A DNA stretch of 64,000 nt from Rhodoferax sp. Lineage in GTDB: Bacteria; Pseudomonadota; Gammaproteobacteria; Burkholderiales; Burkholderiaceae_C. Below the pieces are notes generated by a model, which had not been told where the DNA came from, did no database searches, and saw only the letters and a program-made list of their open reading frames with translations. The stretch is from positions 46,334 through 110,333 of the forward strand of contig JBBAPX010000009.1 in the NCBI GenBank assembly GCA_040400575.1. Direction: 5' to 3'. Of the stretch, positions 1 to 64,000 are shown in pieces. The position numbers and the translations under genes were made by a program. Numbering within the stretch: the stretch's first letter is position 1; each line of letters opens with the position of its first letter.

Positions 1-699
1 AACATCATGGGCGCCACCAAGCGCTTGGCCGAAATGGTTTTGCAAGCCTTGGCCGAACTCAACCCGGCGGTAACAGCCCAAGGCGGCCCGGTGCCCACGT
101 CGCGCACTTGTTTTTCGATGGTGCGCTTTGGCAATGTGCTGGGCTCTAGCGGCTCGGTGGTGCCGCTGTTTCGCGACCAAATAAAAGACGGCGGCCCCAT
201 CACGCTGACCCACGCGGACATCACCCGCTTTTTTATGACCATCCCCGAGGCGGCGCAGCTGGTAATACAAGCCGGCGCCATGGGCACCGGTGGCGATGTG
301 TTTGTGCTGGACATGGGCCAGCCGGTGCGCATTGTGGACCTGGCCCGCCGCATGGTCGAGCTGTCGGGCCTGAGCGTGCGCGATGACAACAACCCTGAGG
401 GCGATATAGAAATCACCATCACCGGCCTGCGCCCTGGCGAAAAACTTTACGAAGAATTGCTGATCGGCGAGAACCCGATCCCCACCCAACACCCCCGCAT
501 CATGAAAGCCCAAGAGCCGTTTTTACCCTGGGCCCAATTGCAGCAAAGCTTGGGCGCGCTGCACATGGCCAAGGGGGCGAACGACGTGGCGCTGATACGG
601 GGGCTGTTGCAGCAGTTGGTAGCGGGCTACGAGCCCGCGGGCGAGGTGGTTGACTGGGTGTACCTGGCGCAGGAGCGGGAGGCGGTGGGAGGGGAGTGA
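1..699 (+). CDS. Polysaccharide biosynthesis nucleoside-diphosphate sugar dehydratase (CapD/WbpM/PglF-like), 3' part only; begins upstream of window
   Basis: Frame open from base 1 (NIMGATKR); motifs [38 protein letters not shown] typical of Polysacc_synt_2. Confidence 0.93.
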
Positions 700-770
700 G
701 CTAACATTTGCCCACAATTAAACCGGGCCTGTTATGCCAAATCAAGCTCTACTGCAGTCTGTACTTCAGA

Positions 771-796
771 AAAGCGTGGCCAATATGCTGGCTACG
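771..796 (+). repeat. Imperfect 26-bp direct repeat, copy 1
   Basis: aaagcgtggccaatatgctggctacg; 23/26 identical to 2342-2367. Confidence 0.75.
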
Positions 797-955
797 CTGT
801 GAAAAGAGAAGCTCAGCCCCAGCGAAAGTCTAAAACCTTCGCTGCAGGCACATACACCTGGCCCCACAGCGGCCTGACGTACGCTTTGTCTGAAGGTTTT
901 TTGACAAGATGAACCTCACCGTGATGCGTTATCATCATAATGCAATGATGCCACA

Positions 956-2212
956 TTACGGAACCAAGCTGACCTGCCCCCACAAAGTTGCAAGTGGAGC
1001 TGCCCAGATGCCATCCCCTAAGGGCATCGTCTCGTCGCCGTCGTACAGCAGAATCCCCATCTTGAACTGATCACCGGCCATGCTGGCTAATTTTCTCAGT
1101 CCGCGCAGATCACTTGGCTTGACCGTGGCGGCGGCCTTGACCTCGACGCCTACCAGTTGTCCGGCAGCGTTTTCGATCACCACATCGACCTCGTACTTGT
1201 CTGCATCCCGGTAGTACAGCAGACGGTAGTCGCCTTCCGAAGTGGTGGTGTGCTTGAGCAATTCTCCAAAAACGAAAGTTTCAAGCACATTGCCGAACCG
1301 GGTGCGATCCTGCTGGACCTCCTCTGTATTCAGATCCATCAGGGTGGCCAGCAAGCCGGAGTCGATGAACTGCAACTTGGGTGTTTTAACAACACGATTG
1401 AGGCGGTTGCGCGCCCAGACGTCAACCCGCTTGAGCAAATACATCTGCTCGAAGACGCCGATATAGCGTGACGCTGTCTTGCCGTCCAGGCCGACCTGCC
1501 CACCCAGTTGGGTGTAGTTGCACATCTGACCGGCGGTCTGTGCCAAGGCGCTTAGAAAGCGCGGCAATTGGTCCAGTTTTTCTATGCCGGATATGTCACG
1601 CACATCACGCTGGATGATGGCGTCCAGGTACTGCCGGGCCCAGGTGCTTCGCCTCTTAGCCGATGGGCGGGAAATCGCTTCGGGATAGCCGCCATGCAGC
1701 ACGCGCTCAACCAGAAGCTTGCCCAGGGCCGCAGCTTCTGACTTCAAAATCTGCCCTGAGAAGACGCTGTCGATCCAGTTCGCCGAACACCCTTCAATTT
1801 CGCTTTGCGACAAGGGGAGCAGTGACAGTGTTTCCATGCGGCCTGCCAAGGAGTCGGCCACAGTAGGCATTGCCATGAGGTTGGCTGACCCGGTCAGCAG
1901 AAAACGTCCAGGGCGACGGTCTTCATCAACACTTTTCTTGATGGCCAGCAGTAGCTGCGGGGCTCGCTGAATTTCGTCAATGACGGCGCGGTCCAAGCTG
2001 CGAATCATGCCCACCGGATCTTCACGCGCAGACAGCAGTGTCAGCGCATCATCAAGGGTCAGGTATCGCAGCCCGTTGTCGGCTGCTATTTGCCTCACGA
2101 GTGTGGTTTTGCCGGCTTGACGAGGGCCCGCAAGGAGAACAACCGGCGTGTCTTGCAGTGACTCGGCAATGCGAGACTCTATGCGGCGGGCGTAGAGAGC
2201 GGGTGTTTCCAT
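956..2212 (-). CDS. AAA+ ATPase with DUF4143 / C-terminal PD-(D/E)XK nuclease-like domain
   Basis: Walker A GPRQAGKTT, Walker B VIDEIQ, LTGSA, GGYPE, KTPKLQFIDSGL, C-terminal YYRD..EVDVVIE...VEVK. Confidence 0.9.
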   Translation of the reverse strand: METPALYARRIESRIAESLQDTPVVLLAGPRQAGKTTLVRQIAADNGLRYLTLDDALTLLSAREDPVGMIRSLDRAVIDEIQRAPQLLLAIKKSVDEDRRPGRFLLTGSANLMAMPTVADSLAGRMETLSLLPLSQSEIEGCSANWIDSVFSGQILKSEAAALGKLLVERVLHGGYPEAISRPSAKRRSTWARQYLDAIIQRDVRDISGIEKLDQLPRFLSALAQTAGQMCNYTQLGGQVGLDGKTASRYIGVFEQMYLLKRVDVWARNRLNRVVKTPKLQFIDSGLLATLMDLNTEEVQQDRTRFGNVLETFVFGELLKHTTTSEGDYRLLYYRDADKYEVDVVIENAAGQLVGVEVKAAATVKPSDLRGLRKLASMAGDQFKMGILLYDGDETMPLGDGIWAAPLATLWGQVSLVP

Positions 2213-2225
2213 ACGGTCATAGTAT

Positions 2226-2263
2226 CGTAAATTACGGAATAATCAAGCGTAAATTACGGAATA
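2226..2263. promoter_or_regulatory. Tandem operator-like sites upstream of the DUF4143 gene
   Basis: cgtaaattacggaata exact at 2226-2241 and 2248-2263 (22-bp period); each contains the dyad CGTAA-N-TTACG. Confidence 0.65.
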
Positions 2264-2341
2264 TGTATCCCAAAAATGAGGTTTTGCTGCTGAAGGAAGC
2301 GCGACGTTTTGTCCGGACGTGATGATGCCGTGCGGCTCTGT

Positions 2342-2367
2342 AAAGCGTCACCAACATGCTGGCTACG
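2342..2367 (+). repeat. Imperfect 26-bp direct repeat, copy 2
   Basis: aaagcgtcaccaacatgctggctacg; matches 771-796 at 23/26. Confidence 0.75.
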
Positions 2368-2408
2368 TCAGCGGCAAACCGAGCGGCTAATGCGCAAGTG
2401 GAAATATA

Positions 2409-2424
2409 TGATATCGTGATATCG
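2409..2424 (+). promoter_or_regulatory. Probable antitoxin autoregulatory operator
   Basis: tgatatcg-tgatatcg tandem (GATATC palindromes) about 25 bp upstream of the RHH antitoxin start; type II TA operons are commonly autorepressed. Confidence 0.5.
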
Positions 2425-2449
2425 TACAAATTCATCTCAGGAGATTTTC

Positions 2450-2698
2450 GTGGCACAAATGATCGTACGCAATATTGATGATGGCGTGAAAAGTGCACTC
2501 AAGGCGCGCGCCAGTTTGCATGGTTGGAGCATGGAAGAGGAGGTGCGCCAAATCCTGCAACAGGCAGTCAATGAGCCGGCCCAAGCGCGGCCCAAGCTCG
2601 GTACACGCATTGCTGCGCGCTTTGCGGACCTAGGCCTGGTTTCGCCCTTGCCAGAGTTGCGTGGGCAAACCATTGAACCCATGGCCCTCAGTGAATGA
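2450..2698 (+). CDS. FitA-like ribbon-helix-helix antitoxin
   Basis: MAQMIVRNIDDGVKSALKARASLHGWSMEEEVRQIL RHH pattern; SD aggag before GTG; ATGA overlap with PIN gene. Confidence 0.88.
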   Translation: MAQMIVRNIDDGVKSALKARASLHGWSMEEEVRQILQQAVNEPAQARPKLGTRIAARFADLGLVSPLPELRGQTIEPMALSE

Positions 2699-3117
2699 TC
2701 ATCTTAGACACCAACGTTTTGTCTGCCTTGATGCAGCAGCAGCCCGACCCGCGGGTGGTGGCTTGGTTGGACGACCAGCCCGCTGAGTCCATATGGCTTA
2801 GCAGCATCACGGTGTTTGAAGCCCGCTACGGCTTGGCGCTGCTACCAGCTGGACGGCGTAAAGACGTGATGGAACAACGCTTTGAAGCACTGGTGCAAGA
2901 CGACTTGCAAAACCGCGTGCTACTTTTTGACATCCATGCCGCCGCGCACGCAGCACAGTTGGCCGCAGATCGCAAAAACCGTGGCCGCCCCGTGGACATG
3001 CGTGACACCTTCATTGCCGGTATCGCCTCAGCAAGACGCGCCACCCTGGCCACACGAAATGTGCGGCATTTTGACGATTTGTCGGTTCCAGTGGTCAATC
3101 CCTGGCCTGATCAATGA
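2695..3117 (+). CDS. vapC: VapC/FitB PIN-domain toxin
   Basis: IILDTNVLS, conserved acidic residues in TVFE, MRD..IA, TRNVRHF; coupled to antitoxin. Confidence 0.92.
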   Translation: MIILDTNVLSALMQQQPDPRVVAWLDDQPAESIWLSSITVFEARYGLALLPAGRRKDVMEQRFEALVQDDLQNRVLLFDIHAAAHAAQLAADRKNRGRPVDMRDTFIAGIASARRATLATRNVRHFDDLSVPVVNPWPDQ

Positions 3118-3174
3118 AACCATTCACGGGGATCCGGTCAAGAGATGCTAGACCGCCCGGAATCTGACCACCCG

Positions 3175-3259
3175 GAACTGCGCCTTTTTTTCGTCAAAAA
3201 TGGCGCAGTTCGGTAAACTGCGCCAAAATTGCGCCAATCCAAATCTCAAACTGCGCCAA
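3175..3259. repeat. Cluster of (aa)ctgcgcc repeats: one inverted pair plus direct copies
   Basis: gaactgcgcc 3175-3184 / ggcgcagttc 3202-3211 inverted; aaactgcgccaa exact at 3215-3226 and 3248-3259; tgcgccaa at 3230-3237. Confidence 0.7.
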
Positions 3260-3460
3260 CACCATCATGTCTTCTGCCACTGACTTACTGAGCAGCATGC
3301 AGAACTCCGACGCCTGCATGAGGGTGTCCTGGCGCGCTATGGTTTGCGACCGTCAGCGTACGCGGCGTGGAAGGCGCTGCATGGACATTGATTAACGCGA
3401 GTTCAAATTCGTGAACCACAATTGAACCGCCTGCTTGGGATGGCGGTACCTGTGAAAAAG

Positions 3461-4726
3461 CTACCGCGCCAAACGCCACCGCGACCGCAACAAAAACACC
3501 ACAATCCCCACATTGAGCATATTCCAAGCCACGCCGTTTAAAAACGCAGCGTGGTAGGAGCCCGTCAGGTCAAACACCTTACCTGACATCCATCCCCCGG
3601 TGGCCATGCCTAGCATGGTGAACATAATCACCGTCCCCACCCGCGCGCCGATTTGCGTGGGCGCAAAATTCTCCCGAACGATGAGTGTGTAAGACGGCAC
3701 GATGCCGCCCTGGAACAGGCCGAACAAGGCAGACACCAAGTAGAGCGAGGCCAGCCCGTCAAAGGGCAAAAACATCAGCAGCGCAGTGGCCTGCAAGACC
3801 GAGCCCAGTAGCAGCGTGCGCAGTGCGCCTATGCGGTCGCAAATGACGCCAGACACCAAACGGCTGACGATGCCGCAGGCCAACATCAGCGAGAGCATTT
3901 CCGCACCGCGCGCTGCGCCATAGCCCAGGTCGGCGCAATAGGCCACGATATGCACTTGCGGCATGGCCATGGCGACGCAGCAACTAAAGCCCGCGACACA
4001 CAAAAGCACCGTGGCGCGTTCGGGCGACAAGCCAAACGGGAGTTCCCTTGCCTGAGCGTCAGCGCTGACGCCGGGCGTGATCACCAGGGCCGCCGGTCTG
4101 CGGCGCAGCAGCGGCGCCAGCATCAGCATGCACACCGCGCAAAACAGGCCCACGTACATATAAGCCTGCCGCCAGCCAAGTGTCTCGATAAAGTGCTGCA
4201 TCACCGGCGGCCAAATCGCGCCCGATAGGTAATTGCCACTGGCGCAAATCGCCACCGCCACGCCGCGTCGCTTGGCAAACCAGAGCGCGGTGTCGGCCAT
4301 TAAAGGGGCAAATGCAATCGAGCTGCCCAGTAGGCCAATCAGCACACCGTGCGCAAGCGCAAACCCGACGATGCCGGTGGACATAGACGCCAGCACAAAG
4401 CCCAATCCCATGGCACATGCAGCCACTACCAAAGGCCGGAACAAGCCGTACTTGTCCGCCATACGGCCCATCAAAATGCCGCCGACGCCAAAGCCGATCA
4501 TCAGCAAGGTATAGGGCAGTGCGGACTCGGCGCGGCCGATGCCAAACTCGGCCTGCACGGCGGGAATAATCACCGGCACTACCCACATGCCCAGATTGCC
4601 CAGCGTCATCATGAATAGGCAAATGCCCAGACGGAACCAGGCGTAGGGGGAATCGACTAGATCATCGCTGGTGCCCATCACAGCCTTGACCGGGTCAGCG
4701 TTGTGGGGAGGGGAAGGGCTGGTCAC
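3461..4726 (-). CDS. MFS transporter (start may be 4678)
   Basis: About 12 hydrophobic segments; motif A GRMADKYG and GVICDRIG in the two halves. Confidence 0.9.
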   Translation of the reverse strand: MTSPSPPHNADPVKAVMGTSDDLVDSPYAWFRLGICLFMMTLGNLGMWVVPVIIPAVQAEFGIGRAESALPYTLLMIGFGVGGILMGRMADKYGLFRPLVVAACAMGLGFVLASMSTGIVGFALAHGVLIGLLGSSIAFAPLMADTALWFAKRRGVAVAICASGNYLSGAIWPPVMQHFIETLGWRQAYMYVGLFCAVCMLMLAPLLRRRPAALVITPGVSADAQARELPFGLSPERATVLLCVAGFSCCVAMAMPQVHIVAYCADLGYGAARGAEMLSLMLACGIVSRLVSGVICDRIGALRTLLLGSVLQATALLMFLPFDGLASLYLVSALFGLFQGGIVPSYTLIVRENFAPTQIGARVGTVIMFTMLGMATGGWMSGKVFDLTGSYHAAFLNGVAWNMLNVGIVVFLLRSRWRLAR

Positions 4727-4789
4727 GCCCCATTATGAAGCAGGGCTCCGCCGGACAAACGCGTGGTTAAGCCCGGCGGATTGGGCCCC

Positions 4790-6454
4790 CTAATTCGCAT
4801 AAAAAACGTATTCGTCTCCAGCGCCAATTTTTTGTTTTAGATTTTTGTCAATCGCAATCGGCCCGGCGCCTAGTGACGGCCACATGGGCTTGCTTTGGGC
4901 TTTGTCCCAGGTCATCAAATCGGCTTTCATGCGCGCCACGCGATCGGGCTGGGCTGTGGCCAGATTGTTCTTTTCGGTGGGGTCCTTAGCCAGGTCAAAA
5001 AGCCAGTCTTTTTTCGGCTGCTCGGAGACTTGCAACTTCCAATCGCCCGATCGCACAACCCTGTAGGTATCCGTTCGCCAGAAAATATTTTCGTGCGGGC
5101 GCCCGCTGGCTTTGCCTTGCGCAAAGGGCAGCAGGTTGACGCCATCGATGGGCCGGTCTTTGGGTTCTGCTACCCCAGCCGCAGCCGCAGCCGTCGAGAA
5201 AATATCAAAATGATTGACAGGTGCGCTTACTTGCGTGCCCTTGGGAATGCCAGCCGGCCAGCGCATAAAGAAGGGCACATGGATACCGCCTTCAAAGAAG
5301 GTGGCTTTCCAGCCGCGGTAGGGCGAGTTGATACCGTCCAAACCAATGTAATGCGCTCCGCCGTTGTCGGTGGTAAAAATAACCAGCGTGTTGTCATCGA
5401 CGCCCTGGTCTTTGAGCGACTGCAACACCCGCCCGATATTACGGTCTAGCGAGCGAATCATGGCCGCGTACACGCGCATGGTGTGATCCGGGATAAAGCT
5501 CAGTGCGTCATAGTCTTCGCGGGTGGATTGCAAAGGGGTATGCGGCGCGTTATAGGCCAGGTACATAAAGAAAGGCCTATTTTTATTGGCCTGCACCACC
5601 TTGACGGCTTCGTCGGTTAGGTAGTCGGTCATGTACTTGGGCGGCTGAAACACTTCACCCGCGTTGTGGCGTATGCCCCAGGGCGCTGCGGCCCAGAGGA
5701 ACTTGTCGATCAGGTCGAAATCCTGCTTAGCGTTCACCACCTGAGGGCTGTTTTCCGGCAAAAACATGGAACCGCCATGCATCAGCGACAGCGACTCATT
5801 GAAGCCATGCGCATACGAGCGGAACTGCGGGCTATCGCCCAGATGCCATTTACCCAAATGCACCGTGTGGTAGCCCGAGCTTTGCATTAACTTAGCAATC
5901 GTGATCTCGGTGGTGGGCAGGCCCATGTCTTCGTAGGGGATCAGGTCCGCCTCGCGCTCCGGGTGGTACAGGGCTGCGGGCCAGCCCTCGCGGGGTTTGG
6001 TATTGGTAATCACCTTCATAAACTGCTTGGGTGTGGGCGTGAACTCAAAACCAAAGCGGGTGGCATAACGCCCGGTCATCATGGACGCGCGCGAGGGCGC
6101 ACACGTCGCATTGGCCGAATACCCGTTACGAAAGTCCACGCCTTCGCGGGCAATGCTGTCAATGTAGGGGGTTGGTACTTTGCCACCCGCAATGCCGCCA
6201 CCATTGAGCGTGATATCGTTAAAGCCCAAGTCGTCGGCCACGATCAATATCACGTTGGGGGGGCGTTTACCAGGGCTTGCCGTGGCGTCCGCGGGACCGG
6301 CTTTCCAGCTAACTTCCTGCGTTGGCCCATAGTCCTTGCGCAGTACGTATTTCACGTACAAAAGCAATGCGCCGCTAGGGCCGCCTATGGCATAGAAACC
6401 GGCCCCCGCTAAAAGCAGTAAAGCTAATAGGCCCAAGGCTATGCGTTTGATCAT
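4790..6454 (-). CDS. Arylsulfatase-family sulfatase with N-terminal signal/anchor
   Basis: NVILIVADDLG, CAPSRASMMTGR (CxPxR), GKWHLG, TDNG, FEGGIHVP; start re-called to MIKRIALG at 6454. Confidence 0.92.
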   Translation of the reverse strand: MIKRIALGLLALLLLAGAGFYAIGGPSGALLLYVKYVLRKDYGPTQEVSWKAGPADATASPGKRPPNVILIVADDLGFNDITLNGGGIAGGKVPTPYIDSIAREGVDFRNGYSANATCAPSRASMMTGRYATRFGFEFTPTPKQFMKVITNTKPREGWPAALYHPEREADLIPYEDMGLPTTEITIAKLMQSSGYHTVHLGKWHLGDSPQFRSYAHGFNESLSLMHGGSMFLPENSPQVVNAKQDFDLIDKFLWAAAPWGIRHNAGEVFQPPKYMTDYLTDEAVKVVQANKNRPFFMYLAYNAPHTPLQSTREDYDALSFIPDHTMRVYAAMIRSLDRNIGRVLQSLKDQGVDDNTLVIFTTDNGGAHYIGLDGINSPYRGWKATFFEGGIHVPFFMRWPAGIPKGTQVSAPVNHFDIFSTAAAAAGVAEPKDRPIDGVNLLPFAQGKASGRPHENIFWRTDTYRVVRSGDWKLQVSEQPKKDWLFDLAKDPTEKNNLATAQPDRVARMKADLMTWDKAQSKPMWPSLGAGPIAIDKNLKQKIGAGDEYVFYAN

Positions 6455-6609
6455 GCTCTCACTCCTCAATTTTTTAGCGGTATGTGGGCGCCTGACGCGG
6501 GCCCTCAACCATGGGCTGTTACAGCGAACTTGGGCGTCTGGCGCGTCTTGTATTATGGACTTGCCCAAACCAGCGGATGGTCCGTATCGGGCACACAGGA
6601 GACAGTTGC

Positions 6610-7032
6610 ATGCAGATTGAAAACGCCCAAATTCCCAGTGCCGCACAAATGAAGGCCGCCCTACAACGCGACGATGGCAGCGAGATCTACATGCTCAACT
6701 TGCTGAAGTTTCGCGCGCAAGCAGCTTATGCCGATGGTCGCCAGAGTGACTTGACCGGCCAGCAAGCCTATAGCATTTACGGCCGCGCCATGACGCGCAT
6801 GGTGATGGAAGCAGGTGGCAAGCTGGTCTATGCAGGCCAGGTGCGCGGCCTTTTGGTCGGCGGTGGCGATGCGCAGTGGGACCAGGTTGCCATCATGATG
6901 TACCCGTCTTTTAAAGTGATGGCCGGCATCACGGGTTCGCAGGCCTATGCGGATATCCATGTCCACCGCGAAGCCGGCTTGGCCGGGCAGGTGCTTATAG
7001 AAACCGTGAAGCCCCAGACCGTGCCGAAATGA
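6610..7032 (+). CDS. DUF1330-family protein
   Basis: MLNLLKFR..A.Y.DG, WDQVAIMMYPS, Y..IHVHREAGL; start re-called to 6610. Confidence 0.75.
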   Translation: MQIENAQIPSAAQMKAALQRDDGSEIYMLNLLKFRAQAAYADGRQSDLTGQQAYSIYGRAMTRMVMEAGGKLVYAGQVRGLLVGGGDAQWDQVAIMMYPSFKVMAGITGSQAYADIHVHREAGLAGQVLIETVKPQTVPK

Positions 7033-7106
7033 AGCGATGCAATGCCAAAGCCTGCAGTTTGGTCATAAAAAATCAGCGTTTTGCAGCTGATCTTTCATGC
7101 GCTGAG

Positions 7107-7754
7107 TCAAATCATACTTTTGCGCTTGTTCTCGATTTGAATGCGCAAAGCCGCCATCATCAGTTCGGCGTTGGCTAAATAGGGGTTGATCTTGCTGGCC
7201 CGCTCCATCAGCGCAAGCGCGCGTTCGGGCTGGGAGTGCTCGGCTAGCATTTGGGCAAAGCCCACCAAGGCGCCGAAATGCTCGGGCAATCGTTTAAGCA
7301 CCTCCTCGCAATCTTGCATGGACAGCTCATACTCGCCTGCCATGTAATACAGCGTCGCACGCTTATTCCAAGCCTCTGCAAAATCTGGCCGCTTGGCAAT
7401 GATGTCGCTAAAAACTTGGATCGCCTTGGGCAGATCACGGTCCTGCATGCGGTCCATGCCTTCTTGGTACATTTTGTCGATGGCGGCATCGCCTGACTTG
7501 CCCCACAGCTGCCACACGGTCGCTAGCGCCACTTGCCGCACTGCGGGCTGGGCATCGTCAAGCAAGCCAAGCACGGCGCCCGCATCCTTGGCAGTGCCTA
7601 GCTTGAGCAATTGGTGCATACCGTTGATCCGCCGCTGCGGCTCGGCATGGCCCAGCGCCTTGCGCGCTTGCTGGTAGTTGAGTTTTTCCTCGCTGGCCGC
7701 ATGGGCCAGCTGCATGGCACACAAGACCACAGCCAGGGCCACAGCCAAGGTCAT
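7107..7754 (-). CDS. Exported HEAT/TPR-repeat protein
   Basis: Signal peptide ending AHA; TPR pattern PDFAEAWNKRATLYY, PEHFGAL.G; start re-called to 7754. Confidence 0.75.
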   Translation of the reverse strand: MTLAVALAVVLCAMQLAHAASEEKLNYQQARKALGHAEPQRRINGMHQLLKLGTAKDAGAVLGLLDDAQPAVRQVALATVWQLWGKSGDAAIDKMYQEGMDRMQDRDLPKAIQVFSDIIAKRPDFAEAWNKRATLYYMAGEYELSMQDCEEVLKRLPEHFGALVGFAQMLAEHSQPERALALMERASKINPYLANAELMMAALRIQIENKRKSMI

Positions 7755-7939
7755 TTTCAAGATGGGGGGCAGGGCGCAGCGTAAATAGCGTGACACGGCA
7801 GGTCTCCAGCAAAGTGATAAGACGAGCTTACCCGAGTGGGCATAGCTTGGACCAGCGGCTCTGTTAAATTGACATTTTGTAAGGCCTTTGCCGCCCTTGC
7901 CCTCACCCCACGCATGCCGCCACACCCTTAAGGAAATCC

Positions 7940-8791
7940 ATGCACGCTACCGAGTCTTCATCCGCAGCCGTCAGCAGCCAGCGCCTGGGCGCCATCACCC
8001 TTGTTAGCTTGTCGCGTCCCGATGTGCGCAACGCCGTTGACGCGGATACCGCCCACGCCCTCTACGCTGCGTTTATTGCTTTTGAAGAAGACGCAGATGC
8101 CAAGGTTGCGGTATTTCACGGCGCGCACGGGCATTTTTGCGCTGGCTGGGACCTGAAGGCCGGTGCGCGCATGGCCCGGGACGAAGGAGGCCCAGGCGTT
8201 TTGACCAATCTAGATTTCGAGCCGCTTTCCAGCGCCCAGTTGGAGGCGGCGCCCACCAGTGCGCCGCTAGGGCCTATGGGCCCCTCGCGCCTGCTCTTGT
8301 CCAAACCGGTGATTGCGGCCGTCAGCGGTGCGGCGGTCGCCGGTGGTATGGAACTGGCCTTGTGGTGCGATATGCGGGTGATGGAAGAAGACGCCTATTT
8401 CGGCGTGTTTTGCCGCCGCTTTGGTGTGCCTTTGATTGACGGCGGCACGGTGCGCCTGCCGCGCCTGATTGGCATGGGCCACGCCATGGACTTAATTCTT
8501 ACCGGTCGCAAAGTCGAAGCCGCTGAAGCGCTGGCCATGGGCCTGGCCAACCGCGTGGTCCCCGCAGGCGGCGCCCTCGATGCCGCCATGACGCTGGCCG
8601 GGCAATTGGCTAGCTTTCCCCAAGCCACCATGAACGCTGACCGGATGAGCGCTTACCAACAATGGGACTTGCCCTTGCACCATGCCTTGCACCAGGAGTG
8701 GCTGCGCGGCAAAGCCTGTATCGCAGAGGGATTAGAAGGCGCCGGCCGCTTTGCGGACGGGCAAGGGCGCCATGGTAGTTTTGGTGGCTAA
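7940..8791 (+). CDS. Enoyl-CoA hydratase/isomerase (crotonase) family
   Basis: FCAGWDL, KPVIAAVSGAAVAGGMELALWCD, RLPRLIG. Confidence 0.92.
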   Translation: MHATESSSAAVSSQRLGAITLVSLSRPDVRNAVDADTAHALYAAFIAFEEDADAKVAVFHGAHGHFCAGWDLKAGARMARDEGGPGVLTNLDFEPLSSAQLEAAPTSAPLGPMGPSRLLLSKPVIAAVSGAAVAGGMELALWCDMRVMEEDAYFGVFCRRFGVPLIDGGTVRLPRLIGMGHAMDLILTGRKVEAAEALAMGLANRVVPAGGALDAAMTLAGQLASFPQATMNADRMSAYQQWDLPLHHALHQEWLRGKACIAEGLEGAGRFADGQGRHGSFGG

Positions 8792-9519
8792 CTTAAACAC
8801 CTCAGCAACACCCCCGTCAAGTCCTGCGGCGCGCTGATCATGGGGTCGTGGCCGGTGGCCAGTTCCAGGGTGCGCGTGCCGGGCAGCCACAGGCCGTCCC
8901 AGAACTTAGGGTCGTTCACGCGCGGCCAGATGGCGTCTATGGTGGCCAGGGATGGTTGGGTGCAGTGGATGTATGTGCGCGGTACGCGGGCTACGCGCGC
9001 GGGGTCAAAGTCCAGCACGTCGGTATAAGGATGGCCGGGGTGGGGCGTCTGGCGCCGTGCTACCCAGGCGGCGTCCTCGCCCTCCAGGCCAAATACTTCG
9101 GGGCCGGGTGGGGGAAAGCTGTACAGCGGGTTAGCGCGCGCGGCATTTAGGCGCGCTTCGCGGGTGCTACTTGCGTGGGTGGCGCTCCAAGCTTCGCCAG
9201 GCTTTGGCACTACCGCGTCCACATAGACCAAGTGGCGCAGGCGCTCACCGATGCGGTCGGCTACCCCAGTGCCCACCATGCCGGCGTACGAGTGCACGAC
9301 TAGCACCACGTCATCGATTTCTTCGTTATCAATTGCGCCCATCACATCCTGAATATGGGTGCTCAGGTGGATGTCGGGCGAGAGCAAGTGGGCGCGTTCG
9401 CCAACGCCGGTCAGCGTGACGGCATGCACGCGGTGCCCTTGCGCCTGTAGCAAGTCCACCACGCGCCGCCAGCACCAAGCGCCATGCCAGGCGCCATGAA
9501 CGAGTACGAAATTTGCCAT
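8788..9519 (-). CDS. Alpha/beta hydrolase (methylesterase/salicylate-esterase-like)
   Basis: FVLVHGAWHGAWCW, nucleophile elbow VHSYAG, catalytic His in GHDPM; start re-called to 9519. Confidence 0.88.
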   Translation of the reverse strand: MANFVLVHGAWHGAWCWRRVVDLLQAQGHRVHAVTLTGVGERAHLLSPDIHLSTHIQDVMGAIDNEEIDDVVLVVHSYAGMVGTGVADRIGERLRHLVYVDAVVPKPGEAWSATHASSTREARLNAARANPLYSFPPPGPEVFGLEGEDAAWVARRQTPHPGHPYTDVLDFDPARVARVPRTYIHCTQPSLATIDAIWPRVNDPKFWDGLWLPGTRTLELATGHDPMISAPQDLTGVLLRCLS

Positions 9520-9536
9520 AGCTCCACCCCTGTCGC

Positions 9537-10229
9537 TCAGCCTAAAGTACGGCCAAAGAAATGCAGCGTCCGGTCCCAAGCCTGTTGTGCCCACACCGGG
9601 TCGTATTGGGTGGTCGGGGTGCGTGCCGGTCCTACGGCTGTTTCGTTGGCAAACGCGTGGTGCGCCAGGTAGCGGTGGAATTCAAAATCCACTTTGGCTG
9701 CGCTTAGCTTGTCTTCCAAGGCATCAATGGTGGCGATTTTGAAAAACTCATCTTGCGTGGCCCAGTGGCCCATCAGGGGTGTACGGATTTTGCCCGCGTC
9801 GATGTAGTCCAGCGGCGGGCAGCCGTACCAAACAACGCCGGCGTCGATTTCTGGCGATTGGGTGAGCGAGAGCAAGGTCAGCGCACCGCCCATGCAAAAG
9901 CCGGTTACGCCGACTTTGGCACTGCGTCCTTTGAGGAATTGCACTGCACCGCGAATGTCCTGCGATGCGGCATCGCCAAAGTCCAGTGCGCTCATCAAGT
10001 GGTGCGCCTCTTCGGCTTCTACGGTGGATTTGCCCCGGTACAGGTCGGGCACCAATGCCTGAAAGCCGGCAATGGCAAGGCGATCTGCGACGCCGCGAAT
10101 TTGGTCATTGAGTCCCCACCACTCCTGGATGACCACAATGGCCGGGGCCTGGGTTTTGCCCGCAGGCTGGGCCAAGTAGCCCTGCAATGCTTTGCCGTCG
10201 GGGCGCTGGAAGTTGACGATGTGGCCCAT
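9537..10229 (-). CDS. Dienelactone hydrolase family protein
   Basis: QEWWGL, GFCMGG nucleophile motif, HAFANE. Confidence 0.92.
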   Translation of the reverse strand: MGHIVNFQRPDGKALQGYLAQPAGKTQAPAIVVIQEWWGLNDQIRGVADRLAIAGFQALVPDLYRGKSTVEAEEAHHLMSALDFGDAASQDIRGAVQFLKGRSAKVGVTGFCMGGALTLLSLTQSPEIDAGVVWYGCPPLDYIDAGKIRTPLMGHWATQDEFFKIATIDALEDKLSAAKVDFEFHRYLAHHAFANETAVGPARTPTTQYDPVWAQQAWDRTLHFFGRTLG

Positions 10230-10392
10230 TGGTTTCTCCTCGTGAATGGGGGCATCTTAGCGCCCCAAACCCGCAGGGTTTCCAAGCCAACGGGTGCATG
10301 CGGTCACCGGCCTCCTGTATATTGCTGAGGCCCCAGAGGCCAAGCCTGCAAGCCAAGTGCAGAACCAAAAATGCAACCGTAGAAATATCACT

Positions 10393-11283
10393 ATGCAACG
10401 CAAATCCGCCCAAGACTTTGATCAAGAACTCTTAATTTTGTTTGATGCCTATGTCCACGGCACCATCGACCGGCGTGGGTTTTTGCAAGCCGCGCAAAAG
10501 TTTGCAGTCGGGGGGGCCACGGCAGCCGGACTGCTGGCGGCTTTAAGCCCGGACTTTGCGATCGGTCAGGTAGTGGCCAAAGACGATGCGCGCATCCGCA
10601 GCGAGTGGGTGGAGTTCGCGTCCCCCAAAGGTTCAGGCACGGTGCGAGCCTATGTGACGCGGCCGGCCGGGGCCAGCGGCAAATTGCCCGCGGTGCTCGT
10701 CGCCCATGAAAACCGGGGACTGAATCCGCACATCGAAGACATCGCGCGGCGCCTAGCGTTGGCCGGTTATATGGCGTTTGCGCCCGATGCGCTCACGCCA
10801 CTGGGTGGCTATCCCGGCGATGAGGATAAGGCGCGCCAACTGTTCGGGCAGCTAGACCAGGCCAAGACCCAAGAGGATTTTGTAGCTGCTGCCGGCGTGC
10901 TGGCCAGCCGCAGCGATGCCAACAGCAGGATGGGGGTGGTGGGTTTTTGCTGGGGCGGTGGCATGGCGCACCGCTTGGCTACGCGCTTGCCACAACTGGC
11001 CGCCGCCGTGCCTTTTTATGGCGACGTGCCCGCGGCCAGCGAAGCGGTCAAGGTCAAGGCGCCGCTCCTGCTGCACTTCGCAGGCACCGACGACCGGATT
11101 AACAAAGCCTGGCCACCTTACGAAGAGGCTTTGAAGGCAGCAGGTGTGACTATGACGGTGCACGACTACCCGGGCACACAACACGGCTTTAACAATGACA
11201 CTACGCCGCGCTTTGACGCAGCGGCCGCCGCCCAGGCCTGGGAGCGCACGCTGGCATTTTTCGCCAAGACACTGCGGGCCTGA
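10393..11283 (+). CDS. Dienelactone hydrolase family, YghX-like
   Basis: FDAYVHGTIDRRGFL N-terminus, HENRGLNPHIED, GFCWGG, HGFNND; start re-called to 10393. Confidence 0.9.
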   Translation: MQRKSAQDFDQELLILFDAYVHGTIDRRGFLQAAQKFAVGGATAAGLLAALSPDFAIGQVVAKDDARIRSEWVEFASPKGSGTVRAYVTRPAGASGKLPAVLVAHENRGLNPHIEDIARRLALAGYMAFAPDALTPLGGYPGDEDKARQLFGQLDQAKTQEDFVAAAGVLASRSDANSRMGVVGFCWGGGMAHRLATRLPQLAAAVPFYGDVPAASEAVKVKAPLLLHFAGTDDRINKAWPPYEEALKAAGVTMTVHDYPGTQHGFNNDTTPRFDAAAAAQAWERTLAFFAKTLRA

Positions 11284-11291
11284 GTGCGCTT

Positions 11292-13535
11292 TTAGGCCAG
11301 CAAAAAACCTTCGTGGCTGAAGGGCGTGCGGCGCAGACGCACGCCGGTGGCGGCAGCGATGGCGTTGGCAATGGCCGGCGTGATGGGCCCGTAAGGCGGC
11401 TCGCCGAATCCGCCCCAGACCTCGCCGCCGCTGGGCACCATCACGGACTCAATAACAGGTGTTTGGCGCAGCTGCACCAAGGGGTAGTCAGCCAAATTGT
11501 TTTGCGTCACCCGCCCGTCCTGGATATTGATCTCGTTCATAAAAATACTGGACAAGGCATAGACCACATTGCCTTCAATTTGCGCCCGCGCCGAATCGAT
11601 ATTGGCAATCTGGCCGCTGTCCATCGCGATGGTGATGCGGTGTAGCGTCACCGTCTTTTGCTTTGACACCGACAACTCCACCACGCAGGCGGCAAAGCTG
11701 CCATAAGAGTCCTGCACCGCCAGCCCTTGAAAGCGCCCCGGCGCCAGCTTGGCACCCCAATTACCTGCCCGGGCTGCAGCTTCGAGCACTTTGCGATCGC
11801 GTCCGCCTGCGGGAAGTAGCTCTAGGCGACCAAGCAATGCGTCTTTGCCGGCGGTCTGTAACACTTCGTCTAAAAAGCTCTCGCGTGCGAAGGGGTTTTG
11901 CGAGTGAAACACCGAACGCCAAAAGCCCACCGGCACATTGATCTGGCAAATACCATGGCGCAGGTCCAGGTTGGCCACTTGGTAAGGCATGTCGTGAAAG
12001 GATTCCCCAGCCTGAAAGTCCTGCCCGTTTTTCAGCGATGCGGGACGGATTTTTTCCATGATCGATTGCGAGGCCATCCGCGCCTGCCAGCCCAGCACAC
12101 GCCCGTCTTTGCTCACCACGGCGCGTTGGCGGTACAGCGCCGCAGGCCGGTAAAAGTCGTGCTGCATATCCTCTTCACGCGACCAGAGCAGTTGCACCGG
12201 CGTGCCGCCCATCTCTCGGGCGATCAGCACCGCCTGGCGTACATAGTCTTGCGATGCGCCGCGCCGCCCGTAACCTCCGCCCAGGTACGGCCGGTGCACG
12301 GTGACGTTCCCCACCGGCAAGCCCAGCGTTTTAGCCGCTTCGTTGAGGCTAGCTTCGGCGCTTTGGGTAGGCGCCCAGACTTCGGCTAAATCGCCTTTCA
12401 CCCAGGCCGTGCAGTTTTGCGGCTCAAGAGTGAAGTGGTTTAGGTAGGGCGTGAAATAGTCCGCCTCCACCGTTTTGTAATCTGCCGCTTGCGCGCCTGT
12501 AGCAGTGGCCCAAGTGGCTTCGAAATCGCCTTCGCTGCGCAGGCTGCGCGCGGCCAACACCCCGGCTTGCAGGGTTTGTGCAATCGCCTGGTCGTCCAGC
12601 TTTTCGTTACCCCGGTAGTCCCACACCACTTTGACTGCCTTGAGTGCTTGCTGTGCACGCCACCAGTTGTCGGCCACGACGGCCACGAAGTCCGGTCCGG
12701 TGACTACTTTTTTGATGCCGCGCCGGCTCATGGCCGCCGTGCCATCCACCGATTTGGGCACGCCGCCGAAAACCGGGCATTGTGCGATGGCGGCGTACAG
12801 CATGCCCGGTACGCGTACATCGGTGCCATAAATAGCGCTGCCGTCGCACTTGGCTGGAATATCAAAGCGCTTCAGTGGCTTGCCGATCAGCGTCCATTGG
12901 TCCGGGCTTTTGAGCACGATGTCGCTGGGCGCTTTTTGTTGTGCGGCGGATGTGGCCAGTTCGCCAAAGCTGGCGCTGCGTTTGCTGGCGGCGTGGCTGA
13001 CTTTGCCTTGCTTGGCCACTAGCTCGCCCACCGGCACGCCCCAGCGCTGCGCGGCTGCCAGTTTGAGCATTTCGCGCGCAGTGGCACCGGCCTTGCGCAT
13101 GACCAACTGCGAGCCGCGCGTGCCCTGGCTGCCGCCGGTGCTAAAGGTGATATAGACCCTGTTGCGCGCGATGTGTTCGTTGACCGAGGCGAATTCCATA
13201 CGCACATCGTCCCAGCGGCATTCCAGTTCTTCGGCCAGCATCATGGGCAGGCTGGTGCTGGTGCCCTGGCCCATCTCGGAACGCGATACCTGGCAGAACA
13301 CGCGGTTGTCGGGGCTGATACGTATCCAGGCATTGATGTCGGCTGCGCCTGCTTGCGGGCCGTCGGTGGCTAGTTTGTCCGCTACCGCGGGGGGCAGGTA
13401 AAAGCCCAGACTCAGACCGCCAGACCAGGCGGCCACGGCGCCTGAACTGGTCTGCTTTAAAAAGCCACGGCGCGATGCCTTGACCGGCTCGCTCTGAAGC
13501 GGCTTAGCTTTAGCGAAAGAGGTTTGGATAGTCAT
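11292..13535 (-). CDS. Molybdopterin-binding subunit, isoquinoline 1-oxidoreductase beta (IorB)-like
   Basis: Tat-like SRRGFLK, SEMGQG, TGGS, LGGGYGRR, GGFGEPP. Confidence 0.9.
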   Translation of the reverse strand: MTIQTSFAKAKPLQSEPVKASRRGFLKQTSSGAVAAWSGGLSLGFYLPPAVADKLATDGPQAGAADINAWIRISPDNRVFCQVSRSEMGQGTSTSLPMMLAEELECRWDDVRMEFASVNEHIARNRVYITFSTGGSQGTRGSQLVMRKAGATAREMLKLAAAQRWGVPVGELVAKQGKVSHAASKRSASFGELATSAAQQKAPSDIVLKSPDQWTLIGKPLKRFDIPAKCDGSAIYGTDVRVPGMLYAAIAQCPVFGGVPKSVDGTAAMSRRGIKKVVTGPDFVAVVADNWWRAQQALKAVKVVWDYRGNEKLDDQAIAQTLQAGVLAARSLRSEGDFEATWATATGAQAADYKTVEADYFTPYLNHFTLEPQNCTAWVKGDLAEVWAPTQSAEASLNEAAKTLGLPVGNVTVHRPYLGGGYGRRGASQDYVRQAVLIAREMGGTPVQLLWSREEDMQHDFYRPAALYRQRAVVSKDGRVLGWQARMASQSIMEKIRPASLKNGQDFQAGESFHDMPYQVANLDLRHGICQINVPVGFWRSVFHSQNPFARESFLDEVLQTAGKDALLGRLELLPAGGRDRKVLEAAARAGNWGAKLAPGRFQGLAVQDSYGSFAACVVELSVSKQKTVTLHRITIAMDSGQIANIDSARAQIEGNVVYALSSIFMNEINIQDGRVTQNNLADYPLVQLRQTPVIESVMVPSGGEVWGGFGEPPYGPITPAIANAIAAATGVRLRRTPFSHEGFLLA

Positions 13536-13547
13536 GTTCACCTCGGC

Positions 13548-13985
13548 TCAGATTTTGGCTGCGGCTTTAATGGCCGACTTGATGCGCGGGTAGGTACCGC
13601 AGCGGCACAAATTGGTAATCGCCGCGTCGATGTCCGCATCCGTGGGACGCGGTTTGCGGGCCAGCAGGGCGGTGGCCGCCATCAACATGCCGGACTGGCA
13701 GTAGCCGCATTGCGGTACCTGTTTTTCAATCCAGGCTTTTTGCAGCGCGGACTTGCCGCCCAGGCCCTCGATGGTGGTGACTTTGCGCCCGCTAACGACT
13801 GCCACCGGGATGCCGCATGCGCGTACCGGCTCGCCGTCGAGCAGCACGGTACAGGCGCCGCATTGCGCCACGCCACAGCCGTATTTGGTGCCCGTGAGGC
13901 CCACTTCATTACGGATGGCCCACAGCAAGGGCATGTCGGGTTCAACATCTAAGTCCACGGCCTTGCCGTTGAGTTTGAATTGCAT
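13548..13985 (-). CDS. (2Fe-2S)-binding subunit, IorA-like
   Basis: [32 protein letters not shown]. Confidence 0.95.
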
Positions 13986-14160
13986 CGCTGAGTCTCCAGC
14001 ACACCCTAGGCAGAGACCCTGCCATTAAGCTTGGTGTGCACGCCGAGCATAAAGTAAATTCATGACCGTGCGGGTAGCGGCGAATTCCAGCCCGCTAGGG
14101 TTTAGGTGATTCAGCTGTGCATCGTCGCGCACAAGCTGATGCGGACGCTGCGTCAATCGC

Positions 14161-14748
14161 TTAGCCGGGGCGCGGCGCCTCTTTACGCTCCAGCATCCCG
14201 TAATCGCGCACCACGCGAAACGCTCGGGCGCTTTGCAGGCCCGGCACTTGGCCCCAGGCAAGCACGCTGGCTTGCGCCTGGCTGCGGCTGCTGGCCTCTT
14301 GCAGACTGATATACGCGCCCTGGTGGTTCACACTTTCAAAACCGGCCTTGGCCGGTACTTGACCGTCGGTGGCCTGGCTATATGCGGCGATCACAAAGCG
14401 ACCTCCGTCGGGTGCCTCTAGCTTGTCTTGCGCCGCATCACTGAATTGGCCATCGACCCATTGGCACACCAAGCTAGCCACGCGGATGCGGTAGTCGGCA
14501 AAGTGTGTGTAGCGCCCGGCCTGCTGCGATTGCAGGTGCAAACTGTCGCGTCGCCAGGCCAGGATGGCGGCCTCGTCAAGCCAGTGCTGGTGCGACAGCA
14601 AGACCGCGTCGTCGCTCAGCGAGCGGTAGCGGTCTAAAAACAAGAGTCCCTGGTGCCGGGCCAAGGCCGGGCGCAGTCGGTCCACATGCTCGAAGTAATG
14701 CGGCAAGTGCCCCGGTTTGGGGCGGACTTCGAAAAATAGAGCGTACAT
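14161..14748 (-). CDS. Antibiotic biosynthesis monooxygenase (ABM)-family protein
   Basis: MYALFFEV.P, LSHQHWLDE, HLQSQQAGR...FADYRIRV, RVVRDYGM..R.EAP. Confidence 0.75.
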   Translation of the reverse strand: MYALFFEVRPKPGHLPHYFEHVDRLRPALARHQGLLFLDRYRSLSDDAVLLSHQHWLDEAAILAWRRDSLHLQSQQAGRYTHFADYRIRVASLVCQWVDGQFSDAAQDKLEAPDGGRFVIAAYSQATDGQVPAKAGFESVNHQGAYISLQEASSRSQAQASVLAWGQVPGLQSARAFRVVRDYGMLERKEAPRPG

Positions 14749-14851
14749 GGCGGCCTTGCGTTTAGAGAGCGCATTGTGCGCTACCGGTGCGCTGCATGCG
14801 GCCTGGATGCTGCTGGTGGTGTGGGCGCGGCGTTCGAGGCGTGTCTGGGAG

Positions 14852-15316
14852 CTAAATCACTTTGTTCGAAGAGGTGCCGTGCGCCTGGCATAGGTAGTTG
14901 ATGCGTAACTCGCCTGGCGTGCCGGGCCGCACCGCGCTAAAGCGCAGGGTATCAATCGGTTGCGCGTCTTCCTGGTACACCGGTGCGCTGGTCGATTCCT
15001 TATCGCTGAAATAGGTGTTGCCGGTAAAGGCAATGGTGCGGCGCTCGCAGTCAATAAAGTTCAGGTAGGTGGTGGACTGGTAGCCGGTATTGTTGGGCCC
15101 GTATTGCATGGTGGACCAGGCAGTGCGCAAGCGCGCTCGGAGCAAATTGGATTCAATCACGATGCTGCTCGGGTCCACATACCAGTAGGTGATTTTCGTG
15201 TGGTCGCTGCTGGTGGTAATCAACTTCCACTGCGTCGCATAGGCTGCGCCGCTTAGGCCGCAGCACAGCGCCACATACGCAGCCCCTTGTTTTAGCAGCG
15301 TCTTCAAAAATATCAT
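14852..15316 (-). CDS. Small secreted protein, surface-adhesin E-like family
   Basis: Signal peptide ending AYA; WYVDPSSI and FIDC..R motifs, C-terminal Cys; ATGA overlap with upstream acyl-CoA dehydrogenase. Confidence 0.55.
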   Translation of the reverse strand: MIFLKTLLKQGAAYVALCCGLSGAAYATQWKLITTSSDHTKITYWYVDPSSIVIESNLLRARLRTAWSTMQYGPNNTGYQSTTYLNFIDCERRTIAFTGNTYFSDKESTSAPVYQEDAQPIDTLRFSAVRPGTPGELRINYLCQAHGTSSNKVI

Positions 15317-16494
15317 TGCTTGGGCGGCCTCTTGGCAATGCCCATGATTTTGGACAGGATGCCCAGCATCACTTCATCCGCCCCGCCGCCAATAGAACCC
15401 AAGCGCCCGTCGCGGTAGGCGCGGGATATACGGGTTTCGTAGGAATAGCCCATGCCGCCCCAGAACTGCAGGCAGCCGTCTGTCACGTTGCGGTTCAAGC
15501 GTCCGCCCATCAGTTTTGCCATGCTGGCCAGCTCGGTCACGTCTTGGCCTTGCACATACAACTCACAGGCGCGGTAGGTCAGGGCGCGCAGGGCTTCCAC
15601 GTCGGTTTTCATTTCGGCCAGCTTGAACTGCACCCACTGCTGATCGGCCAGCGTGGCGCCAAAGAGTTTGCGCTCTTGGGCGTAGGCAATGGTGTCTTCA
15701 ATGCAATTGTTCAGGCCTTGCAAAGTGCTGGCTGCGGCCCACAGGCGTTCTTCCTGGAACTGCTGCATTTGGTAAATAAAGCCCTGGCCTTCGCCGCCGA
15801 TACGGTTGCGCTGGGGTACGCGCACTTCGTCAAAATAAATCAGGCCGGTGTCACTGCTGTTCATGCCGATCTTGCGGATTTTTTTTGCCACTTCGATGCC
15901 CGGCGTCAGCTTGCCGCCACGCCCCTCGCGCATGGGCACCATCACCAGGCTCTTATTTTTGTGCGCTGGGCCTTCGCCGGTGTTGACCAGCATGCACATC
16001 CAATCGGCTTGCAGGCTGTTGGTGATCCACATTTTTTGGCCGCTGATGATGTAGTCGTCCCCGTCTTTGCGTGCATGGCTTTTTATGGCCGATACGTCAC
16101 TGCCCGCGCCCGGCTCGGACACGCCGATGCAGCCCACCATATCGCCCGCAATGGCTGGCACTAAGAACTCTGCGCAGAGTTCGGGGCTGCCAAAGCGCGC
16201 CAACGCCGGGCTACACATATCGGTTTGCACGCCGATGGCCATGGGCACGCCACCGCAGTGAATATGGCCCAGGGTTTCGGCCATGGCCAGGCTGTAGCTG
16301 TAGTCCAGTCCCGCGCCGCCGTAAGCCTCGGGCTTGGTCAGGCCCAAAAGGCCTAAATTGCCCAGCTTTTTAAACACCTCATGCGCCGGGAAAATCCCAG
16401 CTTCTTCCCATTCGTCCACATGGGGGTTGATGTCTTCGTCAATCAGGCGCTTGAGGGTTTTTTGGATTTCGCGGTGTTCGTGGGTGAATTGCAT
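15313..16494 (-). CDS. Acyl-CoA dehydrogenase, citronellyl-CoA dehydrogenase (AtuD)-like
   Basis: GVSEPGAGSDV, GQKMWITN, QFQEERL, SIGGGADEVM. Confidence 0.88.
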   Translation of the reverse strand: MQFTHEHREIQKTLKRLIDEDINPHVDEWEEAGIFPAHEVFKKLGNLGLLGLTKPEAYGGAGLDYSYSLAMAETLGHIHCGGVPMAIGVQTDMCSPALARFGSPELCAEFLVPAIAGDMVGCIGVSEPGAGSDVSAIKSHARKDGDDYIISGQKMWITNSLQADWMCMLVNTGEGPAHKNKSLVMVPMREGRGGKLTPGIEVAKKIRKIGMNSSDTGLIYFDEVRVPQRNRIGGEGQGFIYQMQQFQEERLWAAASTLQGLNNCIEDTIAYAQERKLFGATLADQQWVQFKLAEMKTDVEALRALTYRACELYVQGQDVTELASMAKLMGGRLNRNVTDGCLQFWGGMGYSYETRISRAYRDGRLGSIGGGADEVMLGILSKIMGIAKRPPKQ

Positions 16495-16525
16495 GGTGTC
16501 TCCAGGGGCAAAAATACAAAGAGGT

Positions 16526-17392
16526 TTAAGCCGCCGCGCGCAGCCCTAAGCGGATGCGGGCTTCGGCGGGGGAGGCGATATCGCGGCCGGCATTGCGGGC
16601 GCAGCGGGCCAGGGCTTCTATGAGTGCGCCGTTGCCGCTGGCGCGTGCGCCATCGGGCAGATAAAAAGTGTCTTCCAGGCCGGTGCGCAGCATGCCACCC
16701 AAATCGGCCGTGGCCTGGTGCACCGGCCAGATTTCCTGGCGGCCAATCAGCGTACTTTGCCAGGTGACGCCCGGGTCAATTTGCTTGCACAACCAGGCCA
16801 GTAATTGGGCATCTGCCGGCATGCCCGAATCGACGCCCATGACAAAGTTGTAGTCGAGGTGGTCCGTCATGCCAGCTTTTTTGAACATGGCTACCGAGCG
16901 CACAATGCCCACGTCAAAGCATTCAAACTCGGGCATGGTGCCGGTCTCGTGCATCACGTCCAAAAAGGCCTTGACTTTGTCCACCGGGTTGTCAAACACC
17001 ATAGGTGGCCAGGCCCAGCGGCCGTCAGACCGGATCTTTAAGTAGTTGAGCGTCCCGGCATTGCAAGCCGCGATTTCGGGTCGCACGCGACGTATGCAGG
17101 CCAGCGGCCCGGTAATGTCTTTGCCCACTACGCCGGTCGTCAGGTTGATGATGACCCCGGGGCAGGCCGCACGTATCGCCTCGGTCACTTCCCACACCAC
17201 CTCCGGGTCCCACGAAGGCATATGACCCATGCCTTCTTCCTGGCGGCGTATGTGCACATGCATGATGGACGCGCCCGCCTCAAAAGCGGCTTTGGCTTCG
17301 GCGGCCATTTGCGCGGGCGTGACGGGCACCGGGTGTTGCTTGGGGTCAGTCAGCACGCCGGTCAGCGCGCAGGTGAGAATGGCTTTTTCCAT
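16526..17392 (-). CDS. Beta-keto acid cleavage enzyme (BKACE/DUF849)
   Basis: ILTCALTG, metal-binding HVH, RTGLED, FYLPDG. Confidence 0.9.
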   Translation of the reverse strand: MEKAILTCALTGVLTDPKQHPVPVTPAQMAAEAKAAFEAGASIMHVHIRRQEEGMGHMPSWDPEVVWEVTEAIRAACPGVIINLTTGVVGKDITGPLACIRRVRPEIAACNAGTLNYLKIRSDGRWAWPPMVFDNPVDKVKAFLDVMHETGTMPEFECFDVGIVRSVAMFKKAGMTDHLDYNFVMGVDSGMPADAQLLAWLCKQIDPGVTWQSTLIGRQEIWPVHQATADLGGMLRTGLEDTFYLPDGARASGNGALIEALARCARNAGRDIASPAEARIRLGLRAAA

Positions 17393-17403
17393 GGTGCGTG
17401 TCC

Positions 17404-18555
17404 TTAAATATTCAATTGGCGCGCCGCCAGTTCTTTCATGATTTCTTCGGCTCCCCCGCCAATCGTCATGACCTTGACTTCACGGTAAATGCGCTCGCAG
17501 GCACTGCCGCGCATATAGCCCATGCCACCCAAAATCTGTACGCCCTGATCGGCGCAAAACTGCATGGTTTGGGTGGACTGGTTTTTTAGCATGCAGACCT
17601 CGGCGACCCAGGCCGGGCCGGTATCGCCGGCATCGGCTTGCACCGACAGCTTGTCCAGCCAGGCGCGGCTGGCCTCAATGCGCATGCGCATGTCCACCAG
17701 CTTGTGGCGCAGCACCTGGTGGCCAGTCAGCGACTGTCCAAATGTCTTGCGCTCGCGCGCCCAGGCCAGCGCTTCGTCGTAGCAGGCCTCGGCCATACCG
17801 ATGGCGGTGGCCGACATGCCCAGCCGCTCGCCATTGAAATTGCCCATGATGATTTTGAAGCCCTTGTTTTCCTCGCCGAGCAAGTGGCCCACCGGCACGC
17901 GCACATTGTCAAAGTGCAGGCTGGCGGTATCCGAGCAATGCCAGCCCATTTTGTGCAGCTTGGTGCGCGAAAGGCCTGGCGCATCGCCCGGTACGGCAAG
18001 CATAGAAATACCGCCTGCGCCTTTGTTGTCGGCATCGGTACGTACTGCCAGGCTAATCCAGTCAAAGCGCATGCCCGAGGTGATATAGGTTTTCTCGCCG
18101 TTGATGATGTAGTGATCGCCCTCGCGCCGCGCACTGGTGCGCAAATTGGCCACATCCGAACCGCCACCCGGCTCGGTAATGCCCAACGCAGCAATTTTTT
18201 CGCCGGCTAAAACTTTCGGCACGATGGCTTGCTTTAAGGCCGCACTGCCGTAGTGAATGATGGGTGGCAGGCCGATGCTGTTGCTGCCCAGGCTGGCCAG
18301 CAGGCCGCCGCTGGCGGTATAGCGCGCTACCGCTACGCCGAAGGCGTTGCGCAGCGTCCAGGGGGCGGCAATGCCACCGAGTTCCTCCGGATAGCCCATC
18401 GCCATCCACCCCAGATCGGCCCAGCGCCTGTATATGCCGCGCGGAAATTCGCCCGCCGCCTCCCAGGCCTCCAAGTGCGGCGCTACCTCGGTCTGCGCAA
18501 AACGGCGCACTTGCTCCAGCATAAGTTCGATGTCAGCAGGGTTCACAGGGTTCAT
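17404..18555 (-). CDS. Acyl-CoA dehydrogenase
   Basis: GITEPGGGSDV, GEKTYITSG, FNGERL, IGGGAEEIM. Confidence 0.92.
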   Translation of the reverse strand: MNPVNPADIELMLEQVRRFAQTEVAPHLEAWEAAGEFPRGIYRRWADLGWMAMGYPEELGGIAAPWTLRNAFGVAVARYTASGGLLASLGSNSIGLPPIIHYGSAALKQAIVPKVLAGEKIAALGITEPGGGSDVANLRTSARREGDHYIINGEKTYITSGMRFDWISLAVRTDADNKGAGGISMLAVPGDAPGLSRTKLHKMGWHCSDTASLHFDNVRVPVGHLLGEENKGFKIIMGNFNGERLGMSATAIGMAEACYDEALAWARERKTFGQSLTGHQVLRHKLVDMRMRIEASRAWLDKLSVQADAGDTGPAWVAEVCMLKNQSTQTMQFCADQGVQILGGMGYMRGSACERIYREVKVMTIGGGAEEIMKELAARQLNI

Positions 18556-18617
18556 GCAGGCTTCCTAGGGGTCGGTTCAATGTGTTGGGTCGACGATGCA
18601 AGACTTTTTACTTGCGT

Positions 18618-19235
18618 TTATACGCCCAAAGCCCGCGCCCGGACCAGGGCAGGGCGCGCCAATAGGCGGGCCAGATAGTCTTGTACGTGGGGCGCGTATT
18701 GCGCCCCCATGTCCAGACCGGGGGTGGTGCCCAAAAACAGGGCATAGCCAATGCAAATATCGGCGATGGTGAAGCGCCCGTCGCACAGAAACTCTCGGTC
18801 TTGCAAATGCGCGTTAAGCATGCGCAGTCGCGCCAGGTACCATTTTTTGTAGTCGTCTACGGCCTGGGGTAGTTTGCGCGGCGGGGGCTCCATGATCCCG
18901 TAGCGCAGCGCCACGGTTTGTGGAAAGGTGAGGGTGGCGTCGCTGTGAAACAGCCAATTGGTATAGCTGCCGAATTCCGGGTGGTCGGGCTTCAGGCCAA
19001 ATTCATGTTTGCCGTAGCGCTCGACCAAGTAGTGGCAGATACCGCTGGACTCAGTCATGTGCGTGTCGCCATCGACCAAATAGGGAATCGTGCCCAGCGG
19101 GTTCAAGCCCAGGAATTCTTTTTTGAATACACGCGGCGGAAAGGGCAGTACTTCTAACTCGTAGGGCAAGCCCATTTCCTCCAAGGCCCACAAGGGGCGC
19201 AGCGAGCGCGCGTCGACGCAGTGGTAGAGCTTCAT
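18618..19235 (-). CDS. Glutathione S-transferase family protein
   Basis: RSLRPLWALEE, NPLGTIP, TESSGI, FTIADI; ATGA overlap with carboxylase alpha. Confidence 0.9.
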   Translation of the reverse strand: MKLYHCVDARSLRPLWALEEMGLPYELEVLPFPPRVFKKEFLGLNPLGTIPYLVDGDTHMTESSGICHYLVERYGKHEFGLKPDHPEFGSYTNWLFHSDATLTFPQTVALRYGIMEPPPRKLPQAVDDYKKWYLARLRMLNAHLQDREFLCDGRFTIADICIGYALFLGTTPGLDMGAQYAPHVQDYLARLLARPALVRARALGV

Positions 19236-21244
19236 GCAGGTGTTCCTTCCTTGGTGTGTGTAGGCGCGAGGCTAATCAATAACTGCCGTGCCTTCACTTG
19301 TTGCCCCGGCTGGCAGGCCACCGCCGTGACCGTGCTGTCTACGCCGCTACTGATGGCAAATTCCATTTTCATGGCCTCTAGCACCGCCAAGGTCTGGCCT
19401 TTGCTAATCGTATCGCCGGGCTGCACCAGTACTTTCAAAATTTTGCCGTCCATGGGCGCCAGCATGCGCCCGTCGCTCCCTACTGCGTCTTTGCTGGCCG
19501 GGGCCAAGGTAATGTCGGTGTAGCCCAGTGTCAGGCCGGCGTGCGCGAGATGCACGCTGTTTTGCGCTAGCGCATAGTCGGCCTTGGCACTCAGGCCTTG
19601 GTGCATAAAGCGCAGCGAAGGCGCCTGCATGGAGAGGATGTCCAGGTCATGCGTTTGCCCGTCCAACTGCACGCGGTATGCACCACGGCCCAGCGCGGCC
19701 ACGGTCACGCGCAGCTTGCGCTCGCCACATTGCAGCAACAGCGGCACTTGCGCTGGGGCCGAGCTTTGCCACTCCAGAAGTTCAGCATCCAAACCGGCAT
19801 CGGCCTGCAAAGCCAATGCCTGGCTGCGGTACATCAGCACCGCAGCCAGCGCGCTATGCAAGGCAGTGGGTGCGCGGCTGGCGGCAAAGCTTTCGGGGCA
19901 GAGATGTTCGGCAATAAAGCCGGTAGAAAAATCGCCCGCTGCAAACACCGGGTGCGCGATGATCTGGCGCAGGTAGTCCCGGTTGCTGGTTACGCCCAGC
20001 AATACGGTGTGGTCCAGCATGTGCAAGAGCGTGCGGCAGGCTTGTTCGCGCGTGCCGCCGCTGGCAATTAGCTTGGCCTGCATGGAGTCGTAATACGGTG
20101 ACACCTCGCCGCCTTGGCGCAAGCCGTGGTCGCTGCGCATGCCCGGACCTTGCGGCGCTTGCCAGGCCAAAACCGGGCCGGTTTGGGGTAGAAAATTATT
20201 GGCCGCGTCTTCGGTACACAGTCGCACCTCGATAGCCCAGCCTTTGCGCCGCGCGTTGATGGCCTCTTGCGCCAGCGGTAGCGCCTCGCCTTGGGCCACG
20301 CGCAATTGCCATTCCACCAGGTCCAGGTCATAGACGATTTCGGTTACCGGGTGCTCCACCTGCAAGCGGGTGTTCATTTCCAGGAAATAAAAACTCCCAT
20401 CACGGGCCAGCATAAATTCCACCGTGCCCGCGCCTACATAGTTAACCGCTCGCGCTGCAGCCACCGCGGCCGCGCCCATGCGTGCGCGCAGGGCCTCGTC
20501 CACTGCTGGGCTGGGCGCTTCTTCGACGACTTTTTGGTTGCGCCTTTGCACCGAGCAATCGCGCTCGCCGATGTGCACCACATGGCCGTGTCGGTCACCA
20601 AAGACTTGGATCTCGACATGGCGCGCATGCAGTACGGCTTTTTCGATGAGTAATTGCCCGTCGCCAAAAGCGTTGGTGGCTTCGCTGCGTGCGGACTGGA
20701 TGCTGGCCAATAGGTCCGCCGCATCGTGCACCAAACGCATACCCCGGCCGCCACCGCCAGCAGCCGCTTTCACCATCACAGGCAGGCCTACTTTCAATGC
20801 CTCGGCCACCAGGGTGTCGTCGCTTTGGTCATCGCCCTGATAGCCGGGTACGCAGGGCACACCGGCGGCCAGCATGCGGATCTTGGAGGCACTTTTATTA
20901 CCCATGGCGTCAATCGCTTGGGGGTCCGGGCCGATGAACACTAGGCCGGCGTCTTGCACCGCTTGGGCAAAAGCAGCCCGCTCGGATAAAAAACCATAGC
21001 CCGGATGGATGGCACCCGCGCCGCTGCTAATGGCGGCGGCAATTAATGTGTCTATGGATAAATAGGATTCCTGCGCTGGCGCCGGGCCGATGCAAATCGC
21101 TTCATCGGCCAGGGCTACGTGCGGGGCATCGCGGTCGGCTTCAGAATACACCGCTACCGTGCGGTAGCCCATGCGGCGGCAGCCCGCAATGATGCGTACG
21201 GCGATCTCGCCTCGGTTGGCAATCAATACTTTGTCAAACAACAT
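19232..21244 (-). CDS. Biotin-dependent acyl-CoA carboxylase alpha subunit (geranyl-/methylcrotonyl-CoA carboxylase; AtuF-like)
   Basis: ANRGEIAVR, HPGYGFLSE, GGGGRGM, EMNTRLQVEH, biotin site EAMKM. Confidence 0.93.
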   Translation of the reverse strand: MLFDKVLIANRGEIAVRIIAGCRRMGYRTVAVYSEADRDAPHVALADEAICIGPAPAQESYLSIDTLIAAAISSGAGAIHPGYGFLSERAAFAQAVQDAGLVFIGPDPQAIDAMGNKSASKIRMLAAGVPCVPGYQGDDQSDDTLVAEALKVGLPVMVKAAAGGGGRGMRLVHDAADLLASIQSARSEATNAFGDGQLLIEKAVLHARHVEIQVFGDRHGHVVHIGERDCSVQRRNQKVVEEAPSPAVDEALRARMGAAAVAAARAVNYVGAGTVEFMLARDGSFYFLEMNTRLQVEHPVTEIVYDLDLVEWQLRVAQGEALPLAQEAINARRKGWAIEVRLCTEDAANNFLPQTGPVLAWQAPQGPGMRSDHGLRQGGEVSPYYDSMQAKLIASGGTREQACRTLLHMLDHTVLLGVTSNRDYLRQIIAHPVFAAGDFSTGFIAEHLCPESFAASRAPTALHSALAAVLMYRSQALALQADAGLDAELLEWQSSAPAQVPLLLQCGERKLRVTVAALGRGAYRVQLDGQTHDLDILSMQAPSLRFMHQGLSAKADYALAQNSVHLAHAGLTLGYTDITLAPASKDAVGSDGRMLAPMDGKILKVLVQPGDTISKGQTLAVLEAMKMEFAISSGVDSTVTAVACQPGQQVKARQLLISLAPTHTKEGTPA

Positions 21245-21259
21245 ATGTGGCCACCTTAC

Positions 21260-22885
21260 TCAAAAACGCGCCACGCCAAAGCTGCTGGGCTTGAGCGGGC
21301 GGGTGCGGCCTTCGCGGCAAATGGACAGGGTCATGGCCAGCACGCGGCGGGTGTCGCGCGGGTCAATCAGGCCGTCGTCGTACAGACGGGAGGTGCCGGC
21401 CAAGGCCTGCGAGTCACGATCAAACTGGTGGATGACGGCGCCTTCCATAAAGGCAAATTTACTTTCCTCCTCGGCTGTGGGTTCGCGACCCTCTTTCAGA
21501 ATTTTTTCGCGGTTGACAATGGACAAGACCTTCGCCGCTTGCTCGCCACCCATCACGGCCGTGCGCGCATTGGGCCAAGCAAAAATAAAGTCGGGCCGAA
21601 AGCCGCGCCCGGACATGCCGTAATTGCCCGCACCAAAGGAGGCGCCTATCACCACCGTAATGCGCGGCACCCGCACATTGGCCACCGCCTGAATCATTTT
21701 GCTGCCATGCTTGACGATGCCGCCTTGCTCGCTTTCGGTGCCCACCATATAGCCGGTGGTGTTCATCAAAAACACCAGCGGAATATCGGCCTGATCACAC
21801 AGCTGGATGAACTGCCCGGCCTTGGTCGCGCCCTTGGCGGTAATGGGTCCGTTGTTGCCTAAGATGCCCACTTGCATGCCGTGAATGCGTGCACGCCCGC
21901 AGATGGTCTGCTTGTCGTATTCGCTTTTGAAGTCCAAAAAATCGCTGCCGTCCACCAGGCGCGCGATCACTTCGCGGCAGTCATAAGGCTGGCGATAGTC
22001 CACTGGCACCACGCCACACAATTCTTCAGGGCTGTACAGCGGCGCTTGTACCGGCGCATCGGCAAACTGCGGGCGCTGCTTATTCCAGTCCAGGCTGGCC
22101 ATCACCTCGCGCGCCAGGCGTATGCCGTCGGCATCGCTTTCGGCCAAAAATTCGGCGGTGCCGGTGACTTGGGCGTGCATCTCTGCGCCACCGAGTTCCT
22201 CGTCGCCAGCAATTTCGCCGGTGGCCGCTTTCAGTAGCGGCGGCCCGGCCAGAAATACCTTGGCGTTTTTGCGCACCATGATGGTGTAGTCCGACAAGCC
22301 CGGCACATACGCGCCGCCCGCCGTACTCGACCCATGCACCACGGTAATTTGCGGCACCCCCGCTGCCGACAACATGGCTTGGTTTGCAAAAGTGGTGCCA
22401 CCGTCAATGAAGATTTCGGCTTGGTAGAGCAAATTGGCGCCACCCGATTCCAGCAGGCTAACAATGGGCAACTTTTGCTTCATCGCAATGTCTTGCATGC
22501 GCAGGCTTTTGCGCAAACCCCAGGGCGTGATCGTGCCGCCTTTGATGGCGCTGTTAGACGCGGTCACCATGGTGCGTACGCCGCAGACATAGCCTATGCC
22601 ACAAATACTGTTGCCCCCGGCCAGCGAGCCATCTTTGTCGTCGTGTTGCTTGTAGCCAGCCAGGGTGGAGATTTCCAGAAAAGGCGTGCCCCGGTCTAGC
22701 AGCAGGTTGACCCGCTCGCGCGGCATGAGCTGCCCGCGTTTGTGGAACTTGGGCTGTTTTTCCGCCTCGGTGGCGCGCACTTTATCCTCCACGGTGCGCA
22801 CCCCGGAAAGGGCTTTGAGCATGTCTTCGCGGTTGCGCACAAAGGCCTCGCCAAGGGCGTCCACTTGGCTCTCTATCACGGGCAT
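21260..22885 (-). CDS. Acyl-CoA carboxylase carboxyltransferase subunit (AtuC-like)
   Basis: RERVNLLLD, ESGGANL, GSSTAGGAY, ASFGAGNYGMSGR. Confidence 0.92.
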   Translation of the reverse strand: MPVIESQVDALGEAFVRNREDMLKALSGVRTVEDKVRATEAEKQPKFHKRGQLMPRERVNLLLDRGTPFLEISTLAGYKQHDDKDGSLAGGNSICGIGYVCGVRTMVTASNSAIKGGTITPWGLRKSLRMQDIAMKQKLPIVSLLESGGANLLYQAEIFIDGGTTFANQAMLSAAGVPQITVVHGSSTAGGAYVPGLSDYTIMVRKNAKVFLAGPPLLKAATGEIAGDEELGGAEMHAQVTGTAEFLAESDADGIRLAREVMASLDWNKQRPQFADAPVQAPLYSPEELCGVVPVDYRQPYDCREVIARLVDGSDFLDFKSEYDKQTICGRARIHGMQVGILGNNGPITAKGATKAGQFIQLCDQADIPLVFLMNTTGYMVGTESEQGGIVKHGSKMIQAVANVRVPRITVVIGASFGAGNYGMSGRGFRPDFIFAWPNARTAVMGGEQAAKVLSIVNREKILKEGREPTAEEESKFAFMEGAVIHQFDRDSQALAGTSRLYDDGLIDPRDTRRVLAMTLSICREGRTRPLKPSSFGVARF

Positions 22886-22945
22886 GTCTGAACTCCTCTT
22901 TGTATAAGGGCACCGGGCTGTGGGCCGCTGGCGCTGTTTGAATGC

Positions 22946-22957
22946 ATCTTATAAGAT
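22946..22957. promoter_or_regulatory. Perfect 12-bp palindrome, candidate operator
   Basis: ATCTTATAAGAT in the divergent intergenic region, about 60 bp upstream of the carboxyltransferase start. Confidence 0.45.
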
Positions 22958-23123
22958 TCATGACGTGGCCGGCCTCGGGTTTGCCGGGTGGCGGGTCGGT
23001 GTAGGCCAAGGCTAGGTCCGCGCTGTCGCGTGCAGGACAATGGGACCGCAGACCCACTGCTACAACTCTTTGCAACGTGGCGCCCGTATCCAGGTGCTGC
23101 GCAGGCTTTTCAAAGGACCCCAC

Positions 23124-23438
23124 ATGAGCGATATAGCGGTTTATGGCGTAGTTAATCTGCAAGTGAGCGATGCAGTGGCTTACCGCCAGTATGAAAAAGG
23201 CTTTTTTCCCATACTTAAGCGCTATGGCGGCGAGTTCATCACTTTTGATGATGCGCCGGTGCACCTGGAAGGCACGGCACCACGCGCCGGACGCATGATT
23301 ATTTTCAAATTTCCGTCCGAAGAAAAAGCCCAGGCCTGGTTTGCCGACCCGGAGTACCAAGCCCTGTCCGAACACCGCCGCGCCGGTACCGCGCTGGAGT
23401 TTTTAACGCTGGTGCGTGGGCTGCCGCCCCGTGCTTGA
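23124..23438 (+). CDS. DUF1330-family protein
   Basis: Y..Y......ILKRYGGEF, IIFKFPSEEKAQAWFADPEYQ...HR; start re-called to 23124. Confidence 0.85.
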   Translation: MSDIAVYGVVNLQVSDAVAYRQYEKGFFPILKRYGGEFITFDDAPVHLEGTAPRAGRMIIFKFPSEEKAQAWFADPEYQALSEHRRAGTALEFLTLVRGLPPRA

Positions 23439-23448
23439 GGCCTGCGCT

Positions 23449-24219
23449 ATGTCTCAATCCAAAGTTTGCCTCGTCATCGGCGCGGGCGATGCCACCGGTG
23501 GCGCCGTGGCCCGCCGCTTTGCCCGCGAGGGCTACACCGTCTGCGCCACGCGGCGCAGCCTGGACAAACTGCAGCCCCTGCTAGAGCAAATCCGTACAGG
23601 GGGCGGCATAGCGCACGGCTTTGGCTCGGATGCGCGCAAAGAAGACGAAGTTATTGCGCTGGTAGAGCACATTGAGGCGCAGATCGGGCCGATAGAGGTA
23701 TTGGTGTTCAACATCGGTGCCAACTCGCCGAATAGCATCCTGACCGAGACCGCACGCCGCTACACCAAGATGTGGGAAATGGCTTGCCTGGCCGGCTTTT
23801 TGACCGGCCGCGAAGTAGCCAAGCGCATGGTGGCGCGGCCTGACGCGAATGCGGACGCCCAAAGCGGGCGGGGCGTGGCGCACAAGGGCAGCATCATCTT
23901 TACCGGGGCCACCGCCTCACTGCGCGGCAGCGCGAACTTTGCCGGTTTTTCCGGCGGCAAGATGGCCTTGCGCGCCCTGGCCCAAAGCATGGCCCGCGAA
24001 CTGTGGCCGATGGGCGTCCACGTAGCTCACACCATCATCGACGGTGCCATCGACACCGAATTCATCCGCACCCTGTTCCCTGAGCGCTACGCCCTGAAAG
24101 CGCAAGACGGCATCCTCAACCCGGACCACATCGCCGACGCCTACTGGATGCTGCACCAACAGCCTCGCGACGCCTGGACGCATGAGCTGGACTTACGGCC
24201 TTATATGGAGAATTTTTGA
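23449..24219 (+). CDS. Short-chain dehydrogenase/reductase (atypical SDR)
   Basis: VIGAGDATGGAVARRF, FTGATAS, GGKMALRALAQSMAREL; start re-called to 23449. Confidence 0.9.
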   Translation: MSQSKVCLVIGAGDATGGAVARRFAREGYTVCATRRSLDKLQPLLEQIRTGGGIAHGFGSDARKEDEVIALVEHIEAQIGPIEVLVFNIGANSPNSILTETARRYTKMWEMACLAGFLTGREVAKRMVARPDANADAQSGRGVAHKGSIIFTGATASLRGSANFAGFSGGKMALRALAQSMARELWPMGVHVAHTIIDGAIDTEFIRTLFPERYALKAQDGILNPDHIADAYWMLHQQPRDAWTHELDLRPYMENF

Positions 24220-24388
24220 GGGGTGCCAGCATGCTTTCAATGGCCTTGGAAATGATTCCAAAGTATATTTGGCAGCTATGCGCCTTAATTCCCCTCAACG
24301 CCGTGCACTACCGCGAGGTATTTGCTCCCTGGGCCTCAGGTCGATGGAAAAAACTCTCACATCGGCCGACTATTGGAACGTCAATACC

Positions 24389-25954
24389 ATGCGTGCACTT
24401 TTCTTCATCATTCTTTTCATTATCGGTTTACCTGCGGATGTATCTGCGGCTGAAGCCACGATGGGAAAAGGCCCGGCAATCGATTGGATAAAGCCCGAGG
24501 GCGCTAATGTCGAGCCCATCTTTGCACAGGCCCGCCAAAGTAATAAACCGGTGTTCCTCTATTGGGGTGCGGTGTGGTGTCCGCCCTGCAATCAAATAAA
24601 GACAGATGTATTTAGCCGTCCCGATTTTGCCGAGCGCAGCAAGCAGTTTGTCGCGGTATATATAGACGGGGACAGCCCAGGCGCCCAAAAACTGGGCGCG
24701 CAATTCAAGGTAAGGGGATACCCGACCATGATCTTGTTCAAACCAGATGCCAGCGAGCTAACGCGTATTCCCGGTGAGGTGGATGCGGCGCGCTATCTAG
24801 AGGTTTTGGACCTGGCGCTGGCTTCTAGCAGCAGCGTCAAGGAATCCTTGTCCATCGCCTTGGGTGCCCAGTCGGCGGGTCTTAAACCTTCTGCCTGGCG
24901 ACAACTTGCGTTTTATGCCTGGGAGCAAGACCAAGCCCAGTTGGTTTCGGACAAAGAGCGCACCCGTACATTGAATACTTTGGCCCGCAATTGCCTTCCT
25001 GCAGAAAGCGAGGCTTGTACGCGGTTGTTGTTCAAATCGGTCATCAGTGCCCATATGGAAAATGTTCCAGCCTCGGCGCGAGAACAGGCACTGGTACGCA
25101 TCCGTGAGGTGTTAGCGGATCCCGCATTAACGCGCACGAATTTTGATGTCTTGCAATACTACGGTAACGACCTGATCGCCGCGCTTAGCGCCAAGACAAG
25201 CCCAGATCGCACTGCATTGGTCCCTGCCATGTCGTCCGCCTTCGATAGGCTGGGCAAGGATGCATCCTTATCACGCTCGGAGCGCCTGGGGGCATTGCAA
25301 GCCAAGGTAGAACTGGCCCGCATCGATCTGCCACCAGGTGCTAGCCTCGCCATCGCCCCTTCGCTCATCGCGCAGGTTCGCAATGAAGTGGCAACGGTCG
25401 ATCGGGACAGTACCCAAGCGCATGAGCGCCAAGCACTGATTCCCAATGCCGCTCATTTGCTCGCACTGGTCGGACTCTTGGACGAGTCGGATAACTTGTT
25501 AAAAACCGAACTGCCAAAGGCCATCGCACCCTATTACCACATGCTGGTTTTGGCCTCCAACGCCAAAAAACGAGGTGACAAGCAGGGCGCACTCAACTGG
25601 TCTGAGCGTGCTTGGAAGGAGTCTGCCGGCCCTGCTACACGAATGCAGTGGGGTAGCGGCCATGTCAGCAAACTCATCGAGTTGGCACCGCAGGATAGTG
25701 CACGGATTGAGAAAGCAGCAGCCGGCGTCATTGGTGAACTAAGCCCTAGCCCTGAGATTTTTTATGAGCGCAATAGTCGTACTTTGACGCGTATGGGTAA
25801 ACAACTGCAGGAATGGAGCGACAAGGGTCAGCATGGAGATGTCATCCATAAACTTGCGGCACAGATTGAACAAGTTTGTTCCAAGCTACCCGTCAAGGAT
25901 GATTCCCGCAAATCCTGTAATGAGGTTTTTAAAAAATTTAAAGCGAAGGGCTAG
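24389..25954 (+). CDS. Exported thioredoxin-family protein with long helical C-terminal region
   Basis: Signal peptide, WGAVWCPPC, GYPTM cis-Pro loop; start re-called to 24389. Confidence 0.78.
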   Translation: MRALFFIILFIIGLPADVSAAEATMGKGPAIDWIKPEGANVEPIFAQARQSNKPVFLYWGAVWCPPCNQIKTDVFSRPDFAERSKQFVAVYIDGDSPGAQKLGAQFKVRGYPTMILFKPDASELTRIPGEVDAARYLEVLDLALASSSSVKESLSIALGAQSAGLKPSAWRQLAFYAWEQDQAQLVSDKERTRTLNTLARNCLPAESEACTRLLFKSVISAHMENVPASAREQALVRIREVLADPALTRTNFDVLQYYGNDLIAALSAKTSPDRTALVPAMSSAFDRLGKDASLSRSERLGALQAKVELARIDLPPGASLAIAPSLIAQVRNEVATVDRDSTQAHERQALIPNAAHLLALVGLLDESDNLLKTELPKAIAPYYHMLVLASNAKKRGDKQGALNWSERAWKESAGPATRMQWGSGHVSKLIELAPQDSARIEKAAAGVIGELSPSPEIFYERNSRTLTRMGKQLQEWSDKGQHGDVIHKLAAQIEQVCSKLPVKDDSRKSCNEVFKKFKAKG

Positions 25955-25956
25955 CA

Positions 25957-27954
25957 GTGCATTTATCAGTTAGGCGACTCAGTCGGCAAACCGCATTTAT
26001 TTTTGCCATCGGAATTTTTTGCATGCAGCCATCGATGGCGCAAATCTTCCTGCCCAATGCAAATTTGAAAGCCGAGAGCATCCCTCCGGTGAGCATGGCT
26101 CTCGTCAAAAGGGTAGACCCCTACACAGAATTTAGGACCCACAGTTTTGCAGCTTGGCACCCCACCCAACCGCATATGCTGGTGCGTCACCGAGAAAAAG
26201 GGACCGACGTATCCCAGCTTTTTTGGTTGCGCGAGCCCGGGGGAGCCTTGGAGAAAATTACAGATTTCTCCGATCCCGCTGGCGCCGCTGCGTTTAACCC
26301 AGTACATGGCAATTATTTGGTTTACGGTAGTTCCAAAGGGGGAAGTGAGGCCGCCCGAATTTACCGGTACGACTTGGAAAGCAAAGTTTCCACGCTGCTG
26401 TCTTCTCCCAACGAGCGAAGTTCCTTTACCTGGAGCAACCATGGCGAAAAAATTCTGGTTGCCGCAGTGCCTATAGATTTAACCGCCAGCCAGGGCACAC
26501 GGACGGAAATATCGACGACGATTACCTTGGTTGACCCTCTGCAAGTTGCGCCTAATCGGGAACTGGCTAGTCTGCCTGGCGGTGGATGGGGTGGTTTTCG
26601 GTTTAGTCCGGACGATAAGCAAATTGCATCCATCCTATACCGCAGCCCCTCCGATAGCGAGATATGGATAGTGGATATCGAAAACGGGAAACGCGAGCGA
26701 GTGCTACCGCGCCCGGGAGGATCAAGCGCCGGTTATGGCGATGTGCGTTGGAGCAAAGATCAAGACAGTATTTTCTTCACCAGCAATCAGGGTACTGAAT
26801 TTTTTCAGCTTTGGCGCTTAGATTTGCAAACGGGTAGCCTGAAAAATTTGTCGAACCACATTCCCTGGGACATACAGGGGATCAGCCTATCGCATGATGG
26901 ACGCCACCTTTTGGCTGAAGTGAATAACAACGGTAGCGATGAAGTACGCCTTTTTGACGCAAAGTCCGGTTTGGAGCTGCCCAGACCCACCATCGGAATT
27001 GGATCGCTGGGCGGCCTGACTTGGCACAAGGCCAATAAAAATTTGTTTGCCTATACGATGAATTCACCCCAAAGTCCCAGTGATGTGTACACCTATGACC
27101 TTAGCACTGCACGCACCCAGCGCTGGACTAGCGCGTATTTTTCGCCTGAATTGGACCCGCAAAACTTTGTTTCTCCGGAGCTTGTGCAAATCAAGAGTTT
27201 TGATGGACTGCTCATTAGCGGTTGGCTGTATTTGCCGGACGCCCGAAAATTCCCTGGTAAGCGCCCGGTGCTTATGGATTTTCATGGTGGGCCGGAAGGT
27301 CAGGCCAGGGTGCAGTTTATGGGGCGGTGGAATTACTATTTGAATGAACTTGGGGTATCTATATTCCTACCTAACGTGCGCGGCTCAAGTGGCTATGGAA
27401 AGCAATATTTAAGCCTCGACAATGGATTCTTGCGAAAAGATTCAGTGAAAGATGGCGGGATGTTTTTAGACTGGCTGCGCGTACATCCGCGTATTGATGG
27501 TAGCCGCGCTGCGGTGTCAGGCGGAAGCTATGGCGGGTATATGAGTTTGGCCATGACGGTGGACTACGGTAGCAAGCTGCGCGGCGCCATTGATGTGGTG
27601 GGCATCAGTAATTTTGTTAGCTTTTTAAAAAATACCGAAAGTTACCGGCGGGACTTGCGGCGCGTGGAGTACGGCGATGAGCGCGACCCCGCTATGCGTG
27701 CCTTTCAGGAAAAAATTGCACCGCTCTATAACGCCGATGCCATCCGCATCCCCTTGCTGGTAGTTCATGGGAAAAACGACCCCAGGGTACCCTACACAGA
27801 AGCGCAACAAATGGTGGAAGCAGTGCGCAAAAACGGTGTGCAAGCCTGGTACCTGCTTGCGGACAACGAAGGACATGGTTTTGCGCGCAAAGCAAATGCC
27901 GACTACCAGTTTTACACCAGCGTAATGTTTCTTGAATCTGTGCTTCTGAAATGA
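25957..27954 (+). CDS. Exported S9 (prolyl oligopeptidase) family peptidase
   Basis: Beta-propeller N-terminus; HGGPE, GGSYGG, HGKNDPRV, EGHGF triad motifs. Confidence 0.92.
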   Translation: MHLSVRRLSRQTAFIFAIGIFCMQPSMAQIFLPNANLKAESIPPVSMALVKRVDPYTEFRTHSFAAWHPTQPHMLVRHREKGTDVSQLFWLREPGGALEKITDFSDPAGAAAFNPVHGNYLVYGSSKGGSEAARIYRYDLESKVSTLLSSPNERSSFTWSNHGEKILVAAVPIDLTASQGTRTEISTTITLVDPLQVAPNRELASLPGGGWGGFRFSPDDKQIASILYRSPSDSEIWIVDIENGKRERVLPRPGGSSAGYGDVRWSKDQDSIFFTSNQGTEFFQLWRLDLQTGSLKNLSNHIPWDIQGISLSHDGRHLLAEVNNNGSDEVRLFDAKSGLELPRPTIGIGSLGGLTWHKANKNLFAYTMNSPQSPSDVYTYDLSTARTQRWTSAYFSPELDPQNFVSPELVQIKSFDGLLISGWLYLPDARKFPGKRPVLMDFHGGPEGQARVQFMGRWNYYLNELGVSIFLPNVRGSSGYGKQYLSLDNGFLRKDSVKDGGMFLDWLRVHPRIDGSRAAVSGGSYGGYMSLAMTVDYGSKLRGAIDVVGISNFVSFLKNTESYRRDLRRVEYGDERDPAMRAFQEKIAPLYNADAIRIPLLVVHGKNDPRVPYTEAQQMVEAVRKNGVQAWYLLADNEGHGFARKANADYQFYTSVMFLESVLLK

Positions 27955-28036
27955 CGGACGGGGGCGATAGATTTGAGCTGCTCCCAGTTACCATGCCGCT
28001 TTAGGCGCTGCATACCGCAGGCCGGCAGGAGAAATA

Positions 28037-28741
28037 GTGATGCCTTTCAAAGCGGTAGTGTTCGATGCCTATGGCACCTTGTTCGACGTGTATTCGGTGC
28101 AGCATCTGGCCGAACAATTGTTTCCAGGCAAGGGCGCCGCGCTAGCGCTGGCTTGGCGGGATAAGCAAATCGAGTACACGCGCCTGATTACCCAGTCCGA
28201 CCCGGACCCGGCCAAGGGCAGTCGCTTTTACCAATCGTTTTGGGATGTGACGCGGCGGTCCTTGCACTACTGCCTGGACCGACTGAAATTGGACTGGAGC
28301 CATGGGCAGGACAAGGCCTTAATGGGTCAATACGCCAAGCTCAGTGCTTTCCCGGAAAACCTGGTGGTTTTGCGCAGCATCAAGCGCCACGGCCTGACCA
28401 CGGCCATCTTGTCCAACGGCAGCCCGCAGATGCTGGACTCTGCGGTGCACAGTGCCGGCATGGCCGGTTTGCTTGACCATGTCATTTCCGTCGATGGCAT
28501 ACGCCTGTTCAAAACTGCGCCGCAGGCTTATGCCCTGGTACAAGAATCGATAGCATTGCCACTGGAGCAAATTCTGTTTGTCTCCAGCAATGCCTGGGAC
28601 GCTTTAGGTGCTAATTGGTTTGGCTTACGTACGCATTGGGTCAACCGGCAGGGCCTGCCCTTTGAAGCGCTAGAGCCCCGGCCCGACTTCAGCGGCGCGG
28701 ACTTGCGATCGGTACTGCAAACTTTGAAACTTGAGGAATAA
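28037..28741 (+). CDS. Haloacid dehalogenase type II (L-2-haloacid dehalogenase-like)
   Basis: FDAYGTLFD, WR.KQIEY, ILSNG, VSSNAWD. Confidence 0.9.
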   Translation: MMPFKAVVFDAYGTLFDVYSVQHLAEQLFPGKGAALALAWRDKQIEYTRLITQSDPDPAKGSRFYQSFWDVTRRSLHYCLDRLKLDWSHGQDKALMGQYAKLSAFPENLVVLRSIKRHGLTTAILSNGSPQMLDSAVHSAGMAGLLDHVISVDGIRLFKTAPQAYALVQESIALPLEQILFVSSNAWDALGANWFGLRTHWVNRQGLPFEALEPRPDFSGADLRSVLQTLKLEE

Positions 28742-28746
28742 AACCT

Positions 28747-29538
28747 ATGCTGGTAAAACAAATTTGGACCGGTAACGACTACCGTAATTTCAACTACCTG
28801 GTCGCCTGCCCTGAAACCGGCGAAGCCTTGGCCATCGACCCATTGGATAGCCAAAAGTGCTTGGCCGCGGCTAAGGAGGCGGGTTGGGAAATCACCCAAA
28901 TTCTCAACACGCATGAGCACCACGACCACATCGACGGCAACCAAGCCATCGTGGACCAAACCGGTGCTGCGGTGCTGGCCCACCACAAAGCCAAAGACAG
29001 TATTCCCGGTATGACGCGCGGGCTTTCAGCTGGCGACATTATCAAAGTGGGTAAGACGGTAGAACTGGAGGCGCTGGATACGCCGGGCCACACCATGTGC
29101 CATATCTGCCTGCGCTCGCACACCGATCAGCCCGCGCTGTTTTCCGGCGACACCATGTTTAACGCCGGTGTGGGCAACTGCCATAACGGCGGTGACCCCG
29201 GTACCATGTACCAGACATTTGCCCAGCAACTGCACGGCCTGCCCGACAACACCTTGGTATACCCGGGTCACGACTATATTGAGAATAATTTGCGCTTCAC
29301 GCTGGACCGCGAACCGGGCAACGCAGCGGCGCAAGCCTTGTTAGACAAAGTGCAAGGACAAAACCCGCAGCAAGCCTATGTCAGCCAACTGGCCGAGGAG
29401 CGCGAAGTCAACACGTTTTTCCGCCTAGGCAGCGCTGGCGTGATCGCCCGTTTGCGCGAGGCCTATGCCGAACTGCCGCCTAACCCGGATGCCATGACCG
29501 TGTTTTTGAAATTGCGCGAACTGCGCAACCGCTGGTAG
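28747..29538 (+). CDS. Hydroxyacylglutathione hydrolase (glyoxalase II)-like metallo-beta-lactamase fold
   Basis: THEHHDH, TPGHT, FSGDT, PGHDY, RFA-like NLRFT. Confidence 0.85.
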   Translation: MLVKQIWTGNDYRNFNYLVACPETGEALAIDPLDSQKCLAAAKEAGWEITQILNTHEHHDHIDGNQAIVDQTGAAVLAHHKAKDSIPGMTRGLSAGDIIKVGKTVELEALDTPGHTMCHICLRSHTDQPALFSGDTMFNAGVGNCHNGGDPGTMYQTFAQQLHGLPDNTLVYPGHDYIENNLRFTLDREPGNAAAQALLDKVQGQNPQQAYVSQLAEEREVNTFFRLGSAGVIARLREAYAELPPNPDAMTVFLKLRELRNRW

Positions 29539-29553
29539 GGGAAAACTGGGGGG

Positions 29554-30369
29554 CTAAGGCTTCACAAAGCGCAGAGTAAAGCGGTCGCTCTCTCCGATGG
29601 CAGCGTATTTCTCGCGGTCTTTGTCTTTCAGGCGGTAGCTGGGCGGCAGCGTCCAGACGCCTTCGGGGTGGTCTTTGCTGTCCTTGGGGTTGGCATTCAC
29701 TTCCGAGCTGGCTTGCAGCTGAAAGCCCGCTTGTTCGATGAGCGCAATGGCCACGTCCTGGCGCACATAGCCCGAGGCGATTTGCTGGGCTTGGGTTTGG
29801 TCGGTGCGGCCCCTGTGGTCCACGATGCCCAAAATGCCGCCGGGCTTCAAGGCCAAATAAAAAGCCTTGAGAGATTCTTGCAACTCGCCTTGCTCCATCC
29901 AATTGTGCAGATTGCGAAAACTGATGACTGCATCGGCGCTGCCGGCAGGCGCGATGGCATGGCGGTCTGCGCGAAACGGGGTAACCAGCACCTTGCCGTA
30001 CAAGTCGGGTTCCTTGCGCAGGCGCTGCAAAAGCTTGTCATGGTCGGCCTGGTACTGCGGCTGCGAACCATCGCGGTTCGCGGCGATATACAAACCTTTT
30101 TCCTTGAGCCACGGCGCAAGAATCTCCATGTAATAGCCGCCACTGCCAGGCAGGATTTCCACCACGGTGCTATCGGGCCGGATACCAAAAAACGCTAGCG
30201 TTTCAGCAGGATGTCGGTGATTGTCGCGCGCCACATTGCCCGGCGAGCGGTCGCTGGCGCTGAGCAAGGGCTTGAAGGTGTCGGCAGAGACCGGCTGGGC
30301 AATGGCAGAGTGCAAGCTCGCCGATACCGCGAGGGCCAAACAGAGCAATCGGCGGGATAAAGCATTCAT
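29554..30369 (-). CDS. Exported class I SAM-methyltransferase-like protein
   Basis: Signal peptide; RHPAETLAFFGI, VEILPGSGGYY, FRNLHNW, LKPGG, NPKD. Confidence 0.8.
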   Translation of the reverse strand: MNALSRRLLCLALAVSASLHSAIAQPVSADTFKPLLSASDRSPGNVARDNHRHPAETLAFFGIRPDSTVVEILPGSGGYYMEILAPWLKEKGLYIAANRDGSQPQYQADHDKLLQRLRKEPDLYGKVLVTPFRADRHAIAPAGSADAVISFRNLHNWMEQGELQESLKAFYLALKPGGILGIVDHRGRTDQTQAQQIASGYVRQDVAIALIEQAGFQLQASSEVNANPKDSKDHPEGVWTLPPSYRLKDKDREKYAAIGESDRFTLRFVKP

Positions 30370-30412
30370 TGAAAATCCCTCAAAGCGAAAGAGTCAAAGC
30401 AAGACCGCTGGC

Positions 30413-31264
30413 CTAAGGCTTGCGGTCAAAGTCACTTGCACCATGCCGCTCGGCCAACTGCTTGTCTGCATCGCCCCAGGTGCGGTTGACTATACGCCCA
30501 CGTTGTACCGCCGGGCGCTGGGCGATCTGGTCGGCCCAGCGGATGACGTGGGTGTATTCCTGCACTTGCAAAAATTCACCGGCTTCATAGAGTTGGCCTT
30601 TGGCCAAGGCGCCATACCAGGGCCAGACGGCCATGTCGGCGATGGTGTATTCCTCACCGGCCAAAAACGGGCGCTCTGCCAGGTGTTTGTCCAGCACATC
30701 CATTTGCCGCTTGACTTCCATGGCAAAGCGATTGATGGGGTACTCCATTTTGCTGGGCGCATAGGCATAAAAATGACCAAAGCCGCCACCCAACATCGGC
30801 GCACTGCCCATCTGCCAGAACAGCCAGGACATGCATTCGGTTTGCAGGGCAAAGTCCTTGGGCACAAAGGCGCCGAATTTCTGTGCCAAGTACCACAAAA
30901 TGGCCGCAGACTCAAACACGCGCACGGGCGCAGGACCGCTGCGGTCCAGCAGAGCCGGAATTTTGGAGTTGGGGTTGATGGCGACGAAGTCGCTGCCAAA
31001 TTGCTGGCCTTCCTGGATATTGATCAGCCAGGCATCGTATTCGGCGCCGCTGTGGCCCAACGCTAGTAATTCTTCCAGCATGATGGTGACTTTGATGCCG
31101 TTGGGTGTACCCAAGGAATACAGTTGCATCGGATGTTTGCCCACCGGCAGCGCCTTGTCGTGCGTAGCGCCGGCGATGGGCCGGTTGATGTGCGCGAACT
31201 TGCCGCCGCTGCTCTTGTCCCAGGTCCAGACCTTGGGCGGTAGATAGTCTGTGTTGCTACTCAT
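30413..31264 (-). CDS. yghU: Glutathione-dependent disulfide-bond oxidoreductase
   Basis: YLPPKVW, NRPIAGATH..LPVG.HP.QLYSLGTPNG, NPNSKIPAL, FESAAIL. Confidence 0.9.
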   Translation of the reverse strand: MSSNTDYLPPKVWTWDKSSGGKFAHINRPIAGATHDKALPVGKHPMQLYSLGTPNGIKVTIMLEELLALGHSGAEYDAWLINIQEGQQFGSDFVAINPNSKIPALLDRSGPAPVRVFESAAILWYLAQKFGAFVPKDFALQTECMSWLFWQMGSAPMLGGGFGHFYAYAPSKMEYPINRFAMEVKRQMDVLDKHLAERPFLAGEEYTIADMAVWPWYGALAKGQLYEAGEFLQVQEYTHVIRWADQIAQRPAVQRGRIVNRTWGDADKQLAERHGASDFDRKP

Positions 31265-32065
31265 TTAGCATCCCCTAAATTGTGGCGGACGTTTTTCCAC
31301 AAATGCCTGGGCTGCGTTTTTGTGGTCTTGGGTTTCAAAGGTGCGGATCATGTTGGGCGCTTCAAAGTCCAGCACATCACCGAGCGATCCGCGCAGTGCG
31401 GTGTTGAGGTTTTGCTTCATATACCCGACGGCCACGGTGGGCAGCGCGGCTAGTTCGCCGGCCCAGGCTTGGGCGGCTTGGGTTAGTTGGTCTTGGGCTA
31501 CCACGCGGTTGACCAGGCCGATACGCAGGGCTTCTTCGCTTTGCACTACCTGGGCTGTGAAATACATCTCGCGCGCTTTGGCCGCGCCCACCAAGTAGTT
31601 GAGAAAGTAGCTGCCGCCAAAGTCGCCCGACAGCCCGATTTTGGAAAAGGCCGTGGTGAATTTGGCGTTGCTGGAGGCGATACGCATGTCGCAGGCCAGC
31701 GCCAGCGAAAGGCCGGCGCCAGCCGCCGGGCCTGGGATGACGGCCAGCGTGGGCTTGGGCATCTCATGCAGCCAGCGGGCGGACTCCATGATCATGCGTA
31801 GCCCTTGTGTGCGCTCTTCAAAACTGAGGCTATCCGCACCATCGGCTGCGTTTTTGGCGAAGCCTTTGACATCGCCCCCGGCACAAAATGCATCGCCCGT
31901 GCCGGTCAGCACTACCAGGCGCACACTGCGGTCGGCGGCCAGTCGGGAAAGGCTGCGCTCTAAATCAATCAGCATGGACCGCGTCATGGCGTTGCGCGCC
32001 TCGGGTCGGTTCATGGTCAGGGTGGCGATGCCGCCTTCAATGTATTCTAGTAAATCTTGGCTCAT
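31265..32065 (-). CDS. Enoyl-CoA hydratase/isomerase family
   Basis: FCAGGDV, GPAAGAGLSLALACD, GLSGDFGG, EKRPPQF. Confidence 0.9.
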   Translation of the reverse strand: MSQDLLEYIEGGIATLTMNRPEARNAMTRSMLIDLERSLSRLAADRSVRLVVLTGTGDAFCAGGDVKGFAKNAADGADSLSFEERTQGLRMIMESARWLHEMPKPTLAVIPGPAAGAGLSLALACDMRIASSNAKFTTAFSKIGLSGDFGGSYFLNYLVGAAKAREMYFTAQVVQSEEALRIGLVNRVVAQDQLTQAAQAWAGELAALPTVAVGYMKQNLNTALRGSLGDVLDFEAPNMIRTFETQDHKNAAQAFVEKRPPQFRGC

Positions 32066-32129
32066 GGTCTGCCTCGGACTCGGTTCAGTGACTTATTTGT
32101 GTTGGCGCTACTGGAAGCGACGGCCGCGC

Positions 32130-33110
32130 TCAGACCGCTAGCAAGGCGGCTTTAGCCTCTTGGTATTCGCGCTTAAAGCGTGCCACCATTTCTCCCGCGG
32201 GCATCACTTCGCGGATAGCGCCTATGCCTTGGCCGCAGCCCCAGATATCTTTCCAGGCTTTGGCCGCGTTGGCACCCTCGCCGCTGGCGAAGTTCATTTT
32301 GCTGGGGTCACTCTCGGGCAAATGGTCAGGGTCCATACCGGCGTTACGGATACTGCCTTTGAGGTAATTGCCATGGATACCGGTGTAAAAGTTGCTGTAG
32401 ACAATGTCGTCAGAATTGGACTCGGTAATCATCTGCTTGTAGCCATCGACAGCGCGTGCTTCCTCGGTCGCAATAAAGGCCGAGCCGATGTAGGCCAGGT
32501 CCGCGCCCATGGCCTGCGCCGCCAAAATGGCGCCACCCGACGATATGGCGCCGGACAAGGCGACGGGTCCGCCAAACCATTGGCGAATTTCCGCCACCAT
32601 GGCAAAAGGGCTTTTTACGCTGGCGTGGCCACCAGCTCCAGCCGCAACAGGTATCAGGCCATCGGCGCCTTTTTCGATGGCTTTGTGGGCAAAGACGTTG
32701 TTGATGACATCATGCAGCACCACGCCGCCCCAGGCCTGTACCGCGCGGTTGACGTCCTCGCGCGCGCCCAGGCTGGTAATCACAATCGGCACTTTGTATT
32801 TTTCGCAGACCTGCATGTCGTGGTCTAAACGGTCATTGCTTTTGTGCACGATCTGGTTTATGGCATAGGGCGCAGCGGGTGCCTCAGGGTGGGCCTTGTC
32901 ATGGGCTGCCAGCGCCTCGGTGATTTCAGCCAACCATTCGTCTAGCTGGGCAGCAGGGCGCGCGTTGAGGGCGGGCATGGAACCTACCACGCCGGCCTTG
33001 CACTGGGCGATGACCAGTTTGGGGTTGCTGATGATGAACAGCGGCGAGGCAATCACTGGAAAGCGCAATTTTTGGAGTACGGGCGGGAGGTAGCGGGCAG
33101 GAGCAGTCAT
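32130..33110 (-). CDS. Nitronate monooxygenase-family flavoprotein
   Basis: PVIASPLF, AGAGGHA, GAISSG, AYIGSAFIAT. Confidence 0.88.
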   Translation of the reverse strand: MTAPARYLPPVLQKLRFPVIASPLFIISNPKLVIAQCKAGVVGSMPALNARPAAQLDEWLAEITEALAAHDKAHPEAPAAPYAINQIVHKSNDRLDHDMQVCEKYKVPIVITSLGAREDVNRAVQAWGGVVLHDVINNVFAHKAIEKGADGLIPVAAGAGGHASVKSPFAMVAEIRQWFGGPVALSGAISSGGAILAAQAMGADLAYIGSAFIATEEARAVDGYKQMITESNSDDIVYSNFYTGIHGNYLKGSIRNAGMDPDHLPESDPSKMNFASGEGANAAKAWKDIWGCGQGIGAIREVMPAGEMVARFKREYQEAKAALLAV

Positions 33111-33291
33111 GTTGTCGGGTAAATACGGTTAGGGTTTGAGGATTCCCCGATAGCATACGACAGGCCACGAGCGCGCAATCTCGCCAAGGTGACAGCCAGC
33201 CCTGGCGGCTTAGCGTGGGCCTGCCCGCCCTTTGCGCAGCAGGCCGCAGGCCGTGGTAGCCTTTGGTTTTGATTTGCAAACCTGATGGACT

Positions 33292-33768
33292 ATGCAGCTT
33301 AAAGCGTGGCGATTTCGAATCTTGGCCTTGGCTTGTGCTATGCCAGCCCTTGCCAGCGCGGCGCTGGGCGGGGCGCCGTTTGCCGCTGGTGCTTCCGCCA
33401 CGGTCGATGCACGGGTCGCCCGCTATCAGCCTGCAGCCATGGCGCAGGGCGGCTTGCGGGTATTTTCGCTGGAGCTCAACAATGCAAGCGTCGTTCAAGA
33501 ATTTGTGGACGCCAGCGGCCAGGTTTTCGCCCTGCGCTGGAGCGGCCCAGACTTGCCGGATATGGGCATGCTGTTGGGAGCTTACCTGCCGGTATTCAAG
33601 GCCTCAGTGCATGCGGCAAGGCAAGCGGGCAAGCGCGGCGGGCCCGTCATGGTGCAATCCGGTGGCTTAGTGCTGGTTTCTACCGGTGTCATGGGTGCGT
33701 TTCAGGGCTACGCTTATCTGACGGAGTTGCTTCCGCCTGGTGTTGATGTGCAGGCCCTATTGAAATAG
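33292..33768 (+). CDS. DUF2844-family exported protein
   Basis: Signal peptide ending ASA-ALGG; VQEFVDASGQVFALRWSGP..PD...LLG.Y; GVMGAF.G.AYL...LP.GV. Confidence 0.8.
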   Translation: MQLKAWRFRILALACAMPALASAALGGAPFAAGASATVDARVARYQPAAMAQGGLRVFSLELNNASVVQEFVDASGQVFALRWSGPDLPDMGMLLGAYLPVFKASVHAARQAGKRGGPVMVQSGGLVLVSTGVMGAFQGYAYLTELLPPGVDVQALLK

Positions 33769-33775
33769 TGCGATT

Positions 33776-35026
33776 TTGATGAAGCGCCTTATTTTGCTCG
33801 TCGCGCTGACATCGGGATTGGTGGCCTGTGGTGGGGGGACATCCGTTGAAAAGCGGCAGCTGCCCTCAGCCAATGCGTTGAATGTGGTCGACCTTTTGGT
33901 CGATGGCGGCCCGGACGGCAATGGCGTGAACCGGCTGTACACCAGCGTCACCATCTGTAAGCCCGGCAGCGTAACGCTGTGCAAAACCATAGACCATGTG
34001 CTGGTGGACACCGGCTCCGTGGGATTGCGCCTTCTGGCCAGCGAGGTACCGGCGCAATTGCAATTGAGCGCCGCCAAAACCACCAGCGGCAACGCGCTAC
34101 TGGGATGCGCTAATTTCCTGGACGGCTCTTTTGCCTGGGGCCCGCTGGCGCTCGCTGATGTGAAACTGGGCGGATTAACGGCAGCTAACACTACGGTCCA
34201 ATTGGTCGGGCATTCTGATTACGATCTATTCCAAAACCAATGTTCCTCATGGGGAGACCCCATCATTACCGCCAGTGACCTAGGTGCGAAGGGTATCTTG
34301 GGGGTGGGCCAAAGCAAACAGGACTGCGGTAGCGCCTGCGAAATACAAGGCCGTCGCAACGCGCGCAATGGAAAGTATTTCAGTTGCATCAACGCTGCGT
34401 GTACCAGCGTTACCGGCACCACATTAGCGAGCGACAAGCAACTGCAACAGGTGGTGGCACGCTTTCCAGAAGACAACAACGGCTTTGCAATCCAAATGGA
34501 CGGCGTGCCCACCCCGGGCGCCCTTACCGCCTCCGGGAAAATGATCTTTGGGCTGGGAACGCGAACTAACAACCAGTTTCCAGCGCTACAAGTTTTGGTG
34601 ACCACCAGTCAAGGCTACCTCTTGGGTGCCTTAAGTAGCAACAGCACATTAGCCGGCGGCAGTTTTTCAAGTACTTTTCTGGATACCGGCTCCAACGGAA
34701 TTTTTTTTGACTCGCGCTTACCGAATTGCGCCTACCCCAACGACAGCGGTTTTTATTGTCCGATTTCGGATGTGGTTTTTAACGTGGCGCTCGGTGGCAT
34801 TGGCACTGGGCAAGTGAACGCGTTTTTCACAATCACGAATGCCGCATCATTATTTCAAAAAAGCAACGCAGCGCTGCCAACCTTGGGCGGGTCTCTGAAC
34901 GCCCAAGGCCTTCTCGATTTGGGCCTCCCATTTTTTTATGGCAAGACCGTGGTTATAGGCATTGACGGCATGACTGCCACCGGTGTGGGTGCAAGTGCAG
35001 CCACGGGGCCGTTTTACGCTTTGTAG
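33776..35026 (+). CDS. DUF3443-family lipoprotein with pepsin-like aspartic-protease motifs
   Basis: Lipobox LVAC; LVDTGSVGLR and FLDTGSNG; GILGVG; LDLGLPFFYGK; many Cys. Confidence 0.8.
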   Translation: MMKRLILLVALTSGLVACGGGTSVEKRQLPSANALNVVDLLVDGGPDGNGVNRLYTSVTICKPGSVTLCKTIDHVLVDTGSVGLRLLASEVPAQLQLSAAKTTSGNALLGCANFLDGSFAWGPLALADVKLGGLTAANTTVQLVGHSDYDLFQNQCSSWGDPIITASDLGAKGILGVGQSKQDCGSACEIQGRRNARNGKYFSCINAACTSVTGTTLASDKQLQQVVARFPEDNNGFAIQMDGVPTPGALTASGKMIFGLGTRTNNQFPALQVLVTTSQGYLLGALSSNSTLAGGSFSSTFLDTGSNGIFFDSRLPNCAYPNDSGFYCPISDVVFNVALGGIGTGQVNAFFTITNAASLFQKSNAALPTLGGSLNAQGLLDLGLPFFYGKTVVIGIDGMTATGVGASAATGPFYAL

Positions 35027-35061
35027 CTCTGCAGTCAACGCTCGCAACAGGCGCTGAGCCC

Positions 35062-36141
35062 TCAAGCTGATCGCGCCAAAGCCACTGCCACTTCTTTCAC
35101 CAGCGCTGGGCCTTTGTAAATCAGGCCAGTGTAAATTTGCACCAAGTCCGCTCCGGCCGCGCGTTTGTCCAAGGCGTCTTGCCCGCAAAGGATGCCACCC
35201 ACGCCGATGATGGGGTAGTGCGGCCCGAGCGCGGCTCGCAATTGGCGGATGACGATATTGCTGGCCTCGCGCACTGGCGCGCCCGACAAACCGCCTGCTT
35301 CATCTCCGTGTGGCAAGCCACGCACTGCTTCCCGACTCAGCGTGGTATTTGCAGCGATCACGCCGTCTATGCCATGGCGTAGCAGCGTGGCGGCGATCAC
35401 GCTGATTTGGTCCGGCTCCAGATCCGGTGCAATTTTCAGAAAGATGGGTATGCGCTTGGGTTGGTTTGCGCCCGCATGGTCTGTTCCCGTATGGTGCTGT
35501 GCCAACTCCTCGCGCCGCTGGGCGATGGCCGCCAAGAGGGCATCTAGCGCCGCATCGCTTTGCAGGTCGCGCAGATTTTTGGTGTTTGGGCTGGAGATGT
35601 TGACGGTGACATAGTCCGCATGGTCGTACACGCTGTCCAAGCAGGCCAGGTAATCGTCGGTAGCGCGCTCTATGGGCGTCTCCGCGTTTTTGCCGATATT
35701 GAGCCCGAGCACAAGGCCAGGATGGCGGGCGCGGCGTAGCTGGGAGGCCTGCACATGGGCGACAAAGGCCGCCAGGCCGCCGTTGTTAAAGCCCATGCGA
35801 TTGATCAGGGCCTGGGCCTTGGATAAGCGGAACATGCGCGGCTTGGGGTTGCCGCTTTGCTCCAGGGGGGTAACCGTGCCCACCTCGACAAAGCCAAAGC
35901 CCATAGCGCCCAGCGCGTCGATGCAGCGGGCGTTCTTGTCCAATCCTGCCGCCAGGCCCACGCGGTTGGGAAAGCGCAGGCCCGCGATGGTGACCGGGTC
36001 TGCCACTTGCGTTTGGGCGTAGGCCAGTTGTAGCGGCGTGCCTTGGGTGCGGGCGAGAGCTTGTAGAGTGAAGTCGTGCGCTGCTTCGGCGTCCATGCCA
36101 AATAAAAAGGGGCGTACCAAGCCATAGGGCACCAGAGACAT
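35062..36141 (-). CDS. pyrD: Quinone-dependent dihydroorotate dehydrogenase
   Basis: [42 protein letters not shown]; start re-called to 36141. Confidence 0.96.
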
Positions 36142-36197
36142 CGGATAATTCCTGTTGATTTTTACTACTCCAGTGCGCATTGTCCCCTATGGTTTCT

Positions 36198-36926
36198 ATG
36201 TCCAATCCCCCCGCCCCTGCAAGCCCCAGCCCCCGCGCCTTGACGCAGGACGAACTCAAAACTCTGGTGGGGCAGGCCGCCTTGGACTACGTGGTGCGCG
36301 GTCAATGGGTGGGGGTGGGCACCGGCTCGACGGTGAATAAATTTATCGACGCTTTGGGCAGCATTCGCCACGAAATACCGGGCGCAGTCTCTAGCTCGGT
36401 GGCCAGTACCGAGCGCTTGCGGGCATTGGGCATAGAGGTGCGCGATGCCAACCAAGTCGATCGGCTGGCGGTCTATATCGATGGCGCTGATGAAATTGAC
36501 GGCCAGGGCTATATGGTCAAAGGCGGCGGCGCGGCGCTGACGCGAGAAAAAATTGTGGCCGCGCAATCCGACCGCTTTGTTTGCATTGCCGACGCGTCCA
36601 AACAGGTGTCGGTGTTGGGCAAGTTTCCCTTACCGGTGGAAGTGATTCCTATGGCCAGCGCGCGCATCATGCGCCAGTTTGCGGCCATGGGTGGCCTGAC
36701 CTCCATCCGCATGGCTGGGGATAAGCCCTTGGTGACGGACAACGGCCAGCTGCTGTTAGACGTTCAGGGCTTGTCGATCAGCGACCCCATAGCCTTTGAG
36801 GCCGAGGTCAGTCAGTGGCCCGGCGTAGTGACAGTGGGCGTATTTGCTTTTCAGCGGGCGCACATTTGTTTGCTGGGCACCGACGCGGGCGTGCAGACGC
36901 TGCGTTTCGATCAGTCGCGCAGCTAG
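36198..36926 (+). CDS. rpiA: Ribose-5-phosphate isomerase A (start 36189 or 36198)
   Basis: [29 protein letters not shown]. Confidence 0.96.
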
Positions 36927-36972
36927 GAGCAGCGCGCAGCCCGGCCGTCCCTGTGCTGGGGCGTTTGCGGTC

Positions 36973-37536
36973 TCAGACCTTCACGTTGGCAAAGGTGGCG
37001 TGCTTGTGCAAATTCATGGCGACTACCACGCGTTTGCCCTCGGTGGCCGGTACCTCATGCGTCAGGATGCCGGGAAACATGACCAACATATTGGGTTTGA
37101 TTTGCAGCGGATATTTGCCCGCAAACACAATGGGCGCGCTGTTTTCGTGCGACTCCAGGTAAATCGAGCAACTGTAATCCGAGGGGAAATGGTTATGGGG
37201 AATGGTGTAACTGGCCTGTTCGTAGATGATGCCCCAGCACTCGCTGACGATCATTTCCATGTTTAAGGCATCCAAATCGGCCGACAGCAATTTGCTGGCT
37301 TCTTTGCTCACTTGCAGCACCACTTGCATCAGTGGTCCGAATTTATCGGTGAGCAAATGGCTGCGCCAGGGGCTCATGTAAGTGGCTTTCACATTGGAAG
37401 TGGGCGAAAGCGGGTGCGTCTCGCGCAATTCGTCAATTGCCATGCGCGCCAATTGCAAATGCGCTTGTAAAGGCGACAGGTCCGCCACAAACACTGGTAT
37501 GTCGGCATGGGCCATAAAGGGCTGAACAGCAATCAT
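36973..37536 (-). CDS. Putative 2OG-Fe(II) oxygenase
   Basis: HNH..D (HxH..), S.SIYL, VMFPGILTHEV, RVVVAMN double-stranded beta-helix pattern. Confidence 0.72.
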   Translation of the reverse strand: MIAVQPFMAHADIPVFVADLSPLQAHLQLARMAIDELRETHPLSPTSNVKATYMSPWRSHLLTDKFGPLMQVVLQVSKEASKLLSADLDALNMEMIVSECWGIIYEQASYTIPHNHFPSDYSCSIYLESHENSAPIVFAGKYPLQIKPNMLVMFPGILTHEVPATEGKRVVVAMNLHKHATFANVKV

Positions 37537-37721
37537 GTCAAAAAAACCTCGGCATTACGTTGACTCAGCAATTTGAGCGCGCTTATTGAATTTCCCCTGC
37601 TGGTGCTTCTTGTCAGTGTCCGCGGGATTGCAATGGAATGCATCCCAGTGATACCTCTGACGAGAGCGGCCGGATTTTAGGCGCATGCTAGCCTGTGCGC
37701 TCCTGGCGTGATTAGGTGGAC

Positions 37722-37735
37722 TTGACCTATATCAA
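37722..37735. promoter_or_regulatory. FNR/CRP-family box
   Basis: TTGAC-CTAT-ATCAA, 9/10 to consensus TTGAT-N4-ATCAA. Confidence 0.65.
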
Positions 37736-37850
37736 TCGCCCCCTAATTGCTTTGCAATCTAGACCTTGGACCACGCGCTGTGGTGGTGCAGGCGCAAGGA
37801 AAGGTGGAGATTGCCAGGAGCACCGGGAGCTGGCCCTGTGTGCTCGTGTT

Positions 37851-38510
37851 TCAGAGGCGCCGCACACTGCAAAACATGCCATCGGCTTGGTGCGAATTGG
37901 CGTAGAGGCAATCCGGATCCAAGGCCAAAATTGCTAGTACACCGGTTGTTTGTAGGTGCGCTAGTTTGTCCTTAAAACCAAAGCTTTCCCAAACTTCGAG
38001 CTTGACCGTAAAGGTAAATGCTGCGCCGGCGGCGAGTACGCGCAGGATTTCATCTAGGCAGTTGGCGCGCACATGGCCGCTGGTGAAGGTGCCGCAGCAG
38101 ATAGCGCCTTGGTAAGCGCCATCCGCCCAGGGCAGGGGGGCGTTCAGGTCCGCGCAGACCAGCGCACGGTAGCCGCCTTGCGTCTGCGCCACAGCCATCA
38201 TTTCGGGCGAAATGTCGATGCCGTAAATCACGCTAAAGCCGCGCGCTGCCAGCGCGCGGCCGGCCAAGCCAGTGCCACAGCCTATGTCCAGCACGGTGCT
38301 GGCCCGCTCGGGCAGCAAGGCGGCCAGCCGGTCGGCTACCAAGCTGGGAGATTGGTACTGCAGGCCTTCCAGCATGGTGCGGTCGTAGGTCTTGGACCAA
38401 TCGCGGTACAGGGCCAGGGACTCTGCATCGCTGGACAGGCCATAGGCGCGGCGCAGCAGTTCTTGTTCCTTGTGAGGCAAGGCGCTATCGGAAGTGGCGG
38501 GGTGGCTCAT
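37851..38510 (-). CDS. Class I SAM-dependent methyltransferase
   Basis: LYRDWSKTYD, VLDIGCGTG, GIDISPEM, GTFTSGH. Confidence 0.88.
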   Translation of the reverse strand: MSHPATSDSALPHKEQELLRRAYGLSSDAESLALYRDWSKTYDRTMLEGLQYQSPSLVADRLAALLPERASTVLDIGCGTGLAGRALAARGFSVIYGIDISPEMMAVAQTQGGYRALVCADLNAPLPWADGAYQGAICCGTFTSGHVRANCLDEILRVLAAGAAFTFTVKLEVWESFGFKDKLAHLQTTGVLAILALDPDCLYANSHQADGMFCSVRRL

Positions 38511-38641
38511 GACGCAAAGTACTTGGGTTCGCTAAAAGGGGGATATCCGAGCACCGATAATGCCACGCTGTCCTGTGCGGTCAGCCTATTAGCAGGCAAA
38601 ACGTCCACAGCTCCGTTGGTAGCGCTTGAAGGAAATATCAG

Positions 38642-39613
38642 ATGAAACGACGCACTCTTTTGCAAAGCACAGGTGCTCTGGCCTTGACTGGTGGGCCGGC
38701 ATGGGCCGAACCCGGTTTTCCCAACAAAACTTTGCGCTACATCGTGCCGGTGGCTGCTGGGGGCGGCAGTGATATGGTGGGCCGCACCGTTACGGAGCGC
38801 TGGGGCCGGGTGCTGAAACAAAGTTTTGTGGTGGACAACATCGGCGGTGGCGGCGGTGTGCTCGCCTGCCAGGCCACGATGCGCGCGCCAGCCGATGGCT
38901 ACACCTTGCTCCAAGGCTATGTCGCCACCCACGGCACCAGCCCGGCGACACGCAGCTTGCCCTATGACGCGGTTAAAGATTTCACGCCGGTGGGCATGAT
39001 TGGCGGCACGCCCAATGTGCTCGTGATCAATGCGTCCTTGCCGGTGAAGAACCTCAAAGAATTTTTGGACTATGTGAAAAAGAATCCGGGCCGCCTGAGT
39101 TATGGCTCGGCTGGGCAGGGCTCGCTGACGCACCTGACCATGGAGTTGTTCAAGCAGCAAATTGGCTCCTTCATGGTGCATATCCCGTACCGCGGCGTGG
39201 CGCCGGCCTTTACCGACCTGATAGGCGGCCAAACCCAGGCTATGTTTCCCGGTTTGGCTGCTGCCATGCCGCATATCCGCTCAGGGCGGGTGCGGCCCTT
39301 GGCGGTTACCGGCCAAAGCCGCCATGCCTTGCTCAAAGACACGCCTACGCTAGATGAATCTGGCTTTAAAGGCTTTGACGCGCAGCAGTGGTATGGCGTT
39401 GTCGGTCCAGCCGGGCTGCCGGCCGATGTACTCAAAACCTTGAGCGAAAGCTTGACGCAAATCCTGCAAGCGCCGGACATGGCAGAAAAGCTATCGATCG
39501 AGGCCATCGAGCCGCGTGCCATGACGCCCGAAGCCTTTGGCAAATTTATCAAGGCCGATATCGCCCGCTGGACCCAACTGGCCAAAGAACGCAATATCCA
39601 GCTCGAAGGCTAA
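38642..39613 (+). CDS. Bug/TctC tripartite tricarboxylate transporter substrate-binding protein
   Basis: IVPVAAGGGSD, YGSAGQGS..HL, HIPYRG, WYGVVGPAG. Confidence 0.93.
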   Translation: MKRRTLLQSTGALALTGGPAWAEPGFPNKTLRYIVPVAAGGGSDMVGRTVTERWGRVLKQSFVVDNIGGGGGVLACQATMRAPADGYTLLQGYVATHGTSPATRSLPYDAVKDFTPVGMIGGTPNVLVINASLPVKNLKEFLDYVKKNPGRLSYGSAGQGSLTHLTMELFKQQIGSFMVHIPYRGVAPAFTDLIGGQTQAMFPGLAAAMPHIRSGRVRPLAVTGQSRHALLKDTPTLDESGFKGFDAQQWYGVVGPAGLPADVLKTLSESLTQILQAPDMAEKLSIEAIEPRAMTPEAFGKFIKADIARWTQLAKERNIQLEG

Positions 39614-39655
39614 AAGCCCGGCTAAGACATCCTCTGATTTCAAAGAAAGCAAACC

Positions 39656-41026
39656 ATGGCCCGCAATACCCAGGTCAGCGCTGACCACCATGCTCCCCCC
39701 GTCACCCGTTTGCTCGCCGAACTGATCGCCCAACATCCTTCGCGCGGCTGGTCCGATGCGGTGGACCATGCGGCGCACCGTACTTTTCTCAACTGGCTGG
39801 GCTGCGCGGTGGGTGCGGCGCAGCATGAGTCGGTCAACGCGGCGCTGGCAGCAGTGCAGATGCTCCAACCTGCGCCCCAAGCCAGCCTGCTCGGGCGCAC
39901 CGAGAAAGTGGACATGGCTAGCGCTGCCTTGATCAACGGCATTAGCTCGCATACCTTTGACTTTGACGACACCCACCTCAAGACCATCATCCACCCGGCC
40001 GGGCCGGTGGCCTCGGCCTTGCTGGCTTTGGCTGAACACCAGGGCAGCAGCGGGCGCGCTTTAATCGACGCCTTGGTGCTGGGCATTGATGTGTCCTGCC
40101 GCATCGGCAACGCGATGTACCCGGACCACTACGACCGGGGCTGGCATATCACCGGTTCGACCGGCACGGTGGGGGCTGCTGCGGCGTGTGCGCGTTTGCT
40201 GGGCCTAGGGGTTGACCAAGCGGCCATGGCCCTGGGCATTGCCGCTTCGCAGCCCATTGGCATGCGCGAGCAGTTTGGCAGTATGACCAAGCCTTTTCAT
40301 CCGGGCGGCGCGGCGCGTGCCGGACTGATGTCGGCCTTGCTGGCTCAGCAAGGCTTTACCGCCAGCCCGCGCGCCCTGGAAGCGCCGCGCGGCATGATGC
40401 AGACCATCTCCACCAAAAACGACTGGTCCGAAATCACCGGCGAGCTTGGTCAGCGCTTTGAAATTGCGTTCAACACCTTTAAGCCTTTTGCCTGCGGTAT
40501 CGTGGTGCATCCGGGCATTGACGGCTGCGCGCAATTGCGGGCACAAGGCGTGCGCCCTGAGCAAATTGCATCCTTAGAAATCAAAGTGCATTCCTTGGTG
40601 CTGGAGCTCTGCGGCAAAAAAGAACCGGCCGATGGCCTGCAAGCCAAGTTCAGCATCTACCACGGTTGCGCTGCGGGTTTGATGTTTGGGTGTGCAGGCG
40701 AGGAGGAGTTTTCAGATGCCGTGGTTGCCCGGGCGGACATGGTGGCCTTGCGCCGCAAAGTGTTCGCCACCGTGGACGACAGCATTGACGAAGCCGCGGC
40801 CGACATCACGGCCGTGCTGCAAGATGGAAGCCGCGTACACCTGCGCGTGGAACACGCGATTGGCTGTGTGCAAAACCCGATGACCGATGCGCAGTTGGAG
40901 GCCAAATTCCACGGTTTGTCTGACCCGGTGATTGGCGCGGCGCACAGTGCGGACTTGATACAGGCCGCATGGGCTCTTGGCGATGCGCCTAGTGTGCAGG
41001 CACTGGTCGCCTTGGCACGCCCATAA
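39656..41026 (+). CDS. MmgE/PrpD family protein
   Basis: AALINGISSHTFDFDDTH, IHP, GWHIT, TKPFH, KPFACG, AKFS. Confidence 0.93.
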   Translation: MARNTQVSADHHAPPVTRLLAELIAQHPSRGWSDAVDHAAHRTFLNWLGCAVGAAQHESVNAALAAVQMLQPAPQASLLGRTEKVDMASAALINGISSHTFDFDDTHLKTIIHPAGPVASALLALAEHQGSSGRALIDALVLGIDVSCRIGNAMYPDHYDRGWHITGSTGTVGAAAACARLLGLGVDQAAMALGIAASQPIGMREQFGSMTKPFHPGGAARAGLMSALLAQQGFTASPRALEAPRGMMQTISTKNDWSEITGELGQRFEIAFNTFKPFACGIVVHPGIDGCAQLRAQGVRPEQIASLEIKVHSLVLELCGKKEPADGLQAKFSIYHGCAAGLMFGCAGEEEFSDAVVARADMVALRRKVFATVDDSIDEAAADITAVLQDGSRVHLRVEHAIGCVQNPMTDAQLEAKFHGLSDPVIGAAHSADLIQAAWALGDAPSVQALVALARP

Positions 41027-41041
41027 AACGTGCGTACTGCC

Positions 41042-42025
41042 ATGGACAAACCGCATATCGTCGTGCTGGGTGATGCCGAGCAAGCGATGCGCCGCTTGGG
41101 CGACTGGCAAGCCGTAGACCACGCTGCGCGGGTAAGCGTACACCACCTGCCGTTGCACGGTGCCGCGCTGCTGGCAGCCATGCAAGAGGCCGACGTTTTG
41201 GTGCTGTTGCGCGACCGCATCCCATTGGACGCGGCGACGATTGCGCAACTGCCGCGCTTGCGTTACCTGGTGTTTACCGGCTCGCGCAACACGACCTTGG
41301 ATGCGGCCGCCCTGGCAGCGCGCGGCATACCGGTAAGCCATACCGAATGGGGTCCATCCAAAGACAGTACCTGCGAACTCACCTGGGCGCTGATACTGGC
41401 TGCTACGCGCCAATTGACCGAGTACAGCGCCTTGCTGGCGCAAGGCCAATGGCGCGCAGCCGCACCGCAAGCCTTGCCCGGCGTGCTGCATGGCGAGGTA
41501 TTGGGCTTGGTGGGCTTGGGCGAGATCGGCAGACGCGTTGCGCTGGTCGGCAAGGCTTTGGGCATGCAGGTCCTGACCTGGAGCCCGAATATGACGTCCG
41601 AGCGCGCCGCTGTGCACGGCGTGCAGGCCGTGGTCCTGGATGAATTGCTTTCGCGCGCCAAAGTGCTGAGCTTGCATCTGGTGCCCTCGGCGACGACCCG
41701 TCATCTCATCAATGCCGAAAGCCTTGCGCAGATGCGGCCCGACAGCCTGCTGGTCAATACCTCGCGTGCTGCCTTGATAGATACCGGCGCATTGGTCCAC
41801 GCCTTGCGCGCTGGCCGTATCGGCATGGCGGCTCTCGATGTGTTCGATACCGAGCCCCTGCCTGCGGACAGCGTTTTGCGCGACTGCCCGCGTCTTTTGC
41901 TCACACCGCACCTGGGCTTTGTGGTGGAGCCGGTATACCAAACCTTTGCCTATGGCGTGCTGCAATGCCTGCAGGCTTGGCTGACCGGGCAGCCCTTGCC
42001 CCGGCTTTTGAAAGCGGTGACATGA
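41042..42025 (+). CDS. D-2-hydroxyacid dehydrogenase family (start 41030 or 41042)
   Basis: GLVGLGEIG, VNTSRA, ALDVFD.EP, LTPHLG. Confidence 0.92.
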   Translation: MDKPHIVVLGDAEQAMRRLGDWQAVDHAARVSVHHLPLHGAALLAAMQEADVLVLLRDRIPLDAATIAQLPRLRYLVFTGSRNTTLDAAALAARGIPVSHTEWGPSKDSTCELTWALILAATRQLTEYSALLAQGQWRAAAPQALPGVLHGEVLGLVGLGEIGRRVALVGKALGMQVLTWSPNMTSERAAVHGVQAVVLDELLSRAKVLSLHLVPSATTRHLINAESLAQMRPDSLLVNTSRAALIDTGALVHALRAGRIGMAALDVFDTEPLPADSVLRDCPRLLLTPHLGFVVEPVYQTFAYGVLQCLQAWLTGQPLPRLLKAVT

Positions 42026-44652
42026 GGCAATCGATGTGGTCTTTGGGCTGGCGCACTTTGTGGTGCGATGTGCGATCGGGCGAATTGCGCTTGCTGGTGG
42101 TGGCGGTCACACTGGCGGTGGCTGCCCTCACCGCGGTGGGATTTTTTGCGGACCGTTTGCAAGCCGGTTTGCAGCGCGACGCGCGCCAGCTGCTCGGTGG
42201 TGACGCCGTGATTGCCAGCGACCGCCCGGCTCCCTCTTTCTTTGCAGAACAAGCCCGCACCTTGGGCCTGGCGATAGTGAATACCCAAGGCTTTCCCACT
42301 ATGGCCCGCAGTACCCAAGAACAAGGCGGTAACAGCAAGTTGGTGGCCTTGAAATCGGTGGAGCAGGGTTACCCCTTGCGTGGCACCTTGCGCATTGCGG
42401 ACGCGCCCGGTGCGCCGGAGCGGCCCGCACGCGGCATACCCGCGCCAGGGACGGTCTGGGTGGATGCGCAATTGCTCGATGCGCTGGGCATTGGCGTAGG
42501 GGACAGCCTGCTTTTGGGTGAACGCAGCTTGCAGGTACAGGCCGTCATCGTGATCGAGCCGGACCGCGGCGCGGGCTTTATGAATTTTTCGCCGCGTGTC
42601 ATGGTCAACAGCCAAGACCTGGCTTCCACCGCCCTGGTGCAGCCTGCTAGCCGCATCAATTACCGTTTGGCGGTTGCCGGCGAGGACGCGCAAATCAAGC
42701 GTTTTGTGGATGCTGCCAACCAGCGCATCAAAGTCGGTCACGCAGTGGAGTCCGAGACCATTGCCCAGGTCGCTGCACCTGCCAGCGATAAGGCGAACAG
42801 CACCGGGACGTCTGCCGTTGAACAGGATAAGGGCGCAGCCAATCCGGAACCATTGCGCGGCGTGCGCATCGAGTCCACCCAAACCGGTCGCCCCGAAATG
42901 GGGCAGACCCTGGGCCGTGCGGAGAAATTTCTTTCCCTGGTGGCTTTGCTGGCCGCTTTGCTCAGTGCGGTGGCGGTGGCGCTGGCGGCGCGCTCGTTTG
43001 CTGCCAAGCATCTGGACGACTGCGCCATGCTGCGCGTGTTGGGCCAAAGCCAGCGCACGATTGCCGGGGCCTATGCCTGGGAATTTGCGTTGGTGGGCTT
43101 GTTTGCCAGCGCGCTAGGTGTGTGTATTGGTTTTGGCGTGCATTATTTGTTTGTACTGCTTCTGGCCGGTTTGGTGGACGCGCAACTGCCCCAGGCCAGT
43201 CTGGCCCCGGCTGCGCTGGGCCTGGGCATGGGGTTAACGCTTTTGTTTGCTTTTGGCTTGCCGCCGGTATTGCAATTGGCACAGGTGCCGCCCTTGCGCG
43301 TGATCCGCCGCGACGTGGGCAATTTGCGCCCCGCATCTCTCGGCGTGCTGGCCCTGGGGGTGAGCGGTTTTGCCGCCTTGCTATTGGTTGTTAGCAGCGA
43401 TTTGAAGCTAGGGTTGATTGCGGTTGCCGGTTTTGCCGGTGCGGTGCTGGTGTTCGCGCTGCTCAGTTGGCTGGCCGTCAAGCTTTTGCGCGCTAGCGTG
43501 AACGAAAGCAGTGCGCCGCGTGCGCTCGTGCTAGCCACGAGACAGATAGCGGCGCGTCCCGCATTTACCGTGGTGCAGGTCAGTGCCTTGTCGGTGGGCT
43601 TGCTGGCACTGGTGCTGCTGGTGCTGCTGCGCACCGATTTGATCGCCAGTTGGCGCAAAGCCACACCGCCCGATGCACCTAACCGTTTTGTGATCAATGT
43701 CAGCCCCGAGCAGTCCGCAGCTTTCGTGCAAAGCCTGCAAGACGCCGGCGTTAAAAAGTTTGACTGGTACCCCATGATCCGGGGCCGCTTGGTTGCTATC
43801 AATGGAACCAGCGTATCGTCCGAGACTTATACCGAAGACTTTGCCAAGCGACTGGTGGACCGCGAATTCAACATCAGCTACAGCGCCCAGCAACCGGATA
43901 ACAATCTGATTGTTGGCGGCCAGTGGACGCCCGAAGAGGCCGGCGCCATCAGCATGGAAGAGGGTATTGCCACCACGCTCGGTCTGCAAGTGGGTGACAC
44001 CTTGCGCTTTGATATGGCCGGGGTCACCGTGGACTCCAAGATTACCTCGCTGCGCAAAGTGGATTGGGGCTCGATGCGAGCCAATTTTTATGCGCTCTAT
44101 CCGGTGAGTGCCCTGGAAGGTGTGCCCGCGACCTTTATGGGCTCTTTCAAAGCGCCTGCGCAGGCCGGTTTTGACAATGCGCTGGTACGCCGCTTTCCCA
44201 ATGTCACCAACGTGGATATGAGCGCCACGATTAACCAGGTGCAGCGCGTCCTGGACCAAGTGATACGCGCGGTAGAGTTTTTGTTTGGCTTTACTTTGGC
44301 GGCCGGCCTAGTGGTTTTGTTTGCAGCGGTAAGCGCTACGCGTGAAGAGCGCGCGCGCGAGTTCGCCATCATGCGGGCGGTGGGCGCGCAAAACAGTTTG
44401 CTACGGCAGGTGCAAAGGCTGGAGCTGGCGGGCGTTGGCTTGTTGGCCGGTTTTCTGGCCTCTGTGGTGGCAAGCGTCCTGGGTTGGGCTTTGGCGCGCT
44501 ATGTGTTTGAGTTTTCCTGGACGGTCTCTTTATGGGTGCCTGTGCTGGGTGCACTGGCCGGTGCGGTGCTGGCCTTGATGGCCGGTTGGTGGGGATTGCG
44601 CGAAGTGCTGAGTCGCCCGGTAGTCGAAACCTTGCGTAAAGCGGCAGTCTGA
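42022..44652 (+). CDS. ABC transporter permease, YbbP/FtsX-like
   Basis: Two FtsX-like halves; ALKSVEQGYPLRG, PNRFVINV, AIMRAVGA; ATGA overlap; start re-called to 42022. Confidence 0.9.
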   Translation: MRQSMWSLGWRTLWCDVRSGELRLLVVAVTLAVAALTAVGFFADRLQAGLQRDARQLLGGDAVIASDRPAPSFFAEQARTLGLAIVNTQGFPTMARSTQEQGGNSKLVALKSVEQGYPLRGTLRIADAPGAPERPARGIPAPGTVWVDAQLLDALGIGVGDSLLLGERSLQVQAVIVIEPDRGAGFMNFSPRVMVNSQDLASTALVQPASRINYRLAVAGEDAQIKRFVDAANQRIKVGHAVESETIAQVAAPASDKANSTGTSAVEQDKGAANPEPLRGVRIESTQTGRPEMGQTLGRAEKFLSLVALLAALLSAVAVALAARSFAAKHLDDCAMLRVLGQSQRTIAGAYAWEFALVGLFASALGVCIGFGVHYLFVLLLAGLVDAQLPQASLAPAALGLGMGLTLLFAFGLPPVLQLAQVPPLRVIRRDVGNLRPASLGVLALGVSGFAALLLVVSSDLKLGLIAVAGFAGAVLVFALLSWLAVKLLRASVNESSAPRALVLATRQIAARPAFTVVQVSALSVGLLALVLLVLLRTDLIASWRKATPPDAPNRFVINVSPEQSAAFVQSLQDAGVKKFDWYPMIRGRLVAINGTSVSSETYTEDFAKRLVDREFNISYSAQQPDNNLIVGGQWTPEEAGAISMEEGIATTLGLQVGDTLRFDMAGVTVDSKITSLRKVDWGSMRANFYALYPVSALEGVPATFMGSFKAPAQAGFDNALVRRFPNVTNVDMSATINQVQRVLDQVIRAVEFLFGFTLAAGLVVLFAAVSATREERAREFAIMRAVGAQNSLLRQVQRLELAGVGLLAGFLASVVASVLGWALARYVFEFSWTVSLWVPVLGALAGAVLALMAGWWGLREVLSRPVVETLRKAAV

Positions 44653-44663
44653 ATGCGCAAGCG

Positions 44664-45833
44664 CTAGGCGCTTGCTGGCCTTGGTTGCGCGAATTTGCTG
44701 TTCGTCGCGCCCTTGGGTGCGGCTTTGCGCTTGGCGCGGGCAAAGTCCCACCACGGCAATACCTTGCGCAAGGCGCGCACCTGACCGCTTAGTTCGGGGG
44801 TGTAGCCGCTGAGCTGCGCTAGCGAGTCGGTCCACGCGCTGCTTTGCAAAAGTTGGCGCAGGCTTTTCAAGGCTGGCTCGTCCAAGGCGGACTTCAGGCA
44901 AACCAGGTGGTAACTTTCTTGCACCAGGGGCAAAAAATGCAAGCCTTGGGCGGTTGCGGCGGCAGCAATGCCCAGCCCAGCATCGGCACTGCCTGAGGCG
45001 ATAGCTTGTGCCACGGCGCTGTGGCTCGGTTCGGTACGCTGATAGCCATGGATGCAATCGCCCACTAGGCCTGCTTGCTGGAGCAATTGGTCAAAGACCA
45101 CGCGGGTCCCGGTGCCTAAAGCACGGTTGACGTAACGCACGCTGGCTTGCTGCACATCGGCTAGGCGGGAAATATCCAATGGATTGCCGGGGGCCAGCAT
45201 CAAGCCTTGCATTCGGGTGGCAAAGCCGATAATTTTGTGCTCACCCGGCTGCAACAGGGGCTTGTAAGTACGCTCGGTCAGTGAGCCTGGCGCCGGGCTT
45301 TGGATCGTATGAAAACCGGCCAGGGTGCAACGCCCTTCGTTGAGCGCGCGAATCGCATCGACACTGCCGCAAAACCGGATGTCCAGGTGCAGCCGCTCCC
45401 CGATGTCCTGCCCGATCGCCAGTGCCTGCTCGCGCAGCAAGGCCAGGCCGTCATCATGGCTGGCATACAGCGTCAGCACCTGTGCGTGCGCATCAAAAGC
45501 GACTGCAAATGCGGTCTCTAGGTCGGCCCGCAAGGCTTCTATCTGCGGTGCAAGGCGGGCCTGCGCCTGCCGCTCGGCCCACATCAGCTTCTCCCCGAAG
45601 GCGCTCAGACGTGCTGACTTGCCCTTGTCCCACTGCAGCAATTCATTACCCAATTCGTTTTCCCAGCGCTTGAGTTCACCCCAGACATGCCGGTAAGACA
45701 GCCCCAGGGCGCGGGCTGCCGCGCTGATGGAGCCTTGGCTGGCCACCGCTTGCAGCAGTTCGATCAGCGCATTGCGCACGGGCCTGGTTTGCGCATCGCG
45801 GCTCAGGGTGTAATGAAAGGCTAGCCTATGCAC
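44664..45833 (-). CDS. ModE/LysR-type HTH regulator fused to periplasmic-binding-type (molybdate/tungstate-sensing) domain
   Basis: GSISAAARALGLSYRHVWG HTH; ASHD, GS.DA, VNRALGTGTR, SHSAVAQAI. Confidence 0.82.
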   Translation of the reverse strand: MHRLAFHYTLSRDAQTRPVRNALIELLQAVASQGSISAAARALGLSYRHVWGELKRWENELGNELLQWDKGKSARLSAFGEKLMWAERQAQARLAPQIEALRADLETAFAVAFDAHAQVLTLYASHDDGLALLREQALAIGQDIGERLHLDIRFCGSVDAIRALNEGRCTLAGFHTIQSPAPGSLTERTYKPLLQPGEHKIIGFATRMQGLMLAPGNPLDISRLADVQQASVRYVNRALGTGTRVVFDQLLQQAGLVGDCIHGYQRTEPSHSAVAQAIASGSADAGLGIAAAATAQGLHFLPLVQESYHLVCLKSALDEPALKSLRQLLQSSAWTDSLAQLSGYTPELSGQVRALRKVLPWWDFARAKRKAAPKGATNSKFAQPRPASA

Positions 45834-45882
45834 GGTGTTACATATCGCAAGGGTTTGGTCAACGCCCTACGATAACGCAGTT

Positions 45883-46617
45883 ATGCAATCTTTTTCCGAC
45901 AGTGCGCTTTTGGCCTTGCAGCTGCTGGTTTCGCTGGATCCCTTGTTTTTCGCTATTGTGGGCCGCTCTTTGGCGGTGAGTGCTTGCGCTTGCCTGCTGG
46001 CTTGCGGCCTGGGACTGGTGCTGGGCGCCTGGCTGGGTGTGGCCCGGTTTGCTGGGCGGGGCCTGGTGTTGACGCTGCTCAACACTGCGCTGGCCGTGCC
46101 CTCGGTGGTGGTCGGTTTGGTGGTGTATTTGCTGCTGTCGCGCTCGGGCCCCCTGGGCCATCTGGGCTGGTTGTTTAGCTTCAAAGCCATGGTGCTGGCG
46201 CAGGCGGTGCTGGTGCTGCCGGTAGCCACCGCATTGACGCGCCAGGTGGTGCAAGACGCCGAGCAGTCGCACGGAGAGCAACTGCAATCCCTGGGCGCGG
46301 GGCGCTGGATGCGCAGTGGCTTGTTGGCCTGGGATGAGCGCCATGCTTTGCTGGTCGTGCTGCTGGCAGCTTTTGGCCGTGCGATTTCCGAAGTCGGCGC
46401 GGTGATGGTGGTGGGTGGCAATATTGAAGGCTTTACCCGGGTGATGACGACCGCCATCGCCTTGGAGACTTCTAAAGGCGACTTGCCCTTAGCCCTGGCT
46501 CTGGGGTTTGCCCTGCTGATGGTGGTGCTGTTGCTCAATGCACTGGTAGCACTATTGCAACGTTGGGGGCAGGGCGGCGGCTTGCGCATGGGCACCTCGG
46601 GGGCGGTGGTGTTGTGA
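45883..46617 (+). CDS. tupB: Tungstate ABC transporter permease
   Basis: FGRAISEVGAVMVVGGNIEGFTRVMTTAIALETSKGD signature; start re-called to 45883. Confidence 0.88.
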   Translation: MQSFSDSALLALQLLVSLDPLFFAIVGRSLAVSACACLLACGLGLVLGAWLGVARFAGRGLVLTLLNTALAVPSVVVGLVVYLLLSRSGPLGHLGWLFSFKAMVLAQAVLVLPVATALTRQVVQDAEQSHGEQLQSLGAGRWMRSGLLAWDERHALLVVLLAAFGRAISEVGAVMVVGGNIEGFTRVMTTAIALETSKGDLPLALALGFALLMVVLLLNALVALLQRWGQGGGLRMGTSGAVVL

Positions 46618-47357
46618 ACGCACAAGTGCAGGTCGTGCAAGCCGGTGTGCAGTTCGGGCCGGATGGTCGCAGCCTCAGGCGCTGGCGCACAAACACAGTG
46701 GCTGCTTTGGAAGGAGTAAGCTTTTCCATCGCATCGGGTGAACGGCTAGCCTTGGTCGGCGCCAACGGCGCGGGTAAAAGTACCTTGCTGCGCCTGCTGC
46801 ACGGCTTGCTGATGCCAGGCGCGGGCCGCGTTCAGCCGCAAAGCGGCTTGCGCCAGGCGATGTTGTTTCAGCGGCCCCACATGCTGCGTATGCGCGTGGA
46901 CAGCCAATTGGCACTGGGCCTGTGGCTGCGCGGCACGCCCTGGCGGCAGGCGCGCCAGCGAATCACGGCGATCTTGGAGCAATTTGAGCTGCAGGAACTG
47001 GCCGCGCGCAAGGCGCACACTTTGTCTGGTGGGCAGCAGCAGCGCGTCGCCATGGCGCAGGCCTGGGCCATGGAGCCGCAAATGTTGTTGCTAGATGAAC
47101 CCACCGCCAGCCTGGATCCGCATGCCAAGGCTGAAGTGGAAAGTCTGTTGCGGGCTTTTTCGCAGTCACGACCACAGGCCAGCTTGGTATTTGCCAGCCA
47201 CAACCTAGGTCAGGTCAAACGACTGGCGACGCGGGTGCTGTATCTCGAGCGCGGGCGTTTGCTGGCTGACCTGCCCGTCGATGATTTTTTTGATTCTGAG
47301 TGCTTGCAGGCGCAATGTCCCTCGGCCTATTGGTTTGTAAAAGGAGAACACTTATGA
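46614..47357 (+). CDS. tupC: Tungstate ABC transporter ATP-binding protein
   Basis: GANGAGKST, LSGGQQQR, LLDEPT; GTGA overlap with tupB. Confidence 0.82.
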   Translation: MNAQVQVVQAGVQFGPDGRSLRRWRTNTVAALEGVSFSIASGERLALVGANGAGKSTLLRLLHGLLMPGAGRVQPQSGLRQAMLFQRPHMLRMRVDSQLALGLWLRGTPWRQARQRITAILEQFELQELAARKAHTLSGGQQQRVAMAQAWAMEPQMLLLDEPTASLDPHAKAEVESLLRAFSQSRPQASLVFASHNLGQVKRLATRVLYLERGRLLADLPVDDFFDSECLQAQCPSAYWFVKGEHL

Positions 47358-48163
47358 AACGTTTTTTATGGACATCTGTGGCGGCTATGGTTTTGTGTAT
47401 TGCGCCAATGGCGACGCTGGCCCAGACCCCTATCGTGATGGCCTCTACCACGTCTACCGAGCAGTCCGGATTGTTTGGGCACCTGTTGCCGGCCTTTAAC
47501 AAAGCGACGGGGGTAGAACTTAAGGTCGTGGCTTTAGGTACCGGTCAGGCTATCGACATGGGCCGACGCGGTGATGCTGACGTTTTGTTCGTCCACGACC
47601 AGGCAGCGGAGGAAAAATTTGTCGCAGAAGGCTTTGCACTCAAGCGCTTTGCAGTGATGTACAACGATTTTGTGCTGGTGGGCCCGGCAATAGACCCGGC
47701 GCAAACCAAGGGCGTGGACATTGTGCAAGCCCTGTCCAAAATCGCCGCAGGCAACAAGGCCTTTGTATCGCGTGGCGACAAAAGCGGTACGCATGCCGCC
47801 GAACTGCGCTTTTGGAAAATGACGGCTGCCGAGCAGGCCAAGGGTAGCGGCTACCGGGAGTGCGGCTGCGGCATGGGCCAGGCGCTCAATATGGCGGCGG
47901 CTACCGGCGCTTATGTGCTGACGGACCGAGGTACTTGGTTGAGCTTTAAGAATCGTGCCGATTTACAAGTGCTGGTGCAGGGCGACCAGCGTTTGTTCAA
48001 CCAATACGGCGTGCTGGCCGTGAACCCGGCCAAGCATCCGCATGTCAAGGCGCAGGACGCGCAAAAATTTGTTGATTGGGTGCTGTCCCCCGCAGGCCAG
48101 GCCGTGATCGCCGCCTACCGGATTGATGGGCAGCAGTTGTTTTTCCCGAACGCCGGAAAATAG
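47354..48163 (+). CDS. tupA: Tungstate ABC transporter substrate-binding protein
   Basis: MASTTSTEQSG (TTS), GTGQA, MYNDF, SRGDKSGTH..E, DRGTW; start re-called to 47354. Confidence 0.9.
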   Translation: MKRFLWTSVAAMVLCIAPMATLAQTPIVMASTTSTEQSGLFGHLLPAFNKATGVELKVVALGTGQAIDMGRRGDADVLFVHDQAAEEKFVAEGFALKRFAVMYNDFVLVGPAIDPAQTKGVDIVQALSKIAAGNKAFVSRGDKSGTHAAELRFWKMTAAEQAKGSGYRECGCGMGQALNMAAATGAYVLTDRGTWLSFKNRADLQVLVQGDQRLFNQYGVLAVNPAKHPHVKAQDAQKFVDWVLSPAGQAVIAAYRIDGQQLFFPNAGK

Positions 48164-48227
48164 GCAGCCGCGCGGCCGGAGCACGCCACGACCAAGTTAG
48201 CATCCCGCCCACATTATTGGAGCTTTC

Positions 48228-49217
48228 TTGGATACCTTTGCAAACGACAACATTACTCGCCGGCAGCTCTTACTTGGCGCCATCGCCTGTTTGCCAGGGC
48301 TGGCATGGGCCGATACCTGGCCCAGCAAGCCGCTGCGCCTGGTAGTGCCTTTCGCGCCCGGCGGCAGCTCTGAAATTGTGGCCCGCGCCCTGGCTGGTGA
48401 GATGGCCAAGACCATTGGGCAAAATGTGTTTGTAGAAAACAAGCCCGGGGCTGCAGGCAATATTGCGATGCAAGAAGTCGCCAATTCAACCGATGAACAC
48501 ACCCTCATCCTGGGCCATATCGGCACGCTGGCGGTCAACCCCTACATCTTTGCCAAACTGCCCTACGACCCGAACAAAGACTTCGCGCCGATCACGCTGG
48601 TTGCCAAAGTGCCCAGCCTGTATGTGGTGCACCCGGACCTGCCGGTAAAGAACCTCAAGGAATTTATAGCCTACGCCAAATCCAAGCCCGGCCAACTCAA
48701 TTACGGCTCTGCGGGCAACGGGAGCGCGGGTCATTTGGCCTTTGAATACCTCAAAATGATCACCGAAACCTTTATGGTGCATGTTCCCTACCGCGGTACA
48801 GGCCCCATGCTGACCGACTTGATGGCCGGGCGTTTGGATGCTGCTGCGGTGGGCGCGCCTGCGCTGCTGCAGTTCATCAAAGCGGGCAAGCTGCGCTGTA
48901 TCGCTACCGGCACGAGTGCGCGTTTGCCCCAGCTACCCGACGTTGCCACCGTGGCAGAGCAAGGCTTCAAAGGCTTTGAAATGACGCAGTGGTACGGTCT
49001 GATGGCCCCCAGCAAAATGGCCAAAGCCAATATCGACAAGCTGGAAAAAGAAGCCATGGCCGCGACCCGAACCAAGCTGGTTCAGGACAAACTCAGCCAA
49101 GACTCCGCGCTGGCCGTGGGCGATACCCGCGCTGAGTTTGAGGCCTTCATCAAACAAGAACAAGCGCGCTGGAAGCCCGTAATTGCGCGTGCCCAAATCA
49201 AGCCAGACGGCTTGTAA
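48228..49217 (+). CDS. Bug/TctC substrate-binding protein
   Basis: VVPFAPGGSSE, ENKPGAAG, YGSAGNGS, HVPYRG, WYGL. Confidence 0.93.
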   Translation: MDTFANDNITRRQLLLGAIACLPGLAWADTWPSKPLRLVVPFAPGGSSEIVARALAGEMAKTIGQNVFVENKPGAAGNIAMQEVANSTDEHTLILGHIGTLAVNPYIFAKLPYDPNKDFAPITLVAKVPSLYVVHPDLPVKNLKEFIAYAKSKPGQLNYGSAGNGSAGHLAFEYLKMITETFMVHVPYRGTGPMLTDLMAGRLDAAAVGAPALLQFIKAGKLRCIATGTSARLPQLPDVATVAEQGFKGFEMTQWYGLMAPSKMAKANIDKLEKEAMAATRTKLVQDKLSQDSALAVGDTRAEFEAFIKQEQARWKPVIARAQIKPDGL

Positions 49218-49289
49218 GCTGCCGTACGGGCGGCAATTCAAGGCGTGTGGGGCATGCGTGCGCGTACGCGAGTAATTCGCCGCCCAGCG

Positions 49290-49336
49290 CCCTAAGCCTG
49301 GCTGCAGAAAGCAGCATTTCGCCTTAGGCCTTAGGG
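49290..49336. other. Long intergenic hairpin
   Basis: ccctaagcct (49290-49299) pairs with aggccttaggg (49326-49336, one bulge); inner gctgc-agaaa-gcagc. Confidence 0.45.
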
Positions 49337-49533
49337 GTTCCTATTTAGCGTGCCCAAGCCTGGCAACTGGCGCTACACCGAACCACTACCGACAAGCTGT
49401 TTGCGCCAAAGCGTTCAGCCCGGCTAGCTAAGTTTGGTGGTGAAGGCGGCAACGGAGAGTTCGGTAGGCCACATTTGCGAAGTGTTTTAAAGATATAAAA
49501 AGTATCGTTTGAATATTCCTTTGCATGGTTTTT

Positions 49534-49556
49534 GTTTGTAAAAAATTAATACAAAC
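49534..49556. promoter_or_regulatory. Inverted repeat, candidate operator for TonB-receptor operon
   Basis: GTTTGTA-N9-TACAAAC in AT-rich DNA about 60 bp upstream of ATG 49617. Confidence 0.5.
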
Positions 49557-49616
49557 TGCAACGCGTAAGGCCAGTCGGCGCTAGTTGGAACACCCCACAT
49601 TTACGCGAGAAAAAAA

Positions 49617-51779
49617 ATGAGACACATTAACTCCCCCTTCGCATTTATTGTTTTGGTTGCTGCTATTGGACAAGCGTACGCTCAATCCAACACCACACCG
49701 GTCCTAAGTAAAGTTGGCGAAGAGGTCAAAGCCGATGACGCTCAACTGCCCACGGTGACAATTACCACCGGTACCCGAAGCGCCAAGTCTGTGGACAAGA
49801 TTCCAGGTGCAGTTAACGTTGTTTCTAAAGAAGAACTCGCGCATACGCTTGCGCTCACTGAGGATGCTACTGCCGTGCTGGCCCGCACGGTTCCAGGCTA
49901 TGCGGAGTCTTCGCAGGCTATGGCAAACGCCGGTGAGAATCTGCGCGGACGCGTTGCATTGCGTCTTCTCGATGGTGTGCCACAGGGTTCGCCTTTGCGA
50001 GAGGGAAGTCGCAGCGCCAGTTTCACGGATATGGGGCTTGTTGGGCGCATTGAGGTTATCAACGGGCCATCCGCTTCAGAGGGTATCGGCGCGGCTGGCG
50101 GGATCATCAATTACATCTCTAAAGTGCCAACCAAGATGGGCGATGAAATCACCCTGATTTCGCGCTACACCAGCCAGTTTCGAGATGACAGCGCAGGGTG
50201 GAAGCTGGGACTCAACTATGCGCACAAGGATGATACCTTTGACCTTTTAGCTGGCATCTCGCAGATTGATCGCGGCATGAGTTATGACGCCAACGGGCGT
50301 CGTCAAGGAATGAATGCCAGCGGTTCCGTCTTGGACTCAACTGCCAACAATTACTTTGCTAAGGGTGGTTTCAATTTTGGTGCGAACAAGGAGCAGCGCT
50401 TACAGCTCACTGCGAGTAGTTTCAAGATCCTGGGCAAAGGGAACTACATGGCGCTCGACGGCGATCGAGACACGGGCGAAACCAATAGCGCCCAGCGTGG
50501 CCAACCGCTTGGAGCTAAAACTGAATTCAATGACTTTAAGCAGGTCAACCTGTCATATAAAAATGACGAATTTCTTGGGGGCACATTAACCGCTGATGCT
50601 TATATGGCAGATCAAGCGATGCGATTTGTGGCGGAATTAGATAGTGGCAAGCAGGACCCGCTTTTTGCACCCGTAGGTACTCTTATTGAGCAGTCAGAAA
50701 TTGACTCCAGAAAAAAGGGGCTTCGTACTTCTTGGACACGCCAAGATATTTTGGGGCTCAATGGGATGGAACTACGCGCTGGTCTCGATTTAGTGCAAGA
50801 CACTGCGGAACAGCGACTTGCACTTACCAATCGAACCTGGGCGCCGCCGGTGAAGTACAGCAGTGTCGCGCCTTATGCGCAACTTTCTTATGACATCGGG
50901 ATGCTCACGCTGAGCGGTGGATACCGCAGGGAGGGAGGGCAGCTCTTGGTTGACACGTTTACCACGATTTATGCGAACAACCGTTCCCTAGTGGAAGGTG
51001 GAACGCGCGATTACACGGTAGATTTACCCAACATTGGCGCCATAGTGCGTCTACCGCAAGGCTGGTCGGTTTTTGCGTCCTATGGCAAGGGATTTACGCT
51101 GCCCAACGTGGGCATTGCGCTCAGGAATATCAATCGTCCCAATGTGAAAGTCGCTGATATTGATGGTCTGGAAGCAGTGGTAGTGGATAACACTGAAATT
51201 GGCTTCAATTGGCGCGGTGCCATGGGAAATCTGGGCGCTTCAAGCTACCAGTCTAAGTCCGCTCTTGGTGCCAGTGTGTCGATTAGTTCTGTGACGAATG
51301 ACTTTGTGATTAACCGGGCGCCGGTGGACATTACCGGCTTTGAATTTTCTGGTGGGCTTAACCTCAACAAGCAGTGGAAAGCAAGCGCTCTTTACTCACA
51401 GATTCGTGGAAAAACTTCCTATAGTTCTAGCGGCGGCGCACTGGACAAGGAAATGGGTGTACTCGACATCAGCCCTGATAAGTTGGGTCTCTCGGTAACA
51501 TGGAAGCCAGTGGACAAAGCGGAAGTGACGCTAGGTGCAACACGATTATTCTCGCGTGACATCAATGTTGGGCGGAACAACGAGGAACATACTACGGGAT
51601 ACACACTTTTAGACTTGGGATCGAATTATGACTTTGGCCGTTATGGTCGACTTTCACTAGGTGTAGAAAACTTGGAAAATAGGCAATACATCTTGAGCTG
51701 GTCGCAGCTGCCTGGTTTCAAGAATTTCTTTGCAGGACGTGGCCGCGTAGTTTCAATTTCGCACGAAATTAAGTTCTAA
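49617..51779 (+). CDS. TonB-dependent outer-membrane receptor
   Basis: Signal peptide, TonB-box-like TVTIT, plug motif LRG...LLDGVP..RIEVINGP...G.GAAGGIINYISK, terminal Phe. Confidence 0.93.
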   Translation: MRHINSPFAFIVLVAAIGQAYAQSNTTPVLSKVGEEVKADDAQLPTVTITTGTRSAKSVDKIPGAVNVVSKEELAHTLALTEDATAVLARTVPGYAESSQAMANAGENLRGRVALRLLDGVPQGSPLREGSRSASFTDMGLVGRIEVINGPSASEGIGAAGGIINYISKVPTKMGDEITLISRYTSQFRDDSAGWKLGLNYAHKDDTFDLLAGISQIDRGMSYDANGRRQGMNASGSVLDSTANNYFAKGGFNFGANKEQRLQLTASSFKILGKGNYMALDGDRDTGETNSAQRGQPLGAKTEFNDFKQVNLSYKNDEFLGGTLTADAYMADQAMRFVAELDSGKQDPLFAPVGTLIEQSEIDSRKKGLRTSWTRQDILGLNGMELRAGLDLVQDTAEQRLALTNRTWAPPVKYSSVAPYAQLSYDIGMLTLSGGYRREGGQLLVDTFTTIYANNRSLVEGGTRDYTVDLPNIGAIVRLPQGWSVFASYGKGFTLPNVGIALRNINRPNVKVADIDGLEAVVVDNTEIGFNWRGAMGNLGASSYQSKSALGASVSISSVTNDFVINRAPVDITGFEFSGGLNLNKQWKASALYSQIRGKTSYSSSGGALDKEMGVLDISPDKLGLSVTWKPVDKAEVTLGATRLFSRDINVGRNNEEHTTGYTLLDLGSNYDFGRYGRLSLGVENLENRQYILSWSQLPGFKNFFAGRGRVVSISHEIKF

Positions 51780-51792
51780 GCGAATTAACTAC

Positions 51793-53100
51793 ATGCGCCT
51801 GTTTTCCAGGCTGATCATCGGCAGCGCCATCATATTCACGGCCTCTTGGGGTGTACCTACCCTGAATGCGCAAGACATGCAGGCGGGCGCGCTGTACAAG
51901 GAAAGTGGTGTGCGAGCCCGCCCCGCTAAAGACGCTTATCAGTCACTTTTGGCAGGAGCCACGCAAGACAAGGGCTATCTTGGTGGCGTGACCTTGGTAG
52001 CCCAAAAAGGGCAGGTGCTGCATTTGCAAAGTTTTGGTTACCGGGACTTGATGCGGCAGGACCCCATGTCGAGTGACGCGATCTTTCGCATTTACTCGAT
52101 GACCAAAAGTGTTGCCGCCGTAGCAGCCTTGGTTTTGGTTGACGATGGGAAACTCAATCTTGACGCGCCGGTGTCAGGGTATCTCCCAGAGTTTTTGTCG
52201 ATGCAGGTCATGGTAGGCGGGTCTGCTGATAGGCCGCAATTGAGACCAGCCCAGCGTCCGATTACCGCCCGGCAACTGCTAACGCATACCGCTGGCTTCG
52301 CCACGGGTGGCATCGGCATGGAAGAGGCATCCAAGTTGCTGGGACGTCAGGAGCTTCACAGGTCAACGGATCTGCGTGACTTTGCCGGACGGGCCGCACG
52401 CTCCCCGCTGCAAGCTGAGCCCGGCACGCGTTTTCTTTACGACGGTGTCAATTACCAGGTGCTGGGGCGACTGATTGAAGTGGTCAGTGGTTTGCCGCTG
52501 GATGTGTTTATGCAGGAGAGAATTTTCACACCACTGAAGATGTCAGACACTGGTTTTTCGGTATCGGCCGCCAAGCGCGCAAGGATTGTTGACATTACAA
52601 CCATGGGACCTGCCGGCCATTTGGTGCTAGCGGCAGGTCCTTCTGCGGCTAATCCCGGTGCCATGCTCAACCCCTATGTCAGTGCCGCAGGGGGCATGTA
52701 CTCCACGGCAAGCGATTTTTTGCGGTTTTGCCAGATGCTGCTTCAAGGGGGGCAACTGGACGGCGTTGTGGTTCTAAGTGCCAAATCGGTGCAAACAATG
52801 CTTTCCAATCAGCTGGTGCAATCAAATCCGGATCGCGGCCTACAGCCTACAGAATCGGGGCAGGGCGAAGGTCACGGTCTAGGTGGATGGGTGTTGCTTG
52901 AGGGGCATCCTCAGCGGCGCTCCGGATCCGTCGGATCTTTCGGCTGGTCAGGAGCCGCGTCAACCTACTTCATGATCGACCCCAAACAGCAGTTGGTGGC
53001 GATATTGTTGCTCCAACATTTGCCGGGGGATGCGAGTAATGAACTGCCCAAATTGCAGTTTCCGTTTTATCAGCGGGTCTACCAGACCCTCAGTCCATAA
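51793..53100 (+). CDS. Exported serine hydrolase, beta-lactamase fold (family VIII esterase-like)
   Basis: Signal peptide; FRIYSMTK (SxxK), LLTHTAG, F.Y, FGWSGAAST. Confidence 0.9.
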   Translation: MRLFSRLIIGSAIIFTASWGVPTLNAQDMQAGALYKESGVRARPAKDAYQSLLAGATQDKGYLGGVTLVAQKGQVLHLQSFGYRDLMRQDPMSSDAIFRIYSMTKSVAAVAALVLVDDGKLNLDAPVSGYLPEFLSMQVMVGGSADRPQLRPAQRPITARQLLTHTAGFATGGIGMEEASKLLGRQELHRSTDLRDFAGRAARSPLQAEPGTRFLYDGVNYQVLGRLIEVVSGLPLDVFMQERIFTPLKMSDTGFSVSAAKRARIVDITTMGPAGHLVLAAGPSAANPGAMLNPYVSAAGGMYSTASDFLRFCQMLLQGGQLDGVVVLSAKSVQTMLSNQLVQSNPDRGLQPTESGQGEGHGLGGWVLLEGHPQRRSGSVGSFGWSGAASTYFMIDPKQQLVAILLLQHLPGDASNELPKLQFPFYQRVYQTLSP

Positions 53101-53103
53101 TTC

Positions 53104-55323
53104 ATGGCACTCTCTCCCCGCAAACACGCGCATGCGTCAGCTCAACCCAATCTCCCAAAAATGAACCCAGACGATGATTTAGATCGCCCTCCAATGACCA
53201 AGACGGAATATAAATTTTCCCATGTCACCACAGGACGCTATTTGCCAACGCCCGGTAAGGCGCCGGGATGGCCATTCGCGGAGATCGGTCACTGGAAAAT
53301 GGATGTGCTTGGGACCGCCGATGACTGGATTCGGGAACTGCGCGACTGGCGCTCTGAACACTTAACGCGTATTGGCTACGACGACAGTAACTACCGTCGA
53401 CCCGCTCTACAGTGGGCGCAATCAAATTTTGTGCATGCACAAATGATGGTGGAAGATCGTTATTTCTTTGATTCCGCATCTGGAAAATACACCGTCGACC
53501 GCTATTTGGATGACCTTGAGTTGCGGTTTGGTGGTATCGACAGTGTGCTGATTTGGTACGTTTATCCCAATATCGGCATAGATGACCGCAACCAAACTGA
53601 CCTTGCCCATGACATGCCCGGTGGCCTAGCAGGCCTGCGCGAGGCGGTTCATGCCTTTCATCAACGTGGCGTGCGTGTTTTCTTACCCACTAAACCGTGG
53701 GACAAGGGGACTCGTGATCTGGGGCAACAAGACTGGCACGCTATCGCCAAAATCCTGAAGGCCGTAGGCGCAGATGGTATCAACGGTGACACCTACAACG
53801 GTGTGCCACGTGCCTTCTTCGATGCCTGTGAAGCAATTGGTTGCCCGGTGGTGTTACAGCCAGAGTCAACAATTTCGGCAGAGGAGGCGTTGATTTGGAA
53901 TGTGCAAAGCTGGGGCAAAAAAGTGCCAGCCGACGTGATCCCTAGCGTCGCCAAATTCAAATGGTTGGAGCCGCGCCACATGATCAATGTTGAAAATCGC
54001 TGGAGCCGCGACCGCACCAATGACTTTCAATTCATGTTTTTTAATGGCATCGGCTACAACGCTTGGGAAAACGTTTGGGGGATTTGGAATCAGCTGACCC
54101 CACGGGATGCGCAGAGCCTAAAACGCATCGCCGCATTGCAGCGGCAATTTGCCCCTTTGTTGGTGAGTCAGGAATGGCGGCCTTATTTTGCATGCTTGCA
54201 AACTGGCGTTTTTGCAAGTTTATTTCCCTCTGACAAGTGCCAATTGTGGACTATTGTCAATCGCAACGAATATGAAATTGAAGGCGAACAGTTGGTACTA
54301 CCGCACGAAGTCGGAGCGGAGTATTTTGACGTTTGGAGTGGGGTTAAGTTGCAAGCCCGAATGGATGCTGCAGGCAATGCGGTAATTAGTCTGAAGCTGG
54401 AGTCGCTGGGCTACGGCGCAGTTTTGCGTGTAGCGGCTGGTGCCGAGGTTCCCGGCTTAGTGGCTTATCAGGAGCGTGCTGCCCAATTCGCGATAACTCC
54501 GCTTCGTAGCCTGTCTTCTGCCTGGCACTCCCTGGCGCAGCACCTGGTACCTATCGAACGTACAACCGTCGCGGATGTACCACCCACAGGAATGCTTCTG
54601 ATTCCAGCCGCCGACTTTGATTTCGTGGTCAACGGGATTGAAGTCGAGGGACAAACTTGGGAAGGCTTGGACTTCCAATACCCATGGGAGAGTTGCGCGC
54701 GGCGCAGTCACCGCAAACGGATGCAATTGAGTGCGTTTTTCATTGACCAGACTCCGGTAACTAATGCGCAGTACAAAGCCTTTATGGTCGCTTCACGTTA
54801 TCAGCCGACTGATGGGCATAATTTTTTGCGAGACTGGATCAATGGTGCGCCGCTGAAGGGGTGGGACAACAAACCAGTGACTTGGGTTGGCATTGAGGAC
54901 GCTCGTGCCTATGCGACTTGGGCGGGTAAACGGTTACCGCACGAGTGGGAATGGCAATATGCCGCGCAAGGAGTGGACGGTCGGAACTATCCGTGGGGTA
55001 ATGCGTGGAGGGAGGATGCCGTTCCCAAAGTGAACCGTAGCCGAACCTTGCGGCCACCTGATGACGTACAAGCGCACCCACTAGGTGCCAGCCACTTTGG
55101 CGTTCTGGACCTGATCGGAAACGTCTGGCAGTGGACTGACGAATACCGCGATGACCATACCCGCGCGGCGGTCCTTCGTGGCGGAAGCAGTTTCCAGGCG
55201 CAAACCTCACACTGGTATTTCCCACAAGCGTATCGCCTAGACCAGCATGGGAAGTACCTACTGATGGCTCCCTGTAAAGACCGCTCGGGCACCATTGGTT
55301 TTAGGTGTGTCGTCGATGCGTGA
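53104..55323 (+). CDS. Multidomain protein: N-terminal putative glycoside-hydrolase-like barrel plus C-terminal FGE/SUMF1-fold domain (start may be 53161 or 53194)
   Basis: C-terminus VTNAQY, PVTWV...DA.AYA.WAGKRLP.E.EW, YPWG, DL.GNVWQWT, RGGS, IGFRC; N-terminus GADGINGDT. Confidence 0.75.
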   Translation: MALSPRKHAHASAQPNLPKMNPDDDLDRPPMTKTEYKFSHVTTGRYLPTPGKAPGWPFAEIGHWKMDVLGTADDWIRELRDWRSEHLTRIGYDDSNYRRPALQWAQSNFVHAQMMVEDRYFFDSASGKYTVDRYLDDLELRFGGIDSVLIWYVYPNIGIDDRNQTDLAHDMPGGLAGLREAVHAFHQRGVRVFLPTKPWDKGTRDLGQQDWHAIAKILKAVGADGINGDTYNGVPRAFFDACEAIGCPVVLQPESTISAEEALIWNVQSWGKKVPADVIPSVAKFKWLEPRHMINVENRWSRDRTNDFQFMFFNGIGYNAWENVWGIWNQLTPRDAQSLKRIAALQRQFAPLLVSQEWRPYFACLQTGVFASLFPSDKCQLWTIVNRNEYEIEGEQLVLPHEVGAEYFDVWSGVKLQARMDAAGNAVISLKLESLGYGAVLRVAAGAEVPGLVAYQERAAQFAITPLRSLSSAWHSLAQHLVPIERTTVADVPPTGMLLIPAADFDFVVNGIEVEGQTWEGLDFQYPWESCARRSHRKRMQLSAFFIDQTPVTNAQYKAFMVASRYQPTDGHNFLRDWINGAPLKGWDNKPVTWVGIEDARAYATWAGKRLPHEWEWQYAAQGVDGRNYPWGNAWREDAVPKVNRSRTLRPPDDVQAHPLGASHFGVLDLIGNVWQWTDEYRDDHTRAAVLRGGSSFQAQTSHWYFPQAYRLDQHGKYLLMAPCKDRSGTIGFRCVVDA

Positions 55324-57154
55324 AGTTCCCCATATTGAGTTGCATGGCTTACTTGGACAGGCGCTCATTGCAAGTAAAAGCGGGAGGTTGTCTCGTTTCA
55401 TCGTTGGTGCGCAAAGCCCAGCGATCGCAATGTTCGCGCCGGAGCCGGTTAGCCGCAATTTGGAAGGTGATTGGTATGGCGAGCACGCAGGTAAATGGCT
55501 TTATGCGGCGGCCCGTGCAGCCAAGAGAAGCGGCGACCGAGGTCTGTCGGACAATGTGCAGGCGGTAGCCGACTACTTGGTCCGCATGCAAAGCAGTGAC
55601 GGCTACTTGGGAACCTATGCGCCTGTACGCCGGTTTACCCGTAAATCTTCGCCTGGGCCCGTGACATGGGATGGTGCGCCAGAAAAGCGAACCTGGGATA
55701 TCTGGGTCCACAGCTACATGCTTTTAGGCTTGCTGGAAGTCCATAAGAATTTTGCCCGACCCAGCTACCTATTGGCAGCCTGCAAGATAGCCGACTTGTG
55801 TTGGAATATCCTGCATGAGGGGGATATCAACATCACCGAACTTGGGAATCACCACGGGCTTTCGGCCACCGTATTGTTAGACGCTGCAGTGGAATTGTTC
55901 ATGGCGACAAGTGAACCCAGGCATCTGGCACTGGCTGAACTCATTTTGCAGCAAGCCGATCAGCGGCCAGAGTTGGCATTGTTGCGCAAGTCGCTGGGCG
56001 GGGCGGACGCCTCTGAAATCTCAGCGGGTAAAGCCTACCAACTCTGCTGGAATCTAGTGGGTTTGGCCAAACTCTACAAAGTAACTGGCGATCCTCGCTA
56101 TTTGCAGGCCGTGCTGAATATATGGACAAGTATTCGCCTGCATCACCTGACGCTTGGCGGAGGCCCTTGGGGCGGGGTGGGACTGCGTTCGCGCGAGGTA
56201 TTTAACCATCACAGTGTTTTCAGTCCCACGGGCTACGTGGAAACCTGCTCTATCCTCGCCTGGATCCAGCTAAATCGGGAGTTGCACTTAATCACTGGCG
56301 AGGCGAAGTACGCAGAAGAAATCGAGTGTTCTGCTTACAACGACTTGCTCGGTGCCATGGACCCGAATGGTGAGGACTGGTGTTATTACTCTTTCCCCAA
56401 TGGTCGCCGTGTTTACACCACCTATTGGCGTTGCTGCAAGTCAAGTGGCGCTATGGCACTAGAGGAGTTACCTGGCGCTGCCTATGTGCAGACCGATGAA
56501 CGGACGCTGACGCTTAACTTATATGGGCCTAGTACGGCTTCATTTTGGTTTGAAGACGCTGGCAAGGTGAACTTTCAGCAGCACACCGCCTATCCCTATG
56601 ACGGATACGTTCAAATTACGGTAGATCCGGCCCGAGCGGCTAGATTCCTGATTTGTGTCCGCATTCCGTCATGGGCGCACGGCGCAAGTGTCCAAGTCAA
56701 TTCAATCAGTTGCCCAGGCAATGTCACTGCGGACGCGTACTTCGCGATAGACCGACTTTGGCGGTCTGGTGACATCTTGGCCTTAAATTTTCCAATGGAG
56801 CCAGTATTACATCGGCGTTCGAGCTTCAGCTTACAAGAATCTAAGGCGCCGGATGGCGCTGCTGTCATACAAGAGGTGATGCACCTAGATTACTGTGCGA
56901 TAACCCGAGGACCCTTGGTGTTTTCGACGGGTCTTATTGATGGATATAAAAGCGCAGAGACGGTGCGACTCGCGGCAGAGTCGGCAAGTGAGGTCCTGGA
57001 GTTGTTGGCAAGTGCCGGTGCCGATGACCCGCCGGCAATTCGTCTGCATTTGGCAGAACGATCGGCGCTGACCTTTGAGCCTTATTTTTCTGCTGGTGGA
57101 CGCGCAGACGGTACTTGGCGGCTGACTTGGATGCAATTGGCACCCAGTATTTAG
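55316..57154 (+). CDS. GH127-family (beta-L-arabinofuranosidase/aceric acid hydrolase-like) cysteine glycosidase
   Basis: GKWLYAA, DGYLG, GKAY, ETC and CC metal/nucleophile motifs, YPYDG, RIPSWA, RGPLV; start re-called to 55316. Confidence 0.85.
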   Translation: MREVPHIELHGLLGQALIASKSGRLSRFIVGAQSPAIAMFAPEPVSRNLEGDWYGEHAGKWLYAAARAAKRSGDRGLSDNVQAVADYLVRMQSSDGYLGTYAPVRRFTRKSSPGPVTWDGAPEKRTWDIWVHSYMLLGLLEVHKNFARPSYLLAACKIADLCWNILHEGDINITELGNHHGLSATVLLDAAVELFMATSEPRHLALAELILQQADQRPELALLRKSLGGADASEISAGKAYQLCWNLVGLAKLYKVTGDPRYLQAVLNIWTSIRLHHLTLGGGPWGGVGLRSREVFNHHSVFSPTGYVETCSILAWIQLNRELHLITGEAKYAEEIECSAYNDLLGAMDPNGEDWCYYSFPNGRRVYTTYWRCCKSSGAMALEELPGAAYVQTDERTLTLNLYGPSTASFWFEDAGKVNFQQHTAYPYDGYVQITVDPARAARFLICVRIPSWAHGASVQVNSISCPGNVTADAYFAIDRLWRSGDILALNFPMEPVLHRRSSFSLQESKAPDGAAVIQEVMHLDYCAITRGPLVFSTGLIDGYKSAETVRLAAESASEVLELLASAGADDPPAIRLHLAERSALTFEPYFSAGGRADGTWRLTWMQLAPSI

Positions 57155-57155
57155 A

Positions 57156-58058
57156 TCAGGGGAGTGGTCGTCCGGTCACTTCAGCCTGGCGTAATGCGAC
57201 ATTTTGGGCTTCGCGCAGGAATGCCTTAACAAGCCTGATTCGGATGGTGGAGCGCGACCAAAGAACCCCGATGCGCCTTGGATCGAAGGGCTCCGGCAGC
57301 AGTAATTTGATGAGGTTCAGACCTTCCGGCCAAGGCCGTGCCCAATCAGGTACCAGAGAAACGCCCAAGCCACGGTCTACCATGACCGCGATGGCGTTGA
57401 GCGCGTTCATCTCAAAGCGCTCTTGGGGGACGATCCCAACCATCCGCAGGTATCGATCCGCTTGATGCCCACCCCACTGGTTGCGGTCATACCGGATGAA
57501 GGGTTCGGTGGCCAAGAGATCGTGTGGATCGCGACCTTTCATGCTCTTGGGTGCCAATACGACCAACGGTTCCTCGCGAAGTACCAACCATTCAACTCTT
57601 TTGGAAAGCGTAAAAGGGGCCTCCAAAACAATGGCTGCATCTAGTTCGCCGCTCTCTACCGAGGGGTACAAATCTGCGGAATATCCGGGCTTGATATAGA
57701 CCTTGATACGGGGGTGTCGACGTACCATGCCAGCCAAAATATCCGGCAAAATTCCAGTTAATGCATTCGTTCCAGCGCCAATTCTGAGTTCGCCAAAGGT
57801 GTCATTGTCATTGGCAGCTGAATGCAGATCGGTGACATCTCTGAGCAGATTTCGCGCACGCTCCAAGATCCGAGTGCCTGCCTCGGTAATGGACACTGTC
57901 CGCCCTGCTCTAGTGAGTAAGGGAGCGCCAATTTCCCTCTCTAAGGTACGTATTTGTTGAGCCACCGTGGCCGGCGTAATGTTGAGAAGGCGTGCCGCTG
58001 ATGCCATAGATCCATGGTCAACCACCGCCACAAAGGTATACAAAAATTGGGTATCCAT
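57156..58058 (-). CDS. LysR-family transcriptional regulator
   Basis: HGSMASAARLLNITPATVAQQIRTLEREIG HTH; G.GVSLVP. Confidence 0.95.
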   Translation of the reverse strand: MDTQFLYTFVAVVDHGSMASAARLLNITPATVAQQIRTLEREIGAPLLTRAGRTVSITEAGTRILERARNLLRDVTDLHSAANDNDTFGELRIGAGTNALTGILPDILAGMVRRHPRIKVYIKPGYSADLYPSVESGELDAAIVLEAPFTLSKRVEWLVLREEPLVVLAPKSMKGRDPHDLLATEPFIRYDRNQWGGHQADRYLRMVGIVPQERFEMNALNAIAVMVDRGLGVSLVPDWARPWPEGLNLIKLLLPEPFDPRRIGVLWSRSTIRIRLVKAFLREAQNVALRQAEVTGRPLP

Positions 58059-58094
58059 CGTTCATCAGAGCCTCGGGGTAAACAAAAAGTATTG

Positions 58095-58112
58095 TCTAAA
58101 ACTACTATTAGA
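58095..58112. promoter_or_regulatory. Dyad in divergent LysR/citE-like promoter
   Basis: TCTAA-N8-TTAGA in the 109-bp AT-rich intergenic region. Confidence 0.4.
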
Positions 58113-58167
58113 TGGTTTTTATTTTTAATCAATTTCACCATACTGTGGGCCACACTGCAACTTCTTT

Positions 58168-59037
58168 ATGCGAAGCAAACTATTCGTTCCTGCCACGCGC
58201 GCTGATCTGTATTCCAAAGCGTTGGCCAGCCAGGCGGATGCCATTTCATTCGATCTGGAGGACTCAGTAGCCGAAGTTAGCAAGCAAACTGCACGGGAGC
58301 GCGTGCGCGAATTCTTGATGTCTGAATCGGCACGCTCGAGTTCTAAAACGCTCATCGTGCGCGTTAACGCAATGCGTACGCCGCATTTTGAGGCGGATGT
58401 CTTTGCCGTGGTCCAGACCGGGCTTGCGATCTTGAACATTCCAAAGTGTGAGTCAGGGCAACAAGTTCAAGATGGCCTGCAGGTCATCGCTTGCGCGGAA
58501 GCCTTGAACCGTAATTCCAGCCCGGTGTCCATTCTGGCTAACGTTGAAACGCCAAAGGCTTTGCGCTGTGCCTTCGATATTGCCAGTGCGGACGCCCGAA
58601 TCGTCGGGCTTCAGATAGGTTATGCCGACTTGTTTGAACCGCAAGGAATCAGGAGAGACGATGCGCTGAATGTTCATGCTGCGTTATTTGCGCTTCGAAT
58701 GGCTGCGGCTGAAGCCGGCGTCTTCGCATATGACGGTGCATTTCCCGATTTGCAGGACGCTAGCGGATTTCGTGCGGAGTGTGAGATGGCTAGAAAAATG
58801 GGTTTTATAGGAAAAACTTGTATTCATCCAGGTCAGATTGAGACGGTAAACCAAATCTTCGGCCCAGCCCAACACGAGATTGATTTTGCATTGCGGGTAC
58901 TGGCCGCCGTAGGAGATACGAAAAATATGAACCTTGGCGCGTTCCAATTGGAGGGAAGAATGATTGATAGGCCGTTTATCCAAAGGTCCAGAAGAATTGC
59001 CGATTTAGCGCAAAAGATGGGGATATTGTCCCTATGA
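58168..59037 (+). CDS. CitE-like CoA-ester lyase (HpcH/HpaI aldolase/citrate lyase family)
   Basis: RSKLFVPA, FDLEDS, VRVN, PK.ES, VET, GYADL, GKTCIHPGQI, GRMID.P. Confidence 0.92.
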   Translation: MRSKLFVPATRADLYSKALASQADAISFDLEDSVAEVSKQTARERVREFLMSESARSSSKTLIVRVNAMRTPHFEADVFAVVQTGLAILNIPKCESGQQVQDGLQVIACAEALNRNSSPVSILANVETPKALRCAFDIASADARIVGLQIGYADLFEPQGIRRDDALNVHAALFALRMAAAEAGVFAYDGAFPDLQDASGFRAECEMARKMGFIGKTCIHPGQIETVNQIFGPAQHEIDFALRVLAAVGDTKNMNLGAFQLEGRMIDRPFIQRSRRIADLAQKMGILSL

Positions 59038-60236
59038 GCGAAACTTTGAGCAAGGACGAGGCGCCGCGTGGGCCGTTGACTGGTATCCGCGTGCTGGATC
59101 TTAGCGCCTACATAGCTGGCCCTTACGGTTGCACGCTACTTGCTGACATGGGTGCAGAAGTAATCAAGATTGAACCACCCAGCGGTGACAACCTTCGCCG
59201 ATATCCGTCGACCTTAGAAGCCGAAAGCCGGGCTTTTCTTGGAATTAACCGTAGCAAGCGCGGATTGGTTTTGGACCTGAAAAAAGAACAGGGTTTGCTG
59301 GTCCTCGATCGCATGCTCGGCTCGGCCGACGTACTGGTTCACAATTTCCGACCCTCTGTTGCGCCGCGCTTGGGTATCGCCTATGAGAGATTCCAGGCCA
59401 GTCATCCGCGGCTGATCTATTGCGTGGTCAATGGTTATGGCGAGTCAGGCCCTATGAAAGACTATGCTGGCTATGACCAGGTTTTGCAGGCAATGACCGG
59501 AATTTGCGCTATGCAGGGCAAGCACGGGCAACCACCAGAAATTGTGTACGGCTCTGTGGTGGATTACTACGCTGCAGCAATGGTCGCAAGCGGTGTCAGT
59601 GCCGCACTGTTTGAGCGCGAGCGAAACAATCGTGGCCAATATGTTGGCGTCTCCTTGCTAAGAAGTGCGTTGGCTATGCAATCGGCGCGGTTCATTTGGG
59701 CTGAAAGTGAAAGCCGTGATATCGGTCGCGACATGCGCTCTGGAGGGGTCACGGGTCTGCATCCGGCGCGAGAGGGCTTCATCTATCTATCCGCCAACAC
59801 GCCGCATTTTTGGCGCGCACTTTGTGAAAAAGTCGGACTCAGCTCTTTGGCCGACGATCCGCGGTATGACAGCGTGCGCAAGCGCGCCGATTGTGCCAAC
59901 GAAATCTTGCCTCAGCTGCACAATGCCTTGCTGTCCCATACCGCTCTCGAGTGGGAACAGATATTTGCGCAGGATGTACCCAGTGCGGCCGCACGTTCAA
60001 TTGCTGATATGTTCGACCACCCGCAAGTGCTTGCCGAGGAAATGGTGACTAATCTGGAGCATCCGTCGGTTGGGCGCTACAAGGGCCTTACCAAGGCAAT
60101 CAAATTTAGTAAAACGCCGGGCCCTTCCCCGTTCGCTGCACCCACCCTCGGTGAGCATTCAGACGATGTGTTAGCCGAGTGCGGGTATTCGCATAATGAA
60201 ATTGCGCAATTGCGCCAACAGGGCGTCATCAAGTGA
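59034..60236 (+). CDS. Class III (CaiB/BaiF) CoA-transferase
   Basis: VLDLSAYIAGP, GAEVIKIE, NRSKR, HNFRP, GYD, catalytic-Asp region VVDYYAA, APTLGEH; ATGA overlap. Confidence 0.93.
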   Translation: MSETLSKDEAPRGPLTGIRVLDLSAYIAGPYGCTLLADMGAEVIKIEPPSGDNLRRYPSTLEAESRAFLGINRSKRGLVLDLKKEQGLLVLDRMLGSADVLVHNFRPSVAPRLGIAYERFQASHPRLIYCVVNGYGESGPMKDYAGYDQVLQAMTGICAMQGKHGQPPEIVYGSVVDYYAAAMVASGVSAALFERERNNRGQYVGVSLLRSALAMQSARFIWAESESRDIGRDMRSGGVTGLHPAREGFIYLSANTPHFWRALCEKVGLSSLADDPRYDSVRKRADCANEILPQLHNALLSHTALEWEQIFAQDVPSAAARSIADMFDHPQVLAEEMVTNLEHPSVGRYKGLTKAIKFSKTPGPSPFAAPTLGEHSDDVLAECGYSHNEIAQLRQQGVIK

Positions 60237-62704
60237 TTCAACTAAGGCCGTGTCAATTTATGAAAGGTATTTTCTACCTCGCATTGTCTTTGCGCAGAAC
60301 TGCCGTGGCCCTATGGGTAGCTGGTGTTGGCATGGGTGTGTGCTTGCCTACATTGTCTGCCCATGCAGGCAATCTTGTGACCCTGAAGACGGGTACGCTG
60401 GGGCCTGCGCCTGGCAATGGGCTGGTACGCACTTTGGCTGCTTTGGATGGCCAGCTCCTCGTGCTGGGACAGGATGCAAGTTGGGAGTTCGATGAAGCTA
60501 GCCAGTCCTGGAAGAAGGTCGACTGGCACGCGCAACAACCGATACAAGCCTTAGCATTGGACAAACGGCAGGCTTATGTTTTTCTTGGCACTGAGCGCGA
60601 TGGAGTGGCGCAGCGGGTTCAAAAACTGACATTAGAGTTGGGCCGCTTAGGCTCACTACCTATGCCTTCCTTGCCCATGCACTTGCTTGATTTACAGGCG
60701 GCGATGATGGGCCCAGTCCTTTACGTTGTAGGCAACGATAAGGATGGAACTTTTACGCAGTTCGCATTGGACACGAGTGCAGCGCAACCCCATTGGACCG
60801 CTCATCGCGTAACGCAGCTCAAGGGAAAACCGACCTCGCTCGTCGGTCAGCGTTCCGCTTTGTATGCCACGGTGAGGCCGGCCGGTGGTGCTAGAGACCA
60901 CCTGTGGCAATGGACGCCATCGGGCGGATGGATCGAAAAAAATGCACTATCTGGCACTGTGGTTCAACATGCCGCGCGGCCAGCCGGTCAGGCGCACGTC
61001 ATCTATTTAGTCCAACCGTTAGCTGCGCTTTCTCCTGCTCCTGCAATGATGATGTATCACACCATTACGGGCTCGTGGGCGACATTGGATGATCCCAAGG
61101 CCCTAGGGGCTTTTGATGGCACAGCCTGGCGCAATGGCATCGCTTGGCAGCACCCTGCCAGCGCAGGCGGAGTTGAAATTGACTTCGCAGAAATCGAGTC
61201 TGGGAAACTACTGCTTACCTGGCTGGATTGGGTGGTCATTGTTTTCTACCTGACGGCTATGTTAGGTATGGGGCTGTATTTTTACCTGCGTGAAAAGCGT
61301 ACTTCAACCGCTGATTTTTTCGTCGGCGGACGTTCTATCCCCTACTGGGCGGCAGGCGTCAGCTTGTATGCAGCGAACACCAGCTCAATTAGTTACATTG
61401 CCATTCCAGCCAAGGCGTTTGAAACCAACTGGCAATACCTAACCAACAACCTAATCGCTGTACTTGGTTTGATGTTTGTTGCGATTTGGATAGTACCGGT
61501 CTTGCGGCGACTCGATTTGATGTCAAGCTTTCAATACCTTGAAACCCGCTTTCATCCCGTCATACGCACACTGGCAAGTGCTTTGTTTATGGCCGTACAA
61601 ATTGGTAGTCGGATGAGCATTATTCTTTTCTTGCCGTCTTTAGCAATCGCTACGATGACTGGTATTGACGTCATATGGAGCATACTGATCATGGGCGTGT
61701 TCACCATGATCTATACCGCTTTGGGCGGTATGAAAGCAGTCGTCTGGACCGATGTAGTCCAGCTGGTGGTCAAAATGGGAGGAATATTTTTTACTATCGG
61801 ATTTGTCATCTATATGCTCGATGGCGGCGCGGGTGAATTGATAAAAGTAGCCCAGGCCGAAGAGAAGACAAAGCTATTTGATTTCAGCTGGGACCTGACC
61901 AAGGCCACCGTTTGGGGCTTTTTGTTCCTCGTGCTATTTGACGTGGTTCTCACCTTTCCAAAGGACCAGGTGCTGATGCAGCGTGTGCTGTCCACGCGTT
62001 CGGACAAGGATGCAGAACGGTCTGTTTGGACATTTGCCGCCATCATGATTCCAGGGGGATTTTTATTCTATGGCGTTGGTACTGCCTTGTATGTCTACTA
62101 CAAGAATCACCCCGAGAGGATGAACCCCTTGCTCACCATCGATGCGACATTCCCACTATTCATCGCTGCGGAGTTACCTATGGGCGTGCGTGGTCTGATC
62201 GTAGCGGGAATTCTGGCTGCTGCGATGGCGACGCTGTCGAGCATCATGAACAGTGTCGCTACGCTTGCGTCGGTAGATTTTTATGAAAAATGGGCGAAAA
62301 ATCCAACACCAAAATCTAGCGTTCATTTTGCTGAGGTGATGACCGTGGTGGCAGGCATTCTTGGAATGGGTGTCGCACTGTTATTGACGCGCTACGACAT
62401 CCATTCCTTATTTGATGTATCGATTGAGTTAGCTGGTCTATTGGGTGGCGGATTCGCTGGCGCCTACACCTTGGGCATGTTTACAAGGCGTGCTAATTGG
62501 CAGGGCGTTGCAATCGGTGTCGGCGTCAGTATCACATTGACCACTGTAGCTTGGTTCATGAACCTGGTACACCCATATTTTTATCTCGCTATTTCAATCT
62601 TTGTTTGCATCGCAGTGGGCTATATCGCCAGCTGGATGTTCCCGGCGCCATCTCCAAAGTCTCTCGAAGGTCTGACCATTTATTCTAAAAATTCTTCGCT
62701 TTGA
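60233..62704 (+). CDS. Sodium:solute symporter (SiaT-like) with exported N-terminal Kelch-like beta-propeller (start 60233 or 60260)
   Basis: Signal peptide ending AHA, about 290 aa beta-rich domain, then LDWVVIVFY..FFVGGR..WAAGVS, YLETRF, GGMKAVVWTD, DQ..MQR, AAAMATLSS.MNS. Confidence 0.85.
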   Translation: MIQLRPCQFMKGIFYLALSLRRTAVALWVAGVGMGVCLPTLSAHAGNLVTLKTGTLGPAPGNGLVRTLAALDGQLLVLGQDASWEFDEASQSWKKVDWHAQQPIQALALDKRQAYVFLGTERDGVAQRVQKLTLELGRLGSLPMPSLPMHLLDLQAAMMGPVLYVVGNDKDGTFTQFALDTSAAQPHWTAHRVTQLKGKPTSLVGQRSALYATVRPAGGARDHLWQWTPSGGWIEKNALSGTVVQHAARPAGQAHVIYLVQPLAALSPAPAMMMYHTITGSWATLDDPKALGAFDGTAWRNGIAWQHPASAGGVEIDFAEIESGKLLLTWLDWVVIVFYLTAMLGMGLYFYLREKRTSTADFFVGGRSIPYWAAGVSLYAANTSSISYIAIPAKAFETNWQYLTNNLIAVLGLMFVAIWIVPVLRRLDLMSSFQYLETRFHPVIRTLASALFMAVQIGSRMSIILFLPSLAIATMTGIDVIWSILIMGVFTMIYTALGGMKAVVWTDVVQLVVKMGGIFFTIGFVIYMLDGGAGELIKVAQAEEKTKLFDFSWDLTKATVWGFLFLVLFDVVLTFPKDQVLMQRVLSTRSDKDAERSVWTFAAIMIPGGFLFYGVGTALYVYYKNHPERMNPLLTIDATFPLFIAAELPMGVRGLIVAGILAAAMATLSSIMNSVATLASVDFYEKWAKNPTPKSSVHFAEVMTVVAGILGMGVALLLTRYDIHSLFDVSIELAGLLGGGFAGAYTLGMFTRRANWQGVAIGVGVSITLTTVAWFMNLVHPYFYLAISIFVCIAVGYIASWMFPAPSPKSLEGLTIYSKNSSL

Positions 62705-62798
62705 AGAAAATCTTATAGATCTGGCATATGGTTTGAGTGCTTATTCGCCACTTGGTTTCCTAAATTACTTGCTACATTCTTGCTATCTTATTTTTTAC

Positions 62799-63461
62799 TT
62801 ATCGACTTGATGTCTGCCGCACCGGCGCCAGCAGCACCAGCACCGCGCCGGCGCCGCCTTTATGGGGCGGGGCTTGCACAAAGGCGATGACTTCGGCCTT
62901 TTGCACCAGCCAGCGCAGCACCTTGTCTTTGAGCACCGGTGCTTTGCCCGGCGAGCCCAGGCCTTTGCCGTGAATCACGCGGACGCAGCGCAGGCCTTGC
63001 TTATGCGCATCGCGGATGAACTGGCCCATGGCCTCGCGCGCCTCGTCGCTGCGCAGGCCGTGCAAGTCCACTTGGCGCTGAATACTCCATTGGCCCTTGC
63101 GCAGTTTTTGTACCACCTCCGCCCCTACCCCGGGGCGGCGAAAACTTAGGTCCTGGTCGGTATCGAGCAAGCTGCTGATGTCAAACTCGTCGCTCAGGGA
63201 TTCTTGCAGCGCCGCTTGCGCGTCTAGCTCGTGTTGCAGCACTGCGGCTGGCGGGGCCGGTATTTTCAGGTCGGCGCGCGCCACCGCGGTTATGCGCTGC
63301 ACTTGGCCCACAGCACTTTCAAACAAATTGCGTTCTTTCTCGGCCCGCTTGGCCGCCAGCGCGCGGGCCGCTCGCTCGGCCTTGTCCCTGGCCGCTTGCG
63401 CTTGCAGTTGGTCTTTGATTTGTTTCAGGTCTTGCAAGCCAGGCATGGGGGGATTGTCCAT
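62799..63461 (-). CDS. Smr/MutS-related domain protein
   Basis: VDLHGL, IHGKG.GS, GGAGAVLVLL. Confidence 0.92.
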   Translation of the reverse strand: MDNPPMPGLQDLKQIKDQLQAQAARDKAERAARALAAKRAEKERNLFESAVGQVQRITAVARADLKIPAPPAAVLQHELDAQAALQESLSDEFDISSLLDTDQDLSFRRPGVGAEVVQKLRKGQWSIQRQVDLHGLRSDEAREAMGQFIRDAHKQGLRCVRVIHGKGLGSPGKAPVLKDKVLRWLVQKAEVIAFVQAPPHKGGAGAVLVLLAPVRQTSSR

Positions 63462-63488
63462 GCAGACCGGTCGGGCCAGCTCGCTGCC

Positions 63489-64000
63489 TTACACCAAGCC
63501 TTGCTCGGCCATAGACAAAGACTGGCCTTGCGCCACGATGATGTGGTCCAAGACGCGCACATCAATCAGCGCCAGCGCTGATTTGAGGGTTTGCGTGAGC
63601 GCCTCGTCTGCGCGCGATGGCTGCACCGAGCCGCTGGGGTGGTTGTGCGCGAGCACCACGGCGCTGGCCTGATGGTGCAAAGCGCGTACGGCCACTTCGC
63701 GCGGATACACACTGGTTTGGCTGACCGTGCCCTTGAACATTTCCTCCATCGCCAGCATGCGGTGTTGCACATCCAGAAACATCACCGCAAACACTTCATG
63801 GGGCAGGGCAGACAAATGCAGTTGAAAAAACTGTCGAACCGCTTGCGGCGAGTCCAGTACCGCGCGCTCTTGCAGCCGCTGCGCCATAGCCCGGCGCGCC
63901 AGTTCCAGCACCGCCAATATTTCGGCGCGTTTGGCCGGGCCTAGGCCTTTAACCTGGGCCAGTGCTTTGGGGTCGGTGTGCAGCAAGCCGGCGATACCGC
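63489..64000 (-). CDS. radC: RadC (JAB/MPN domain), 5' end outside window
   Basis: GLGPAK HhH remnant, E.F....LD, YPREV, HNHPSG...PSRAD, DVRVLDH. Confidence 0.95.

Follow-up and report, generated by a model that had tools for sequence, protein, structure and literature searches.

A horizontally mobile bacterial gene module that probably imports and splits an esterified, acid-bearing sugar compound

The window analysed here, a 64,000-nt stretch of a Rhodoferax sp. genome, contains between positions 49617 and 62704 a cluster of eight open reading frames, and both the coordinates and the protein families given for them in the initial annotation were borne out by ORF positions and domain matches (Table 1). 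The genes are tightly packed, with gaps of 13 and 3 nt followed by overlaps of 8, 4 and 4 nt, and in this window they form separate receptor-side and CoA-side transcription units flanking a LysR-type regulator gene, which runs towards the GH127-like gene and away from citE. No kinase, dehydrogenase or nan genes were found within the cluster. The compartment scheme proposed earlier agrees with the sequences, in that the esterase and the propeller of the symporter carry export signals while the glycosidase-like proteins are predicted to be cytoplasmic; both members of the latter pair have hydrophilic N-termini on reading of the sequence, as expected from the claim that they lack signal peptides.

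Table 1 Genes and upstream blocks of the cluster (window coordinates)
Feature	Position	Strand	Basis or remark
Upstream block 1, candidate LysR operator + promoter	49497..49558	+	ahead of TBDT operon
TonB-dependent outer-membrane receptor (TBDT), 720 aa, signal peptide	49617..51779	+	Plug + barrel
Exported family-VIII (beta-lactamase-fold) carboxylesterase	51793..53100	+	PF00144
Cytoplasmic TIM barrel + beta-sandwich / FGE-sulfatase-fold fusion (TIM-FGE), 739 aa	53104..55323	+	AF2, Pfam
Cytoplasmic GH127-like protein	55316..57154 (longest ORF from TTG 55295)	+	PF07944, PF20736
LysR-type regulator	57156..58058	-	PF00126 + PF03466
Upstream block 2	58084..58145	+	in LysR-citE intergenic region
CitE-like beta-hydroxyacyl-CoA lyase	58168..59037	+	PF03328, PF15617
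Family-III (CaiB/Frc/SUGCT-type) CoA-transferase	59034..60236	+	PF02515
Signal peptide + six-bladed Kelch propeller + SiaT-like Na+/solute symporter (Kelch-SSS), 823 aa	60233..62704	+	5nv9, structure model

The receptor (PF07715 and PF00593) scored below all NCBIfam equivalog cut-offs; its best family matches were siderophore and heme receptors, and the closest solved structure, PhuR, was a weak match only. The adjacent protein has a signal-peptide-like N-terminus and matched PF00144 at 232 bits, with the family-VIII carboxylesterases 7pp3 and EstU1 4ivi (E 1e-59 to 4e-60 for the two) and the esterase Est-Y29 as top PDB relatives and AcmB methyl acetate hydrolase, under its cut-off, as top NCBIfam match. 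Between lineages, three unrelated esterase families (PF00144, PF00756 and type-B carboxylesterases) swap at this position, and because they substitute for one another the esterase step is taken as real, which upholds the earlier proposal that an exported esterase is part of the pathway.

Pfam matches in the third protein were confined to residues 538–736 (FGE-sulfatase, PF03781, 118 bits). The N-terminal part (about residues 50–510) was modelled by AF2 as a TIM barrel plus beta-sandwich (at a mediocre pLDDT of 64) and had only a loose resemblance to GH13, GH27 and GH30 enzymes (Foldseek, TM 0.3–0.45); residues D224, D229, E254 and E322 are invariant. No Pfam match at E ≤ 10 was obtained for the N-terminal domain of either this or the Kelch-SSS protein, and profile comparison of the TIM domain with a GH13 protein by hhalign was not significant (1% probability). 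The original description of this domain as ‘GH-like’ consequently stands at the level of fold but not at that of the profile comparison, and the domain may, judging from the model, be called glycosidase-like in fold only. Its family comprises 2348 representative clusters, with an FGE domain in 35 of 40 sampled, and distant relatives sit among GH28 and GH36 genes. The FGE-fold domain reads RGGSSFQAQTSHWYF, placing Gln and His where FGE has two Cys, if the motif of the human and bacterial enzymes is, as we take it to be, a Cys pair after RGGS. A formylglycine-generating enzyme was therefore rejected, the FGE-sulfatase fold being present and the catalytic Cys pair missing, and no sulfatase gene was found in any locus. 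The domain also resembles ToxD, CalU17 and EgtB, proteins whose ligands are small heterocycles or thiols.

The GH127-like protein, which begins at an ATG (55316) that makes an 8-nt overlap with the end of the preceding gene, matched the PF07944 catalytic domain at 133.7 bits (gathering threshold 24.9), as expected of a GH127 (CAZy) member, and also carries the PF20736 middle domain. Its PDB matches were 6ex6, 4qjy, 5mqo and 3wkw, and it is far from solved members of the family (52–104 bits). In phmmer alignments with 3wre, 6ex6 and 4qjy, the Glu of SREVF and the ETC and CC (RCC) motifs aligned to HypBA1 E322, E338/C340 and C417/C418, which we take to include the acid/base Glu, the Zn site and the Cys nucleophile; with this Glu/Cys/Zn motif set intact, the protein is a predicted glycosidase. 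To our knowledge, GH127 contains no O-ribofuranosidase, and the term ‘ribofuranosidase’ was absent from the literature searched. It has the same catalytic and middle domains as HypBA1 (3wkw), BT1003 (5mqo) and the Zobellia enzymes, along with their acid/base Glu and the Glu/Cys3 set that binds Zn and supplies the Cys nucleophile, but it differs from them in being distant, cytoplasmic and set in a context of ribokinase and CoA enzymes. The Zobellia members are 3,6-anhydro-D-galactosidases (PMC5698469). An aceric-acid or RG-II substrate had been suggested because the sole NCBIfam model for GH127 is an aceric-acid hydrolase; this gained no specific support, as the model (NF049879) scored 114.8 bits against a cut-off of 950 and the protein is no nearer to BT1003 than to ordinary beta-L-arabinofuranosidases.

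On the CoA side, the CitE-like lyase matched PF03328 (131 bits) as well as PF15617 and remained under the NCBIfam cut-offs of TIGR01588 (187 vs 443 bits) and RipC (158 vs 375 bits). Its closest PDB entries (1sgj, 3qll, 8khl and 4l9y) are CitE, RipC and malyl-CoA lyases, and the CitE signature motifs FDLEDSV, RVN, VETP, GYADL and KxCIHPxQ could all be read from the sequence. The CoA-transferase matched PF02515 over its full length (380 bits, positions 1–366 of 366), with 10uh, human SUGCT 9br6 (5e-53) and YfdE as PDB matches; the nearest solved CoA-transferases act on dicarboxylates. A second family-III CoA-transferase lineage (27–31% identity) substitutes in Opitutaceae. CitE-type lyases require a 3-hydroxyacyl-CoA with an acetyl or propionyl alpha-carbon, and pairs of CoA-transferase and CitE act on free acids in the itaconate and malyl-CoA pathways. 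A citrate lyase complex (CitDEF) was rejected, no CitD, CitF or CitC/G/X being found in the cluster or related loci, and so was itaconate degradation (Ict-Ich-Ccl), no MaoC or enoyl-CoA hydratase gene being found in the same loci; since the hydratase is missing, the substrate of the pair must be a hydroxy-acid and not itaconate. Family-III CoA-transferases likewise stand beside CitE-like lyases in Ict-Ich-Ccl/RipABC (itaconate), SmtAB-Mcl (malate) and SUGCT-CLYBL. The pair described here differs from these in having no hydratase, in scoring under every equivalog cut-off and in lying inside a glycoside-uptake locus, and no precedent for a CoA-dependent end of a glycoside pathway was found in the literature searched.

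Residues of about 330–808 of the symporter matched the SiaT structure 5nv9 at 4e-80, identifying an SSS core homologous to SiaT, and the N-terminal domain, predicted to be periplasmic, was modelled as a six-bladed Kelch propeller (pLDDT 91) with Kelch domains as top fold matches, while neither NanM nor Pfam Kelch HMMs matched it. The carboxylate-binding R135 of SiaT has an invariant counterpart in all 62 orthologues, and because of this a carboxylate cargo is suggested. At the positions of T58, T63, Q82 and F78, N, S, N and Y are found here, so that from the Neu5Ac-binding set T58, S60, T63, Q82 and R135 S60 and R135 alone are kept; all four replacements are conserved in this family, the N, S and N at T58, T63 and Q82 in 54–58 of the 62 orthologues. 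No nanA, nanK or nanE was found in the window cluster or in related loci. SiaF, a fusion of NanM mutarotase to an ST5/SSS sialic-acid transporter (Severi et al. 2021, PMC8461474), resembles the Kelch-SSS protein in its signal peptide, six-bladed Kelch propeller, SiaT-like SSS domain and carboxylate-binding Arg. Unlike SiaF, the Kelch-SSS protein has no NanM or Kelch HMM match, four replaced SiaT residues and no nan context, and it is found in Proteobacteria, where SiaF is rare.

Alignment of the regions upstream of both operons revealed a 62-nt gapless match between the two blocks, scoring 48 compared with 18.8 ± 3.3 (maximum 30) for shuffles, and both half-motifs occur at these two sites alone in the 3.09-Mb genome. 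The block is operator-like and a candidate LysR operator. Orthologues of the LysR regulator are 60–82% identical in proteobacterial loci, and a LacI-type regulator replaces it in Opitutaceae. No Fur-box-like site rose above background, and a scan for sigma-70 promoters and terminators returned no more sites than shuffles. A riboswitch as a clue to the ligand was sought too, giving a single chance-level match inside a coding region of the window and none in six related loci.

Gene neighbourhoods were compared across 55 loci whose 10-kb flanks were complete, drawn from Xanthomonadales, Burkholderiales, Sphingomonadales and Opitutaceae. TIM-FGE, CoA-transferase and regulator were present in all 55, the TBDT in 54 (orthologues 50–65% identical), GH127 in 53, Kelch-SSS in 52, an esterase in 50 and a ribokinase in 48. 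CitE was counted in 47; of the eight loci without it, seven are truncated at the flank edge. The same functions are thus found in essentially every sufficiently long related locus, a co-localisation far beyond chance, and the objection that the two arms might rarely co-occur fails on this comparison. Gene order is shuffled between clades, and in Xanthomonadales and Sphingomonadales the arms are interleaved, with the CoA-transferase inside the glycosidase operon and CitE beside the symporter. Together with the recurrence in four lineages and the common 62-nt block, these rearrangements and the interleaving sustain the earlier view of the two arms as one functional unit: the eight genes make up a genuine, jointly regulated unit that is conserved in four bacterial lineages. 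The entire set also lies on the mobilizable Sphingopyxis plasmid pSFD01, adjoining an IS6 element, and the island, which is GC-poor, was transferred horizontally across the four lineages.

Ribokinase lies inside the operon in all four clades, so the earlier statement that the system has no sugar kinase, dehydrogenase or nan gene holds for this window but not, as regards the kinase, for its relatives. The in-operon kinase scored 253–268 bits against TIGR02152 (cut-off 299.65) and conserves N14, D16, K43, N46, E143 and D255 of E. coli RbsK, which we take to be its ribose-contact motifs; the plasmid copy is labelled ribokinase by PGAP. In the present genome the only ribokinase is located elsewhere, with an IUNH nucleoside hydrolase and a BMP/ABC nucleoside transporter as neighbours. 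Because most relatives carry the kinase in the operon, D-ribose is a likely product of the pathway, which is at odds with aceric acid or RG-II side chains. The in-cluster kinase is nonetheless missing from this window and from about eight related loci, and for that reason ribose could be peripheral to the pathway.

Taken together, the genes probably serve to take up an esterified sugar compound bearing an acid and to break it down into ribose plus a hydroxy-acid that can be cleaved via CoA. More specifically, we assign a probability of roughly 0.5 to the reading that the locus is one catabolic module, mobile by horizontal transfer, whose imported substrate is an esterified glycoside carrying a carboxylate and including D-ribose. 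The TonB-dependent receptor would move the compound over the outer membrane, the periplasmic carboxylesterase would strip an acyl or methyl ester, and the Kelch-propeller/SiaT-like symporter would bind the de-esterified carboxylate glycoside for Na+-coupled import. Glycosidic bonds would next be broken by two cytoplasmic proteins, TIM-FGE and the GH127-like enzyme, the latter using its Cys nucleophile in 1,2-cis furanoside chemistry. Freed D-ribose would then be phosphorylated by ribokinase, whose gene belongs to the operon in most relatives and lies outside the cluster in this genome. From the freed C4–C6 hydroxy-di- or tricarboxylic acid, of malate, citramalate, HMG or citrate type, the family-III CoA-transferase would make the CoA thioester, and the CitE-like lyase would cleave this in a retro-aldol reaction to acetyl-CoA and a 2-oxo acid or aldehyde, with LysR controlling both operons through the common operator. 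Gene content, compartment signals, catalytic-motif conservation, co-localisation, non-orthologous displacement and the common upstream block were observed directly, and we infer the order of steps, the ribose-releasing enzyme and the nature of both acid and ester. Tentatively, this would be the first route by which a glycoside, an as yet undescribed but environmentally common acidic metabolite with ribose in it, is converted to D-ribose and a hydroxy-acid cleaved by CoA-transferase and CitE, bringing with it a new GH family (TIM-FGE, at least 2300 clusters), a GH127 enzyme whose specificity is new and possibly that of a ribofuranosidase, and a non-sialic Kelch-symporter.

No natural compound fitting all parts could be named among the candidates weighed, which were aceric acid/RG-II chains, Kdo-ribose capsule units, bacillithiol, GlcN-malate, glucosyl- and mannosyl-glycerate, HMG- or malyl-acylated plant glycosides, citrate siderophores, modified tRNA nucleosides, methanopterin fragments and ribose-bearing cyanobacterial exopolysaccharide.

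Salvage of an ulosonic or branched sugar acid without ribose, derived from plant or bacterial acidic oligosaccharides such as O-acetylated aceric-acid-, Dha- or Kdo-fragments (for instance beta-L-Araf-Dha of RG-II), which covers the reading of the initial annotation and its variants, is an unlikely alternative. GH127 would then be a beta-L-arabinofuranosidase or aceric-acid hydrolase, the propeller would serve as a mutarotase, and CoA activation and cleavage would fall on the sugar acid itself. The Kelch plus SiaT-like architecture, which is that of SiaF sialic-acid transporters (PMC8461474), is consistent with this, as are the retained carboxylate-binding Arg, the presence of beta-L-arabinofuranosidases and BT1003 within GH127 and the dicarboxylates taken by the nearest CoA-transferases. 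However, the in-operon ribokinase of all four clades would be left unexplained, the aceric-acid-hydrolase model reached 115 bits where 950 is required, of the five SiaT sialic-acid contacts checked four are altered, the NanM HMM is unmatched, and there is no aldolase, dehydratase or nan gene. Such acids moreover offer no CitE-type 3-hydroxyacyl-CoA unless extra enzymes are invoked, as is established for the family.

Ribokinase in the operon, the position of this genome’s only ribokinase next to a nucleoside hydrolase and a nucleoside transporter, and the likeness of the FGE-fold domain to ToxD, CalU17 and EgtB could be read as breakdown of an acidic N- or C-riboside, either a modified nucleoside or a natural product of nucleoside type, and not of an O-glycoside, one cytoplasmic enzyme being a ribosidase and the acidic side chain of the aglycone being removed and cleaved via CoA. 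We consider this improbable, since we know of no nucleosidases among GH127 enzymes or GH-like TIM barrels, base-catabolic genes occur in no locus, and the LacI regulators and GH13-like gene of Opitutaceae indicate sugars.

It is very unlikely that two independent operons, one for glycoside import and hydrolysis and the other for uptake and cleavage of an organic acid (citramalate, malate or itaconate type), are merely neighbours. Although the transcription units around LysR are separate in this window and CoA-transferase/CitE pairs elsewhere use free acids, the arms co-localise in four lineages despite rearrangement, are interleaved in two of them, have a common upstream block and are served by a single inner-membrane transporter. 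Recycling of a foreign citrate-based or ester-linked siderophore through TBDT uptake, esterase linearisation and citrate-type cleavage would accommodate the best family matches of the receptor, the Fes-like PF00756 esterase of some loci and the CitE-like lyase, but is scarcely credible given that every TBDT score is far under cut-off, the Fur box, reductase and ABC importer are missing, regulators are of LysR or LacI type, and two glycosidase-like proteins and a ribokinase would have no role.

With TBDT, inner-membrane transporter, carbohydrate-active enzymes and regulator all clustered, the locus has the composition of TonB-dependent carbohydrate utilisation (CUT) loci, reportedly described by Blanvillain et al. 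in 2007 for Xanthomonas and related Proteobacteria. It shares with them the TBDT, an inner-membrane transporter, glycoside-degrading enzymes, a LysR/LacI regulator and the bacterial groups in which they occur. It is unlike them in that a CoA-transferase and a CitE-like lyase form its end in place of sugar isomerases, dehydrogenases or aldolases, and in that its glycosidase-like proteins are cytoplasmic, one coming from the unclassified TIM-FGE family. No description of this gene set was found in the literature searched, in agreement with the initial annotation, which knew of no such pathway.

Knowledge of the substrate would assign functions to four poorly understood protein families, namely the TIM-FGE fusions (annotated by pipelines as ‘formylglycine-generating enzyme’), a divergent clade of GH127, a clade of Kelch-SSS proteins related to sialic-acid transporters and an orphan CoA-transferase/CitE pair. 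The common candidate LysR operator would offer a ready biosensor for screening extracts. As the module travels on a plasmid and from phylum to phylum and is present in hundreds of genomes, it presumably serves a selectable nutrient outside current pathway maps.

The TIM-FGE gene was found at 570 genome loci at least. Carriers of the module include Stenotrophomonas, Lysobacter, Rhodanobacter, Roseateles, Sphingomonas and Opitutaceae, and they comprise hundreds of genomes from soil, rhizosphere and freshwater.

ORF listing and profile searches confirmed eight genes in the cluster, which form two operons on either side of a LysR regulator (see table). Successive junctions in the first operon measured 13 nt, 3 nt and an 8-nt overlap (ATGCGTGA), and those in the second were ATGA and GTGA overlaps. 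The flanks are occupied by unrelated genes, namely an ABC transporter with a ModE-like regulator and a TctC receptor upstream, and Smr and RadC downstream. Database names of the cluster proteins were generic, and no description of the gene set was found in the literature searched. In kind, the cluster is a TonB-dependent receptor (TBDT)-dependent glycoside utilisation locus; what sets it apart from known loci is that it ends in CoA-dependent steps and includes the TIM-FGE enzyme and a non-sialic Kelch-symporter.

Location and context of the features discussed. L-numbers are fetched DNA loci of relatives and G000 is the genome containing the window; the last column counts loci with the function among 55 with full 10-kb flanks, within the best 80 of at least 570.
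Feature	Location	Strand	Context	Loci of 55
Eight-gene cluster	window 49617-62704			
TBDT, 720 aa		plus	first operon	54
Esterase (in the window a PF00144 protein, 435 aa)		plus	first operon	50
TIM-FGE, 739 aa	window 53104-55323	plus	first operon; Pfam match (FGE-sulfatase) confined to residues 538-736	55
GH127-like protein		plus	first operon, last gene	53
Regulator (LysR in the window)		minus	between both operons	55
CitE-like lyase		plus	second operon	47
Family-III CoA-transferase		plus	second operon	55
Kelch-SSS symporter, 823 aa	window 60233-62704	plus	second operon; C-terminal 480 residues match sialic-acid symporter SiaT (5nv9, 4e-80)	52
Ribokinase homologue of window's genome, with its neighbours	G000 C3:251646-258449		other contig; L081 covers part	
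ThuA-cytochrome c gene	L012:11938-14997; also L010, L013, L023, L034, L042, L050, L065, L074, L076		~1000 aa; ThuA-like domain and C-terminal cytochrome c	
TIM-FGE relative, Spirosoma sp. KNUC1025 plasmid (L083)	NZ_CP087141.1:100367-102541		33% identity; directly after GH28 gene	
Second TIM-FGE paralogue, Sphingomonas sp. ERG5	L070:303-2369	minus	34% identity; at cluster end	
Downstream genes, Sphingomonas sp. ERG5	L070:15310-20313		another TBDT, Ca2+-dependent PI-PLC-like protein, GPH-type sugar transporter	
Genes adjoining cluster, plasmid pSFD01	L082:8498-15959	opposite to cluster	four dehydrogenases, isocitrate lyase/PEP mutase family protein, large TBDT	
Possible separate small organic-acid operon	window 38642-42025		TctC receptor, MmgE/PrpD-family protein, D-2-hydroxyacid dehydrogenase, consecutive	
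Weak Glutamine-II riboswitch-like match	window 53392-53444		inside TIM-FGE coding region; 21.5 bits vs gathering score 33, E 0.15; chance most likely	

The initial annotation had regarded the two arms as coupled, and neighbourhood comparison bore this out. A scan with one genome per species returned at least 570 TIM-FGE loci, the best 80 of which were analysed, and both arms occurred together in nearly all of the 55 full-flank loci despite differing gene order. In seven of the eight apparently CitE-less loci the symporter abuts the end of the fetched sequence, just past which CitE is located in these clades. Xanthomonadales carry the order CitE-SSS-LysR-TBDT-esterase-ribokinase-TIM-FGE-GH127-CoA-transferase, the window's Rhodoferax-like genome has TBDT-esterase-TIM-FGE-GH127, LysR (opposite strand) and CitE-CoA-transferase-SSS, and Sphingomonadales and Opitutaceae each show further arrangements; since order varies by clade, the association is not merely inherited gene order. 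Furthermore, a 62-nt gapless block is common to the TBDT upstream region and the LysR-citE intergenic region (score 48 vs 18.8 ± 3.3 for shuffles), and the 3.09-Mb genome contains no further copy of either half-motif, direct sequence evidence that both operons are probably regulated in common. We estimate the probability that the genes form one pathway at roughly 85%.

No Pfam match was obtained for the first 500 residues of TIM-FGE, even at E = 10. This part was modelled as a TIM barrel plus beta-sandwich (AF2 model of moderate quality, pLDDT 64), with GH13, GH27 and GH30 enzymes as best fold matches (TM 0.3-0.45); a GH13 protein showed no significant similarity when profiles were compared. 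D224, D229, E254 and E322 were invariant or nearly so, distant homologues included. The N-terminal family comprises 2348 representative clusters (509 at E <= 1e-30), and its fusion to an FGE-fold domain is near-universal (35 of 40 sampled members). Inspection of its sequence shows that this domain, unlike true FGEs, is without the Cys pair. Distant relatives are located among glycoside hydrolases, and the Spirosoma plasmid locus, which further holds GH36, ThuA, Gfo/Idh/MocA, ROK and SIS genes, speaks for a carbohydrate-related role of the entire family. In ten loci a ThuA-cytochrome c gene lies between the TIM-FGE and GH127 genes, and its product may perform an optional oxidative (3-keto-glycoside?) step.

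The CitE-like protein carries the motifs that mark its family and lies at much the same distance from CitE, RipC and malyl-CoA lyases; the CoA-transferase is likewise about as far from formyl-CoA transferase as from human SUGCT and YfdE. The proteobacterial gene gives way to a second lineage of family-III CoA-transferases (27-31% identity) in Opitutaceae, where LacI stands in place of the proteobacterial regulator and some loci also have a GH13-like gene and a BT1-type MFS transporter.

Of the SiaT binding-site residues (numbered as in the SiaT literature and placed by alignment), the symporter keeps S60 and R135 alone, and 54-62 of 62 orthologues share its substitutions N, S, N and Y, which points to a putative carboxylate cargo other than that of SiaT. 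Its periplasmic domain was confidently modelled as a six-bladed Kelch propeller (pLDDT 91), although no NanM or Kelch HMM matched it. Together with the SiaT-like core, this gives the overall propeller-plus-symporter architecture of SiaF sialic-acid transporters (PMC8461474).

The PF00144 protein belongs to the family-VIII carboxylesterases (best solved relatives 7pp3, EstU1 and Est-Y29, 1e-41 to 4e-60) and has an N-terminus that, judged by eye, resembles a signal peptide. Relatives' loci without it have one of two unrelated esterases in its place, PF00756 in Roseateles, Paucibacter and Opitutaceae or a type-B carboxylesterase in Sphingopyxis and Sphingomonas mali, so that one step is filled by three unrelated families. 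By alignment, with residues numbered as in the HypBA1 literature, the GH127-like protein retains the acid/base Glu, Glu-x-Cys and Cys-Cys motifs of HypBA1. The aceric-acid substrate suggested earlier gained no specific support: the protein resembles BT1003, the aceric-acid hydrolase, no more closely than it does arabinofuranosidases, and scored 115 against a cut-off of 950 on the corresponding NCBIfam model. An ulosonic, aceric-acid or RG-II substrate would account for the transporter and GH127, but leaves the ribokinase of relatives unexplained and requires enzymes absent here, and is unlikely. GH127 chemistry suits 1,2-cis furanosides, making an alpha-D-ribofuranoside conceivable; no ribofuranosidase was described in the literature searched.

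A sugar kinase, reported as missing by the initial annotation, is indeed absent from the window's cluster and about eight other loci, but 48 of the 55 full-flank loci contain a ribokinase, usually directly upstream of TIM-FGE in each of the four clades. The operon kinases scored 253-268 bits on TIGR02152 (cut-off 300) and, judged against the E. coli RbsK motifs, keep all ribose contacts; PGAP names the plasmid copy ribokinase. The single homologue in the window's genome, 65% identical to the operon kinases, adjoins an IUNH-type nucleoside hydrolase, and a BMP-lipoprotein/ABC nucleoside-type transporter is encoded divergently from it. An acidic nucleoside-type substrate would explain the ribokinase, though neither the sugar-type regulators nor the glycosidase folds, and we regard it as quite improbable. 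Ribose is somewhat more likely than not a product of the pathway.

Under the single-pathway reading, a glycoside would be taken up across the outer membrane in a TonB-dependent manner and de-esterified in the periplasm, where the propeller would capture the carboxylate-bearing glycoside for Na+-coupled import. Two glycosidase-type enzymes would then cleave it in the cytoplasm, releasing D-ribose for phosphorylation and a hydroxy-di/tricarboxylic acid, which would take CoA by CoA-transfer and undergo CitE-type retro-aldol cleavage to acetyl-CoA and an oxo-compound. A free hydroxy-acid is the somewhat favoured substrate of the CoA branch, and the whole ordered scheme has about an even chance of being correct. 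That two independent operons are neighbours only is very improbable, being contradicted by co-occurrence in nearly all of 55 loci, varied order, the shared 62-nt block and features of relatives' loci. Siderophore recycling, for which a weak receptor similarity is the one point in favour, is likewise very improbable; no Fur box was found when looked for.

The G+C content of the island (53.1% vs 58.5% for the genome) falls within the lowest 2% of 13-kb windows, which is consistent with recent acquisition. In a maximum-likelihood TIM-FGE tree, Verrucomicrobia were placed among Burkholderiales MAGs and Sphingomonas within a gamma/beta group, and Sphingopyxis sp. FD7 has the complete set on its mobilizable plasmid pSFD01, beside an IS6 element; evidently, the module travels as a unit. 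The dehydrogenase-containing set that adjoins the pSFD01 cluster, with L-idonate 5-dehydrogenase and LacI genes beyond it, may represent another sugar-acid locus.

Follow-up and report, generated by a model that had tools for sequence, protein, structure and literature searches.

A hydratase-free lyase and CoA-transferase pair in Rhodoferax, with a likely role in scavenging a hydroxy-acid riboside

Introduction

Few catabolic enzymes are misannotated as often as stand-alone CitE-like lyases and class III CoA-transferases. A LysR-associated pair of this kind, with no hydratase beside it, is encoded in a 64,000-nucleotide stretch of Rhodoferax DNA (hereafter the window), which raises the question of what acid the two enzymes degrade. 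We consider it fairly likely that they carry out the final steps in the LysR-controlled scavenging of a hydroxy-acid riboside. The cluster in which they reside, an unnamed glycosidase-like family that it encodes and the new lyase subfamily are apparently undescribed; in the literature consulted, largely outside subscription journals, we found no account of the cluster or of homocitrate catabolism by way of a CoA-transferase.

Results

A conserved glycoside cluster and a smaller module

The lyase-transferase pair is part of a 13-kb cluster at 49617-62704 (Table 1). LysR, lyase and transferase are intact ORFs at 57156-60236, with LysR divergent and the lyase stop overlapping the transferase start by 4 nt, which bears out the coupling that a first-pass annotation had proposed. 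The GC content of the island (0.51-0.56) is comparatively low (versus ~0.59), and a lyase ortholog occurs in two of 40 genomes sampled from the host genus. Both features are consistent with a horizontally acquired island, and a search of its ends for mobile genes and terminal repeats found none.

Table 1. Features of the cluster, with positions counted from the first nucleotide of the window
Feature	Position	Strand	Basis and remarks
Operator-like site, probable LysR box, 5' of receptor operon	49494..49533	+	matrix match 26.1 bits
TonB-dependent receptor	49617..51779	+	PF00593+PF07715
Beta-lactamase-family serine esterase	51793..53100	+	PF00144; N-terminus signal-peptide-like; ester/lactone hydrolase slot
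Unnamed glycosidase-like "FGE" protein, proposed alpha-ribosidase	53104..55323	+	fold match; N-terminal part without Pfam match
GH127 glycosidase	55295..57154	+	PF07944+PF20736; Glu/Cys motifs intact
LysR regulator	57156..58058	-	PF00126+PF03466
Operator-like site, LysR-lyase intergenic	58081..58120	+	matrix match 29.4 bits
CitE-superfamily acyl-CoA lyase, distinct subfamily	58168..59037	+	PF03328
Class III CoA-transferase, distinct subfamily	59034..60236	+	PF02515; catalytic D177
Sodium:solute symporter, nearest to SiaT; probable Kelch-like N-terminal domain fused	60233..62704	+	PF00474

When neighborhoods were mapped by tblastn, a related glycoside cluster was found in about 20 genomes from Burkholderiales, Xanthomonadales and one further class; many of the carriers are bacteria of soil and fresh water. 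It consists of a TonB receptor, an esterase, two glycosidases, a SiaT-like symporter and usually a ribokinase-like kinase. Of 400 genomes sampled from the host family, 35 carry transferase orthologs (61-71% identity), and 14 of these carriers have the glycoside cluster, in the order lyase, symporter (SSS), LysR, esterase, receptor, PfkB kinase, FGE, GH127 and transferase. Other examples come from Rhodanobacter, Luteimonas, one more member of their group, one genome of another class and two further assemblies. Roseateles toxinivorans, Rhodanobacter glycinis and Variovorax are among the cultured carriers. In 15 glycosidase clusters the tblastn maps place the lyase 12-18 kb upstream, and the clusters contain receptor orthologs of 49-64% identity. 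The window holds a rearranged version that lacks PfkB. The other 21 carriers in the family have small modules with a divergent LysR, lyase, TctC and transferase but no glycosidases, and these TctC-type modules often include a LigI-like Amidohydro_2 lactonase. The LysR of the window is 60-78% identical to its counterparts in glycoside clusters, compared with mostly 45-56% for those of TctC-type modules.

Expression of the pair also appears to be tied to that of the uptake genes. A 37-nt near-copy is common to the lyase and receptor promoters and has no third copy in the genome. Moreover, a matrix trained on 14 lyase promoters from other genomes, scanned over the 3.09 Mb of the host genome, ranked the lyase promoter first and the receptor promoter second, ahead of the next site at 23.5 bits. 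Because a matrix derived from other genomes gives this ranking, it suggests that the lyase and receptor operons form one LysR regulon with putative sites at both promoters. In some ten further clusters the same matrix has a match 5' of the receptor. Conserved gene order and the shared promoter motif thus contradict the outcome that the first-pass annotation had named as fatal to its proposal, namely an ordinary lyase with no connection to the glycosidases.

A CoA-transferase coupled to the lyase without a hydratase

The transferase matches PF02515 over its full length (380 bits) and belongs to class III. In alignments its D177 falls at the Asp of 10UH and SUGCT, and this catalytic Asp is kept in 42 of 42 rows of aligned orthologs. 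Nevertheless, it reaches the cut-off of no named NCBIfam class III model (Frc, CaiB, succinate-glutarate and mesaconate), the best score being 210 bits versus the 442 required. Its orthologs form one clade in a tree (support 100/99) versus three distant paralogs, and the window sequence clusters with members from glycoside clusters (96/99). More than 4,000 relatives were found at E <1e-100, among them natural lyase-transferase fusions (P0088 and P0107). The lyase ortholog is present in all but three of the 35 transferase carriers, and the exceptions are due to a contig end or an incomplete genome. Because of this near-universal co-occurrence and the fusions, the coupling of lyase and transferase is beyond chance. 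For comparison, malyl-CoA lyases pair with a succinyl-CoA:malate CoA-transferase in the 3-hydroxypropionate bi-cycle.

The interval at 49.6-62.7 kb contains no MaoC, Ich-type or crotonase gene, and neither citF nor PF13452 was found in the host genome, which is 99.98% complete; the hydratase and citF were thus correctly described at the outset as missing. The genome has a single MaoC, on a different contig, and ~18 kb separate the island from the nearest crotonase. Among about 60 fetched loci there is one crotonase, 7 kb from the transferase. Of the PF13452 matches listed for 32 genomes, not one falls inside a 10-kb distance of the module; in seven of these genomes, by contrast, Ccl-type lyase paralogs have such a match 1-5 kb away. 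The absence of a hydratase is therefore a conserved feature of the module.

The best-studied relative is the itaconate cluster Ict/Ich/Ccl of Pseudomonas aeruginosa and Cupriavidus (PMC9875883, PMC12290011), which likewise combines a class III CoA-transferase with a CitE-family lyase. The cluster of the window differs in lacking Ich and the acyl-CoA dehydrogenase and in being tied to glycosidases and, in most genomes, a ribokinase-like kinase. With no itaconyl-CoA hydratase found in the cluster or the genome and a lyase that scores below the RipC/Ccl model, it does not qualify as an itaconate pathway of either the Ict/Ich/Ccl or the RipABC kind. A transferase and lyase that act without a hydratase are already a known principle, since Pseudomonas putida carrying the P. 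aeruginosa cluster requires Ict and Ccl alone to use (S)-citramalate (PMC9875883). This precedent, the missing hydratase and the fusions lend support to the earlier proposal that an acid hydroxylated beforehand is CoA-activated and cleaved directly.

A lyase pocket probably suited to a polar arm

The lyase is the sole CitE-family match in the host genome. By alignment its catalytic set is complete (D29, E31, D32, R65, E127, D154 and D267). With residue roles assigned after PMC3832036, it has the arginine (R65), Mg-binding residues (E127/D154), water-binding residues (E31/D32), lid aspartate (D267) and TIM barrel of the CitE-like superfamily; its structural model has a pLDDT of 95.5. However, it does not reach the cut-off of any named family that we compared, scoring 187 bits with TIGR01588 citE (cut-off 443) and 158 bits with the RipC/Ccl model (cut-off 375). 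It also departs from CitE proper in the missing citF and in carrying Asn90 in place of the beta-4 Arg of the E. coli and Enterococcus enzymes. With the CitDEF citrate lyase it shares homology to the beta subunit and a small residue at the beta-8 pocket position; its partner transferase is, in contrast, of class III.

What sets the subfamily apart is a signature of K4, S27, N90, N125, Q149, A191, T217 and C218. Lys4, Ser27, Asn90, Asn125 and Gln149 sit on barrel strands two positions ahead of catalytic residues, a register from which we infer that the signature faces the substrate. Across 35 orthologs drawn from both module types this polar layer, Lys4 included, hardly varies, and it is missing from 14 paralogs and from the E. 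coli and Enterococcus CitE. Because the signature is so nearly invariant in both, the lyases of glycoside clusters and of TctC-type modules probably cleave the same acid, whose arm is probably polar, larger than methyl and bound otherwise than citrate. Ccl (8KHL) is a distant relative (111 bits) in which the corresponding layer is apolar. The best profile match, 4L9Y, has an insertion after strand 6 that is a gap in the lyase. Malyl-CoA lyases of Rhodobacter and Chloroflexus share the catalytic Arg, Glu and Asp and the lid Asp, and in them a conserved Pro and Trp crowd the methyl of pyruvate (PMC3832036). In our enzyme these positions are Ala191 and Ser/Thr217 and the lyase-specific insertion is absent, which, together with its setting in catabolic scavenging, separates it from malyl-CoA lyases.

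Of the acids suggested by the first-pass annotation, citrate, malate, citramalate and HMG are thus disfavored by the pocket residues, which point to a larger, polar 2-substituted malate derived from a riboside. It is correspondingly quite unlikely that the pair serves a conventional route for citramalate, malate, HMG or citrate, as Ict- and Ccl-like enzymes or with a stand-alone citryl-CoA lyase, and neighbors a sugar locus by chance. Such a route could draw on the two-gene (S)-citramalate precedent, on the promiscuity of CitE-family enzymes and on Ser/Thr217, which true CitE also has, but it is difficult to reconcile with scores below both the CitE and RipC cut-offs, with the missing beta-4 Arg, with the separate hydratase-linked Ccl-type clusters of the same genomes, and with a link to glycosidases that is conserved and accompanied by a common promoter motif.

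A GH127 enzyme, a glycosidase-like protein and a probable link to ribose

The FGE protein consists of an N-terminal TIM barrel and beta-sandwich followed by a C-terminal FGE-sulfatase-like domain, and its N-terminal 440 residues matched no Pfam or NCBIfam model. The AlphaFold model of the barrel glycosidase (pLDDT 92) is nearest to GH129 (5OPQ, Z 18.6, rmsd 3.8, 336 residues aligned), GH13, GH27 and GH36. These families have the same barrel and sandwich, with Asp and Glu ending strands 4 and 5, and fold scores of Z 16-19; they differ in that identity to the barrel is 8-15%, with no profile match, and in lacking the FGE-like fusion. At least 90% of 88 sequences conserve the candidate catalytic pair, D229 and E254. 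Most fold neighbors are alpha-acting retaining enzymes, although beta-acting families are also listed, and a shared glycosidase fold does not by itself establish the activity of the barrel. We propose that it is an alpha-ribosidase. Under labels of formylglycine-generating enzyme, the family comprises 2,310 representatives at 50% clustering; a search of 251 genomes from an actinomycete-centered sample and of 150 further Verrucomicrobiota did not find the domain.

The second glycosidase is a genuine GH127 member, in which alignment to a solved GH127 structure identifies the Glu/Cys motifs (E301, E316, C318, C380 and C381); these are present in 15 of 15 orthologs. Known GH127 substrates include 1,2-cis furanosides, and we infer that an alpha-D-ribofuranoside is equivalent to a beta-L-arabinofuranoside at C1 and C2. 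Since the GH127 family also includes the aceric acid hydrolase, the acid might instead be a branched sugar acid of plant walls, of the aceric acid or apionate type, freed by GH127 from rhamnogalacturonan II. A weak match to that hydrolase and the likeness of the symporter to an acidic sugar transporter are in keeping with this origin, which we nonetheless regard as very improbable. The match amounts to 115 bits versus a cut-off of 950, there is no conserved dehydrogenase to produce a carboxylate that accepts CoA (a ThuA-cytochrome c protein is present in four clusters only), other pectin enzymes are absent and the ribokinase is left unexplained.

A ribokinase-like PfkB occurs in 18 of 20 glycoside clusters, scoring 257 bits with the ribokinase model TIGR02152, just under its cut-off of 300, and one locus (L117) has a true ribokinase above this cut-off and a LacI regulator in its place. 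Although the cluster of the window lacks the gene, an ortholog (58% identity) on another contig (C3), which has a nucleoside hydrolase and a BMP-type ABC transporter as neighbors, can supply the missing step. Two clusters have a transaldolase after the transferase. Relatives of the barrel show similar company: three 50% identical ones in Acidobacteria are beside a true ribokinase and a TonB receptor, two of them also with a sugar permease and LacI, and a 39% identical one adjoins PfkB. Judged by these gene associations, the sugar released is probably ribose. The Acidobacterial loci have neither this lyase nor this transferase, and therefore ribosides acted on by the barrel can carry other aglycones. 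Bacteroidetes rus loci resemble the cluster in having a TonB receptor, ribokinase, variable hydrolases and esterases, and FGE-annotated genes; an FGE gene is listed among these ribose loci, and their hydrolase targets have been called enigmatic (bioRxiv 10.1101/574913). The cluster described here differs from them in being proteobacterial and LysR-controlled, in using an SSS transporter, and in devoting a route to an acid aglycone.

Proposed import and the secreted esterase

The symporter is best matched by the SiaT structure 5NV9 and keeps the equivalent of Arg135, which we take to be a carboxylate ligand. Its membrane domain is 76-81% identical in most clusters, and the assignment of its N-terminal Kelch domain is a weak match. 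The PF00144 esterase is swapped for an unrelated PF00756 esterase in ten other clusters and the two never occur together, such that 19 of 20 glycoside clusters have exactly one. It follows that one ester or lactone bond needs opening, and an acylated substrate would account for a secreted esterase better than would a lactone arising in the cytoplasm. A citrate-siderophore function, considered because the receptor is weakly RhtA-like, was rejected as it leaves the glycosidases and kinase unexplained.

Discussion

A proposed route for riboside scavenging

The gene content can be arranged into a single route. The TonB receptor would import the compound, the secreted esterase would open an ester or lactone, and the symporter would carry the acidic glycoside inward. 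GH127 and the barrel glycosidase would then free D-ribose, for phosphorylation by a ribokinase that the Rhodoferax genome would encode elsewhere; these two steps are strongly indicated by gene context. In chemistry that we take from knowledge of the enzyme families, the freed 2-substituted (S)-malate, whose arm would be polar or anionic and exceed methyl in size, would be CoA-activated by the transferase. The lyase would then split it by retro-aldol cleavage into acetyl-CoA and a 2-oxo acid, and no hydratase would be needed. Because TctC and the lactonase neighbor the lyase and transferase, gene content suggests that the acid is a lactone-forming di- or tricarboxylate.

Our tentative first choice of a named acid, by analogy with ribocitrin, is (S)-homocitrate, which would yield 2-oxoglutarate; the linkages of ribocitrin are presumably alpha-configured. 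CitE-family lyases accept (S)-citramalyl-CoA and (S)-malyl-CoA, and from CIP order it is the (S) form of homocitrate, not the (R) form of lysine synthesis, that would fit the (S)-citramalyl geometry. The lack of a conserved downstream gene fits acetyl-CoA and 2-oxoglutarate, products that need no further enzyme. [quoted passage not shown] Catabolism of a ribocitrin-type (S)-homocitrate riboside would involve an alpha-ribosidase of a new GH family and the first homocitryl-CoA lyase route, wherein (S)-homocitrate is activated by the CoA-transferase and cleaved to acetyl-CoA and 2-oxoglutarate; this fuller reading, including its homocitryl steps, we hold to be possible but doubtful. Ribocitrin is a known compound compatible with most parts of the cluster, which falls short of proof. 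It accounts poorly for the secreted esterase and, being little reported, may fall short of explaining a trait found in ~3.5% of the family sample.

Alternatively, although in our view this is rather unlikely, the same scheme could serve a different hydroxy acid able to form a lactone. Candidates are itatartarate (2-hydroxyparaconate), hydroxycitrate and 3-substituted malates, for example a stereoisomer of isocitrate, from which cleavage would yield hydroxypyruvate, oxaloglycolate or glyoxylate; we know of no riboside of itatartarate, hydroxycitrate or 3-substituted malates. The polar lyase pocket and its Gly/Ala where malyl-CoA lyases admit an alpha-substituent would suit these acids as well. 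Furthermore, a lactonase is present in 10 of 23 glycosidase-free modules, with a 2-hydroxyacid dehydrogenase near three, and the Pseudomonas cluster carries a 2-hydroxyparaconate lactonase (PMC9875883). Against this stands the absence of a conserved enzyme for the product, which favors one that is already part of central metabolism.

For both misannotated enzyme classes, one subfamily, carried by ~9% of the sampled family, now has a bounded substrate class. The cluster also exposes a large glycosidase-like family that is hidden behind FGE labels and repeatedly linked to ribokinase; to our knowledge, enzymes for non-nucleoside O-ribosides are poorly known. Dedicated and widespread scavenging points to an environmental metabolite so far unrecognized as abundant, and if the ribocitrin-type route is true, such ribosides would be common in soil and fresh water. 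As a separate observation, a Ter-associated module encodes a CitE-like enzyme, phosphoribosyltransferases and a HAD protein, and is a weak lead as a source of ribosylated acids because phosphoribosyltransferases normally yield beta-ribosides.

Neighbors of the lyase/transferase modules

In four glycoside clusters (L128, L200, L119 and L134), a ThuA and cytochrome c protein of 860-930 residues sits between the FGE and GH127 genes, and such a protein is also found near the Acidobacterial ribose locus L219. The barrel-FGE protein at locus L210 is solitary, and its host genome carries no lyase or transferase orthologs. For the symporter, conservation is only 27-38% in the N-terminal soluble domain versus ~79% in the membrane part; this domain is possibly mutarotase-like or a binding domain. 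Elsewhere in the Rhodoferax genome, L198 carries what is probably a nucleoside salvage locus.

The PrpD-family enzyme of the Paraburkholderia module L112 is closest to cis-aconitate decarboxylase and IDS epimerase, and is a candidate stereo-isomerase supplying the lyase/transferase pair. Four glycosidase-free modules (L137, L140, L142 and L149) have a TauD-family dioxygenase with a separate LysR gene close by. Because these four cluster together in the tree, the shared TauD neighbor probably reflects common ancestry. In one genome, the block behind the L127 transferase suggests an insertion hotspot.

Features in and around the modules and the low-GC island
Feature	Location	Remarks
Barrel-FGE protein, secreted-looking form	L210:15535-17775	50% identity
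Symporter soluble N-terminal domain	window:60233-61198	~280 residues; weak Kelch-propeller likeness
Nucleoside hydrolase, ribokinase-like PfkB, BMP-type ABC transporter	L198:5647-12450	contig C3
ThuA-cytochrome c protein	L128:4465-7038	
ThuA-cytochrome c protein	L200:12424-15225	
Paraburkholderia module	L112:11275-15072	lactonase, member of the short-chain fatty acid transporter family, PrpD-family enzyme
MmgE/PrpD-family gene	window:39656-41026	~9 kb upstream of island, beyond low-GC stretch
Tungstate/molybdate-type ABC transporter genes, ModE-like regulator	window:44664-48163	immediately upstream of island
Molybdopterin enzyme subunit	window:11292-13541	
Type I restriction-modification-like block	L127:10459-18997	after transferase

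Follow-up and report, generated by a model that had tools for sequence, protein, structure and literature searches.

A Kelch propeller fused to a SiaT-like symporter in Rhodoferax sp.: a probable importer of a non-sialic carboxylate-bearing sugar or glycoside

A 64,000-nucleotide stretch of DNA from Rhodoferax sp. (GCA_040400575.1 JBBAPX010000009.1:46334-110333; hereafter the window) carries a gene that joins a Kelch propeller to a SiaT-type SSS transporter. The architecture itself is not new, having been published as SiaF, in which a cyclically permuted NanM mutarotase is fused to a 13-TM SSS among the ST5 sialic-acid transporters (Severi et al. 2021, PMC8461474). The question raised by the locus is what this fusion carries and what its propeller contributes. 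A preliminary description, made from the sequence alone, had proposed a built-in anomerase/lactonase or binding domain feeding a transporter for a sugar acid other than Neu5Ac. On balance, we favour a cation-coupled (most likely Na+-coupled) inner-membrane importer of a non-sialic carboxylate-bearing sugar or glycoside, in which the propeller would capture or present the substrate and which would serve a nine-gene catabolic unit.

The fusion gene and its predicted topology

The gene (60233..62704, + strand) is an uninterrupted frame of 823 codons, counted from a GTG that overlaps the stop codon of the preceding CoA-transferase gene as GTGA, and its extent is matched by full-length relatives. 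An alternative start is the ATG at 60260 (MKGIF...), where a 94%-identical relative (P0002) begins. By direct reading of the sequence, the hydrophobic N-terminus closes with AHA↓G, a signal-peptidase-type site, which gives a predicted signal peptide from M10 to A45 (60260..60367, +); residues 12-37 form a helix in the model. The predicted signal peptide agrees with the N-out orientation given for SiaT-type SSS transporters (PMC8461474), and signal peptide, periplasmic domain and N-out TM1 together make a coherent topology. The succession of signal peptide, beta-rich domain and SSS given in the preliminary description was thus confirmed by the cleavage site, by AlphaFold and by the family matches reported below, and the four strings it quoted (GPVLYVVG, SALYATV, LWQWTPSGGW and MYHTITGSW) are all present in the translation. 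In a full-length AlphaFold model built from a 22-sequence alignment, the propeller was confident and the membrane domain had a pLDDT below 50. As the membrane domain was too weak for an analysis of the propeller-transporter interface, the N-terminal domain was re-modelled alone.

A diverged NanM-like propeller

The periplasmic domain (residues 46-323; 60368..61201, +) is about 280 amino acids in size. Residues ~46-323 form 24 beta-strands arranged as six four-stranded blades (AlphaFold, pLDDT 89.9, pTM 0.88), and the best 50 Foldseek matches in the PDB were all six-bladed Kelch propellers (E ~1e-9, TM 0.6-0.74, probability 1.00). The best PDB match of the N-domain family profile was YjhT/NanM of E. 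coli (2uvk; E 2e-6). The domain is collinear with the SiaF mutarotase domains (hhalign 98.7%) and lies in the same cyclic-permutation register, as judged by comparison with NanM. By profile and modelled fold, the domain is a Kelch propeller genuinely related to NanM, as had been suggested, and it descends, in a shortened and rapidly evolving form, from the permuted mutarotase domain of SiaF. The lactonase idea was rejected, as the fold found by Foldseek is Kelch and not of the SGL/PON type.

Both NanM and the window domain are six-bladed periplasmic Kelch propellers with a common blade, LPxLPxPL...LYVAG. NanM, however, is a soluble protein that forms a homodimer and has a dimerisation hairpin, whereas the window domain is monomer-sized, permuted and without the hairpin. 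Compared with SiaF, the domain is ~100 aa shorter, and PF24996 (NANM), TIGR03548 and TIGR03547 gave no match to it at E<=1 (Pfam) or E<=0.01 (NCBIfam). A canonical SiaF (P0270) matched TIGR03548 at 2e-58 and 198 bits, itself below the 243-bit cut-off of that model. An independent case of a periplasmic mutarotase-type propeller placed N-terminal to a secondary transporter is NanM-NanZ of Akkermansia (ST4; PMC8461474), which differs in belonging to the MFS superfamily and in its sialic-acid context.

The catalytic signature of the mutarotase is not conserved. The motif GE..PG.R was present in 0 of 18 members of the window protein's clade, compared with 10 of 14 canonical SiaF proteins, and the Glu and Arg of the NanM sequence NGEAKPGLRT are likewise not conserved in the clade. 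Severi et al. 2008 reportedly gave Glu209 and Arg215 as the catalytic residues of NanM, an assignment in keeping with the conservation of the motif in canonical SiaF. With hhalign, the catalytic strand pairs with AEIESGK (residues 319-325; 61187..61207, +), immediately before TM1; SiaF SGEIKPG reaches AEIESG only through an 11-residue gap, so the alignment at this strand is uncertain. In the alignment column of the catalytic Glu, the family has Glu in 29 members, Gln in 24 and other residues in 6 (n=59), both acidic positions are occupied by Gln in several members, and the Lys of AEIESGK is kept in 57/59. Read strand by strand, the SiaF motif falls on QHPASAGG instead, and the dyad is not conserved under either alignment.

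The loss of the Glu/Arg motif makes binding the stronger part of the preliminary proposal and anomerase the weaker, and substrate capture or presentation appears more likely than NanM-type mutarotation. An alternative, which we regard as possible, although doubtful, is that the propeller has remained a working anomerase, now for a new substrate, and passes the anomer that is transported on to the symporter, as has been suggested for NanM in SiaF. It would fit the homology and shared permutation register, and a cyclic hemiketal or hemiacetal acid would gain from anomerisation. The residues used would be E320/K325, since the window protein and its near relatives retain AEIESGK with Glu and Lys, or the conserved Q206, Q253, H255 and T279; in the model, the conserved polar patch GQAH and Q206 lie at strand-A ends close to the central channel. 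In the window protein itself, catalysis through E320/K325, retained at or close to the aligned catalytic positions, could still take place. However, Gln stands at the catalytic-Glu position in many members while the transporter pocket is invariant, the NANM and TIGR03548 models give no signal, and the propeller evolves several-fold faster than the transporter (median identity 35% and 81%, respectively).

The symporter domain and its predicted pocket

The SSS (LeuT-fold) domain (residues 328-810; 61214..62662, +) was matched by Pfam SSF PF00474 (E 5e-39, 134.8 bits; cut-off 22.8) and by TIGR00813 (213.9 bits; cut-off 184). The best PDB sequence match was SiaT of Proteus mirabilis (5nv9; Wahlgren et al. 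2018, PMC5931594), with an E of 4e-80 over 479 residues; SiaT itself has no N-terminal domain. On a tree of transporter domains, built without SiaT and SiaX reference sequences, the window protein groups in a clade of its own (100/100 support), which a long branch separates from every NANM-positive fusion. The transporter is only 33-42% identical to the NANM-positive fusions, and ~81% identical across phyla within the clade. The nearest outgroup of the clade in the representative library is P0068.

In the unwound TM1 segment, SiaT A56-T-T-L-S-S-I-T63 aligns to A380-A-N-T-S-S-I-S387 (61370..61393, +), so that the carboxylate ligands are retained as S384 and S387, while T58 and L59 are replaced by N382 and T383. 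R460, in GSRMSI (61610..61612, +), is the equivalent of SiaT R135, which forms a salt bridge with the substrate carboxylate (PMC5931594). Both correspondences agree with the preliminary description. Each residue of this triad is present in 78/78 clade members. At the Na3 site, the equivalents are D507 (78/78), S669 (78/78) and S670 (57/78). The equivalents of SiaT S60, T63 (as Ser), R135, D182, S345 and S346 are thus all kept, which makes it likely that the substrate is a carboxylate and that there is a second ion site (Na3). The carboxylate-binding Ser/Thr/Arg and D182 are also shared with SiaF.

The remainder of the pocket has changed. Relative to SiaT, the window protein carries T58N, L59T, F78Y, G81N, Q82N, F243V, N247V, Q250T, S342A and S343T. 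Among the SiaT residues that contact Neu5Ac (T58, S60, T63, F78, G81, Q82, R135, F243, N247 and Q250), only S60, T63 and R135 have counterparts. The other seven are replaced by fixed residues, and all contacts to the N-acetyl and glycerol groups are lost in the clade, in agreement with the altered binding residues described before. The new polar pocket consists of N382 (77/78) with Y402, N405, N406, V567, V571, T574, K577 and D578 (each 78/78); twelve pocket residues are present in 78/78. An invariant TM6 signature, LTFPKDQV (residues 573-580; 61949..61972, +), stands in for SiaT Q249-D256 (QQFTASQD, containing Q250) and brings in K577 and D578, and K577 could pair with a second substrate carboxylate. 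The claim of a substrate other than Neu5Ac is supported by the pocket; that it is a sugar acid we infer from the pocket and the gene context.

At the Na2 site, backbone ligands come from A380, T383 and A663, and T667 is retained, while the equivalent of S342 is A666. S342A inactivates SiaT (PMC5931594), and Na+ coupling may thus be altered. A666 is Ala in 54/78 clade members and is found only alongside T383, and T383 may therefore compensate.

The gene cluster and the substrate class

The fusion gene belongs to a cluster of nine genes, which the preliminary description did not see; co-occurrence was counted over 65 loci from Beta- and Gammaproteobacteria and Verrucomicrobia. In the window, a siderophore-type TonB-dependent receptor (49617..51779, +; 61/65 loci) is followed by a periplasmic beta-lactamase-fold serine hydrolase with a signal peptide (51793..53100, +; an esterase/amidase, 53/65, with a PF00756 esterase in 9 of 65) and by a 739-aa protein without a signal peptide (53104..55323, +; 61/65). 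The latter has a C-terminal FGE-sulfatase-like domain, and no family matched its 530-aa N-terminal region. A GH127-family glycosidase, also without a signal peptide and with a probable start at M8 (55295..57154, +), is present in at least 45/65 loci, a lower bound as the gene sits at the flank edge. A divergent LysR-type regulator (57156..58058, -; 56/65) precedes a CitE-like acyl-CoA lyase of the HpcH/HpaI fold (58168..59037, +), which adjoins the symporter in 64/65. A family III CoA-transferase (59034..60236, +; Pfam CoA_transf_3, E 1e-113) overlaps the genes on both sides, and orthologues ~70% identical lie beside the cluster in 5/5 other genomes tested. The ninth gene, a ribokinase-like (PfkB) kinase, is found in 55/65 loci and is missing from the window's cluster. 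Signal peptides occur only on the receptor, the esterase and the fusion protein. Across the 65 loci, no genes beyond the nine were conserved. A scan for promoter and terminator consensus sequences gave no more hits than shuffled sequences, and our literature searches for a cluster of GH127, ribokinase, CoA-transferase and citrate lyase, for GH127/DUF1680 with FGE, and for follow-ups on SiaF returned nothing relevant.

It seems unlikely that the substrate is a different ulosonic acid (Kdo, Dha, KDN or a similar 2-keto-3-deoxy acid), taken up free or within a small glycoside after its release from lipopolysaccharide or from pectic RG-II, with the propeller handling anomers. The SiaT/NanM ancestry, the carboxylate site retained beside the anomeric centre, the polar pocket and the many plant-associated hosts point that way, as does GH127, which includes beta-L-arabinofuranosidases and an aceric-acid hydrolase acting on RG-II (NCBIfam match). 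The partner lyase, however, is CitE/acyl-CoA-lyase-like and accompanied by a CoA-transferase rather than a NanA- or HpaI-type pyruvate aldolase, the receptor is siderophore-type and not SusC-type, and no sialidase-like or Kdo-hydrolase-like gene is present in the cluster.

We rate somewhat lower again a simple beta-hydroxy di- or tricarboxylate (malate-, citramalate-, citrate- or HMG-like) as substrate, with the glycosidase and kinase serving a sugar that enters otherwise. In 58-64/65 loci, the lyase gene lies next to the symporter gene or overlaps it, with the CoA-transferase between them in the window and in Pseudoduganella; the potential pairing of K577 and the monocarboxylates carried by SSS relatives would also suit such a ligand. 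Against this, a sugar-like ligand is suggested by the Kelch/NanM-type domain and by the abundance of Asn, Thr and Asp in the SiaT-type pocket, and the cytoplasmic GH127 and FGE-domain proteins need an imported glycoside, for which the clusters of the 65 loci share no second inner-membrane transporter. Several named compounds, considered as substrates and lacking supporting evidence, were not adopted: Kdo or Dha disaccharides from RG-II, aceric-acid glycosides, bacillithiol-type GlcN-malate, citrate-type siderophores, fusarinine-type ester siderophores and PHB oligomers.

An ordinary SiaF/SiaT Neu5Ac importer with nan partners elsewhere in the genome is very improbable, even with SiaT as the best solved homologue, the SiaF architecture (PMC8461474) and the retained triad. 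The seven Neu5Ac contacts are replaced, and mutation of Q82 abolishes SiaT transport (PMC5931594). Neither NanA nor NanE was found above cut-off in the 99.98% complete host genome, which extends to the whole genome the earlier remark that nan genes are absent from the locus. The conserved context of the 65 loci holds no gene for a sialidase, a lyase of the NanA type, an epimerase (NanE/NanE-II) or NanK, whereas canonical SiaF lies in a textbook nan cluster. The separate clade also has different hosts: soil and rhizosphere Beta-/Gammaproteobacteria and Opitutales, compared with the gut Bacteroidota/PVC hosts of SiaF. An artefactual fusion of two genes by frameshift or mis-assembly has a negligible chance, since the frame is open, the topology coherent and the architecture conserved in 417 species-representative genomes (~780-840 aa, in >120 protein clusters from several phyla).

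For the favoured importer of a carboxylate-bearing sugar or glycoside, the following order of steps can be proposed. The siderophore-type receptor would carry an esterified precursor over the outer membrane, and the periplasmic esterase would trim it. The signal peptide would export the propeller, which would remain tethered to TM1 of the SiaT-like SSS and capture, select or present the substrate to the outward-facing vestibule. Uptake of the acidic product by the fusion protein would then be the import step of the nine-gene unit. After its entry into the cytoplasm, the product would be dismantled by GH127 and the FGE-domain protein, the ribokinase-like kinase would phosphorylate a released pentose, and the CoA-transferase and CitE-like lyase would split a beta-hydroxy-acid moiety. 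More tentatively, a mutarotase may here have become a non-catalytic, tethered capture module, a built-in binding protein for an SSS. With this module at its entry point, the cluster may be an undescribed pathway, present in >400 species, with which soil and rhizosphere bacteria scavenge a carboxylated pentofuranosyl compound in esterified form by way of a siderophore-type outer-membrane receptor and then break it down through CoA-dependent C-C cleavage.

To our knowledge, the discussion of SiaF-type enzyme-transporter fusions has until now been confined to sialic acid and to host-associated bacteria, and no member has yet undergone biochemical characterisation. The clade described here suggests that free-living bacteria of soil and roots have taken over the SiaF architecture for another substrate. 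The frozen pocket of this clade, set against a drifting propeller that is losing its catalytic signature, offers a natural experiment on catalysis versus capture and gating. In addition, the transporter provides the most specific entry to the conserved cluster, including the 530-aa region without a family, and once its ligand is named, the pathway as a whole would gain a function.

Fusion gene and propeller fold

The fusion gene (60233-62704, forward strand) is an open reading frame of 823 codons, the GTG start of which shares GTGA with the stop of the preceding CoA-transferase gene. An alternative ATG (MKGIF...) lies 27 nt past the GTG and is the start in P0002, a 94%-identical relative. The N-terminus of the protein comprises a hydrophobic helix followed by a predicted signal-peptidase-type site (AHA/G). 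Residues 328-810 belong to the sodium:solute symporter family (PF00474, E 5e-39), and the protein scored 214 bits against TIGR00813 (cut-off of 184). The closest solved homologue of the symporter half is SiaT, the sialic-acid symporter from Proteus mirabilis (PDB 5nv9; E 4e-80 across 479 residues). No Pfam or NCBIfam model matched residues 46-325 (the N-domain). All of the sequence strings cited in the preliminary description occur in the translation, and its SiaT alignment (ATTLSSIT to AANTSSIS, with the Arg retained in GSRMSI) agreed with the computed one.

The N-domain structure was predicted alone, using an alignment of 22 relatives. The model was all-beta (mean pLDDT 89.9, pTM 0.88), with 24 strands arranged as six four-stranded blades. 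The best 50 Foldseek matches in the PDB were all six-bladed Kelch propellers (E about 1e-9, TM 0.6-0.74), including KLHL12, Keap1, KLHDC2 and LZTR1. When the N-domain family profile was compared with all PDB sequences, E. coli YjhT/NanM ranked first (E 2.3e-6), with the first blade of NanM aligned to the middle of the N-domain (LPxLPxxL...LYVAG).

The propeller-SSS architecture is already known: Severi et al. 2021 (PMC8461474) published it as SiaF, in which a "cyclically permutated mutarotase" is joined to an SSS with 13 TMs. The canonical SiaF sample used here consisted of proteins from Bacteroidota and Planctomycetota that were positive for NANM, Kelch and SSF. Their N-domains matched NanM as two segments (SiaF 149-350 to NanM 22-239, and SiaF 25-124 to NanM 246-344). 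The N-domain of our family aligned with that of SiaF collinearly and over its full length (hhalign probability 98.7%, E 2e-16), and with NanM in the same register as SiaF (our residues 144-203 to NanM 22-81). The propeller is thus a diverged homologue of the permuted mutarotase domain of SiaF, although about 100 residues shorter. Joining of a SiaT-like symporter to a diverged, permuted propeller of the NanM type is real and widespread. The propeller-symporter fusion observed in the preliminary description was confirmed and its interpretation was largely right, but the architecture was already known from SiaF.

The NanM motif NGEAKPGLRT contains a Glu and an Arg that are reportedly the catalytic residues. 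The pattern GE..PG.R was present directly before TM1 in 10 of the 14 canonical SiaF proteins and in none of 18 members of our clade. By hhalign, the SiaF strand SGEIKPG lies opposite AEIESG in our family, immediately before TM1. Among the 59 family members parsed, the position aligned to the motif Glu was Glu in 29, Gln in 24 and another residue in 6; several carried Gln at both acidic positions of the strand, and a Lys followed it in 57. An alternative strand-by-strand alignment of the SiaF catalytic motif to our family showed zero conservation. On these alignments, no putative general base is conserved throughout the family. Glu and Lys do occur at the aligned strand in the window protein, so mutarotase activity may be retained there.

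The propeller evolves much faster than the transporter. The median pairwise identity across the 78 species-level members was 35.4% for the N-domain versus 80.8% for the transporter, and the window and Opitutus proteins were 36% and 84% identical in the respective halves. This asymmetry lies within one gene (60368-61201 for the N-domain versus 61214-62662 for the transporter) and holds for the same species pairs, even across phyla; it may reflect either relaxed constraint or diversifying selection on the propeller. The N-domain positions kept in at least 93% of members were mostly structural Trp and Gly, together with Q206, G252-Q253-A254-H255 and I278-T279. Judging from these sequence comparisons, the most likely role of the propeller is to bind the substrate or to present it, and enzyme activity of the NanM type is less likely.

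Transporter pocket and sister family

The residue roles in the substrate and sodium sites follow the published SiaT structure (PMC5931594) and were transferred through a HMMER alignment. The carboxylate ligands are retained (SiaT S60 as S384, T63 as S387 and R135 as R460), as is the Na3 site (D182 as D507, S345 as S669 and S346 as S670). The contacts to the anomeric hydroxyl (T58 to N382), the N-acetyl group (F78 to Y402, G81 to N405 and F243 to V567) and the glycerol tail (Q82 to N406) are changed, as are the water-mediated contacts (N247 to V571 and Q250 to T574), and new charged residues lie near the pocket (D570, K577 and D578). All 78 species-level members carry S384, S387, Y402, N405, N406, R460, D507, V567, V571, T574, K577 and D578. 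The predicted carboxylate site is thus retained inside a pocket that is otherwise rebuilt and frozen.

The equivalent of SiaT S342 in the Na2 site is Ala in the window protein (A666, nt 62228-62230) and in 54 of the 78 members. As S342A inactivates SiaT (PMC5931594), the Na2 site appears to be remodelled. The Ala occurred only alongside Thr at the equivalent of SiaT L59 (T383 in the window, nt 61379-61381), with raw counts, uncorrected for phylogeny, of 54 T/A, 20 T/S, 4 V/S and no V/A; the pairing may represent compensation. Sodium coupling of the fusion symporter is likely but not certain.

A maximum-likelihood tree was computed from 56 transporter-domain sequences (the SiaT and SiaX references being absent). 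In it, our family formed a single clade (support 100/100) in which the branches were very short, and a long branch parted this clade from every NANM-positive fusion and from the unfused relatives of those fusions; its transporter shared 33-42% identity with theirs. The fusion protein is predicted to work like SiaF, yet it differed from SiaF in model recognition, the catalytic motif, the Neu5Ac residues, nan linkage and the clade. The window protein is best called a member of a non-sialic sister family of SiaF.

Further Kelch-SSS fusion subclades (P0220-P0222, P0235, P0252, P0266 and the P0096 group) have their own, different signatures at the same pocket positions, and some close relatives (P0225 and P0239) are unfused. 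The locus of the P0096 group (L089) also encodes SusC/D, a protein resembling BNR sialidases, an FAD oxidoreductase and a sulfatase, a context suggestive of still other acidic-sugar substrates.

An N-domain search recovered 72 representatives among 1.84 billion, so few because the N-domain diverges quickly. The transporter half recovered more than 120 protein clusters (identity at least 79%, all about 780-840 aa), and relatives were encoded in 417 species-representative genomes. The main carriers were Burkholderiales (Roseateles, Pelomonas, Pseudoduganella, Massilia and Usitatibacter), Lysobacterales/Xanthomonadales (Pseudoxanthomonas, Lysobacter, Luteimonas and Dyella), Steroidobacterales and Opitutales, and many are soil or root isolates. 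Steroidobacter flavus has two paralogues (P0172 and P0173) on one 3.5-Mb contig, the transporter halves of both being about 81% identical to that of the window. Our group fell outside the sample of Severi et al. because that set was chosen by nan-gene linkage (PMC8461474).

A conserved nine-gene cluster

The fusion gene belongs to a conserved nine-gene cluster spanning 49617-62704 in the window. The order there is TBDR (49617-51779), beta-lactamase-fold hydrolase, 739-aa FGE-domain protein, GH127, divergent LysR, CitE-like lyase, family III CoA-transferase and fusion gene; the ninth member, a PfkB kinase, is absent. Pseudoxanthomonas, Roseateles, Opitutus and several MAGs have the same gene set (loci L008-L087), and conservation of the cluster extends over Beta- and Gammaproteobacteria and Verrucomicrobia. 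At 65 loci with full flanks, we looked for the cluster genes up to 10 kb from the symporter and found the lyase in 64, the TBDR in 61, the FGE-domain protein in 61 (about 69% identity), LysR in 56, ribokinase-like PfkB in 55, the beta-lactamase-fold esterase in 53, a PF00756 esterase in 9 and GH127 in at least 45, a lower bound as GH127 reaches the flank edge. CoA-transferase orthologues (about 70% identity) lie immediately past GH127 in four further genomes, whereas in Pseudoduganella the orthologue separates lyase from symporter, which is also its place in the window; the gene adjoined the cluster in 5/5 genomes tested. The cluster is a closed unit, since unbiased ORF clustering around the symporter loci yielded no further recurrent family and no conserved gene lay beyond the CoA-transferase in those five genomes. 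It contains no dehydrogenase, dehydratase, hydratase or nan gene, and no published function for it was found in the literature searched.

Only three proteins of the cluster have a predicted signal peptide: TBDR, esterase and fusion protein. The TBDR resembles siderophore receptors, not SusC, and the nearest relatives of the lyase are CitE, RipC and malyl-CoA lyases as opposed to pyruvate aldolases. The FGE-domain protein has no signal peptide, and its N-terminal 530 aa (53104-54690) hit neither a PDB sequence nor, even at E<=10, a Pfam family. The PfkB kinase scored 252 bits against the ribokinase model (cut-off 300). A dedicated kinase is present in most relatives' clusters; its sole homologue in the window's genome (60% identity), the only ribokinase-type kinase there, is encoded in an operon (G000:C3:246000-260000, locus L096) with a nucleoside hydrolase and a PnrA-type ABC transporter. 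In Roseateles, a PF00756 (Fes/feruloyl-esterase-type) esterase lies immediately past LysR (L007, 13391-14434, versus the window hydrolase at 51793-53100). The two esterase types could represent non-orthologous displacement which, if real, would argue that the ester bond of the substrate matters.

Upstream, 38642-49217 encodes a set typical of Burkholderiales-type betaproteobacteria: two receptors of the TctC (Bug) family, a protein of the MmgE/PrpD type, a D-2-hydroxyacid dehydrogenase, a permease of the FtsX type, and an ABC system resembling those for molybdate/phosphonate together with a regulator similar to ModE/LysR.

Proposed role

Sialic-acid metabolism is absent, with neither NanE nor NanA above cut-off in the window's genome (99.98% complete). 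In contrast, a canonical SiaF (Arenibacter) is flanked by a NanA-type lyase, a BNR sialidase, a GlcNAc 2-epimerase and SusC/D. In the proposed pathway, the TBDR would take up an esterified precursor, from which the substrate would be made in the periplasm. The fusion protein would import this substrate, a carboxylated sugar or small acidic glycoside, probably with sodium. The cytoplasmic GH127 and FGE-domain proteins would then free a pentose, to be handled by the ribokinase-like kinase, and a beta-hydroxy acid, to be cleaved by the CoA-transferase together with the CitE-like lyase.
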